The translations under genes and the position numbers were made by a program. DNA of 64,000 bases from the NCBI GenBank assembly GCA_013239625.1, contig MU054693.1:8378443-8442442 (forward strand), read 5' to 3'. Origin of the DNA: Lama guanicoe. Its lineage: Eukaryota. Under the pieces are notes generated by a model. That model ran no database searches, was not told the DNA's origin, and worked only from the letters and a program-made list of their open reading frames with translations. This document shows, in pieces, positions 1-64,000 of the stretch (the stretch's first letter is position 1; every line of letters begins with the position of its first letter).

Positions 1-1289
1 AGCCAATAAACCACCTTGAATGCCAGCAAATGGAAGTGAAGACTGCACGGCAGACCCACCTGCAGCTGGCCTCGGGCAGGGTTCCGGGAAGCGAGCTGGC
101 TGGGTCTAGACCGGCCTCCACCTGCCTCCACCTGCCTCCGCCTCCACCTGCCTTGATGAAGCCCTACAAGCCCCAGGTGGTAAACGCTGCCTTTGTTCCA
201 GGAGTTTGCGTTTGCTGAGTTGACAGCCTTGATCAGGAAAGCAACCCTTGGCAGGAGAAGGCGAGGCAGGCATGACAAGATGAAGTCCAAACCCCTTAGC
301 GTGGCATTTGAGGCTCTCTGTGAACCCTTGGCCTCCCCACCTTCTGCCCCAGCCCCCTCAGGCTGCTGTCTGTCCCTGAGCACGAACTTCTCCCTCTTGG
401 CGCTGTCTTTGAATTTGCTGCATGCCCTGCCTAAGATGACTTGACCCCCCACCCCCACCACCCCCAACACCATGTTTCACCTGGATAATTCCTCCTCCAC
501 TACCCTCATCACTTCTGCGATGAACCAGAATCTCCTGAGGGAGGGCCCCCAGGGAATTTACGCTTTTAAGAAGCTCCCTGGGCAATTTGGGTGATCAGCC
601 AGCTTCGGAAACAACAGTGTAAACAATACACATTCTTCCCACCACAGAAACCCTCAAGACGTTTTCTGCCCTTCCATAGTCCCCTGTGGGGGAGTCTCCA
701 TGCTATACATTGATGGGGAGGGTTGGGGGAGGGGGCATGGAACAAAAGGGGCAAATATGGAGAGAAAAGACCAGAAGGATAGTGGGGAGGGAAGGGAGTC
801 TGTTCTCCAGCAGTTCCTTGGACCGGTTCGGGATCTCTGTGGAGAAGAGGTTTAGAGACACAAGTTCACAGAAACGTCTAAGAGGGACTTCATGACAACC
901 TGCGCGTAAGCAGAGACAGAGCCCGGGGACCAATCTGGGCACAGAGGAAGGGGACCAATCTGGGCACATGCCCTAAAAGCTGCAAACTTCAGGAGCATCC
1001 AGGGGCACCTCTTGTCAGCAGAAGGACTCTAGGAAGCAGAGGAAGCGAGGGAGACCTAGGCAGATGCTACAGAGGGTGGTACCTTGCCGACTTCCCACTG
1101 CAGGGAGTGGAAGTGACTCAGGGCCCCAGCTGAGGGCTTTGAACTCCTTGCCTACAGTGCTCCCAGGCCATGCCTCCCAATGACAGAGTGTGTTGGGGAG
1201 ATCAGGCACAGCCACTGGCTCCTGGGAGACACTTCAGCCCCTTTGTTGGCTGATCTGACTTGGGCTCAAGAACACTTTGAACCAAGCAG

Positions 1290-1765
1290 ATACGCGTACA
1301 CCAGCGTTCACAGCAGCCTTATTCACAACAGCCACAAGGAGGAAGTGATCTAAGTGTCCATCGATGGATGAGCGGATAAACAAAATGCGGTCTATACAAA
1401 CCATAGAATATTATTCAAACCCAAAAGGAATGAAATTGAGATATGTGCTATAAATGTGTAAATCTTAAAAACATTATGCTCAGTGAAATAAGCCACACAG
1501 AGGACAAATGCATGATTCCACTTACGCGAGGGACCCAGAAAACAAATTCACAGAGACAGAAAGTACAATAAAGGTTACCAGGGACAGAGGGAGGGGGGAA
1601 TAGAAGTTATGGTTTAATGGGCACAGCGTTTATGTTGGGGATTATGAAAAGGTTTGGGTATAGCTTTGGGGATGTCTACACAACATTGTAAGTGTATTCA
1701 ATGCCACCGAATTGTACAAATGGCCAAAATGTTATTATGTATAATTTACTACAATAAAAATAACA
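1290..1765 (+). mobile_element. Old L1 3'-end fragment (L1MB-like); ends approximate
   Basis: Typical L1 3' motifs (aagtgtccatcgatggatga, cattatgctcagtgaaataagcca, catgattccactta) ending in an A-rich tail. Confidence 0.8.
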
Positions 1766-2191
1766 ACAAAAATGGGACTAGAACATTTTTAAAAATCTTT
1801 TTTTTTTACCTTGGCTCAATGACTCTCCAAAAGCTTTGCCAAACCTCCCTGGACTGCTCTGCCATCTAGGATGCTAGGACCCAACCCCTACTCCTCTCTC
1901 CTCCACTTAGGCTCAGACTTGTCTCTCGGTCTGATGGTTCTCCAGCCTCCCCTGGTTCCCTCCCAATTTCCTTCCACACACACATTTCCTCCCTCATACA
2001 ATCTATGCCCATTTCATCTCATCCTGGCGCCTGCTTCTCGGAGGACGAGGATTCACACACGGGGTGAATGAAGCTCATTCACTGGTTCACAGGCACATGT
2101 GAATCCCCCACAATCCCTCCAAACCTGGGCATTCTCAGAACAATCAGCAGGACACACTGAGCCACAGCAGGCTAACACACTTCCAAAAGCT

Positions 2192-2197
2192 TTTATT
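2192..2197 (-). terminator. GSN: GSN polyadenylation signal AATAAA
   Basis: tttatt on the + strand, ~230 nt past the stop, followed on the minus strand by GU-rich sequence (gtgtgttagcc...gtgtgtcc). Confidence 0.88.
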
Positions 2198-2423
2198 GAA
2201 TTCAATTTCCAAAAGCACAGATACTTAAGACAAGTTTTGCAAGGACCCTGAATTTTTGCAGGGCTGTTTGGCTACTGTAAAAAAAAAAGAAAAAGAAAAA
2301 AGAAAAAAACAGACCACATACACACACACCCCAGAGTGGCCCTGCTCACTGTAAGGTCTCTTTGAGGGATGGACAGTTCTCTGAAAGGCACTGACCGGTG
2401 ACAGGGGTGGGGCCTGCCCCTCC

Positions 2424-2593
2424 TCAGGCAGCCAGCTCAGCCATGACCCTGTCAAAGGGATCCACAGACCAGTAGTCATCATCCCAGCCGAGGAACCAGC
2501 CCACAAAGGAAGGAGGCTCAAAGCCTTGCTTCACCACGGTGATGGGGGTCCGTCTGTCACGATTAGCCGGGTCTGTCTCAAGGTACCGCTTAG
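2424..2593 (-). CDS. GSN: Coding exon 17 (last): (A)[16 protein letters not shown]...[15 protein letters not shown]
   Basis: ctgcag|CT acceptor; TGA at 2424-2426; gelsolin C-terminal tail helix. Confidence 0.98.
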
Positions 2594-3136
2594 CTGCAGA
2601 CACACATGCAAAACAATCCTTAGTGCCTCCCTCACCAAGGAGAGGTGGTTCAATTGCCTAAGATGGTTTTTGGTCCTACGGTCCCTAATGCCCTTAAAGG
2701 CAATGACAGAACACAGCAAGGGACAAGGGTCGTAGTATAATGTCCAGCTTTACAAAGCTTGTATCATTTTTCTCTAGCTGTCGTCTATTGGAAGATACAA
2801 AAAAATAACCAAAACAGTTTGGGGGTTCCCAGATTCCAAATCAGATTTACTCAACTACCAGGGATCTGCTTTCCAACATCTAAACCAGGACAAGTTTGGT
2901 CCCTGGGCGTTCTGGGAAACTGGACAGCTTCTATTTGTTCCTTCCTTTCCTGGCAAGACCTGTGGCTTTCTGCAGGAACTGAGCTGTTCTCTCACCACCT
3001 CAGGGAGGGCTCACCAGGGGCTGACCATGGGTGAGGAAGTCCCCACCCCACTGTCACAAATGCCCAGACCCATACCGGAAGCTGCCCCCACACCCCACTG
3101 CAGGAAAGAGACCCATGGGCACACTTGGGTCCTCAC

Positions 3137-3197
3137 CAGAGCTCAAGGCTTCTGTCTTTTCCTCTTCTTGAGAATCCTTTCCAACCCAGACAAAGAT
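3137..3197 (-). CDS. GSN: Coding exon 16, G6: IFVWVGKDSQEEEKTEALSS
   Basis: ctgcag|ATC acceptor, CTG|gtgagg donor, 61 nt. Confidence 0.98.
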
Positions 3198-3608
3198 CTG
3201 CAGGAGAGATGGGAGATGAAAGATGTGAAATTAAAAGTGCACGAGGGGTGCTGATCACACTGGCTGCTGGAGGAAGAACATTCCAGGTGCCGTGCCAGAC
3301 ACCTCCTCCATTGCAGCGCCCACAGACTGTGAACAGAAGGATCTGGAACAGAGATTACAAACTGGTGACCTACAACCTGTTTTGTTGGCCCACCTAGCCC
3401 ACTGGAGGGTGATCTGCAATGTCTTTCTAGACAAATTTACTTACTCGCTGATTACATTAAATCTAGACTTTCAACTTCCCTTGAAAACGGGGAGGGTCTG
3501 GCAACCTTCACCCTCACATTGGATGAAGCTGAGCAGAGGCTGCCGCTGCATATGGTCCCACTGCTGCAAAATTCAGCTTTCTTTATCAACAGATTTAAAG
3601 TAAGAGTT

Positions 3609-3708
3609 TGTGGGGTAGACTGTAGCTCCGTGGTAGAGTGCATGCTTAGCATGCATGAGTCCTGGGTTCAGTCCTAGTATCTCCATTAAAAAATAAAGTT
3701 AAAAAAAA
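3609..3708 (+). mobile_element. tRNA-derived SINE (camelid Vic-1-like)
   Basis: A box (tagctccgtggtagag), B-box-like ggttcagtcc, A-rich tail, 12-bp TSD aaagtaagagtt (3597-3608 / 3709-3720). Confidence 0.85.
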
Positions 3709-3846
3709 AAAGTAAGAGTTCACTCTCCCCTAAGGCCTGAGAGAGAACGCTGGTCATCTGATTGGCATTTATGTGGTGCTTTGCAGTTTGCAAGGGGGTT
3801 TTATCCACCTCTCATCTTGTGGGATTATGCAAGGTGGGTACCATCA

Positions 3847-4086
<240 letters not shown>

Positions 4087-4231
4087 CTACAGAGCTGGCT
4101 GCAGCCCGCAGGGGTCTGTGCTGTGCCGTCAGAGCCGTTTCTCCCCGCCCCTGCTGCGAGGCAAGGGCCCCGCCCCTTGGGACACACCTCCCAAGGGGAA
4201 AGCAGAGGTAGCGACCTCCGCTGGGGCTCAC

Positions 4232-4356
4232 CACAAAACGTCCGATCTTGTTGGAGCAGGCGAAGAGACGAGGAGGGTGGGCATCCATCTTCTTGTCCTT
4301 CAGCCGTGGGGACGTGCGGTAGGCGGCCTTCCCACCCAGGGCCTCCCAGAAGCTGT
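4232..4356 (-). CDS. GSN: Coding exon 14, G5/G6: (D)[18 protein letters not shown]...NKIGRFV
   Basis: tcacag|AC acceptor, GTG|gtgagc donor, 125 nt. Confidence 0.98.
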
Positions 4357-4769
4357 CTGTGAGGGAAGGACACACCAGGTACCAACTGACACTCCTGCCC
4401 CGTCCCCCACACTTCTCCTTAGACCCCGGGACAACCAACTGCTCTCAATCCCCACCCACCATCTTCAAATCCCAGGGCACCAAAGAGGGAGAGGGCCTGA
4501 GGGATTCGAAGGTGATGAAACGGAGGCCCAGAGAGGGCAGACTTGGCAGCAGACACATAGCCAGGACAACTTCTGGTTTGAGACTGACGACAGCAGTGCG
4601 AGATGGGGATAATTATCCTCGCTCAACAGATGAGGTGGTTGAGGCTCAGAGAGGTTAAGCAACTCATCCAACATCACACAGCTAGCATGTAGTAAAGCTA
4701 GGATGCACACCTCATCTGACTCCAATTCCCATATTTTTCCCACCATACCTGCATTATACCTCCTCCACT

Positions 4770-4950
4770 ATACCTGTCCACATGTGCTATTTAAATTTAA
4801 ATGCATTAAAATTAAATATAATTAAAGATTCAGTTTCTCATTCTAATTTCCATCAGTCACATTTCAGGTGCTCATTAGCCTAAACATGTGACTGGTGGCC
4901 ACCAAACTGGACCTGTCCGTTCTCTCAGAAGGTTCCAGTGGACTGTGCTG
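4770..4950. mobile_element. hAT-Charlie MITE (MER3/MER33-like)
   Basis: cacatgtgctatttaaatttaa...tcacatttcaggtgctcattagcc...acatgtgactggtggccacc pattern. Confidence 0.65.
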
Positions 4951-5336
4951 ATCTAGATGGACCTACCCTCCCCCATTTCTACTAAGCATTGAGCAGGAGG
5001 GAGTGGGCTTAAAAGGAAGACTGAAAGACTGACGGCTGGCCAGGAGGACGTTCCTGACCTATACTCTGGAAACAAAGCAGGCTTTCTGTCCGTGGAGATT
5101 CTCAAGACTGTGGCCCCTGTGAGGCTGTTACTTTTGCCTACAATCTTCCTAGCAACGCTTCCTAGCAAGTGACTGCCTCCTGCAGCAGCCTTCCCCGCCT
5201 GCCCTCGCCCACACTGAGCGCTCTTTTCTCTAACTCCAGGGGACCTCCCTTTCCCTGAACACAGACCTCATCTTCACTCAATCTACTTTTATTAACACAC
5301 ACTAGGGCACCGGTGCTGAGGAGTGGGGAGGATCTA

Positions 5337-5639
<303 letters not shown>

Positions 5640-5803
5640 TCAGCCTCCTTCTCACAGCCCAGGACATGAGGGCAGGACCAGCTCCTGGGTGGGGACTTGG
5701 GGGAACACACTCCACCAGAGCTGAAGACATGGACCTTGGACACTGAGGGGCTTTGTTGACTCCCATGAGTCATTAACACACTATGGCTAGCCACGGAGAG
5801 TCA

Positions 5804-6412
<609 letters not shown>

Positions 6413-7689
6413 TCAGGAAAGGAGGCGGGTGGTGCATCAGTCCTCCCGTGCGACACCAGGCTCACCGCCGCCGCCCCTCCCCACAGTCAGCATGGCCCAG
6501 GCTCACCCCTCAAATGAGGTCATGACGCTTGTGTCTGTGTTGGGGGTGGAGCGTGACCCTGTGGCACACAGGGCTGGGCAGGGAAACGGGAGTTCCAGGA
6601 AGGCTGGCGACAGCACCACTGCCTGAGGTCCCCCGGGCGCTGCCGGGCATGAACCCCTCCCACGAGGCCCTGCCTTGCTGACCCTGAGTCTAATCCAAGA
6701 ACCAAGAGAGCCCACATTTGCAAATATTCCCTTAAATGGAAGCACAGGGATTGTTCGCGGACATTCTTCCAGGACGGTGACGTCAGCCTGGGGCATGAAA
6801 GCGGGCGGAGTGGTGAGAATGGAGCCTTCCAGATCTGGAGAGACCCCTGGTGCACGGCCAGTGCACCCCACAAAGCAGGCTGCAGTCAGGGGCTTGGTGG
6901 TGAGAGGGAGGCAGTCTTGGAGGCCTAAGATACATCCTGGCCCACGTGCCCACTTCATTTCAGATGCCAGTTGTGGCCCTGGCCAGCTAAATCCAGAAGG
7001 TAACCTGCCGTGCGTGCTGGGGGTATTGTGGTCACTTTGAAGCAGGAGCCACTACTGCTGGCTCAGGGCTCAGAGCCCAGCTCCACCCTGATGGTGAGAG
7101 TTCAGGCCTCAACCTCTCAGATTCTGCCTGTGTGAGGCGGGACCAAGAATGCTACTCTTAAGGCTGTTGTTGGGCTGTTCTAAGACAGAAATCATCCCAC
7201 TCGGCGCCCAGAGGACCCCACTGTCATGGTCAAAGTACAGGGCACCAACCCCAGATCTAAATCCAGAGCCCCGCCCACTCCAAGGGTAGGACCGAGGACT
7301 GACTCCTTCTCCCACATCTCCCCCACCTGGCTCTGCTGCCCTGCAAGACCCCACATTGTTGCCAAAGCAACCTTTCAAACTCAGAAATCCCTTCACATCA
7401 CATTGTCCCTGGCCTTCTCAAGGTCAAGGTCAACATCCTCACCGTGACTTCTAGACTGGGTCTGGTCCCTCTGATCCCCTCCCCAGACTCCTATCATGGC
7501 ATTTCCCCGCTTGCTTTAAATCTAGTGCCCCCCTCCCACCTCAGGACCTTTGCATGCACTATTCCCTCTACCTGGAATGTGCCTGGCCAACTCCTACTCA
7601 TCCATTAGGTTGCAGCTGAAAAATCCCTTCCTCAAGGGGCCTTTGTCTAATCCAACTAGAACCTACCTGGGATCTATGTGTCCTTATAC

Positions 7690-7915
7690 TTAACACACAT
7701 GTATAAGGGGCCTTCTAGAGGCCAAGCATCGTTCTAAATGCTTTACAAATGTTAACTCTTCATCCTCACAGCAATCTTGTGAGATAGGTACTGTTACTAC
7801 CCTGAGTTTGAGAATATAGAGGCAGAGAGAGGTTAAGTCTGTCCAAGGTTGCCCAGAGGTGAAGACCAGATTCAAACCCAAGCAGGCTGGCTCTAAGTCC
7901 AACCTCTGAACTGTT
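7690..7915. mobile_element. MIR SINE (representative; MIR fragments recur throughout, e.g. ~11030, 14000, 21950, 29090, 34660, 40950, 42780, 54200, 63790)
   Basis: Core motifs tcctcacagcaatcttgtgagataggt...gaggcagagagaggttaagt...ttcaaacccaag; elsewhere cccattttacagatgaggaaactgagg. Confidence 0.8.
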
Positions 7916-8235
7916 CCGCCAGGCTGCCTCTCTGCTCCTCTCTCCACAGCATCTTTATTTTCACTCACTGCACACATCACAGTGTGTGATAGTACATTCA
8001 TTGGCTTGTGTGTCTGTTGAACAGCTTTCTCCCCGCTAGACTGTGAGCCACATCAGAACAGTTCAGGGCAGGGCAGGGGCAGGAATCTGTATATTCACAG
8101 CTGCAGGCACATAGAAGCCCTGCATACATGTCTGTTGAAAGGATGGGTGAATGGATTGATGGACAGTCAGATAGATGAGTGAACAAATGGACAGGGCCCA
8201 GGGTGCGGCCCCGAGGGGAAGTGGGCAGGGCTCAC

Positions 8236-8326
8236 CTGGACAGGGGTACCTCCCAGCTCCTCATCCAGCTGGGCAGTCAGGATGGCAGACGCGGCGACCT
8301 CATCCTGGGTGGACTGGCCGCCCTGC
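8236..8326 (-). CDS. GSN: Coding exon 11, G4: [30 protein letters not shown]
   Basis: ttccag|G acceptor, CAG|gtgagc donor, 91 nt. Confidence 0.98.
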
Positions 8327-8769
8327 CTGGAAGGGAAGTGATACTTAGCACTGAGGTTTGCACAAAGCCCCAAGTCTGTCCTTTACCCTGGGCCTGAGAA
8401 ACCCACAGCTCTCCAGATTACAGGTAATGAAACTGAGACACAGGGAGTGAAAGGGATGCTCTCAAAGAACCAAACCAACATGCCACACCCCCAGCTCAGG
8501 GTCTCACCATCGTGTAGAGATCTGAGCACACCAGCGGACTTCCTCAACCTAACTGTGCCCTGTGGGAAGATGGGGGAGGTGGCCTTCTGCCCCACCTCTT
8601 CCTATACTGTCTAAATTTCCCATCCATGTGTTAACTGTATAAGCAAACAAAATCTGACAAATCACTGTGTCGAGGCAGCCAACTGAAAAAACAAACAGCC
8701 TTCTCACGAATTTTGTACCATGTACTAGTCCCCCAGATTTTCTTTCAAGCTGCTTTTAAAAGCCTTAGG

Positions 8770-10090
8770 TTGTCAAATTGAGAGGTATTCTACAAAATAA
8801 CTGATTAGGACCCTTCCAAAGAATCAAAGTTGTGAAAGGAAAGCAAAGATGGAGGAACTGTCACAGATTAAGGACGTGGTGATTAAATGTCACCAGGAAG
8901 ACACAATGGCTACACACCATGTGACATCCTGGGTTAGATCCTAGACCAGAAAAAGGATATTAGTGGGAGGACTGGTGAAATTCAAGTAAGGTCTATAGAT
9001 TAGTAAATAGTATTGTATTAATTTCCTGGTTTTGAAATTTGAACTGTGTTTAGGTAAGATGTGACCATTGAGGGAGCTGTGTAATGGGTGTATGGGAACT
9101 GTCTGTACTATTTTTGCAACTTTTCAGAAAGTCAAGTTATTTCAAAATAAAAAGTTTACAAAAGAAATCCCGGGGCTGGATGGTATATAGCTCAGTGGTA
9201 GAGTGCATGCTTAGCATGCATGAGGTCCTGGGTTCAATCCCCATTACCTCCATATAAAATAAGTAAGTATATAAACAAATAAATACCTAATTACCCCCAA
9301 AAAATTAAAAAAAAAAGAAATTCAACAGCTAGTTTTCAGAAAGTTTGAGATTGCACAGTAAGAGAAATACCAATGAAAAATACTATACTGCAATAACATT
9401 TTTATAAACTGTAAGGTGGACAAATAGACAAAAGTTTGATAACACAGTCCACCGGTGAGGCTGTAGGGGAACACTCTCACTCGTTGTTGGTGGGAATGCA
9501 AACACTATAAACTCCATCTAGGGAAATCAAGCACTCTCTGTCAAAATGACAAGTGCATTTACTCTTTGACCCAGCAATCCCATTTTTGGGGACTTATTCT
9601 AGAACTATTTCTCTACACATTCAAAGTGATGTTCATTTAAAGTCACTAATCACAGCAATACTTGTAATAGCAAAAGTGTGGAATCAATCTAAGTAGGCAT
9701 CAGCAGGAAGTTTGTTAAATAAACTACAGGATAGCCACACAATGGAATATTATGCAGCTGTGAAAAAGAGTAAGGAAGCTTTTCATAGATTGAGCTCCAG
9801 GAAGTGTTAAGTGAAAAGAGCAAAGTGTAGGACAGCATACATAGTATGCTATCTTTGTGTTTAAGGAAGGGAGAGAGTTAAGAATATAGGGTCATATTTG
9901 TATATACTTGCATTAAAAATACTGGAAGGATGTATAAGAAATTAATGAAAGTGGGTATCCATGGAGGGATGGGGGTTGGAGAGGAAGGTGGAGAGGGATA
10001 GGATGGGGACAAGATTGCTCAATAGATGCCTTTTTATCATTCTGTTTTGATTTTTGACTCATGACTGCATTATCTGTTTTTAAAGAATTA
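8770..10090 (+). mobile_element. Cluster of old L1 fragments (L1MC/L1ME-like) interrupted by the SINE at 9170
   Basis: AT-rich; motifs tttgacccagcaatcccat, aatggaatattatgcagc, tactatttttgcaactttt. Confidence 0.72.
9170..9312 (+). mobile_element. tRNA-derived SINE (camelid Vic-1-like)
   Basis: tagctcagtggtagagtgcatgcttagcatgcatgaggtcctgggttcaatcc, A-rich tail, TSD aaaagaaat. Confidence 0.87.
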
Positions 10091-10428
10091 AAAATAATTT
10101 TTAATTAGAAAACACATGGGAGGATAAACTGTACTTAGAGTGGAATTGGGGGAGAGATTTTCTCTTTGTTTCTCCCTGTTTCCTACATCTCCTACAATGG
10201 ACATGTGACGCCTTTATGAGAATTGTTTAAAAGTTGTTTTGAGAAATGAGACAGGCGATGTTGCCCTCTGAATGAGAGCCTTTCCCAGTGAAGTGTGGCT
10301 GTCCCGCCTCAGGGCCACACACCCGCAGGCTTCCCTCAGCCCTGTTCACCACCCCCCTGGCTGCCACGCTCGGGGTCCAGCCGGTGCCCCCCACACCGCA
10401 CCCCACAGCACAGGGCCCCAGACCCTCA

Positions 10429-10563
<135 letters not shown>

Positions 10564-11366
10564 CTAGCAGAGCAAAGCTGGGCTCAGACACAGTGCACCT
10601 CCCCTCGCACCCCTCAACTCAGACCAGCTGGGAAACCAGAGTGGTGGAGAGCGGTCACACAGCAGACTCCACTCGGACTCAGACTAAAGTTAAGTAACTG
10701 GCCTGAATCACAGAGACTCAAATCCAGGTCTCCTGCTCCGGGATCCTTCCACTGCATCCAGCCCCACCCTGTACTTCCTCCTCGTAAAGATCAGCACAGG
10801 CAGGGCGAGCTGTATGGTGGTATTTATTTTCAATTTTTCTTTTTTTTTTTTCCTTTTTATCTTCTTTAAAATTTTTTCCTTTTTAAAAATATTTTCTTTC
10901 CCATTATTTTTTGCATGGTGGTACTTAGAACATGTGTTTAGTGGGTATAACGCTAGGTAACAAAGGCTAAAGCTACAAATCAATATATAACCTGGATCCA
11001 AATCAGGCTCCACCCCCTTAGAGGTTGTGAGACTTTACATGACTTGCTTAACATCAATGAGCCTCAGTTTCCCCATCTGAGAAACAGGAATAATAAGGGT
11101 TGTTGTGAAGATCAAATAAGTTTATTCACAAAAGTCCAGCACTGTGCCTGGAAAAGGGTGATGGCTCTGCAGGCAGCAGTGACTCTTATTAAAATTATTA
11201 TTATTTTATTACTAATATTACCATTATCAGTATCATTCTTAAATTGTCTGGATTTTGTAGATCAGCTGCAGAGACAGGACCATCGCTCGGTGACCTGAGA
11301 ATGACTCCTGTTGCCAGATCTCTTTGCAGAGCTCTGGTGACAGTTTTCCGAGTGCTCACGAAGCCC

Positions 11367-11386
11367 TGCAGCGCCACCTGGTGGTG
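11367..11386 (-). promoter_or_regulatory. CTCF motif CCACCAGGTGGCGCTG
   Basis: Near-perfect match to the CTCF core consensus; motif only, no binding data. Confidence 0.6.
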
Positions 11387-12202
11387 CTGCAATCCAAGGA
11401 AACAAGCCCAGAATCTCTAACCCTGGAAGATTCTTGAAAGGTATGGGATTAAATCTCATTTTACAGGTGAGGAAAGTCAGGCTCCAAGAGGTTAAGTAGC
11501 TCGCCCTAGGTCATACAGCCGGGCGGCCAGGGCCCTTTCTCCACTGCTCTATCCTGATCATTTTCATGGCCCCCTCCCCTCCCACTGAAGTAATGAATGA
11601 ATGATGAATGAAGAATAATAATGCCAATGAGAAAAATAATAAATACAAGTGAACTCTTTTGCTATTTCTATTATAGAATAGAGTCAACATTTTTCTCAAG
11701 TGGATTCTACCTCATAAACATCTCTGAACCCCACCTCTCCATCTTTGCTGTCACCTTCCTGGTTTCAAGGTCATTTTCTCTCTCCTAAACTATTATAATC
11801 ACCTCCTCATGAGGTCTCTACCCTTGTTTTCTTGCCTCTAATTCATCTTCACAGTGAGTTTCAGAAGCAATTGCTGCTTTTAAAAAAAGAAAAAGAAAAG
11901 AAAACCCTCACTAGCACATAATGGTTACAGGATTAAGTCCACATCCTTGGACACGGGTTCAAGGCTCTCTTGGAGGACACCACCACCAGGCTCCCAGGAC
12001 AGCTCTCTGCCTGGAATACCCACTCTCCCTCTCTGGCAGCAAACTCCTACTCATACTCTGAGGCCCAAGAAAAGGGTCTCCATCTCTGTGACAAATGCCC
12101 TGTCCACCCACCCTCACTGCCCTTCCTATTCCCATAATCCCCATGCACCTCCCATCTTCCACTGACCACACAGGTCTGAGCAATCAGCTGTGGCTGTGGT
12201 CA

Positions 12203-12673
<471 letters not shown>

Positions 12674-12844
12674 CTGAGGGTGGGAGGAAGAGCAGGATGT
12701 GGCTGGGCTGGAGTGCCCCTGGGGACAGGGTGGCCCAGCACGGGCCTTCAAGAGAGGCTCAGACACCCAGTCCGCACCGAGGCTGGGACACCCACCCCAG
12801 CCCAGCCCTTCCGCACCCAAATTGGACCCGTTCTCACTGTCCTA

Positions 12845-12982
<138 letters not shown>

Positions 12983-13448
12983 TCAGTGTCCAGTGACCTG
13001 GGAAAGTAGCAGCCAAACCTCCCTCCCTCTTCTTAGACTGTGGACCAGGGACCCTGGAGCTGACCACGCCATGAGCCTCCGGGGGTCCAGCTGGGGTCCT
13101 GGCTGATGACAGCAAGCACACTGACCACTGTGGCCCATCTACTGAGCTCAGAACTCTACCAAAATTCCTGTGTGTAGTCCACATGACAACCTTATGTGAC
13201 AAAGATCATTAAGTAGCTTGTCCTCATTTACGTACAAGGAAATCAGAGTCTTAGAGATGGTAAGTAGCTGCTACTCGGACCCTCAGGCCCCTCCCCTCTA
13301 AGTTATTGTCCACAGTAGGGGCTCCTCCCCCCACAGTTTGAGTTTACCCCAACCCTGAGAGCCTTCCCATGCCTGGACAGCTCCTGGACAGCTGGTGCCA
13401 GCCCGCCAGCCCCAGCCTTCTTGTCACCAAGGTTGAGGGGCCCAGGTG

Positions 13449-13472
13449 GTAGTGGTAGTAGTAGTAGTAGTA

Positions 13473-13505
<33 letters not shown>

Positions 13506-13506
13506 T
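13449..13506 (+). repeat. Compound microsatellite (AGT)n(AAT)n
   Basis: Directly visible trinucleotide runs. Confidence 0.95.
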
Positions 13507-14194
13507 TATAGCCACAGTGCTCCATCTCTCTCCCCCCACCTCTGCCATTCTCTGTCCACACACTGCCTCCTCCCACTTCTGTCCCCTTCTTTGCACAAGT
13601 CGTAGAGCTTCCTGGGAAGATGCTGATAGGTCCTCCCAGAACATCCAGCGTCTCTCAGAAACATCTGCGCTGACCTTTTCCAAGAGCCTCCCACAATCAG
13701 TCCCACAAGACATTCCACCAAGAGTTCCACAGATCCCTAGCATAGCATTGCCCAAACAGAACCCAGATCACCTTATGAAAAGCCCCAACATACACCAGCA
13801 AGTTAAAGGCTCTTAAAAGTCCTGCAATAAACAAACCTGCTAGCATGATTTAACCCAGTGTTGCCCATACATTTATCTGATCACAGAACTACTTTTTTAA
13901 CATATTTTTTACATGATATCCATTAACCTTTCTAAGAAATAATATTATAACACACTTGGGAAACACCAGTTTTAACCCAAATAGAAAATCTGAGGCCCAG
14001 AGAGGTAAGTACAGTGCCCAAGATCACACAGCAAATCAACCACAAAGCCAGGGCTTTAGACCAAGCAAGACTCCTAATTTCCACTGCCCACAGTATCACC
14101 ACACACTCTACCAGCCCTGGTGAGTCAAATTCCTGCAAGGCAGCAGGAGATCTCACTTGAGGTTCTGGCAGAGCCCTTCCCCTCTCCCCAGTAC

Positions 14195-14327
14195 CTTTCC
14201 AGACAAAGATTTTCCCATCTCTGCCATGGTCCAGGATGAAGCAGTCCTCTGACCTCAAGGCCCCCTGGGCGAAGGGGTTCTCATCAGCCACGAGAGAGAC
14301 CGACATGGTGCCTGCACCGTTGGAGAC
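14195..14327 (-). CDS. GSN: Coding exon 7, G3: [10 protein letters not shown]...GKIFVWK
   Basis: acccag|GTC acceptor, AAG|gtactg donor, 133 nt. Confidence 0.98.
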
Positions 14328-15643
14328 CTGGGTGAAGGGGAGAGAGAGGTCAGCCCATGAGTGACTCCCACCACCTTGGCCTGTCCACAGGGTGCCCTCA
14401 AGCCAACACGTGGAGAGGTCCACGACCCACCCTGACCCCAAACGACACCTGGGCCTGCACCCTCAAACCCTGAAGCTCATTCAGGATTTCTTTGTCCTTT
14501 TTTGCTTTGTCACAACCACATCTGTGACCAACACACAGGGGCAGCCTGGAAACCACACACAGAAAGGGCAGGGGGAGCAAATGCAGGAAGGCGGGTGGCA
14601 GACAAAAAGAAGTGTTTCGTTGGCAAAAAGGTATTGGAGATATTCTACCTCATCCGTTTAAAAAGAAAAGAGAAGAAAAAAGATCTAAATGCAGTGCAGT
14701 CTTCTGGATTGGAACCTGAAATGAAAAACTGGGGAAATCTGAATAAAGTCTACAGTTTGGTTAATCATATTGAACTGATGTTAAGTCCTTAGTTTTGACA
14801 AACGGACTTGGTTAAGATGTTAAGGGGAAGCTGGGTGAAGGGGATATGGGAACCCTCTGTACTATCTTTGCAATGTTTTTGTAAACCTAAAAATTATTCT
14901 AAAATAAAAAGTTCATTAAAGTTTAGGGAAAAAGTGGACCAAAATTCAAAAGATTGACAACACCCAGTGTTGACAAGGCTCTGGGTAAACAGGCACTTTC
15001 AGACCCCAGGTGAGGATAGTCAGGGAGCCCTTCCAGAGGGCAGTTTAGTAATAACGTATCAGAATTTTAAACACTAAGTGTTTGGACTTCATTGAAAACT
15101 TAACTATGCACCAGGCCCTTTTGTAAGCAATCTAAAATAACTGATACAATTTAATCACTTACACAATTTTGGAACTCCTTTAATCCTTACAACAACCCTA
15201 GGATAGTCCTATTACTCTCCCCATTTTATTCCCAATGAGACCAAGGCACAGAAATGTTAAGTAACCTGCACAGCTACAAAGTACCAGACCTGGGATTTGA
15301 GCTCAGGGAGTCCTATTCCAAAACTGGTATTTTCAATCACTGACTCATTATTTAGCCTGTGACCCAGCAGTCCACGTCTAGAAGCTTCCCTAATGCCATA
15401 CTTAACACAAGGGAACGAAGAGGGACTGTTTGCCATTGTAACAGGTGGAAACATTCCAGAGTCTATCAATGACGGGTCTGCTGAGATTCTTACATTCGTA
15501 AAATAGAACACTATATAGCCGTTATAAAGGGCCATGTGGCTCTCTGTTACAGAGGGATATTCCTGACCATGTCATGTGGAAAAGAGAAGGCTACAGAAAA
15601 ACATGAATAGTTTGGATCCCTTAATATCAAACAGAGATGGAAA

Positions 15644-16427
15644 AATATGCAACTAGACACAGAAAGATGTAGCTGGAGGTTCTTTCACCAAAAGGGTAAC
15701 CATGTAACCATGGTAACCCATGGAGGGGGAGGAGGGGAAGCTGATTTTCTTTTTCTAATTTTTTTTTAGAGGGGAAGCTGATTTTTAAATTTTTTTTCTT
15801 TAATTGAAGTATAGTCACTTTATAATGTTATTTTAATTTCTGGTGTGCATCATAGTGATTCAGTTTTATATACATATGTATATGTGTGTGTGTGTGTGTA
15901 TCTCCTTTTCATACTCTTTTTCATTATAGGCTATTACAAGGTATGGAATACAGTTCCCTGTGCTGCACAGCAGGACCTTGTTTATCTATTTTATATACAG
16001 TAGTTTGTATCTCCGAATCCTGAACCCCCAGTTTATTCCTTCCCATCCTATTCCCCATGGTAACCATAAGTTTGTTTTCTATGTCTGTGAGTCTGTGTTT
16101 GTTTTGAATATGCAACTAGACACAGAAAGATGTAGCTGGAGGTTCTTTCACCAAAAGGGTAACCATGTAACCATGGTAACCCATGGAGGGGGAGGAGGGG
16201 AAGCTGATTTTCTTTTTCTAATTTTTTTTTAGAGGGGAAGCTGATTTTTAAATTTTTTTTCTTTAATTGAAGTATAGTCACTTTATAATGTTATTTTAAT
16301 TTCTGGTGTGCATCATAGTGATTCAGTTTTATATACATATGTATATGTGTGTGTGTGTGTGTATCTCCTTTTCATACTCTTTTTCATTATAGGCTATTAC
16401 AAGGTATGGAATACAGTTCCCTGTGCT
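15644..16427 (+). repeat. Direct duplication of 321 bp (15644-15964 = 16107-16427) containing a minus-strand L1 3' fragment and (TG)n
   Basis: Copies read identical at offset 463; the ORF track shows the same peptide start twice. Confidence 0.92.
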
Positions 16428-17127
16428 ACACAGTAGGATCTTGTTGTTTAGAGGCTGATATTTTAAAAATTAAGTTTTTTTACTTTTGTACTTAAAATCC
16501 ATTTTTTAATTAAGTACTGGTTATCTTAAACTAGTGACATTACTTTGATTTTTATTTTCTTTTTATGTTCTTGAGTATTGCTCACTATTGTTATTTACCA
16601 TGAACATGTATTACTTCAAAATCAGGATGAAAACCAATAATGTGGTTTTTCTGTGATGGCAATGAGAATCTGCACCCCATTTTGTTGTTATTTTACCACA
16701 AGTAAGCCTAGGGCACAACACGAGTGTCATGGGCTCAGTGAGAAGCCAGAGTTCCTTAGTTCAGTGTCAGCCTCAATTTAGTTTTTAAAATCACAAGAAG
16801 AAATTATAGATAAACTCATTAATCATAACCTGCCCCTTGACTCACACGCATACACCTGTAGTATTTCCTGTATTTTCCTAAACATTCCCATCAGCGGTCT
16901 CTGTGGACTCCCGGAGATCCTGCAAAATTGACTCTACTGCCCTTCTCCCCACTCTACAGACTAGGAAACTGAGACCCAGAGAGCGGACAGGTGCTGCCCA
17001 AGACCCCGTGGATGAACCTGACACAGATGCGTCTGCAGTCACCAGCACTCTCTTATTCCTGGTGCAGGAAGGCAAAGGAAGCTGATGGGTGTCCACTGGA
17101 GACCCCACCCCACGCATGCTTTGTTCA

Positions 17128-17526
<399 letters not shown>

Positions 17527-18462
17527 TCAAGTCCTTCCCACTCTGTCCCCTGTCTCGGGAAGACCTGCTCCTCTGCCTCCAGTCCTTCAGATTTTTATTC
17601 TGTTTCCTTCGAGCTTTCCAACAATGATAAACAAAGTTACTGAACACCGTCCACCACAAGCCTATAACAGACCTCATTTCATCTTCACACCCATGCTAAG
17701 AGGCACAGATGATCACTCTCATCTCACAGGAGAGGGAATGGAAATCCAGACAGATGAAGTACCTTGTCTACACAGCTATAAGGTGACTAAATTAGAATTT
17801 GAAGCCATATCCCTATGACTTTAAAGCCTGTTTTCATGCCTCCACTCTGAGCTACCTCTAGCCTCAATGGCTCCAGCCCCTGCCCCTCCCAAGACATCAA
17901 GTTTGGTATCCGGGTTCCCCATAATAGTCACCTCCTGCTTTGTCTAAAAACCAGAACCCAGTGCCCTCAGGCAAGCAGGAGCCAAGTGGCATGGAGCAGA
18001 GCCCATGGTCTCCTCCTTTTCCTGGTGAACTTTGCCTCTATTGATATGTCCTCAAACCACAACGACTGGCAATGCCACCATGCAGTTGATGAAATGGGCT
18101 ATAAATGACTAGGAATGGTCAGAAGAGGAAAGAGGGGACTGGGTCTCAGTTGTCTCTTTCTGAGCTTCCCCAGCACCAGGCTTGTCCTCAGAAGACGCCA
18201 AGACCCTCCTCCTCCTCAGCTCCTATGGACCACCTGGCCCTCCCAGGGGGAGGATGTGGCTCACAACCCCAGCATGCACCAGGTCCTGGGATTCCAGCCA
18301 CCCTTCTCCGGGGAGTCTGGGAGCTGTCGGGAAAGCTACCCTTCCAGCTTGGGGGAAAAAAACCAGTTCATCTCCAAACTGCCTCCTGAATGCAGGAAAG
18401 CAACGAGCATCCTGTCCCCATGCTCAACCCAGCCTGCGCTCCTGGGACGTGGCTGTGCGTAC

Positions 18463-18612
18463 CTGGAGCATCGCCTCAGGCTCGGCGCCCTCCTCAGACA
18501 CGTGCACCTGGGCCCGGCCACTGCGCTCGTTGTCCCGGATGCCCTTGGACACCTGTGTGGCCTTCAGCTTCTCAAATCGGTTGCTGTTGGAGCCGCACCA
18601 CTGGTAAATGTC
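18463..18612 (-). CDS. GSN: Coding exon 5, G2: [17 protein letters not shown]...EPEAMLQ
   Basis: ttacag|GAC acceptor, CAG|gtacgc donor, 150 nt. Confidence 0.98.
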
Positions 18613-18869
18613 CTGTAAGGCAGGGACCCCCCCCATAAGGCAGTGCCCTGTCCCTTGTATAAGCCCAACCCAGTGACATACAAGGAGGAGGCTGTCGGGG
18701 GTGTGTAAGCTCAGCTTGTTCTCTGCTTACACGGGTGAGGGCCGGCGGAGCACACATATGTCCACATCCAAGCACAAAGGGTGTGGTCCACGTGCACCAG
18801 GATATGCGAGTGCGTGGCTTGGGCTGTGTGTTTTTTCACTGGTACATCTACACATAACATGTGTATAAA

Positions 18870-19440
18870 AATGTTTGCCTGCTGGTGGGAATGGAAATTG
18901 GTACAACCCCTTTGGAAAACCATTTGGTTGTACCTTCTAAAGCTCAGTATATCAATATCTTATGAGCCAGCAGCCAGCAAAAGACCTGTGCAAGAACGTT
19001 CAGTCACACCACCCGGAATAGCCCCAAGCTACCCCAAGGGCCCAGCAACAACAGAAAGGTTAAATAAACTGTGGCATGTCCGCCCAGTCTAATCTTAACA
19101 GCAAGGAGAAGGAACAGTCTACAACCACAGGCAACCATACGGACGGAGCTCAGAAAGAGAATGTCAAGCAAAAGAAGTCACGTCAAAAGGAGTTAAGTCC
19201 ACGTAGATGGAGATCAGAAACAGGTGGCATTACTCTGTGCTGTTGGTTGAGAGAGTTCAGAATGATGGTCACCCTTGGAGATGAAGGGACTAGATGGGGA
19301 CCGGCGGGGCCTTCCGGGGGCTGGTGATGCTCTGTTTCCTGATCTGGGATTAATGACATGGGTGTGTTCACTATGTGAAATCCCTAGGGTGTCCACTCAG
19401 GATTCACACACTCTTGCGTGTATCTGTTGTACTTTAATAA
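18870..19440 (+). mobile_element. Old L1 fragment (L1ME-like); ends approximate
   Basis: gctggtgggaatggaaattggtacaacccctttggaaaac...ataaactgtggcat...ctctgtttcctgatctggg motifs. Confidence 0.7.
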
Positions 19441-19782
19441 CAAGCAGACACTGAGTGTGTGCCTCTGTTTGCACAGACATTACATCACGGGTATACGTGA
19501 GGTTGGGAGGGGAGGGTCTGGCCACGTCCTTCTGCAGATACGAGTGTACATGGATTTGGGAAGAATGTGTACAAAGCATCACACATCTGTGAGGTGGGCC
19601 TGGGTAAGTACATCTCCCACTCAGAGCCATATACAAGTGTGCATGTGCAACTACACGTATGACACACACACATGTGGGCCCTTGAACAACACACTCAGGC
19701 CTCCCCGTATAGGCATTTGCCATGGAGCCATGTCCATGCCTGCTGGGCAAGAGCTTATAGGTTTTTTAATTGAATATCATTG

Positions 19783-19950
19783 AGGTGGGAGGGTATAGCT
19801 CAGTGGTTAGAGTGCATGCTTAGCACACATGAAGTCCTGGGTTCAATCCCCAGTACCTCCATTAATAAATAAATAAGTCTAATTACCTCTCCCCCAATAA
19901 ATAAGTAAATAAAAAGAAACTGCCACCTTAAAAAATAAATTTAAAAAAAA
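19783..19950 (+). mobile_element. tRNA-derived SINE (camelid Vic-1-like) inserted in a minus-strand L1 3' fragment
   Basis: Same head and tail as the other copies; degenerate TSD gaatatcattga / gaaatacagttga; L1-like sequence continues to ~20065. Confidence 0.85.
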
Positions 19951-20422
19951 GAAATACAGTTGATTTACAATATTATATAAGTTTCAGGTGGGCGACATAG
20001 TGATTCACAATTTTTAAAGCTTACACTCCATTTGTAGTTATTATAAAATACTGGTGACATTCCCAGAGCCTGTAGGTTTGGTACATGCCCGCCATGGGTT
20101 TGCAAGTGAGTGACACAGGATGTGCAGGCGAACGTGTCAGGGAGCCTGTACGTCAGCTGAAGTCGAAGTGCACGGTGCACGAGGTCTGTGTGCATGTACG
20201 CGTTGAGTCTGCGGTTACACACCAAGCACGCCTGCGCCTGGTCTTTGCAGGTGTGTCTGACTCATGCCGAGAGCACGTGCGTGCACGGGGGCGGCTGGCC
20301 CTGTGGTTGCCCCGCTGTGTCTTTGCCTTTGTTCACGTGGATGTGTCCACCTCCCCAGAGTCAAGCCTGGCCAGGCCTGGAGCACCTCAGGGGGCCCCGG
20401 GAAAGGGTGGGGCAGGACTCAC

Positions 20423-20584
20423 GTGGCCCAGGTCCAGGATGAAGCAGTCACCGGTGTTGAAGCTGTCCCAGGACACAGGCACTTCCGTGGCGCGGACCAC
20501 ACGCCGCCCTTTGACCTGGAAGAGTCTCTGCACAACCACTTCGTTAGGTACCACGTGCTTGAATCCTGATGCCACGCCTCCTTT
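20423..20584 (-). CDS. GSN: Coding exon 4, G2: [15 protein letters not shown]...[10 protein letters not shown]
   Basis: caacag|AAA acceptor, CAC|gtgagt donor, 162 nt. Confidence 0.98.
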
Positions 20585-22179
20585 CTGTTGGGTCAAAGAG
20601 ACAGTGTCAGCCCGAGGGAGAGGGTCCCAAGAGGCAGACATGGGGGAAAGGGATAGAGATGAGTAACAGAAGGAAATCCTGGCCTGTGGACCAGTGGCCT
20701 GTCAGCAGATTCCCTACGCACTGCACCTTGCTGCCATCCCTTTGAATCTCACACTCCGCTAACAAAGATCCCTGGGCCCACTTTCCTGGATCAAAAACTA
20801 CAAACATTCCTTTCTCAAAACCTGCAGTTCCCCAGGGCTGTTCTAAGGAACTCTAATCCCCTAAGATACCCTGCAAGGAAAGGGTTCCATGATCAAATAA
20901 GCACAAGGAATGCTCCTTATTTGCCCCCTGACTGTTACACAATGCCCATCCGCATGATAAAGGCTCTGGGAAGTCCCACGGTAACTAAGCCTGCTTGCCT
21001 TTTGTTTGACACAGCATTTCCCTACCCTACTGAATCGAGAATTGCTTTTCTCCTCCACATCCTGCCTGCAGCGCGAGCGAACATCCTGCAAAACCCACTT
21101 GGAGAAGTGCTCATCCAAAGCTTTCCTATTCTTCAAGGCTGTCTCTAGGGAGAGTGCTCCAGCCAATCCCATTGCCCTCTCTCCTCCGACAGTTCTGTAG
21201 CAAGTCCCACCTAGCTGTGCCTTCACAGGCGGCTGTGGGTAAGGGACAGAGCACCAACCTCAAGTTCAAGCCTCTACCCTGCCACTCCCATGCTGGGTGA
21301 CTCTGGGTAAGTCTCTTCCCCTCTCTAAGCCTCAGGCCTCTCCCTTCTGAAATGGTGACACGAGCCCCTGCTGTGCCGCCCCCTGCACCCATCACCAAGT
21401 CCCAGGGAACTTCAGGAGGGCTTCTCTGCAGCAGTCAAAACTGCCCTGGGCTCAGCAGAAAGCCAAGAAAAGTCCCAGCCCCAGGTGCTTGCCGGCCCCA
21501 AACCCCAGTCCCCAGGGAGGTCAAGTCAGAGCTGAGAAGGTCCCCACAGAGCTTCGCATTTTACCCATGATGAAAGGGAAGCCTGGAGAAGTGAAGTACT
21601 TACTCCAGGGCACTCCCATGCGTGTGGCACAGCTAAGGATAGAACCTTGCCTCCTGTTGACAATCTGCTGTTGGTTTGTCTCTCTGCTCCATATGTTACG
21701 GGGGAGGAGTCAGAAGAGGGTTTCCACTAAGGCCAGGAATGTGGCCACCCCCTCCAGGACCCTCGCTGCCAACACACTTTGCAGAGTGAAGCCAAGTCTG
21801 ACTCTTGTTCATGCAGGAAAGGGAGCAAGTCTAACTGGGTTCCTATTATGTCTACACACAGTTAGCAGTATAGACAGGGTGGGGAAACGCTAACGCCCAC
21901 CGTGCGGGGCATTTCGCATGCGTCATCTATGAGGGAGATGTCATTATCCCCGTCTTACGGATGAGGAAAGCAGATCCCAGAAGTGAAGAGACTTGCCCAA
22001 GATCTCGAAGCTAGTAAATGGTAGAGCAAGGATTCAAACCCCGGTGTGACTAAATCTATAGCGCCCACATTCTTCCCCCAACATCAGGGTTTCTGAAGGT
22101 CACCCAGGACGGCAGGCAGGAATAAACCATTGTTCAGAGCAAAGTTGTTCAAGTAGAAATGTTTGCCCTGTTGTGAGTA

Positions 22180-22196
22180 GAGCGCCCCCTGGTGTC
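22180..22196 (-). promoter_or_regulatory. CTCF motif ACACCAGGGGGCGCT
   Basis: Strong match to the CTCF core consensus; motif only. Confidence 0.55.
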
Positions 22197-25100
22197 CTTT
22201 TTTGGTACCAGAATGAGGCCTTTCAAGAGCATCCCTTTGGGCTCAGCAGGGTGGCCAAGGCATTCACAGAGCCTTTCTTTCCACCAGACTTCAGGGGCCC
22301 TCCCGCAGGGAAGCAGGTGAGCAAGGGCAGCTGAGGAAGAAGATGTAATGCCTTGTGCTCACCTGGTAATGACTGCAGAGGCTGCCACTTACTAAGCCCG
22401 TGCCAGAGGCTGGGGCACCTGCTTTATGGACATGCGATGTGGTCCCCACAAGCTCCTGAGGTAGTGACTCTTATTATCCCACGTCACAGGGAAGGAGACT
22501 GAGATGCAAAGAGGTTAAGTCCCGTGCCCAGGGCCCCCGCTAATTGGTGGAAGTTTTACCCCCACATTCGCCCTTCCAAACACCAGCTTCACCCAAGTTG
22601 GCCAGCCAGGAACTCCCGAGTGCCTGTGGTTAGCACTGACCCCGGGACTTCATTCAGCTGGAGGTAAAGAGACAGTGGAACTGAAAAGCTTTTCCAAAAG
22701 GTGCTGGACACACCATTTCCATGGATTCCTCAGAGAGGAGGAAACGGGGAAATAAGGGAAGAATAAGACCTTAACTTTTTTTTATACATCTCTAAAATAT
22801 TTCTCTTGTTTAAGCTTGCCTTTTATTTTTTATTAAAAAATAGAAGCTTTCTTTTAAAAAAGAGAAAGGGCTGTTCAATGTCATAAATTCCAGTTCTAGC
22901 AAATTATGTGTATGTATATGAATTTATAAAATAAAAGAACACTTGATTTCTAATGAGTGTGGACAGACATTTCCTGATTAACTAACTCCTCTAATCTTAC
23001 TGATCTAGAAAATTAGACTTGGAAAGATGAGTTAACAGAAAAATAAAAGTAAGCTCTTAGGAGAATTTAGTGGATCTACAAGTACAAGGTGCAGGACATT
23101 TTTGAAAGTTTTATTATTTTTCACTATTTTTACTATAATCTTTAAGACTGTTGCTTTCTATGGTCTAATCATTAGGTGGGCAGAGATTGGCATTAAATTA
23201 TTTGAATGAAATTTAATAGAATATTGTTTTAAAAGCCACTTTCCAAAGTAAAGTGATGAAATATTATATATTATATATATAAAATATATATGGATAATTT
23301 CTATACCTATATATGAATACACATATCTATATGTTCATATATATAGAGAGAAAAATTATATGTCATTTGGTGTATATGTCTCAAAGAGTGAAATCACGGG
23401 GGACTTTTACTTTCTAAAAGCCACATTTCAGTGTTTGACATCTTACAATAAGCTTTTATTACACATGTAGTCAGAAGGGAAAGAGGTATAAGGATCTACA
23501 CTTAATAATATGCTAAAAAGTTTATTAAAAAATTGATTGGGGCTGGTCCCCTCCACACTCTAAACTCAGAAACAGGAGGGAGGGCAGGAAGGGCTTGAGT
23601 GATTCTATGGGTTTCCCAATGTGGTTCTTGGGGCCGGGAGCTTCTAGGACTCAGCCCAGCCCACTCTCTGCTTGAACAAAGGGTTTCAAAAAACCCAGAC
23701 CCAAGGGGTCTGTAGGACTCTAGATCTGAGAGTCAGGAGGAGGAGGCAGGATCAACAGATTCTGAAAAGGGCAGTGACTTTTAAGGATTTGGGGGTCACA
23801 GAACAGGACAGGCCAGGTCAGGTGGCAGCCCTGTCTAGTGGCTCTCGTCCCCTCCCTGCCCTTCTCACACCCGAGGGACAGAACTGGCTCTGAGGAGCAG
23901 GCTTTCACAGAAACAAGTCTTGCGTATCAAGCTCTGCTCCTTGGGGATCTATAATTGATGAAGGCACCAAGCCAAGAACCTTAGGCTGGGCCTGCCAAGT
24001 GCGGGGGCAGTCGGAGGACTTGCAGAAGTTGGAAAACAGGCTTGGCCTTGGACCTCACAACAGAAGCCAGGGCCTTTCAGGACTGAAGTTGCAGCTCTAG
24101 GTCCAGCTTAGGAACTTATCCCCTGGACCATTCCTGGAGTATGGTTTGAGAGCATCCTGGAAAATTCACCGGAAGGTGGGGGAGGCTTGCTACACATGCA
24201 AATTCCCAGGCTCCACCTGAGCGAAGATCAGAGACCGAGGAGTCTTCAAATGTCCACGCTGAACTGGCTCTGTGCTAGGACCTTCATACCTGGGTTTGAA
24301 TCCCAGCTCTATCACTTAGCTGCTGTGTGAGTTGCTTAAATTTCTATGAGTTGCTGCTGTCCACACAGCAACAATAATAAACAGGCACTGCTGTTACAGG
24401 GACTTGATAAATATTTGCGGAATGAATGGCAAATGGGGAACGTGTATGAGCACACACCCAGAGGCAAACAACTGGCCCAAAGCCTCACAGCTGTGAGGGG
24501 TGGCCTGGGGACCTGAATCCCAATTTCTCTGACTCCTGGTCAAGTGCTCTTTCCACTTCCTGCTGCAGGAACTACAAAAAGTCCCGGTCCTTCTCCAAGG
24601 CCAGGGCCTAGGTCCCAAGCTTCTCACCTCTCTGCAGGTACCAAGCCCCAGAAGGGGCTGTAAGAAGAAGGGAGAGCTGGACAGCTCTGCAGGAGTAGCT
24701 GTGAGCATGGGTGAACTGGCCAATAGGGGGCACTGGTAGGCGCCAGGGAATCTGGCCCGGCTTCACCCAGACAAGGGCTAAGGCCCTGTTCCCAGGATCC
24801 ACCCTGCCCTCTGCTACCTGTCTCACTAGAGCTTTTTCATCATCTAATCCCCAGTGTATCAGCTGAGCAGACAGGGCCACTACCGATATTAACACAGAAC
24901 TCGGAGGCCCAGAGATGGACAATGACTTCTCTAAGGTCACACAGCACATCAGCAGCAAAGACAGGGTTTGACCCCTATCCTAGGACCCTACTCATGATGG
25001 GCAGGTTGGTGTAGCGAGAGAAACAGTCAGGAGATCTGGATTCTGGCCCCAGCTCTGGGATGGACTTGCTGTGTGACCCTGGGCCAGCTGCTTAACCTCT

Positions 25101-25810
25101 CTGTGCCTCAGTCTTCCCTCCCTCCCTTAAAATATGAGATTTGGACTCCGACATTAAGGCCATCAAAGTTTGTGATCCCCTGCCTATCCTGACCAAAGAG
25201 AACCCCAGCTTTGCAAAACTACAGCTTTCCCTGAGCCCTTCCAAGGTGCCAAGCCCTGTGCAAGGCATTTCCCACCAACGCCTTCACCAAATCCTCTCCC
25301 AGGCCTGAAGGGCAGATACAACTGGCTCTCATGTAACTGAAGAAGAAAGGGAGGCTCCGGGAGGCCAAGTGGCTTGCCAGAAGTCACACAGCATATAGGG
25401 TACAGCCTCTTGGGGCTCCTGGCTTAGCTTTGCTCAGTTCCCACTGGCTGGGGGCTGGGGCTCCGACTCTTCAGAGTTCAAGTTCAAGGGGGATTCTAAT
25501 GAGGAGAAAGAGAAATGTGATGAAGGGTGCCCTTTCAAAATCTAACGCAGGACTCTGTCATCAGGGCCTGAGAACTGAAGATTACAGATTCAAGCCCCGG
25601 GCAAGCAAGAGGCTAGGTCCCCACTCACACTGCTGGGGCTAGGAAGACAACCCTGTGAAGTGATGGAGAATTTTCTTCTCTCCATTTAATAAGAAACCAG
25701 AGGCTCAGAGAGGGAGTGTTATTTGTCCAAGGTCACATGGCTAGAAAGGGCCCAGAATTCAAACCAAGGGCTGGCCAACTCCAGAGACTGAGCTCTGACC
25801 TGTCTGCCTA

Positions 25811-26056
<246 letters not shown>

Positions 26057-26649
26057 TCAGAGCAGCATGAGCTTGGCTTCCGGAAAGCGGTCCCAGCCTC
26101 CCGTGGAGGAGGAGTCTGGAGCCCCGAGCACTGACCTGGCCTGGCTGTGGAAGCTGGGTAAGCCCCTGCCTCCTGTGAGCCTCAGTTATTCCATCTATAT
26201 AATGGGAGGTCTCGGGGGCCAGACTCAAGATATCTAAGAATCCTCCGAGCTCTGACACATTCTCCCACACTCACTCTCAGCCCTCCTAAGCATGAAGTCA
26301 GGCCTGGGAGCGTGAGGAAACCAAGGTACAGTGAGGGAGCAGGACTTACAGAGTCACACAGAGAGCTGTGGCAGGACTCCAGGCTCCCAACTCTGAAGGG
26401 CAAACTGGAGCGTGGCTGGAGCTGGGGGCGGGGGGGTCCAGGGTCCCCAAGTCACTCCAGTTCTGAGCGCCACAGTGACTTGTCTAATCCTCAAAACAGT
26501 CCTATGAGGTCGTTTGGCACTGTGATCACGTCCACCTTACAGCGACACTGAATGACTTGCGAAAGGTCAGAGCTGGGGTCTGAACTTGGCAGGCAGGCTC
26601 TAGAGCCTTGGAACCACTAGCCAAAGACCTGGCACATACCTGATGCTCA

Positions 26650-27159
<510 letters not shown>

Positions 27160-28284
27160 CTACTCAGCTCCCTGGTGATGGGGGACAGAAGGCTCTACTC
27201 CCCTTCTTCCTTCCTTTCTTAGTGCCAATTAGATGTGACAGCTGAGGCACAGAGAAGTGAAGTGACTCTGCGGGGGACTTCTAGCTAGGAAATGTCATAG
27301 CAGGAACTGGCCCAGGCTTCAAGAAGTTTAGGGCCATGGGGAGACCCCTCAGATGGCAATGGTAAAGCTAGGGGTCCCAAGGGGCTCGGCTTGTTCCCTT
27401 CCAGCATCCTCAATGGCTCTTAGAACTACAGGGGCCCTCAGAGAGCTTATTATCCATCTCCACCTTGTTAATAGGGAAACTGAGGCCCCAAGAGGGGAAG
27501 GGACTGGCCTGAGGTCATGCAGCCTGTCTGCTTTTGCTCTTTGAAAGTGAGAAGATTTCCCATGCCCCATCCATGTCCCCACCACACCCTCAAAGAAGGG
27601 CCTAGGTGCCCGAGCCCAAGTGGCCTCCTGCGCTGTCTGCCTCCTCCCTCCTGCCCCCCAAAACCCCAGCCCCCAAATTCCATTTCTTGGAAAAGGCGAG
27701 AGGACGCAGCTGGGGTCTGCAGGAGCCTGTTGGAGATGAGGTGGTCCAAGTTGGGGGAAAGACTGTCAGACATGCGCTGGGGCTAGAGATGGAGCAGAGC
27801 GGGATGGTTAGCCTGGAGCCAGAGATTGGAAATCAGCAGGCGCAGGTCACCTCGGGCCGGATCTGGTGGAAGAAGTCAGGAAAACCAGATGGGAGAACTC
27901 AGGCAGAGGGGTGGAGAAACACAAAAGGGAAACAGAAGTGAGGAGAAACCAGACGGGGCAGAGGAGATAGCAGAGAGGGGAGAATAAATAACAGTAATGA
28001 TGATAAGCAGGCGGAGGTTTGAGATTATACAAAAAAGAGAGGAAATATTGAAGAGGGAGAGAAAAATCAGATGAGAAAGAGGAACCTGAAATGGAAGAAG
28101 AAATCAGAAGGGGGAAGGAGAGAAATCAGGCAGAGGGAAGGAGAAATTAGACAAGGAAGAGGAGAAATCAGGGGGCAGAGATGGGAAAGAAATCAGAAGG
28201 CAGCGGCGAGGTAAAAAAGGAATCCGGCCAAGGTGAGGTTAGATTCTAGGGAGGGAAACAGCCAGGGCCCTGAGGCTCCCACCC

Positions 28285-28416
28285 NNNNNNNNNNNNNNNN
28301 NNNNNNNNNNNNNNNNNNNNNNNNNNNNNNNNNNNNNNNNNNNNNNNNNNNNNNNNNNNNNNNNNNNNNNNNNNNNNNNNNNNNNNNNNNNNNNNNNNNN
28401 NNNNNNNNNNNNNNNN
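28285..28416. other. Assembly gap (132 N) in GC-rich intron just downstream of the plasma exon
   Basis: N run. Confidence 1.
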
Positions 28417-28419
28417 GAG

Positions 28420-28830
28420 CCCCCAGGCCCCCCGGGCACTCACCCGCTCCTCAGGCACCCGCCCCTGGGGCGCCCGTGCCTGGGGTGCCCGTGCCTGGGG
28501 CGCTCCCCGCGACGCGGTGGCCCCGCGAGCCGGCGGCGACAGCGCGCACAGCGCCAGGACCAGCGCGCCGAGCAGTGCGGAGCGTTGCGGAGCCATGGCA
28601 GCGACGGCGGCAGAAGACCCGGGCGGCAGCCGGGACCTCCCGGGTCACCGACCTTAAGTAGCCGCCCGCCTATCCCGCCCGAGCCGGGGACCGCCCTGCA
28701 GGGAGGGAGCGGGGCTGGGTTGGGCCCCCGCGGGCCCGGGAGGGGCGGGGATCTGGCCTGGATTTTTGAAACATCGGGGTTCCCACCGGGACCGACCCTA
28801 CGGGGCGCGGTCGCCCCTTCGCCCTAGCTC
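28420..28830 (-). promoter_or_regulatory. GSN: CpG island / promoter of the plasma isoform
   Basis: Very CpG-rich; GC boxes at ~28674-28680 and ~28743-28749; TATA-like TACTTAAG (minus strand, 28653-28660) ~60 nt upstream of the ATG. Confidence 0.82.
28444..28596 (-). CDS. GSN: Plasma-isoform first coding exon: signal peptide plus N-terminal extension ([25 protein letters not shown]|[26 protein letters not shown])
   Basis: Kozak gccATGG, hydrophobic h-region, 153 nt = 51 codons, donor CGG|gtgagt, phase 0. Confidence 0.96.
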
Positions 28831-31324
28831 CGGGGTGGAGACCAAGCACAGGGCGTGGCATACCGCAGGCACTAACTCCTTGCACACTAAATGGGCGCAT
28901 GTAAGAAGGGCAAGGAGCCTACCCAGCTTAGTCTCCTGTGTAACCTAGGCAAGACCCCTGCCCTCTCAGCATGTAACGTCTCCAGAAAAAAAAGAACATA
29001 AACTAACATTTACTGAGGATTTTCCCTGTGTCACATGAAAGCTGACACATGTTAACATTCTTTACAGACTGGGTAATATTGACAGCCCCATTTTACAGAG
29101 GAGGAAACTGAGTGCAGAATGCTCACGCAACTTGCACACAACTAGGAAATAAAATAGCCAAGATTTGACCTCCGGTGGTCTGGGTGGACTGCTCACCAAG
29201 CTGGTGGCTGCCATCAGCTAAGGACACAGTTCAGGGGGTGACAACCTTCCTTGGACCCGTGAGCAAGCAAGACAGAGGAGTGGGCATACCTCTCAACTCC
29301 TGGGATTGAATACCGCCCTTCTTTCCTTCTTTTTAAAAAATTTTCATTTTTTATAAGTTTATTTTTCTCAAAACTTAAAGTCACGTTATTTGTACAAAGT
29401 TTTGCTTCTCAATCCCACTTACTTCTACCCTGGGGCAACCAATCACTTTTCAAAAAAATTTTTATTTAATTGATGTACAGTCAGTTACACCCAAAATTGA
29501 CACATTGCAACCAAACACTTCTGTCTTCCTTCTTTGGCTGATGATTTCAGGGTTTACCTTCACACCTTAAATAACAAGCCTTTGTTGTTTAGGGGTTTTG
29601 GGGAGGGTGGAGGGATTTGTTTTGGTTTTGCTCTTGTTTTTTCAGTTTTAGTTTCCATCTACTGGCTCCCTGTGGGGAAGACAAGGATTCAAGTCTCTTC
29701 CCCCATTCCCAGGCTCCCTCCCCTTCCCTACCCTCTCCCACTGGAGTCATTGGGTTAGAAGTGCTATGCAAACTCATCCAGGCCTGCTCCCCACCTCCGC
29801 CAACCCGCCTCTTCCCCCTCCCATGGAGAGAGGGGAAAGAGAGAACTGGGGAGTTGGAGACCTGGGTTTGATTCCGGCCTCAGTCTCCCCATCTACTAAA
29901 TGGGCATAGTGGCTGTTGAGAATTAAACTTATCTGTGTGTGTGAAAATGGCCTGGCCTGCAATTAGGTAAATGGGAATTCCCATCCCCCTTCCCCACAAG
30001 CTCTAGTCACCGTCCCAACCCCCGCTGGATCCTGGTTTCTGTCTAATCAGGCTGAAGTTTGCCCTCCAGCACACACAACCTCCTCCCATTTAACGGGGAC
30101 TGCGGGTCAGGGAAAGGGCCAGGAGCACACACAGAGAAGACAAATCAGATTGCAGAGATTCTAAGAAGGCTTAGTGGACAAAGGGATTTGTGACCTGGGC
30201 CTGAAAGGACGGGGAGGAGGGAGACTGGAAAGAAAAGGCATTCTAGGGGAGGGAACAGCACGGGCAAAGGGCAAGCAAACACAGGCCACATGCAGTGAAT
30301 AATGAGGGGTCCTATCTGAAACATGGGAGCAAGAGGAAATGAGGCTCGAGAGGGCGGCAAGGGTCATAGGGACCTGTGTGCCACACTGGAGAATCTGAAT
30401 TTTACCACAGTGTCTGTGGGGAGCCACAGAGAGATGCCCGAGTGCTCCGGGCTGTGAGTCTAGGCCTGGGCCTGCCGAGCCTACAGCGGACCAGCTCTGG
30501 ACTCAGTTCAGACAGCCCTTCCCTCTCCCTAGGCACCTGGAAGATGATAAAAAGCCCACAGTTCTCATAAGCGATTAATGGAAGCATAAACCGGTTTCCC
30601 CTCTCTGGAGAGCAATTTGACTATACAAATTCGAAACACACAATGCGACAACAGTTCCATCTCCTTCAGTATTACTTACAGAATGTAAGTACAAAAATGT
30701 ACGTGCAAGGGTGTTCACTGGAGCATTGTTTGAAGAAAACTGGAAAGGACTCAAATGTCCCAGTTAAAAAAATCATGGAGCCGCCATACAATGGACCACT
30801 CTGTAGCTGTGAAGGAAGAATGAGCTAGCTCTGACGGTGGGCAAACAGCAGGCGCTCAATGAGCACGGAGAGAGCTCCAAGTGCAAAAGGCAAGTTGTAC
30901 AACCACTCTGGTAGGGCTCCTCTCCTCTTTTATGAACGCATCCGTTTTTGCATACATCCTTATCGAGGCGAGTGAACACCCAACCATCAAGCCAGTTTGT
31001 GTGAAAGGGATCAGGAGGAAGAATTTCACTCCCAAGTGTGGCCCTGGCTGCCAGAGGCTGGAAGAAGCACCCACATCACTGTAGTTGGCACAAGGGAACA
31101 TCTTAGGGCGATGAAAACCTTCTAGCACTGGATTATGTGACCGAAAAATGTACTAAAAATCATAGTGCTGTCCACTTACAAGGGGTGAACTGCAATGGTA
31201 TCTAAATTACACCTCCTTATACTTGTGTGAAAAAAGGTTTTAAATGTGCTATAGGGTTTAAACTATTTACAAGTATTTATCCAACACAGCTTTTTTTAAA
31301 AAAATAAAATAAAAGACTGATCTA

Positions 31325-31437
31325 ATGGGGAGGATATAGCTCAAGTGATAGAGCGCATGCTCAGCACACAAGCACTCCAAATAGAAAAAAATGAATAAAC
31401 CTAATTACCTCCCCCTCACAAACAAACAAAAAAAACC
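31325..31437 (+). mobile_element. tRNA-derived SINE (Vic-1-like) with the B-box region deleted
   Basis: Head ggggaggatatagctcaagtgatagagcgcatgc, same acctaattacctcccc tail, perfect 12-bp TSD aagactgatcta. Confidence 0.85.
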
Positions 31438-34400
31438 AAGACTGATCTAGAAATCATACCTTAAAAATACACACAAAGTGATACCTGCACATTAGACAAT
31501 TTGGAAAATCCAAATAAGCAGAAAGAAGAAATTTTCGTCATCCCAGCCCCCCTGAGAGAAACTGAATGGGCAACTGTCCCAGCTGAGCAGTCCCTTCTGT
31601 CCAGGTGGTGATTAACAGAGGCTGCTGTGGTTTGGCCTTGGTCCCAGGGGTCACTGGCCCCCAGGTTAATGATCACCACAAAGGCCCTGGAGCTTTGCCT
31701 GTCACATAGCTCTGGAGCCTGGGACCTCAGCACCAGGGTGAGCAGGCTCCCGCCCTCGGGGTGCCCATGGCCTAGAAACCCTTGCTGCAGGGCAGTGATG
31801 TGTGGAGACTGGGATGGGGACAACATGGTCCCTGCCTGGAAGAGGATGTATGTGTTCAGGAGACCAGCGGGATTTAAATGCAAAAGAAAAACCTTTAGAT
31901 ATAAAGAAAGAGGCCTCAGCGCTAGGCCTGCCTCTGCCGCCGACTTCCTGGGTGACTTTGGGCAAATCACTATCCTGTCTGGGCCTCAGAGTCTCCTTAT
32001 GCAAAACACGGGGTAGGCCCCAACGCTCTGACCCTAAGCCTCATTCTTAGACCCAGCATTCCCAGATACTGGCTATGCAACCACATCTGGAACCTACACG
32101 TCTCTGAGCCTCAGGGTTCCCATCTGTAAAATGGGGGCACTGGTCCATCTTGCCTTTACAGGTCTCTCTGAATCAGACAGTCCAGGGCCTCTGACCTGCA
32201 TGAGGAGACACAGCCATCACCAATGGCAGCATGCCACCTCACCTCTGGGTCTCTGGGTCTGGACATCTCTGGGAAAGAGAGGAAGGAAAGGAAAAGGGTG
32301 TTGGATATTGAGTCTCCTCACAGCAACCAGGGGAAAGTAAGCTCCCACTTTGTAGATCAGGAAACTGAGACACGGGGAGTTTCAGTTACTGGCTCAGGGT
32401 CACTCAGCTGGAAAGAGGCACTGCTGAGGTTCAGACACAAGTCTGGCTGGTCCCAGTCCCCAGGCTCTGTCTGGGGAGGTCAAGCAGGGCTTCCCAGCAC
32501 CATCCCACCTGGGCAGAGAGGAAGCAGCAGTGCCCTTTACACATAAAGGGTTGCAGGTGCTGAACCAGTCAAGGCCAAGCCAACTCCGGCAGCCCAGAGT
32601 GGTTGAGGCAGCGGTCCCCACCAGACCTCCCAGACCGGGGCAGGAGGTTGCCCCAGGAAAGCCCTCTTGCCCTGCACACACCTGTGTGAGCACCCAGGAC
32701 AGAGGCATGCCCTAGGAAGGTCTCCAGGCTGTGGCCACTGGGTGGAGGATGGACTGTGGCACCTATACTCTGTCCCATTCGTGGGCCCAGTTTCCTGTAC
32801 TTGGGAGGCAGCCCTGCTCGGCCACCACTTGCTAGGTGAGCATACCCTAGTCCCTGCCCTTTTCTGCACCTCAGAGATCCCCCAACCTCTGATCTTGGGT
32901 GCCCCTGGCTCCCGCTCAGTGCTACATGCGGTAGGCAGCTTTTCAGCATCCGCCCCAGGAAGGATCTGTGCTGCCCTCATCCCTCCCGTGTAGTTGGAGC
33001 CAGGACCCCCTGCTCTACCAGCTCCAGCCCTGCTCCCTCTTAGGCTAGCCTCCAGGTCTCTCTGGACCTCCCAAGGCAACTACCAGAGATGGGAGGAGGC
33101 CGCCTCAGCCTCCGCCCCCGGCCTCAATGTACAAAAGGCCTTGGCCAGTCCTGGAGGACACCACCCTGTTCTTTTCTCTTCACCCCGATGTTGATTTCCT
33201 GGGCAGCCAGCCACTCGTGGGAAGCCCTCTCTCCGAGCTTGTTTGCTTCTTGGCTCTGGGTCCTCCTGGGGGCACCCAACCCTCCCGCCCCAGGGTTTTG
33301 CTAAATGGGACAATGGTCAGTAAACAGAGAAACCAGTTACGAAACCTGGTGAGCCAGACAGGGCCTCGGTGAGGTCTGGGGAGCCCTAGGGACTTGACGG
33401 AACACGTGTTTTAGAATCTGGGAGACTTCACTCTTGTGATCAGGACCTCAGTTTCCTGATCTAGAAAATGGGGAGGATGATACCTGACTCACAGAGCAGT
33501 GAGGAGGCCCAAGGCTCGACACACAGTAGGAGCACCCCCAAAGTTAGCACCCTCCTTCCTGAACCGGTTTCTTTGCACAGAAGCCTACGTTCAGCATGTG
33601 CACACCATGTGAACTCCGTGCACTGGTGCAGGAGAAAGGTTGCAGATTTCACAGTGAGATTCTTGAGTTCGGATCTGGGCTGTGTGACCCAAAGCAAGTT
33701 ACTTTCCCTCTCGGAGCCTTGGGTCACTCATCTGCAAAAAGGAAGAGTAATGCCCAGTTGAGTGTGATTGGGAGCTCTGGAGCGAGACTGCTGGAGTTCA
33801 CCGCAGAGTAGGACTTACTCACATCAATGTTCACTACTAGCCCATCCTCCCTTTGTAGATGACATCAAGAACAAGAGTGTAACTTCTCAGAGTCACATAG
33901 CAAAGGACAGGCAGAGCAGACCTAGAACCCCGGTCTCCGTTCCCAGGCCAGAGCTGGGGCCTGAGCCCAGGAGATGACAAGGCTCCCTGTAAGGGCCAGC
34001 TGGACCTCTGCCCTGGCCCAGTCTATCTTGGGTGTGGACATCTGTCAGGGAGATGGCCATTGGGGCTTGGCTGAAGCCACCTCCACAAGGCCGACTATCC
34101 CAGGGACCAAAGCCACTGGCTCTTTCCCAGCTTCCGGAGGCAACCCCACCTAGCGCTGAGAGCCAGGGCAGGACATTCAGAGAGGGCTTGGAAGCAGCCC
34201 TTCCTGACCCCGTGCCCTGGAAGCAGCCAGATCTGGCCGTGAGCGTGAGCCCATTGCCCTTCCTGCCACTTTGCAATCTGTGTCCCCTTCCGTGGGGAAG
34301 CACTGGCCCTGGCAGACGTGGCCAGCCAGCAGCTAGGGCAGCAAACAGCTGCAAACCACTATACCCTAGCGCCTCTGGTACCCCTCGGCCCACTGACAGG

Positions 34401-36394
34401 GGCACAAACTCAAATCACCAGCAGGACAAGGAGGCCCAGCTGCAGGTGCTGTGGCCATGGGACCATCTTCTGATGGGGACACAGTCTCCATCTGCAAACA
34501 CCCTGCGGGCAGCAGGGCCTGTGGTGCCCCAGTCAGAGCCAGAAGGAGCAAAAGCCACAGAGGAGGGCTTTCCAACAAGGAGAAAAACAACGTGCATATT
34601 TGTGGAAAGAGCTACCGCCAGGAAAATCTGGGTTTAAATCACTGACCTGCCACTTCCCAGCTCTGTGGCTTCTGCTCTCTGAGCCTCAATTTCCTTATCT
34701 GTAAAATAAGGATTAGAATACCTTCTTCTTAGGGTGGCTGTAAAATACATTTGGGGCTTAGCACAGTGCTTGGCACAGAGTGTGCACATATAAAGGAAGC
34801 CGTGGTGGTTGTCTCCTGGGGGTTTGGGTAAGCGTCTGTCTCCAACACTCAAATTCCCTACGTATAAAATCAGGGTAAAAATATCTTTCTCAAAGGTGAG
34901 TGGAGAAGATTGGATGAGACCATAAATATGGAAGATCCTAGGACCGTGCCTGGCATAAGACAGATGTTCAAATATGCCAGTTTCCTTCCACCTCGCCCAG
35001 AAAGATAATGACTGGCTCAGTGGTGACCCAGCCAAGAGGACTCAGGTGAAGAACAAACCAGCCCCTCTCTAACGACCCGTTGGGCCCTTGGACTTGAAGA
35101 TTCTGAAAGAAACAGCAGAAGGCTAATAATATTTGAGCATCTGGACAAGATGCCTCCTATCTGTCTGGAGACCATGTGCATCCTTCAGCAGGATCTAGCA
35201 GGGATGCAATTGGTCCTCAGGACCATGGAAGCTCCTCAGGCCAATAATCACCATGATGGGAACAGTGATGACAGGATATCTGAAGATGGTGACACTTCCT
35301 TCCTGCTGCAGGCTCTGAATGAAGCCCTTCTCTGTCCTCAAGCCTTGCACAGCCAGCTACAGGCAAGACTGCCCTGGAAGCGGGAGCCCATCATCTGGGT
35401 GTCAGTTTTCACCCTGCAGGCAGAACTTCCAAGAAACACAAAGGGAGCAGGTGTGGGACGAAGGAGAGACTACAGAATCCTGGAGCAGGGGCCGAGCCTT
35501 GGTGAGCTCAGGACACCAAGAATGACCAACAGTGTGAAGAGGACACAACCTTCCACCCCAAGGAGCACAAGATACATTCAGGGTGAGTTTGGACAGAAAC
35601 CAAATCCCTACCACAGGGGGACCTTGGGCAAATAGCCCGTCTTCAGTGTTTTACTTTCCTCCTCTATAAACTGGGGTGATAGTCCTACCCTGGGTTGTCT
35701 GCGAGGATTGAAGGAGCCATGGCACTGTGCCTGGTACACAGCAGGCGCTCAGTAACCAGAACACCCAAAGACAACCCCCCAGCATATGTCCAGGACCTGC
35801 AAACATACAGCCCACTGGCCCCCAGACCCACCTTTGACTTCAATCTCTGTGTCCTTGCATCCAAAGCAGGGGAGGGCTGGAGAGTCCCAGCCAAGGCCCA
35901 GAGGCCTGGAGGGATGATTGGTGCCAAGGATGCGGAGGCATGTCAGGAGAGGGCCTCAAGTCGCACTTCAAGAGCCCATCTTGACTCTCACCCAATCCAC
36001 AAGCCTCTTTTTGACGCCCTTCCCTCTCTTCTGGCCTACTCTCGCTCAAAGGAACAAGGGCTCTGGGATCACCACCCAATCCCAGTCCTGTCTCTTCCAA
36101 CCTAGGTGACCAGGGACAAGTGACTCAGCCTCTCTGAGCCTGTGTCTTTGGGTATAAAACAGCCAGACTCTCTCACAGGCAGGCCTGCCAGAACTTGATA
36201 CTAGTAAAAATCAGTTATGGAAAAACTCTAAATGCTATATAGCATGATTGGAAAGTCTTTGCAATTTATCTCAAATTTTTAACTACAATCGAACTACCAG
36301 AGATTCAAAGATATTTTTGATCCTTGCTAATCTCTTTAATTTTAATAAGGCTTTTTAAGAAGTACTTTCCCTCTTTGTTTATGTTTATAAAGAA

Positions 36395-36915
36395 GTTTTG
36401 GTATATTTATATAATGGAATACTAATGGAATACTATTTGGCCATAAAAATGACAACATAATGTCATTTGCAGCAACATGGATGTCCCTGGAGAATGTCAT
36501 TCTAAGTGAAGTAAGCCAAAAAGAGAAATAAAAATACCATATGATATTGCTCATATGTGGAATCAAAAAAAAAAAAAGAAGAGGAAGACAAAGGAACTTA
36601 AATATAGAACAGAAACATACTCATAGATATAGAATACAAACTTGTGGTTGCTGGGGGGAGGAGAGTGGGAAGGGACAGACTGGAAGTTCGAAATTTGTAG
36701 GTACTGACAGGTATATAGAGAATAGATAAACAAGTTTATACTATATAGCACAGGGAACTATATACAAGATCTTGTGGTAGCTCACGGTGAAGAAGAATGT
36801 GACAGTGAATATATGTACATTCATGTATGACTGAAAAAATGGTGCTTTACACTGGAAATTGACACAACATTGTAAACTGACTATAACTCAATAAAATGAA
36901 ATTTTAAAAAAATTT
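36395..36915 (+). mobile_element. Younger L1 3'UTR fragment, 5'-truncated, flanked by a ~29-bp duplication
   Basis: catttgcagcaacatggatgtccctggag...agtgaagtaagcca...tatagcacagggaactata...actcaataaaa; flanking repeats at 36360-36388 and 36924-36953. Confidence 0.88.
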
Positions 36916-38990
36916 GATGAAAAAAGTACTTTTCCCTCTTTGTTTATGTTTATTTATTAATTTATTTTATTTTTTATTGAAGTATAGTTGATTTATAATG
37001 TTGCATTAATTTCCGGCAGAAGAGTGATTCAGTTATACATACATATTTTTTCATTATAGGTTATTACAAGATATTGAACATAGTTCCCTAGTTATTTTAA
37101 GATCTGTAGCCACAAAAAATCTATAGCAACAGATAAGACATAGATATAGATGTAAAAGAAAGCTACAGCAAATAATGGCTGTAATTGGATCTCAGAGAAT
37201 ACGTGACTGTGGGTCAGATATTTTAGACCAACAAATCAAGATGTAAATTAACTACCTAATGTCAGAGTATTCAAGTTGTGGGGTCCGGTTTAGAGGGATG
37301 GATAATTTTTTTTAATATTCAAATTCTCAAGCTTCAGATGACGACAGAGATGTCACGCTCCCAATTTGTATTTACTCTCTAAATCTAAAATGTAAAAATC
37401 AATTGAATTGATTAAAAGACTGTATTGTACTTTCCCCTCTTGAACAGAGGCATGGTACTGGAATGCTTCTGTTCCGTTCCCAGCTCAGAGAATAACGATA
37501 ACCAGCTGGAAGAATTAAACGAGAACCAGCCCACAAAACACGGTGCCAGGCACGTGACAGCGCTCCATGATGGGGGCTGTCTTCTTCCCCCCAGGTGTGC
37601 TCCCAGCCTCATTGCCACCCAGACACCTCCCCCTTCACCACAGGCTCCAGGTGCCTGTCCCTTTGGGGGCTTCCAGAACCTTCTGGGACACTCTTAGAGG
37701 CAGGGCCTGGCCAGAGTCATCCCACCAGGACACACATAAGGGCTGAGACCAGCGCAGAGATGCTCAATCCCACTACTCCCCACTTGACACTCGCTTCCCC
37801 CTCCCGCATCCCAGCCACTGTCCTGGTTCAAGGTCCCCATCTTTTCTTTGGAACCACTGCACCAGCTTCCTCACTGCCTTCAACTTGCCCATTATCCACA
37901 GACATTGCATCATTCCCTACTCAAGACCCTTCCACAGCCCCCACTGCAGGCTAAAAGAAGTCAGGACTCCTAAGATTGGCTTTTAAGGCCCTCTAGGATC
38001 TGGTACCCATGCGCTCTTGCAGCCTCACACCCACTGACCACACCCTCTCCAACACCCTCTTCACCACTTCTTGCCTCTATATGTCCTCAATTTCCTGCTT
38101 CCAGGAGACTGAGGGTCCAGCCTCAGCTCTGCCTCTGACTATGTGACCTCGGGCAAGTTCTTTGCCTCTCTGAGCTTCAGTCTCCTCATCAGGCTACTGG
38201 TGATCTTGTGCAGATGAGGCAAGATAAGAGAGTGAGCATCAGGTGCCAGGAGGGCTCAGGAAATGCAAGCCTGTGAGCCACAGCCTCCTCCCCACACCTC
38301 GCTTCTACCATTCTGATAGCAGCTGGTAGGGGTGGGCTCCTCTGCCCAGCAGCTGCGGTGGGGACTCTCTCCTAAGCCCCGGAATGCAGACGCGCTCATG
38401 GCCAGCAGCAGTCAGGGAGGGAAGCTGGAGGGAGGGCGGCTTAGAGGAAAATTACCCGGCTCTGGTCCAGCCAACACTATGCTCACAGCTGCCTCTCAGA
38501 GAGGGGACCTGGGGGCCTGGCAGGCTTTTCCTGAACCATGGACTTGGCCCCCAGCCTTGATCCGTCTGAGCTGGCGGGATAATGGGGGGTACTCTGGGCC
38601 CCACTCCTCTGGGACACTCCCACTCTTTGGCAACCAAAGAGACGGGGAGGAGGAGGAAAAACAACAGACAGGCCTTTGTGAGAGGAGAAAATTGGCTCCT
38701 GCTGCTCCACGCTGGGGCCCCAGGCACTGACATGAAAAAGGGACCCTCTGTGCCCCACTGCCGTCTATCAAACCCTGCACCCTGGGTACCTTGTCCCTGT
38801 GTCATACGCTCTGAACCACGCCCAGCCTCACATACATCAAGCTGTCTATGTCCCATAACAGGCCCCAAGCTCCTCTTACCTTGTCCCGTGTGTGTAGCCT
38901 GGTGCACGTTCCACGTGCTGTCCCACGTCACCCATACCTCAGACCATGCTCCATGCACCATGTCACATCTGCTGTATGATGTACTCTGTG

Positions 38991-39417
38991 CAGACAGCCC
39001 CCAACTTGCGATCGTGCAGCTTACAATTTTTTGACTTTACAATGGTGCAAAAGCAATACATATTCAGCAGAAACCGTACTTTGAATTTTGGTCTTTCCTG
39101 GGCTAGCAATATGCTGTCTATACTATTTATTTTCTTTCACAATGCTGGGCTGCAGCAGCTTCCGTCAGCCAAGCCATCACCAGGGGAAACAAACAATACA
39201 CTTAACAACCATTCTGTACCCAGACAACCATTCTGTTCCTCACTATCAGTTCAGTCTTCAATAAATAACATGAGATAGTCAACCCTTTATTATAAAATAA
39301 GCTTCCTGTTAGATTTTGCCCAACTGTAGGCTAACGTTAAGTGTTCTGGGCACGTTTAAGGTAGGCCAAGCAAAGGTGTGATGTTCGGGAGGTTAGGCGT
39401 ACTAAATGCATTTTGAC
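38991..39417. mobile_element. Tigger-family DNA transposon fossil (MER47-like)
   Basis: Terminal cagacagcccccaacttgcgat...; internal attttgcccaactgtaggctaa...gtgttctgggcacgtttaaggtaggc matches my recollection of MER47. Confidence 0.72.
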
Positions 39418-41684
39418 AGGCTCTGGGACAGACTCCTACCAATCATTACCTACATAACCTTGGAAAAGTCACCCCTCTCCTTCTCAAAGCCTCAGTTCCT
39501 TCAGCTATAAAATAGAAATGATATTAACACTCATCTAGTAAGGGTTCTTGTGGGGGTTGAAGGAGATACTGCAGAGAAGGGGCCTACCCCAGCGCCTGAC
39601 ACAGAGGGAGTCTATGAAATGTTTGCGGTCCCAGCTGTGCCAGGGTGTCTGTACTACAGCCTATGCACTGCTTGCCAGCCTCCTGAGACCCCAGCTCCCA
39701 CTGTGCATTAGACACTGTATCACCTTAGTGAAATTCAAACAAAAAGCTACAGGGAAGCTATATCTCCTCTGCTACAGGGGAGAAATTCAAGGCTCATAGA
39801 GGGTAAGAATCTGCAGGAGGTCACACAGCCAGAAAGGGTGAAGCTGGGTATGCACACAGGTCTGGGCATCCAGAGAGACAGAAGGAAAATTAGTGGTGGG
39901 CTAGTGGGTAGGGGCGCAGACTGCTGGCCAGCAGGCACAGGCACCTTTTTGGAGATGGTTAGGGGTGATAAAAATGTTCTCAGACCAGATTGTGGTTATG
40001 CTGGCATTACTCTGTAAATTTACTAAAAATCACTGAGTTAATTAAAACCAGTGAATTACATGTATGTAAATTACACGTAAATTTAGTCCAACAATTTATG
40101 TAAATTACACTTCAATAAAGCTGTTGTTTTTTTTTTTTAAGCCCATGCGTTTCGCTGGCACCACTCTGCCAAAGCAGTCAGCAAGAAAAGTGACTCTCCT
40201 TGAGTTAGTGGAGACAGTCGAGTGGAGGCTGAGCAACCACTTGGAGGCCCAGGGGAAAGGAGCCTTGAGCCACCTGGTTCCCGAACACCTCTGCAGATCA
40301 GGTGCGCAGCAAAATCACCTGGGGAGCTCCAGAAAGCTTGGATTCCCAGGCCCCACACCCAGCCTGAGCCTACAGCTTGGGGTGGGGCCCGCAAACCTGG
40401 GATTCTGAGGCTCAGCCTGGACTGGGAACCATTCATCAAAGCCCAACATCTCCTTTCACACTTGGGGAAACTGAGGCCAGCAGAACAGGGGACTTGCCAT
40501 CTCTAAGCGATTGAGGAGTGGGAGAGCCAGGGCTGAAATCAGGGTCCATTCTCTGTTCCTCCTCTCCTTTCCCTCTTCCTCCCTCCCTCCTCCCTGGCCC
40601 TCAGCCTCCTGGTGACTCAGGCTCTGAGTCATCCAGTGGCACCACAGAGGAAACGTCTTAGGAAAAACAATCCCCAAACAAAGCTCCCCCTGATCTAGGG
40701 AACAGAATAGGCTGGGGGGCTAAGAGAGGGCAGGGAGGAGAACACAGGGTGGAGTAGACCTGGTCTTGCATCTTGGCTACTGAGCCCCAGAGAAGGCGCT
40801 TCCCTGCTCTGAGCCTCAGTTTCCCCTGAGTAAATAATCCCTACTACCACACACAGAAGCTCAATATGGACCAGACAATGTAAGTACTTTTCAGTTTTGT
40901 CTTGTTGACAACGCCTCCCCAAGACCCATGGCTAGCATCATGCCCATTTTACAGATGGGGAAACTGAGGCTCAGAAAGGTTTAGCCCAAGGTTACACAGT
41001 TAGGAAGCGCAGAACAGAGTCGGAATCCGGGGTGATCTGACTCCGAAGTCTTACTCTCACTCCTACACATCTTTTAAAGATACCTACTGCACAGTGTGGC
41101 ATGCAGATAATGTCTCATCAAACGCGTAAGGTGAATGGCCCAGTAGGGCCTCAACCACACGTTTTTCTCCTTCCATCCTCTGTTGTCAGGCCCTGCCTCG
41201 GGACTTCCTGGCCCAGCGGGGTGCACACAAGAATTTGGGTAATCACTCAAGTGGCTCTTGGCAGCAGGAGCTCACAGAAGAAAGCACCCTGGACCTGATG
41301 AGCCACAAAGGAAGAGCATTTGAGCCAGGCTTGGAAGGATGAATGGAGGTTTGTCTTTGGGGAACAGGGAACCAGCACATCAGGTGGAGGGAACAGCTAA
41401 GCAAAGGCTCAGAGGTGTGGCCCACATAGGAAAATGCAAATGCTGGAGAGGCATGGCTAGGATTAAGACTTGGACACGTGGGTGGAGAAGGGGCCTGACT
41501 GCTAGGGGTCCTGGCCTGATCTGAGGCAGTAGAGAATTTGTAAGCCGGGAGAGAATAGGATCGGAGCTGGTTTCATCTCTGCAGGGGGCCTGGCTGGGAG
41601 TCAGGACTGGGACCCTCCACAGCCTCCCAGGAGCCCCTCTTCTAAGCAGGCTTTGGGGACAACCCGAGATCCCTTGCTACTCAC

Positions 41685-41726
41685 CCATGGGTCAGAGTCA
41701 CCCCCAAGGGCCTCTTCCTCCGCCAT
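41685..41726 (-). CDS. GSN: Candidate alternative first coding exon, MAEEEALGGDSDPW
   Basis: gctATGG Kozak, exactly 14 codons, consensus donor TGG|gtgagt, phase 0 matching the common exon at 26934. Confidence 0.7.
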
Positions 41727-41778
41727 AGCTGGGCTGGGCAGAGGACAAGCGGGCCTCTGACCACATCAACCTAATCAC

Positions 41779-41794
41779 ATTGGCCTATAAATAG
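41779..41794. promoter_or_regulatory. MEF2 site overlapping a TATA-like box (CTATAAATAG, 41785-41794) with adjacent CCAAT
   Basis: Perfect CTA(A/T)4TAG, ~60 nt upstream of the MAEEE ATG; attgg (CCAAT on the minus strand) at 41779-41783. Confidence 0.6.
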
Positions 41795-44700
41795 GACCCT
41801 GTGGCTTAGTCTGAAATAGCTGTGCCCGGCCCAACTCCATGGGCACCACATGGGCACGCACAGTTCCGGAAATGGTCCTTCTCCTCGACACACTGAAAAC
41901 CAAAACTTCCTCAGGAAACCATTGTTCGTGCTCTAATTCACTTTCTTAAACATGAGGCAGTGGGCTGGGGGGAAGAGCCCGCTCAACTACTGCAGATTAT
42001 TTGAAATGGGTCTTGCGACTACTTTTCTGCTCTCTGTTCTCTGGGGACCCTGAGCGAGTCACTCCCTCTCTCTGAGCCTCAGTTTCCCCAGATGCAAACT
42101 GGAAGGTTGCATATGATATCCCTGGGGCCCTTCTAGCCAGGATGCTCCCCAGAATTGTCTCAGGGTCAACCTCTACCCGCAAATGGTTACCCTGCCCCCA
42201 GTCGACTTGAGAATTTTTAAATTTTTCAATATTTAAAAAATTAGAATTGCAGTAAATACTTGAGCCAGGTCCGAGCCTTCAGTGGAAGGGCTGGGTGACT
42301 CTGGATGAGTCACCGTTCCTCTCTGGGCCCGAGATTCTTCAGCCATAAGATGAAGAGGCTGGCAGGATGATGCCCAGGGGCTCTGACTTTTTTTAATTAA
42401 AATTTTTTTGTTTAGAATTAAGAACCACGATAGGCCGGCCTTGTGCTGGGTGCTGGGACTAAAAGACAACTAAGACCTGGTCCAGCCCTCTGAGCCAGAG
42501 CCTAGGGGGGAAACATAAAGGCATTTCCAAACCACTTAGCATCCCATCAGAGGCCTTTTTCAGGGCTGCTGGGGACACCCTGTTTCCACTTCAGGTTACA
42601 GATTTATGACCACAGAGAAGGACGCCCCAAGGGTCAGATTACGACATGGACTGGGCCGTTCGTTACCAACCAACAGGTAAATAAGGATAACGGAGCCATC
42701 ACTAGGTCCTAGGCATGTGCTTAGGACTTGACTTCCCCATCGTTAATCCTCAACAACCCTATTATCACCCCCTTTCACAGATGAGGAAACTGAGGCTGAG
42801 AAGGGTTCACAGATGTGTCGAGGGGGCACAGAGCAAGTCAGAGCCAGAGAGATGTGCAGACCTGTTTGCCTCTGGAGCCCAAATCCCAGTGAAATAGCTC
42901 AGGAGGGCTGACTAGTGGGGGGAAATGATCCAACAAGGCACAGGACAGGAAGAAGTAGACAGCATTTTACTGTATGTGTAGGCAGATGGGAGAGACCAGG
43001 CTTCACACGCATTCTCTCCAACCAGTTCACAGCGTTGCCCCTCTGATCCGCCCTCCCCTCTGCCTCCCACCAACTGATTGTTCTCAAATTCCACTGCTCA
43101 AGCTACTCCTCAGCTTAAGACATGCCACGGCTCCTTGGCACCCAGAGGACTGGGACCCCGCATTCAAGGTGTCTCCCAACCCCATTCTCCTGCCACTCCC
43201 CACCTCAAACCCACCCTCCTTCCTGTGTTAGCCACGCTGCTCCCTAGTCCCCAAGAACAGCGGTTATGCCAGGGGGCCAAGCCTTTGCATTCGGGACTCC
43301 CGTGCCTGGATGCTCATCGCATCCCCTCAGCCTAGTGCTTGACTCAGGAGGAAGCCCTCTGTGGCTCCCCGGGCCCCTGGCACTTATTGCCTGGCCTTCT
43401 GGGCACCAGCCACCACAAGCCTACATCTCCCAGGGTGGAAAAGGGTCTGATTCACCTCCCTTCTCCAGTGCAGAAGCTCAACAATGAAAAAATGCAAGGA
43501 GCCCAGAGAATGCTGGAAAGCGCACATTTCCCAGGACAGCTCCACCCCAAGCCTGGTACTGAGGCACAGCGTGAGCACGCCACAGTGTGGAAGAGCCAAA
43601 AATTACACCTTATCAGGGTGGGACTTGCGGCTGTCTCTTTCAAGAGTTCTACTAATGAAATCTAGGCACATCTCCCCCCGTGCTTTAAAGCTTCCAGTGG
43701 TTCCCCAGGGGTCTAGGACAAAATCCAAACTCTAACCAAGGCCCCAAGGGCCCGCATGACTGAGGTGCTTCCTGGTCTTCAGGCTCTTGCCCATCACGCC
43801 CCCTTCTTTCAGTTCCTCAAGGGCTCCACACGCAACATACTGCCTCTGAGATTCGCTCATGCTGTTCCCTCTGCCTGGGGCTCCGTTCCCTGCTCACTCA
43901 GCCACCTGCCTCCATCTTCAGGTCTGAGCATTTTTAGGAAGGCCTCCCTCATCTGTCCAGAAAAGATTCTATCATATCCACCCAACCACATACACCTTCA
44001 TAACACTGGTTGTTTCCCTCACAGCTGAAGAAAGAAAGAATTTATTATGTGTATAATGACTTATGTAAGACTCAAGACTGTAAGACCCATGAGAGTTGGG
44101 AAAATCTCTGATGATTCTCCAATACCCAGTTCCAGGGCCTAAATATCTGTCAAGTGAATGCACACATGAGTGAATGAATGAATGAATGAACCAACTTACA
44201 CATGTAACTCAAGAGAAGAAGGTGGTCAGAATCCTGCTGAATGGCTGAGGCAAAAAAACAGGGCCCTGATTAAGAAGGTCAGAAAAATAGGAGATAAAGT
44301 AGATGGTGCAGCCTGCCAGAAGCAAAAAGAGGAGAGAGCTTCTAGAAAGAAATGATATCCAAGGCTCCAGAGAGGCAGTGCCTGGAGAGCTGAGGAAACT
44401 GCTGGATTTGACAAGGAGGAGGTCACTGCACTCCCCTGGCTGAACCCAAGCCCAGCGGAGATGGGGGTGAGGGGAGGCACAGCACAGATGGACGAGGGGA
44501 GGGGAAACGTGCAAAGCCCTCAGTTGACAGGAGCTCACTTCTGCAGAAACCAGGAAAGCAGAGGACGGTCCCTGTGTCACTCTCGCCAAAAGTGTTAACG
44601 GAGCATAACTCTTTTCGGGGACGGATCACTCGGAGACAATTCAGCTTTGGGAGTTGTCAGGGCTCATCTCAAAAGCAGGAGCATCAGAACCAAGATGGTC

Positions 44701-45846
44701 CCCGTTTTCTCCTCTCTGGGCAGCATCAAGGATGTCCGTTTGTCTAGAACCCTGGGGATACGGCTGAAGTTGGACAAGTCCCCCCCTCTGGGCCCAGCAG
44801 GGCCTTCTAGGGGATGCCCAGCTTCGAGGACAGAGCATTCTGGAGACCATGGGAAGGCCCTTTCATCTAAGCTGGTGAAAGAGGAACAGCTCCTACTGTG
44901 GTCAGCCTGTCGTGTCACCACCTGGGAGCCAGCTGAGCTGCAGGGATGAGCAAGCCCTGAAAGCATTCGGCCCCTTCTCCTTTTGGCAAACGAGGGTGAT
45001 GTCATGAAGCAGAGGGGTGTTTTCCAGGCTCTCTGCACATCTGCTATTAGAAATTCACTTCTTTCTGTTCCGACACTGAAAGCTGGGTTGTTTCCCTAGT
45101 GGTGCTCCTTCCCCTTTTCGCAGCTCACAAAGCCCCTGAGCATCTACAAGCTCCTTCAGTCCTCACGACAACCTTGTTAGGTGAGTGGGGGAGACCAATG
45201 CACCCATCTTATAGGTGGAAAAGCCAAGGCCTGACCTGGGACATGAGCCAGGTCTCCTGCTTCGAGCTGAGGACTCCACTCCACCCCCAGCCTCTCCGCC
45301 TCCTTCAACGGGTCACCTGTGAATCTGATAGTCAGGTGGGCCCCGCCCTGCCAGCCGGCCCCAGGTGGGTATGACTCATCCGCCATCCCTGTGACTCACA
45401 CTTCTCTCTCCTCCCATGGTCAACAAGCCCGGAGACTTGGCAGCTGCACCCCAGCTTCTGTCACCTCACCAGAGCCTCCAGGAGAATTCCTGCACCGCCT
45501 CCTCACGGGAGGGCCACCCTCTTACAGAAGAGCTATCAGAGGCTCTTCTGAGATGGAAAGCACTTTCCTACCGTCACCCAGTGAGCAAGCAGCACAGCCA
45601 GGGTGGGGACCCAGGTGCCCTGGCACCCAGCCCAGTTCTTGCCTCTTCCCCACGGGATCCAGGGAGAGTGAGGAGCAAATGAGGTAATTGGCAGAAACAT
45701 TCTCTGAGCCTTACTAGAAAAACCTCAGGGACTGACTGAATCCACTCGTGGCGACCAGTGGCTGCTTCACCAGCCTCTCCAGACTCCCCTGGGCAGCCTG
45801 AGCTGGGGCTTGGGGGACACCGGGGTGTCTGCACTGCTCTACCTAC

Positions 45847-45936
45847 CTCGCAGGGCTGGGAGGGTGAAGAGGGCTGCTCGTCAGGAGGCGCCGGGACTGA
45901 GGCAGAAGCGCTGTACAAGGGGGTTATCAGCACCAC
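45847..45936 (-). other. GSN: Non-coding 5'UTR exon of the cytoplasmic GSN mRNA (90 nt)
   Basis: Acceptor ctttcattgcag|GTG, donor GAG|gtaggt, no ATG. Resembles my recollection of the human cytoplasmic GSN 5'UTR exon (...ctcttcaccct...). Confidence 0.75.
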
Positions 45937-48900
45937 CTGCAATGAAAGTGCCAAGACTCTCAGGGTCAGGGGCTCAAGGTCATCTGGTCAAAGCCCCACT
46001 CCTCCCCACCACCCCCCACCAGGGTCACACAGTCCCTATTCACACACCTCCAGCAATGGGGCACACACTTCCTGCCAAGGCAGCAAAACCTCCTGTTGGA
46101 GAGTTTGGCTGGTTAAGAGAATCGTCATTAGGATGTGCTAAAATCTCTTTCTCGATGCCTCATACATGCTGGTCCTAGTTCTACAATCTGGGATCACCCA
46201 GAACAGGTATGTCACCCTGTTTCCCAATGGTTCCTTAGAGACTTGAAGACAGTGATCCTAGGCCCCCAAGTCTTCTACAAGTTGTATACCCCCTTTCCTC
46301 CAGCTCTTCCTGAGACCAAGATGTCTTGTTCCCTCCCCTGCTTCCCTGATCTACTCCAATGAACCCTGTCCCTACTGACAGCACAAGACCCAGAATTAAA
46401 CAATTAGAGGAGTTCTATCCAGGGCAGGGCAAGCAGAACTCTCACCTCCATTAAAACAAACAAGTAAACAAAACCCAACTTCTCACCTCCATCATTCTAA
46501 ATATCATGCCTCTATTAATCCAGCCTAAAATCTCACTAAGGTTAAGGTTAACCCCATTGCACGACTGAATTTAGCTATGGTCAACTAGAGAGTTTTGGCT
46601 CAAGATTCTGGAGTTAGATAAAATGGCCCCTCACTTAACTATGTAACTTAACTAAGCTCCTTCACCTTTCTGAGTCTCAGTTTCCTTCTCTGTAAATGAA
46701 GGATTATGTTAGAACCTACCCCCTGGGGTCATTATGAGATAAAATATGCCTAGGGTTTTGAACAGGGCATATGCTTACTCTGATTACTAAGTCTTTTTCT
46801 AGAAATTCTCTCTTTCTTGTCCTGTATTTGTGCAGTTTGGGGACCCAAGCTGTTTACATGCCATTTTCTCACTTCTGTGACTAGCACTGCTCTATTATTG
46901 CAAGAGTATTATCATTATGTGGTGACAGGTCTTTCTCTCCCATCAGACTGTGAGCTCCATTAGGCTGCTTTGCCTCTCAAACTCCAGCCCTAACACGTGA
47001 CCCAGAAAACAGCGGGACCAGTGGGTATATGCCGGATGAATAAATGAAGGACCGGCCTACCTCGGTCCCAGAGCAGTGCAGTCCAGCCTTTCAGCCCCAC
47101 ACTTTCAAGAACAACCTGGATCTTCACCCTTCCTCAGTCCCCGGAATCCTAGTCATCTGCATTCAGGGAGCAGCTGAGCAAACTGGCTCCTGCCTCAACT
47201 GGAAAATTTCTCTGCCCAAACCAGCTTCTCCGAGCCAAAGGGAGAGAGTCCAAGATCCTGAATGCAGTGGGGCCCTGCAGCCTCCTGGGATTAAGACACA
47301 AATGAACCTATTCTTAGCTGACAGTAAATAGCCCAGACATTCCTGTGGATTTCTGCCTTGTGAGTGGCGTGGGTGCACAGCAAGGGATCTGGAAAGAGGT
47401 GGGGCACTTATCTGGGCCTTAGGACCTGGTGCTAAATGCCACCTCCATGGGCCCTCTTCAAAGAGCTTCACAGAAACTCCCCGGTTCCATGGAATAGATC
47501 AAAGCAGAGTTGATGACTAATGACCTCCCACTTTCTGTTAACTCTGGGGGGACAAACCTTTCAAAAACAGCCCCCCTTCTCTTCAACACACCTCCAAATC
47601 TCACCTTCATCCTCACTGGTGATGCTGCATTTGTTCCCAAGTGCAACCTATTCTGCCTTCGGTGCTCCTCATCTCAGCAACACCACCACCACCCACCATC
47701 CACACGTGGGGCCCCACCAGACACCAGGGCACCACCCACCTCAGCCTCACCTGCTCTGTCACTCTTGCCTCCAACACCCCGACGTCCTGCCGGTTCTACC
47801 TGAATGCACCCTCTTCTCCCTACCCTCACCGCCAGCATCTTGGTCCAGGCATCACTGCCTCTCACCTGGGTGACTGCAGTGCTTCCTACCTGGTCCTCCC
47901 ACTTCCTCTCCCCTCCCCTACAGTGCAGTCTCCTCAGAGCAAGCCCAGACTACATCACTCCTCTGCTCAGACTCAGCCATGGCTCCCCGCTGGCCCCCAA
48001 ATACAACCCAAGATACTCAGCGAACTTTTCAACATCTTTCACCACCTGCCCCCATCAGCGCCCTGAGCCTCAGCTCTCATCAGTTCCTGTCTTCCACCCA
48101 CACCCCTCCAAGCTCCAGCCAGACGCAGCTGCAATCTGGTCCCTGAATCCTCCAATAATCTTTGCAGTTTCCTCTGTTCCTGAACTCTCTTCCATCTTTG
48201 TTCTTTTCTCCTTCTGCTCATAATCAAGCCCAGCTTTCCTCCAAGACCTCTTCTCTAACCTCCCCTTCTCCATGAGTCTGAGCTCCTTTGAGCCCCCATC
48301 AGCCTTCCCTGTAACACCGATATGGTCTGTTTCCAAGTCAGCCTCCCCCATCAGACTAAGACCTGCTCTCATGTATCCCAGCACCTAGCCTAGGACCACC
48401 ACAGCTCACGATTCATCAAAGGGATAAACTAGTAAATCACATGCATGCACACACGCATGTACACGTGTGTGCACACGTGCATAAACAGTCCTGAGCACAC
48501 ACGTTCACACAGAGACGGCGAAGGGTGCAGGTGCTGCCATCTATGGGCAAAAAGAGCATTACACGCTTTCCCAGGCTCTGGACACAGGAAGTCCCAGAGT
48601 TTCAAACTCGACTGGGTTTAGAATTAGCTCCAGCTAACTCCAAGTGGGTCTGTTTTTCATTCTGGACCTCAAGGCTGCCGCAACGTAGAAACAAGGTCTG
48701 TAAACCACTGGCTCTGGTCCACCACCCCCATGCTCCGGATGGAGCCACAACGAGCAGGGTCTCCTTCCAGGACTCACCGTCCCAGCCTGGGGCTCGCGTG
48801 GTGCTTGTTTGCCGAATTATATCTTAGAGAAGGAGAGGAGGCATTTTCTAATAGTCAGAGCTGCCCACCACCGGAAAGGCGGGCTTTCAGGTAGAGAACT

Positions 48901-49409
48901 TGCCATTAGTGAAAATGTACAAGCACCAGGAACCCTCTCTGTTCAGGTGGCTGAAAAGGAGCTTTCTGCCTTGGGGAGGGATGGGTGTGGTTGGGGGAGG
49001 CTGGAACAGAGGTGTTTTTTCTCCTCAAAGACTGCTCCCAGCTCACTGGGAGGACCCTCAGCTGTGGTGGGAGCATCATGATATCTGTCCATCAAGGCCA
49101 GAAGGGTTCAAATGGCTGCCCCAATGACAACAGTTGTCACCAAGCATCAAAGTCTTTGCACACATCATGTCTCATCTTCACAATAACTCTGCCAGCAGAT
49201 GTCATAGTCTCTATCTTGTGAAGGAAGAACACGAGTTCAGAGAGGTGAAGTAACATACTCGGGGTCACACAGCTAAGATGTCTGGGCAGCTCCCACCAAG
49301 TCAGGCTGCCTCCCTGTTATCTTGGCCTCACTAACTTTCAAGCTATAAGGCTGGGTCTCTTTCTCACTAGAGAAAACTATAATGCTTCAGTTCCTCTAGA
49401 TCACGCGTT

Positions 49410-49605
49410 AGCCAACTTTCACTATAAAGAGCCAGGCAGTTAATATTTCAGGCTTAGCAGGCTGCATACCCTCTCTGTTGCATACTCTTCCTTGTTAAGT
49501 TTTGGGTTTGTTTTTTTCTACAAACTTTTAAAAATGTAAAAAAAAAGTCTTAGCTCAAAGGCATATGAAAACAGTCTGAGGCTTCCCCAGGGCTGTACTT
49601 TGCAG
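49410..49605. mobile_element. MER58-like hAT MITE
   Basis: gccaactttcactataaagagccaggcagttaatatttcaggctt 5' pattern. Confidence 0.6.
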
Positions 49606-49954
49606 CCTGCAGACATGAAAGAATAATGTTTATAATCTTAAGTATAAAAACTTCTGGTGGAAATGTTTATGCCAAATGCGAGGTCCTTCAGCTGTATTTC
49701 TTCCCCTTCAGATGGCTTCCTACTGAGTCACTCTCTCCTAAAGAAGGGCCCTACCTCACTCCAAAATGAGGCAGCGAAATATTTCAAGGGCTGTTCAGAT
49801 TCTAGAAACGCACAGCTGTGGAACAAATGCAGTTCAACTCAGTGCTGGGAAGAGAAGAGGGAGGCAGATATGATGGGTAGAAAGAACGTCAAAGATAAGA
49901 CATCAAGAGATCTGGGCTCTAGTCTGGGCCCTTAAAGGATTTAGAATCTTACTA

Positions 49955-50100
49955 TGTAGACTGTGGTCCCTGGACCAGCAACTTCTGCATCCCCTGGGTG
50001 CTCATTAGAAATGCAGAGTCTCAGGCCCCACTCCAGACCTCCTGAACCAGAATCTGCATTCTCACAAAATCTCCAGGTGATTCATGTGTGGGATAAGTCA
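49955..50100. mobile_element. MER5A-like hAT MITE
   Basis: gtggtccctggaccagca...ttagaaatgcagagtctcaggccccactccagacct...gaatctgcatt. Confidence 0.78.
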
Positions 50101-50791
50101 AAAGGCACCCCACTTTAGGATGCACAATCAAGACACCAAGACCTGCCACTGGATCTTGAAATTAAGCACTCAACACGTAGAAAAGCAGTCCTGGTAGGAG
50201 CAGAGAAGGTGCTGTTCCCCACTTCACAGTGGGGGAAACCCGGTTAGAGAGGGAAATGACTTTCCCAGGACCACACCACCAGGACAGACTAGGAGTCTGA
50301 CCAGGGCCAAGTTCCTTAATCTTCCCAGGCCTTGGGTTTAATAAAAACTGAAATCATTCTGGTTTAGACGAGTACTTTTGAAATCTCACAAGTGGTGGAG
50401 TAGCAATCAGAGAACTTGCTTTGTGCTTTAGGAAATTCACTTGCTCTCTCTGCAAGTGAGTATCCCCGGGGATGAACGAGGCAGTGGGGGCCGGTGACTC
50501 CCGAGGTCCACCAGTAAAGGTCAGAGTCAGGAAACATTTCTGAGGTGAGGAAGCCGTCAGGTGACGGACTTTCAGCAGAGGGTGACCACAGTCACACCAA
50601 AGTCCCTGGGCTGGAAACACAAAGGCAAGTCCTTCCATCCTAAGCGAGGAGACAGAGCAGTGACCTGGCATTAGCTCAAAGCTCTATGACAAGTACAAAG
50701 CAGAAACGGCAGTGAGAGCCAGCTTCTCTCTGCCCCTCCAGCCTGGGATCTTAATCGTTATCCTTTACTGATGCTGAAGTGTGCAAATGTA

Positions 50792-51264
50792 CAAGCACGC
50801 CTCATTTTATTGCATGTCACTTTATTGTGCTTCACAGACAGTGCATTTTTTATGAATTGAAGGTTTGTGGCAAACCCGGCATCCATCGAGTAAGTCTATC
50901 CACACCATTTTTCCAACAGCGTTTGCTCACTTCTTATCTCTGTCACGTTTTGGTAATTCTCACAATATTTTAAACTTTTTAAATTATTATTATATTTGTT
51001 ATGGTGAGCTGTGATCAGTGGTCTCTGATGTCACTATGAAGACTCACCGAGGGCTCAGATGATGGTTGGCACTTTTTAGCAATTTGGCACTTTTTAATTA
51101 AGGTACCGACATTGTTTTTTTTTTTTTAGACATCATGCCATTGCTTAGTTAATGTGTAAACGTAACTTTTATGAGCACTGGGAAACCAAAAACTTTGTAT
51201 GACTTGCTTTATTGAGATACTCACTTTATCATGGTGGTCTGAAACTGAATCCACAATATTCCTG
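50792..51264 (+). mobile_element. Internally deleted Tigger1-type element with TA target duplication
   Basis: ta|caagcacgcctcattttattgc...aattgaaggtttgtggcaa 5' end and ctttattgagata...ggtggtctgaaactgaatccacaata...cctg|ta 3' end. Confidence 0.82.
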
Positions 51265-54200
51265 TAGTTGCTAAACGAATAAAGTATGATGTTTCAGGGA
51301 AATGGTGCTTGAGCCTTCTAAGAGGACAGCTAGCCTTTTGGTAACCAGCTTCCGTTGCTCCTTCAAGAATAGCGCCAACCTCACGTGTGGCTGGCTGGTG
51401 GGAATAAGAACTGCTACAGCCTTTCTGGGCAGCAATTTGGCAAGTGGAGCAAAAGCTGTAAAAGATGTCATTTTTGACCCAGCAACTCCATTTCCTGGGC
51501 TCTCTTCTAGGAAATCGTGAAAGAATAATTTATGCACTCGGATGCTCAGGGTGGCACTGTTTATAAACAGCCTGAAACCTTAATAACAGAGGATCAGTTA
51601 AGGGAACCATTCACACCATAGATACGGCAATAGAAAATGATAATAAAAATGTTAGGTCAGCATTTATCATTTTAGTAATAAAAATGTAAAAACTGGTATT
51701 TTTTTACAAATAAAATGCATTATTTCACTTCTTTAATCCCCCAGACTTTTGGAAAAATAAACACGTATTTATTTACTTAGGTAAAGGATACTTTAAAAAC
51801 TTTTTTAAAAATTAAATGTAGAATTCTAAATAACATGAGAAAATATTTATGTTATAATGTTGGAAAAACAAAAGAGTCAGAATGGAAGATTATAAATGTG
51901 GTATGACCACAATTGTGGGGGAGGGGTGGAAAAAAGTGCTGAAAATATCAGGAAAGAAATGCACCCAAATGTTAGCGGTGATTATCGCATGTTGGCAGAA
52001 TTATGGGCAGCTCTTATTTTTTTTATAGTTTTTTCATTTTCTAAATTTTCTATCATAAACAGCTATTATCTTTAGAAAAAGGAAAACAAATCATTGGAGG
52101 AAGTGGGGGAAGTACCCATATTCCATGGGTATCCCACCCATTCCACTTTGCCACTCCCCCAAAATTAACTAGTATTTACTGAGCACCCACCAAGGGCCCA
52201 GCCCAACCACAGCCGCTATAGAAGGAAAATTAAGGGTAAGGGCCAAACCCCACCCTGAAGGCTCACATACACCACATCTATATCCTTTGTTTGGCAAATA
52301 AGCTGGGCCCAGATGATCGCCTTGTCAAAGCTGGAAAAAAAATACGGTTGTTTACTTAACCAGTTCAACAGAATGAAAAAAAAATCCCCTCCCACTAGTG
52401 TGGCGCCTTCACTGGAGCTGTCCGTGGCTCCCACTGCTTCTGGAGCCCCCTTGGGAAGAGCATGTTTCAGCTCAGGAAGAAAACTGCCACCCCTGCGTCC
52501 AAGCCATGAATGCAAGAGGTGCAGAGGCTCCCTTTGAGGCAGAACCAGCAAGGTACCAAGAAGGAGGAGGATGGGGGGCCTGGGAAGGAACCTAACTGGC
52601 CATGTGACCCCTGAGGATCCCTGGCCATGAGAGCTCACATCTCCAGGCCTCAGTTTCCTCATCCATAAAATGGAGCACGTAACAGCAACCTCAGGGCTAC
52701 TGAGAGGCTCAAACAAGAGAAAGTAAGCCACTTTATCTCTCTAGGCTGAGCGAAACTGAGTCACTACTCATCCCCAGTAGGGCTGTTAAAAGATTAAACA
52801 AGGCAGTGAAGACAAAAGGTGGACTCACACAGTAAGCATGCTAGAGACAGGCCCTGAGCCTTACTGCTTGCAGAACAGGGAACAGGATACATGCATGACT
52901 TCTGAGCCTCAACTTCCTTATCTGCAAAATGGGGCAACCAATTCAATCCACAAAGACCAAATTTGTGAACGGGAGCTGAACCTCCAGCTGGCACTGCTGC
53001 AAGTCACTTAAACACAGATGATGCTGTGGGCTCACCTCATGCTTGCAGACGTGCAGGTCCCATCTTCCTGCACTGAGTACAAAGCCCTCTGACTCAGAGG
53101 CTATCCGAGCTGGGAAAGCCTGACATTCTGTCCCTCCCCCTAGTGCCAGGTGGACGCTGGGGCCCAGAGGAAGGCACAGATTAGCTCAAGTCACCCAGCA
53201 CTTTGTCAGTGGCAAAAGCAGGACCCAAGCCCAGGCCTGTTGACCAGCCTTGCCCACCACGCCCACCGCTGTCTCTGCCTTGCCCTTCAATTGCTGATGT
53301 GGTCCCAGGCAGGGCAGGGGACAGCAGGCCTCCTGCAGGGGCTGGGGGGCAGGGGGGAAAAGCCAGCCAGCAGCAGGAACCGAGCCTGCCTGTGGTCTCC
53401 AAACTCACAAACCACATCGGGCTGAAATATGACACATGCTCACTCAGTTGAAAGGGAGGAGATATTTTTACTTAACATCCCCCAGCTGCCTGAACACTGG
53501 TCTCTTTCTTTCCCTCCCCCCACAAAATGCAGAGCTCCTGGGACCTGGTTTTCCCTGCTTCTGCCGGTATTTTCTCAGGAAATAACCATGGGGGCAAAGG
53601 AGTTCCCCCGCTTCCTGGTTTCCCCAGAAAGCTTTCTGGAGCATGGGGCTCAAATGGTGAAAAGAGGGGGACTGGGCCTGCCTGGCCCCCCAGCTAACTC
53701 ACCGGGTGACCTTGGGCAAGTTTGTGTCCTCTCAAAGCCTGGGTTCCCTGAAATGGAGGAGAGGTGGACCTAAACTCTGGAGTCCGGCTGATAGTATGGG
53801 AAAGCATGAGTTTATGAACAGCGTTGTGAGGCCCCTCCAGGCCTCTCTGCTGCAAGGCTGAGCTCCCAAGCCACGCACGCTGACTCACATTCCTCCGAAA
53901 CTCCCCCTTCAGTTCTCTTAATGTCAGGACTAGATGGAACCTTCAGGAGAACATTTAGTGCAGTGATTAAGAGCTACAGCTCTACAATCAGAACTCCAGA
54001 ATCCTAGCACCATCACCTACTAGTCTCACAACACAAGGCATGTTATTTGGCCTCCCTGAGCCTCACTTACCCCATTTATAAAAGCAGACGATAGTACCCA
54101 CTTCAGAAGAATGGTCATGAGGAACCAACAAATTAATGTTCCAGTGCTTGGTTTACTAAAAGATAGGTTTTTATTATACTCATGCAGATCAACATCCCCC

Positions 54201-56025
54201 CATTTTACAGATGAGGACACTGAGGCCCGGAAAGCCGAGACTTGCCCAGTGTCACTCAGAAGAACTAAGACTATAGCTCCATTCCCTAGTCCGTGCTTCT
54301 AATTTCTCTCAGTCCTGTGGTCTCTAATAATCAAATATACACACTCAGAGACTGTAGATACGGCCGTAAAGTTTTCTTTAAGAAAACCAGAGACCAGTAT
54401 CTTGGCAAAGGACTACAGATCGTGCAGAAATCATCTCCAAGATCTGGCAACTTCTCATGAAAGACCTAAACTGCCCAAATGTAGGGAGTAGGAGGAGGTG
54501 GGAGAAGTGGCCAACTGGCACTGGATGGCTAAGACTGTGAAGGCATCCAACCACAGCTCTTGCCTGCACACACTTCTGTTAACAGCGGCTACCTCTGGGG
54601 AAAGAAGAGGGCTTAGAGAGATGAAGTTTATTCTATACTCTTTCCTTTAACAGTATTTTTTCTTGGTTTGAAAATAAAACTCAACAGTGAAAAACTGAGA
54701 ATAACTTAACAGCCAGTAGCTATAAGCCTGTTGTCTGCTCTTAAGATAAAATTTATAGCAGGTTCTTCAGCTGGGCTTCCAGAAACTGCCACTCTGGTCC
54801 ATCCTGTGGCCACTGCCCTGGGTCACACTTGCACTCTCTTTCCCTTGACCATTCAACAGCCTTCTTGGGGTACTCCTGCCTCCAGTGTAGCCCCTTCCAA
54901 TGCATCCCCTACATTAGGCACCAGATTAATGAGTTTTGATTACTGCCTTCAGGATAAAGTCCAAACCCTTAGTTTATAATCTAGTTCCATCTTGATTTAC
55001 AGTCTCAACTCCCACTACTCCACCCTTCCTTCATCTGCCTTTCTAGCCATGTGGATTGCTCAGAAAACCTCAGTGCCTTTGCACAAGTTATTCTTGCTTC
55101 TTAGTATGTCTTTTCCCCAGTTGCTTTATCTCCTCCTGGGGAACTATTACTCATTTCTGATGCCTGCGTTGCCCAGACAGACTCAGTCATCCCTTTCTAG
55201 GCTGAAGGAACTCTCAGTATTGCATGTTTGCTCTGACCACTATAGATGAGAAGCATCTTGAGGACAGATAACTTTGTTTTCCTCAGGGCTCTTGGGCCCT
55301 CACAGGGTAAGACACGGAACAGAAGAGTGCTGAATCAAGGAAGGAGGGAAGGAAGGAAATACCACCAGAGGCAAAAGCTACAGCCCCACTTCTGGGAGCC
55401 GCCTGCTTTTCAGATTAGTCCACAATAAAAAAGGCTATGGAAAATTCTGGAGTAAAGTTCCCTTCCCTGATTCACATGGAAACCTTTGCTGCTGTGAAAC
55501 TCACCCAGGTGCCAATCCAAGCTCTCTCCACTGTTTATAATTTCCCTGGCATTTATAAATAGCGAGGCCCCAAAAAGGAAAATGGAGTTTCAAACGAGCA
55601 GGATGCCAATTGTCTCCCCCGACCCTTCCTCCTCTGTTTCAAGCGTTTTCCCCTCAATTCACATCCCCAAGAAACACCAACCAGCACCCCTTGTGTGTGG
55701 GGGTGCTCAGTCTCTTAGTGAATGGAACTCAAGACTCAAGAGAGTCTAAAGCCCCACCAGCTAGAAGGAGTCAGGGAAAGAAGGACTGGAACTGGGTCCC
55801 AGTCCTGCACCTTCCTCCCTGTGTGACTATCAGCCAGTCACAAAGTCTCAGGGCCCTTCAGTTCTCTCAACTGTGGAATGGGGCTGGGGTGTGACTCCAA
55901 CAAGCCAAAGTCACTATAAAGGGCAGTGCAGCAAGAAGTCCCAGTGCCCTGGTCAGAAATTAAGGTCCCAGGAGAACAGGACCTGCAGGGTTTAGTCCCC
56001 AGAGGCCAAAAAAAAAAAAAAAAAA

Positions 56026-56424
56026 NNNNNNNNNNNNNNNNNNNNNNNNNNNNNNNNNNNNNNNNNNNNNNNNNNNNNNNNNNNNNNNNNNNNNNNNNNN
56101 NNNNNNNNNNNNNNNNNNNNNNNNNNNNNNNNNNNNNNNNNNNNNNNNNNNNNNNNNNNNNNNNNNNNNNNNNNNNNNNNNNNNNNNNNNNNNNNNNNNN
56201 NNNNNNNNNNNNNNNNNNNNNNNNNNNNNNNNNNNNNNNNNNNNNNNNNNNNNNNNNNNNNNNNNNNNNNNNNNNNNNNNNNNNNNNNNNNNNNNNNNNN
56301 NNNNNNNNNNNNNNNNNNNNNNNNNNNNNNNNNNNNNNNNNNNNNNNNNNNNNNNNNNNNNNNNNNNNNNNNNNNNNNNNNNNNNNNNNNNNNNNNNNNN
56401 NNNNNNNNNNNNNNNNNNNNNNNN
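56026..56424. other. Assembly gap (399 N)
   Basis: N run. Confidence 1.
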
Positions 56425-56989
56425 CCCCAGAGGCCCTGACTTCCACAAAAAGCAGTTACCCCCAGGCCAGCCCTGAGTCTTCGGCTCTTCAGAGTTCTGG
56501 ATGTTGTAAAGCTGTCCTCTCCGCTCTGAGGAAGGTGTGAGGGCAGGATAAAGGGTGGATGTCTGGGCAGATGAGGGCCTGCAGAAGAAGCCGGTTTCCC
56601 CTGCGTCCCCAACAGCCTCTGAGGACCTGGGCTTGCCCTTGGCCACTGCCCAGAGCAGCCGGCCTGCACCAGAGCAGGGGACACTGCTGGAATTAGGTTC
56701 TGGGGTGTCTGGCCCAGGGAGAAAGGGAGATCCCAGTCACTGTCTGCAACTTCGAAAGAAGTTTCCGTGTGAGTCAGTGAAGGGAACGCACTCCGCAGGG
56801 CGGAGGAAGACACCACAGACAGGTAGTAAATGCAAGCAGATTCCAGGCGAGTAGGAGGAAGAACTTTCTAACAGTCCTGGGCCCAGAAAGAGGAAGGAGG
56901 TGGAGGGCTCCTCATCGCCGGGGACGAGCAGTCAAAGGCATTATTAACCTGGAGTCAAGGATCCGTTCAGCAGACTCCCCAGCGGAGCC

Positions 56990-57580
56990 ACCGCCTTGAC
57001 GGCGGGCGGGCGACCACCTACAACCCTGGGCAGCTACAGCGAGTGCGGGGGTGACCCCGGGGCCCACTTACCCACCGGGACTGCGTCAAAGTTAGCTCAG
57101 GTGCTTGCAACACAACCCGGCCTGTGGGTGGAGGCCCGGCCCCCCTCCTCTCCTGCCCTAGTCCCCAGTCCAACTCTCCGTGGTCCCCTGGACACCAGCA
57201 AGGTGAGGGAGGAAGCCCTTCTCTAGAGATGTCCGGGCAGCCGAGCCGAGCTCCAGGCGCGGGCAAGCTCGGAAGAGGAGGGAAAAGGACTCGATGTCCG
57301 GGATCCCCAGACGCCCCGGCGTCGTGGTCGCTCCCCGCCCCTACCTGCTGCTGTGGCGCTGGCGACGGCGGCTGCTGGGTCCAGCTGTGCTCAGCTGGTT
57401 CCGGGCGGCGGGGCAGGGGCCCTGTGGTCGCTGGGCGGGGGTGGGCAGGGCGCTGGCGGGAACCGCCCTCGGGGCGGGGCTCCGGGAGAGGGGGGCGAGG
57501 GGGCGGGGCGCCGGCCCCTCCCATGTTCGGCGGGGAGGATGGCGACTCCCGCTCCAGGCTAGCATTCATGGAGCGCACTG
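56990..57580 (-). promoter_or_regulatory. GSN: CpG island / TATA-less distal GSN promoter with GC boxes and G-runs
   Basis: Dense CpG; several GGGGCGGGG motifs at 57430-57510. Confidence 0.82.
57345..57420 (-). other. GSN: Distal non-coding first exon of cytoplasmic GSN (5' end approximate)
   Basis: Lies in a CpG island just downstream of GC boxes and ends cagcagcag|gtaggg. Confidence 0.78.
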
Positions 57581-58513
57581 TGTGTCACTCACTGCCAAAA
57601 CCCCCACTGCTTGTCCAAGGAAAGCATCAAGCTCCCTGCTTTACATGGGAGGAAACTGAGACCCGGAGCTCGGAGGGGAGATCTGCAGGAGCCTGGGGGG
57701 AGGGGAGGAGAGCCGGGGAGCGCCTGGGCTGGGCTGGGGCCAAAGAGCTGAGTTGCGGTGGGCAGCGTGCGGAGGCAGACTCAGCTCTAGGGAGGTCAGG
57801 CTTTGGAAGGCAAAGCCCTCAGAGGGTGAACTGGGCAACCAACAAAGGCAGGGGAGGCATATGAGCAGCGGCTAGACCCACTGAAGGGAACAAAGGAGAA
57901 GAATGATTCCCAACTGCACTCGGAAGGAAGAAACCAGAAATGCCAAANNNNNNNNNNNNNNNNNNNNNNNNNNNNNNNNNNNNNNNNNNNNNNNNNNNNN
58001 NNNNNNNNNNNNNNNNNNNNGGCGGGAACCGCCCGCGGGGCGGGGCCCCGGGAGAGGGGGGCGAGGGGGCGGGGCGCCGGCCCCTCCCATGTTCGGCGGG
58101 GAGGATGGCGACTCCCGCTCCAGGCTAGCATTCATGGAGCGCACTGTGTGTCACTCACTGCCAAAACCCCCACTGCTTGTCCAAGGAAAGCATCAAGCTC
58201 CCTGCTTTACATGGGAGGAAACTGAGACCCGGAGCTCGGAGGGGAGATCTGCAGGAGCCTGGGGGGAGGGGAGGAGAGCCGGGGAGCGCCTGGGCTGGGC
58301 TGGGGCCAAAGAGCTGAGTTGCGGTGGGCAGCGTGCGGAGGCAGACTCAGCTCTAGGGAGGTCAGGCTTTGGAAGGCAAAGCCCTCAGAGGGTGAACTGG
58401 GCAACCAACAAAGGCAGGGGAGGCATATGAGCAGCGGCTAGACCCACTGAAGGGAACAAAGGAGAAGAATGATTCCCAACTGCACTCGGAAGGAAGAAAC
58501 CAGAAATGCCAAA
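57455..58513 (+). repeat. 493-bp direct duplication (57455-57947 / 58021-58513) straddling a 73-N gap
   Basis: Offset 566; I see two mismatches, both near the start of the second copy. Confidence 0.95.
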
Positions 58514-61504
58514 GCGCATCCCTGTCCTTAAAATATTACGCAGGAGCTTCGGAGTCAGACCGTCTTTCTAGTCCTGTAACTTCCGGCAAGTCACTTAACA
58601 TATCAAAATCTCAATTTCCTCTTCTGTAAAGTGGGCATAATAATTTCCTCTTCATGAGGCTGTTGGGAAGACTCGGTGAGAGAAAGGCTCTCAGGACAAT
58701 GGCGGGTGCTGTGGGTTCTCTGTAAATGGAAGTTCTTATTAGTATGAAAGCAGATACTATTTTAGATGATGGAGCAAATCCACATGGTCAAAAAAATGAA
58801 TGCAAGGTCACTTTTAAACAAATGTAATGTTTTCTTTATCGCAACGGCATCTCACATGCATTTGAAAGAGAGCCATTTGTGATGGAAAAGGGCACAGGAC
58901 AGCCTCCCAGCGTCCTGGTGCAAATGTGAGTTCCTGGCCTCTTGCAGTTGCTCTGTGACTCTAAGCTGGGAGGACTCACATTACAGGAGACTGGACCAGA
59001 CGACTGAGATGTCCATTCCCAGCCTTGGGGGCTGGCAGCAGCCCCTTGAGCTGTTGGATAAATCTTCCTCCAACAGAAGGTAAAATGTATCATTAATAAT
59101 TACCAGAGACAGTAATTACTAGACTAGGAATCAGAGATGGAAATGCTGGTGTTTAAGTAGTAGAGAAGCTAAGATAGGAGCATTGACTTCCTGATTTTTC
59201 CTAGTGTTTCCGCTGAGTAGCACAGGGAAGCCACAGGGCCTGGGAACACCAGCCTGGTTCTTTCTCCTGCCCCCGCCCCCATCCCTTTCTACAAGCCTAA
59301 TCATCACCAGAACCATTTCTTGAACATCTCGTACCATGCCCTGGGCTTCCCATATGCTACTGACCTTCGTCCTCACCTCCTTACCCGCTCTCCACCCCAA
59401 GGTGTGCATTACCGTGTGCAGTTGTCAGATGAGGAGGCCCAGGCCCAGAGGGGGTTAAGTAGCTCTCCTGAGTTCACACAAGTGACATCGTACATGTCTG
59501 AGTCCTTGGCCCCCTCTCCTTTGCTCAATGTCCTATGTCATACTCTGCCAGTCTGCCTGGCTTGGGAAACTCTGTCCAGTTCCACTTTCTCTGAGAACTG
59601 AAGCAGGGGGCTCCCCACCCCTGCCCCCGAGGGAGGCTCACACCCTCTCTCTGCCACTCCCTGCTTTTTCCAGAGGCTGCCTGTGGCCCACTGTGGGGCA
59701 GGTGGGGAGAAAGACTAAACACAGACTATTTGGTTCTAAACTCTTTGATTACAATCCCCGGCATACACATGACCTAGAATTATCAAACATATCATTTCCA
59801 ACCCCAGCAACTTCTCTCAGGCAAACAGAGGGAAATGTCTGAATCTGTGTCTCCAGAGAACTGGAGAATATTATAGTGGGATGTAGAAAACACTGGAGAA
59901 CATCTTATCCAACCCTTCATTTTAGAAACAAGGAAGCTGAGGCCAAGAGAGCAGAGAGGCTTGCCCACAGAACCTTGGTGATCGCTCTCTTTGGTCCTAG
60001 AAAAGCCCATAAGCCTAGGCTGTCACCAGAAATTATTAAAAATAATGATGATGACAACAGTGATGACAACCAATACTACATCGGAGGGCCAAGCAAATTC
60101 CTAGCGCTTTGCTCTGCATACATCAACAGGACAATGTGTGTTTCACAGCTAACCAGGATATATGTTGGCCTGAGCTTTCAGTCAGTCAAGTCTGCGCTGC
60201 ATGGATGCGTAGAAGTTCCCTCTGCTTTGGTGTCTTGCTCTTGTTTCTTTCTTGACTCCTTTTTGTACTCCTCTCCCCATTGGTCTCGGGACCAGTAAGG
60301 ACTGTTTGCCCTGGATCTCACCTTCAGAGTGAATGTCTTCTTCTTCTTGCTGACATGGGTCTCTTCTCACGGAAGAACCCTGATGTATTCTTTGGCCAGA
60401 AGACCACCTCCTTCCAGGAGTGGGGATGGGGGAAACAAAGGCCACATCCAGACCATACAGCAGACACTCCGGGGGCACCTGCTCCCACTTCTGAGAATAC
60501 CTTTCCCCACCCACAGGGGTGGCCCTGACTTAGCACCCGTGTTGGTACTCTAACCCCCAAACTGCCCCAAATACGTTGACAGCATTCGGAATGGACACCA
60601 CAATCAGGCTGGACTATCAGAATGTGGGGTTAGAGTTTGGGATGTAACAATCATGATTAATTACCTGGGCCTGTAAGGACTGGTCATCTCTGAAGGCCAT
60701 CTGTGAGGTGGCCATCTTCCAAGAGAAAGCCAGTGAGACCCTCATTAAATGCCTAGATGGGTGTGGAGGTACTCCGAGAGGAAAAGGCTGGGCTGGCCAG
60801 GGAAGACTTCTGGATCCCTGGGGCTCTTTTGGATGCAGACCTGGAGCTAGCTTCTGAAAAATAAATTATTAGGACAAGTATTTTTTGAGCAGTGAATGCC
60901 TTATAGCAGGTTCCTAGAAGCAGAGCCCAAGTGGAGATTTTGTGCAAAGGAGTAGTTGAAGAAGTGCCCTCAGGAGATCCTGGAATATCCCAAGGAGCCC
61001 TAGGGCAGGGATGCGGCTGGACCTCCTGGTCAGACAGGAAGCAGGGCCTGAGTACTAAGGAAACCCAGGAAGTACTCTCAGTCCATCGTTCATCTCTGCC
61101 CACCTGCTTCATTGCTCTGCCTCACATCAGAAAAGCATCTCTGCTCTCCACAAAATGACTCTTACCAGCTGTGAGCTGGATTCATCATCTGTGGCCCACA
61201 TGCTAACTTGGGCCAGATGTCTACCCTTTATCCAACTGACTGTAGCCAGAGTGGCAGGGTCACAATGCACAAACCTGGCTGCTCCCGCTGTAACCTGTTG
61301 ATGGAGAGGAAGAGGGAGGGGAAGCCAGGCAGAGAAAAGAGCTTCACTAGGAGGAAGGACATAAAGAATAAGAATGGAGGTGAGGAATGGAACAGCATCT
61401 CCTGCTAAGGGCACAGACTTAGCAAAGACATGGAGGTTGGAGAAAAACAAGCCTGTAAGAAGGGAAGGAGTCTGTTATTTGCTCCAGCCTGGGTCCCTTT
61501 GGTG

Positions 61505-61942
61505 GTGTGCCAGGGCCAGTTTGAACTAGCTTGCAAGAGCTGGTTGTTAAATTTCCCAGAATTTTGACAGCGAGTTGTTAAACATGATAAAAATTAATGT
61601 ATATACACTTACCATTAAATAAATGATAAAGGTAATAACGTCTCAAAACTTACCACTTCCTAGTTATTTTGTTATTCTATGACCTGTGCTCTTAAGGTTA
61701 TTTTAGCTATTTAACTATATGGTAGAAATACTATATAAATTGTGTGCTGTTGCCCATCACTTCCCATTTTCACATTCAGGAACATCATACTGGTCATTTG
61801 AAATCAACCGTGGTGGGAATATTTACACTGTGGACATCAGCAAAGACTACGGGAGTCAGGGCTTCCCTTCTTCCTGACCTACCCTCCCACCCCCAAACCC
61901 TATCCCCAGCGCCGGCTGCTTAACGTTTTCCGGCACACCACC
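61505..61942. mobile_element. MER63-like hAT element
   Basis: Inverted ends tggtgtgcc...ggcacacca; internal gagctggttgttaaattt. Confidence 0.62.
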
Positions 61943-64000
61943 CCCCAGTACCCTGGGCTTCCCTCACTCAAGCCTCTGCGTTGAGATTGCCTATTTACAC
62001 GCCTCTCTCCCTCACTGACAGGGCACTCCGTGGGAGGAGGAAGTGGGTTTGCTTGATTTTCCAATATATCCTCGGTGTCAAATAGTGCCTGGCCCAGAGC
62101 AGGTGCTTAGTGACTTTTTCCTGAATAATTGATCAGTAAATGAGGGAAACAAGAAAGAAGTTTGGTCCGACAGAGTGAGTTGGGACGCCTCCAAAGGAGT
62201 CAGGAGAGGGCTGCACTTGGAATTTCAAGAGCTGCCAATCCTAGTGTCTCCTGAATGCCCTGGGCAGGATTGTGTGTGTCCCATCAATTTAAAGAGAGCT
62301 TAGAAATATGAATGCCACGCAATCACTGTCCACTCAGTCATAACCCATGGTGTATATACTTCCACATCGTTAGGTTCCTAGAAAGCCCGATTCTATAACT
62401 ACACCCCATTTATGCCAGTAAAATGCTGAACAGCGTGAGCTTCAGAGAGGGTCGCTGATTCTGATTTCCCCTCCAGCCCAGTCTCCCAGGTTAGATTTTC
62501 AAGTTAATTGTAAAAGCAATTCCTCCTTCTGCCAGGCCTGTCACTATTGTCCGCAGCTACATACACCCGGCCCTATGTTAGTGGCACTTCAAATAATAAA
62601 AAATAAAATCGTAATTATGATGACCACTTTCGGGGTGCTTACTTGCCCCTTTATTATTTCAATTTATTATTTCAATTAAGCCTTACAACTACCTCCAATT
62701 TAGGTATAATCTTTGATTTTACCTATAAATAAACAGACCAGAAAAGGTAAGGAACCTGATTAAGGTGCCACAGCTGGGTGAGTGGTAGACTGGGATCTGG
62801 ACCCAAGTCTGTCTCCAAAGCCCAGGCTCTTTCCACAGCCCAAGTGAAGGCCAAAGGGAAGATAAAGCCTTTTCCATGCCTCCCAGTCAGGATCAGGAAT
62901 TCTTTCCTTTTATCTCAACAATGTTAGGGCCTGAGGTTAGGCCCCTCCCTGTACACTTCATATAATGCTTTATGAAAGCTCACTGTTTCTTTATGTGGAA
63001 AGTATCTGGAGTTGTTTAAGAACTATAGGCCTATTTTAAGAAAGATTGAAAACTGCTGTGCTTTAGAAATGAAAAGTAATTCACACCGCCTCTTAACACA
63101 TACACACGAAAAGAACTTTGACGTGGTGCTATTTTTGTATTCTTTTGTTCTCTACCCACATAGGAAGTTCATGTGTTTTGTTGTTTCCTTATTTATGATT
63201 GACTTACTGCTTCCCTGAGTACAAGCCCTGTGCTTGGGGCGAAAGGCACAGAGATGAATCAGTCACAGACTCAGTCTTTGGCAGGGCCTGTGGCTAAGGG
63301 ACAGATAACTACAATATGGTGTTATAGGAACTGAAAAAAAAAAGAGGAAGCTTGGGGTGGGGACAGGAGGAGAGGCTGGTGAACAAGGACAGAGTCCATG
63401 CAGGCTGCAAAGAAAGAGACGGGCTGGGTCTTGAAGGACACCTCTCTCTGCCTCAGTTTCTTCATCTGACAATTGTGTCCACCTCTAAGAATTGTGGGAA
63501 AATGAAATGTCAGCTGCTTGTTGCAAGACCTGGAGCATAGAAGGGGCTCTGTAAACAGAAGCTGGTCTCATTATGGGAACCCTACAGGTAAAGGCATGGA
63601 GGAGTTTAAGATGGGTGAGCTTGAGTCTGGAATGCAGGGTACACGGACAGAGCTATGAGAGATGAGGCCAGACAGTGAGATGACAAGACAGCAAGAAGAC
63701 AAGGTCGTCACAGGTTCCTGCTCCGGGCGTTATCTCCTTCAAATCTGACAGCAGTTCCTCAGATGAACTGCTCTCACTCCCAGTTCACAGATGGAGAAAC
63801 CGAGGCTCAGAGAAGTGAAGTCCCTCGTTTACATCACACAGCTGGGAAACAGCAGGACTGGGGCAAGAACCCAGATTTCACTTCAAAGCCACTCTCTCCC
63901 AGGTGGAGCTGACAGCAGGCCAGGCTGAAAGGCTGGGGCAGTGGGGAGCTGGCTCTCATGCAGTAGATGGACCGAGAAGAAGTTTCTGCAGAGGGGCACA

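Follow-up and report, generated by a model that had tools for sequence, protein, structure and literature searches.

Does the camelid gelsolin gene (GSN) carry a further coding first exon and, if so, does that exon have its own promoter, and what protein would it make? The question arises from a 64,000-nt stretch of Lama guanicoe DNA (contig MU054693.1; hereafter the window), in which a first-pass annotation had proposed a minus-strand first exon encoding a distinct cytosolic gelsolin. Here, we propose that GSN has, throughout mammals, an alternative 5' coding exon that gives a 748-aa cytosolic form and is likely served by a CpG-poor MEF2/TATA promoter of its own, some 35 nt before the ATG. 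This explanation we consider the best available and hold with reasonable confidence. Of the existence of the isoform itself we are nearly certain.

The gelsolin locus and the acidic exon

The minus-strand gene of the window is GSN, as identified by the identity of its signal-peptide exon and by its chain of coding exons (Table 1), which makes this a camelid GSN locus; it is single-copy in the 2.05 Gb genome. The gene has at least four 5' ends: an upstream CpG start, the acidic 14-codon exon, the plasma exon, and a gelsolin-3 exon; a separate gelsolin-3-type exon is encoded in the same gene in the genome of this species. The probable upstream non-coding exon has the donor CAG/GTAGGG and a GC content of 0.71, and a rat CAGE cluster lies at matching spacing. 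CpG observed/expected is 0.65 at this start and 0.83 at the plasma start, versus 0.30 around the promoter of the acidic exon.

Some features of the locus are recorded here for their own sake. A tandem, near-identical pair of 493 nt (58021-58513 and 57455-57947; local score 487) lies at the upstream CpG promoter, with a short run of N between the copies; an assembly overlap and a real duplication both fit. The common G1 exon closes at 26730 with the donor TGG/GTGTCC, weak when compared with the other donors inspected. In the plasma signal exon an ARAPQ unit is directly repeated (28470-28503), and its 51 codons are 3 more than in horse or bat.

Table 1. Features of the GSN locus in window coordinates.
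Feature	Position	Strand	Remarks
Alternative 5' exon, coding part, 14 codons, MAEEEALGGDSDPW	41685..41726	-	sequence and translation
5' splice donor GTGAGT after TGG, phase 0	41679..41684	-	same hexamer as the plasma exon donor
Intron, 14,750 nt, skipping the plasma signal-peptide exon	26935..41684	-	junction known from orthologues
Pyrimidine tract with two CAG ends (acceptor-like site or plain 5' leader)	41728..41756	-	exon would begin at 41733 or 41728
Initiator-like TCAG	41757..41760	-	predicted start, about 35 nt after the TATA-like element; inferred
CCAAT pentamer, probably incidental	41779..41783	-	3' of TATA, an unusual place
MEF2 consensus CTATTTATAG overlapping TATA-like TATTTATA	41785..41794	-	59 nt before the ATG
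ETS-type cores: TTCCGGAA at 41871, PU.1-like GAGGAAGT at 41912	41864..41917	.	motif matches only
Common GSN exon	26730..26934	-	encodes PSS, then Met of the 731-aa form and the start of domain G1
Plasma gelsolin signal-peptide exon (rival 5' end)	28444..28596	-	51/51 residues identical to alpaca XP_006205617.2
Remaining common GSN coding exons	2427..26046	-	tblastn exon chain
Probable upstream non-coding first exon, CpG-rich promoter	57345..57400	-	boundaries inferred

The start codon at 41726 lies in the context ccagct-ATG-G, with G at -3 and +4, and the zebra protein (P0151) matches the window by tblastn at 41726-41676 (E 3.75e-9). The peptide begins MAEEE and its final residue is Trp, as in the 748-aa RefSeq X2 models. 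Before 26934 the acceptor has phase 0, like the donor of the acidic exon. Joining the two gives 14 + 734 = 748 aa; the 734 residues of the common part are counted on the alpaca protein P0153, which agrees with the window at 51/51 residues of its first exon. The good-Kozak ATG, 14 codons and phase-0 TGG/gtgagt donor described in the first-pass annotation are thus all present (41726-41679), and its 748-aa gelsolin with an acidic, non-signal N-terminus agrees in phase, length and hydropathy. Within 28600-57900, a good-Kozak ATG followed by 5-30 open codons and G/GTRAGT occurs once, at the acidic exon. Because 27 of 200 Markov-resampled sequences also show this pattern, the exon anatomy by itself carries no significance; when a MEF2 consensus at 30-120 nt upstream is also required, a pattern chosen post hoc, the count falls to 0/200. 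It is homology, rather than anatomy, that on sequence comparison establishes the acidic exon as real.

Conservation and existing annotation

A search with the common exon, extended by cluster look-ups, yielded 274 proteins, of which 267 have the G1 start motif, 12 belong to the acidic N-terminal class and 26 to a separate gelsolin-3 class. The 14 residues are identical in zebra (Equus quagga, XP_046502946.1), bat (Rousettus aegyptiacus, XP_016011409.2), cat (A0ABI7X3I9) and the Logan protein P0124, and 13/14 are shared by bear (Ursus arctos, XP_044245500.2), where the final Trp is lost to Ser, and by Przewalski's horse (Equus przewalskii, XP_070453129.1). From these RefSeq models, all of them 748-aa X2 isoforms with the same junction, the camelid form shows no difference of substance; they are automated and come without a described promoter or function. 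X2 models of three marsupial species (opossum, brushtail possum and sugar glider; XP_007474640.2, XP_036604539.1 and XP_068929890.1) have an acidic version of 13 residues, and those of platypus (XP_028918794.1) and echidna (XP_038600662.1) one of 11; all start M(A)EE, end in Trp and join at the same junction, with in-frame length changes, and it is peptide and junction that mark them as probable orthologues. By comparison, the plasma exon varies, with indels, between alpaca, horse and bat. Among the bird, reptile, amphibian and fish proteins listed the acidic start is absent, and judged from these sequences it appears to be as old as mammals.

Most of these orthologues are automated models (XP_ or TrEMBL), a source in which only in-frame forms yield proteins. 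Of the cluster members listed (15 of the main cluster's 1240 and all 4 of the camel cluster), none was a primate, rodent or camelid carrier, and residues 1-40 of P0151 found no human or rodent carrier among the shorter and near-length proteins serving as cluster representatives. A run search (24 runs, with 14 RNA or RNA-like runs at 0.27 of 11 words) carries no evidential weight.

Could the acidic exon then be a chance look-alike or an annotation artefact? Exon-like anatomy does arise in the resampled sequences, and the cat model erroneously reads through the promoter. On the other side, models of 10 other mammal species attach this peptide to the same common exon, and so does a spliced assembly contig. 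This bat-like contig (1,547 nt) encodes P0124, which equals the spliced bat protein at 413 of the first 414 residues before running into intron; because it follows the spliced protein over 414 residues, P0124 comes from spliced RNA that contains the junction, and for mammals generally it already refutes the artefact reading, to which we give almost no credence. The acidic exon is likely, from its sequence, to be spliced to the common exon in this species too. Conservation across mammals, which the first-pass annotation had left to be checked, holds for start and junction alike in the bat, zebra, cat, marsupial and monotreme models.

Two candidate coding extensions were rejected. In the cat model (P0003, A0ABI7X3I9) the acidic exon is 41 codons longer and reaches back across the promoter; as the window has two stops in that frame, the 41-residue extension looks like an annotation artefact. 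An MPLC match at 42524 was considered as a further coding exon, and no donor follows it.

The 748-aa isoform is not new: public gene models of 10 or more mammals already contain it, and those of human probably do too. The suspicion that a similar isoform had been annotated before was well founded, the RefSeq and TrEMBL models carrying the same start. We take human isoform d to be GI 384475528, with NM_001258029 as its encoding record. A supplement row lists human "gelsolin isoform d" at 748 aa, 82.47 kDa and pI 5.63 (PMC4893325), a length equal to 14 + 734; the match is one of length, and on that basis human RefSeq isoform d is likely the counterpart of the camelid form. The available text of one study counts NM_001258029 among the cytoplasmic forms of GSN (PMC8320529), and A0A0A0MS51 is named, without a length, as human gelsolin in the available part of another (PMC5153474). 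For mouse B cells, the portion available reports only a switch of GSN start between 780 and 731 aa (PMC12247766). Term look-ups in the accessible parts of three further sources (PMC13600778, PMC9562650 and bioRxiv 2025.09.24.676871) gave no mention of the isoform. A literature search for the peptide returned 0 papers, and no study of the isoform or its promoter was found in the open-access literature searched.

How does the form relate to the classical gelsolins? The available text of a review recognises three, plasma, cytosolic and gelsolin-3, and the 748-aa form, uncharacterised in the papers searched, is not among them (PMC9600545). It resembles them in being made from one gene by an alternative 5' end placed on the same common exon and 731-aa core. 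In contrast to plasma gelsolin it has no hydrophobic signal peptide and so falls outside that class; compared with cytoplasmic gelsolin it has 17 extra residues; and its acidic, cysteine-free start differs from that of gelsolin-3, which has 11 residues with a Cys-Cys pair. The isoform is thus distinct from all three, as the first-pass annotation had held.

As a separate observation, reptile and amphibian gelsolin models (P0044, P0085, P0092, P0105, P0117, P0174, P0208 and P0216) have short starts of Met-Gly-Cys or Met-Gly-Cys-Cys type. Starts of the Met-Gly-Cys type resemble myristoylation and palmitoylation signals. Mammalian gelsolin-3 has a Cys-Cys pair too, and a membrane-anchored gelsolin form may be ancient.

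Promoter, leader and tissue

Upstream of the exon, CTATTTATAG is the sole perfect CTA(A/T)4TAG in the 64-kb window, while the looser YTAWWWWTAR has 10 matches including this site. The first-pass annotation had described a perfect MEF2 site some 60 nt upstream that doubles as a TATA box, next to a CCAAT and to ETS-type cores at about 41865-41920. The MEF2 site (41794-41785) is as described, and GGAA/TTCC cores were found at 41917, 41910, 41871 and 41867. The TATA overlap is real, but it is the plus strand that carries the canonical TATAWAWR element, TATAAATA, and the gene's own strand reads TATTTATA, with 1 mismatch. The CCAAT is likewise present, but its proposed role finds no support: besides its position, the cat model has R-P-A against R-P-M in the window, a difference that in this register rules out CCAAT, so that the pentamer is seemingly absent in cat. 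A start at the TCAG would leave a leader without an upstream ATG. As for the number of promoters, the claim of a third and separate one is likely right as to a promoter of its own, but not as to the count, given at least a fourth 5' end, and an acceptor-like site offers a rival account.

The plus-strand TATAAATA (41786-41793) faces away from GSN and could drive an antisense transcript. Presumably, a human GSN antisense RNA lies in about the same region.

The read-through peptide of the cat model, although rejected as coding, is informative about the DNA. Set against the upstream frame of the window, which is non-coding, it matches at 30 of its 41 residues and keeps G-P-I-Y-R-P across the MEF2 site; as that frame is interrupted by two stops, the agreement shows that the DNA itself is conserved, over about 120 nt. 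In metagenome contigs scanned for host DNA the orthologous promoter was not found (599 pattern matches, none confirmed; 0 in a second scan), and since these scans gave nothing, the case for promoter conservation is the cat peptide. From these motifs and this match, the acidic exon probably has its own MEF2/TATA promoter. Xenopus MyoD reportedly has a compound MEF2-TATA promoter. Such promoters are functional in Drosophila antimicrobial peptide genes, according to the available text (PMC3807682), and the GSN site resembles these in placing a MEF2 consensus at the TATA position; it differs in that its canonical TATA is antisense and that it is known from sequence alone.

Two alternatives bear on this promoter, one concerning where it is active and the other whether it is the source of the exon at all. 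The former, as first proposed, is a MEF2-driven, muscle-biased promoter making a muscle-specific cytosolic gelsolin. In its favour, a perfect MEF2 site and a TATA-like element overlap where CpG is scarce, but MyoD-type E-boxes, CArG boxes and MCAT elements have 0 matches each in the 1.07 kb upstream (42800-41727), and the companion motifs are ETS/PU.1-like. MEF2 and ETS sites together fit endothelial or myeloid cells as well as muscle. In cattle, GSN is higher in skeletal muscle than in liver or cortex in the data available, a gene-level signal that may be the plasma form (PMC12771847). The available rows of a rat left-ventricle CAGE table hold six Gsn-linked clusters spaced by 26.2, 1.6, 0.8, 6.4 and 2.4 kb (PMC8742872); the window's own spacing, counted from the upstream start past the plasma start to the exons that follow, is close to this at 28.8, 1.7, 0.9, 5.5 and 2.0 kb, and clusters were mapped to the window by spacing only. 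On this mapping the upstream promoter gives 8.9 tpm and the plasma promoter 455 tpm, and no cluster lies between them in the consecutive rows 7251-7252 (PMC8742872). A cardiac promoter is weakened by this result, to the extent that the clusters are rightly placed and that rat keeps the exon; skeletal or smooth muscle may still use it. With muscle motifs lacking nearby and the rat heart interval empty, the muscle bias finds no support, and we regard it as unlikely.

The empty rat interval also favours the other alternative, namely an internal or hybrid exon, into which transcripts begun at the upstream CpG promoter would splice at CAG 41734 or 41729 to make the same 748-aa protein, with the MEF2/ETS cluster as an intronic enhancer or a second, minor start. 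The first-pass annotation had missed an acceptor-like CAG 7 nt before the ATG. The two CAG ends have 14 and 13 pyrimidines out of 17, values attained by 3.2% and 7.5% of the 1056 YAG sites in introns; both fall inside the 9-16 pyrimidines spanned by GSN's 16 coding acceptors. Cat is identical over the 6 codon-equivalents preceding the ATG. Against splicing at this site, the TATA-like element, initiator-like motif and ATG lie at core-promoter spacing, the cat conservation extends far past the splice site, and the candidate for a branch point is weak (TTGAT). The acidic exon may be first, internal or both; a purely internal or hybrid origin strikes us as rather improbable.

The N-terminal tail and its possible role

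In light of the isoform being real, what might its extension do? Its 17 residues (14 + PSS) include 5 acids and no basic residue at a GRAVY of -0.91 (the plasma form scores +0.87 over its first 27 residues), and because of this composition it is not a signal peptide. In an AlphaFold2 model of the zebra protein (P0151), residues 1-20 have pLDDT < 50 and the usual six-domain secondary structure follows; the run used a shallow alignment of 26 sequences (pTM 0.42), so that only local features count.

We infer the following course under the preferred reading of a separate MEF2/TATA promoter. MEF2 and ETS factors would, with TBP, start transcription near 41760, giving a short leader; the 14,750-nt intron containing the plasma exon would be removed at the junction shown in orthologues; and the strong-Kozak ATG would be used ahead of the Met of the 731-aa form. 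N-terminal processing cleaves Met before Ala and acetylates the new end. The initiator Met would thus be removed, the N-terminus acetylated, and the protein would stay cytosolic. The extension would form a flexible tail outside domain G1, calcium-dependent severing and capping are predicted to be normal, and the main gain is predicted to be a separately regulated source of cytosolic gelsolin. The simplest reading is accordingly an ordinary cytosolic gelsolin under separate control.

Whether the tail matters in itself is harder to judge. One option is that the peptide is a neutral passenger, selection acting on promoter, Kozak context and donor, so that a minor isoform functionally equals the 731-aa form. 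Non-coding upstream DNA is conserved as well, the last Trp codon supplies the -1 G of the donor, the bear has Ser there, the tail is predicted to be flexible, and a function for it is unreported in the literature searched. Yet the 14/14 identity spans four orders (cat, bat, zebra and camelid) next to a plasma exon that varies, and the start Met, the acidic run and the final Trp persist in marsupials and monotremes. We see the passenger reading as a serious contender, somewhat short of an even chance. An acidic-Trp motif binds Arp2/3 in cortactin and WASP, and a DPW motif binds the AP-2 ear. The fullest proposal, that the isoform has been kept since the monotreme split with its acidic-Trp tail as a docking motif and with a MEF2/ETS-driven promoter serving particular cell types, would target a severing protein to branched actin or endocytic sites; the docking hint is weakened by the double duty of the Trp codon and by the bear's Ser, and as a whole we find this proposal highly doubtful.

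For gelsolin biology, the immediate meaning is that measurements of "cytoplasmic GSN" may mix in the 748-aa form. Should the tail dock a partner, or the promoter be specific to a cell type, our picture of gelsolin would be refined rather than changed.
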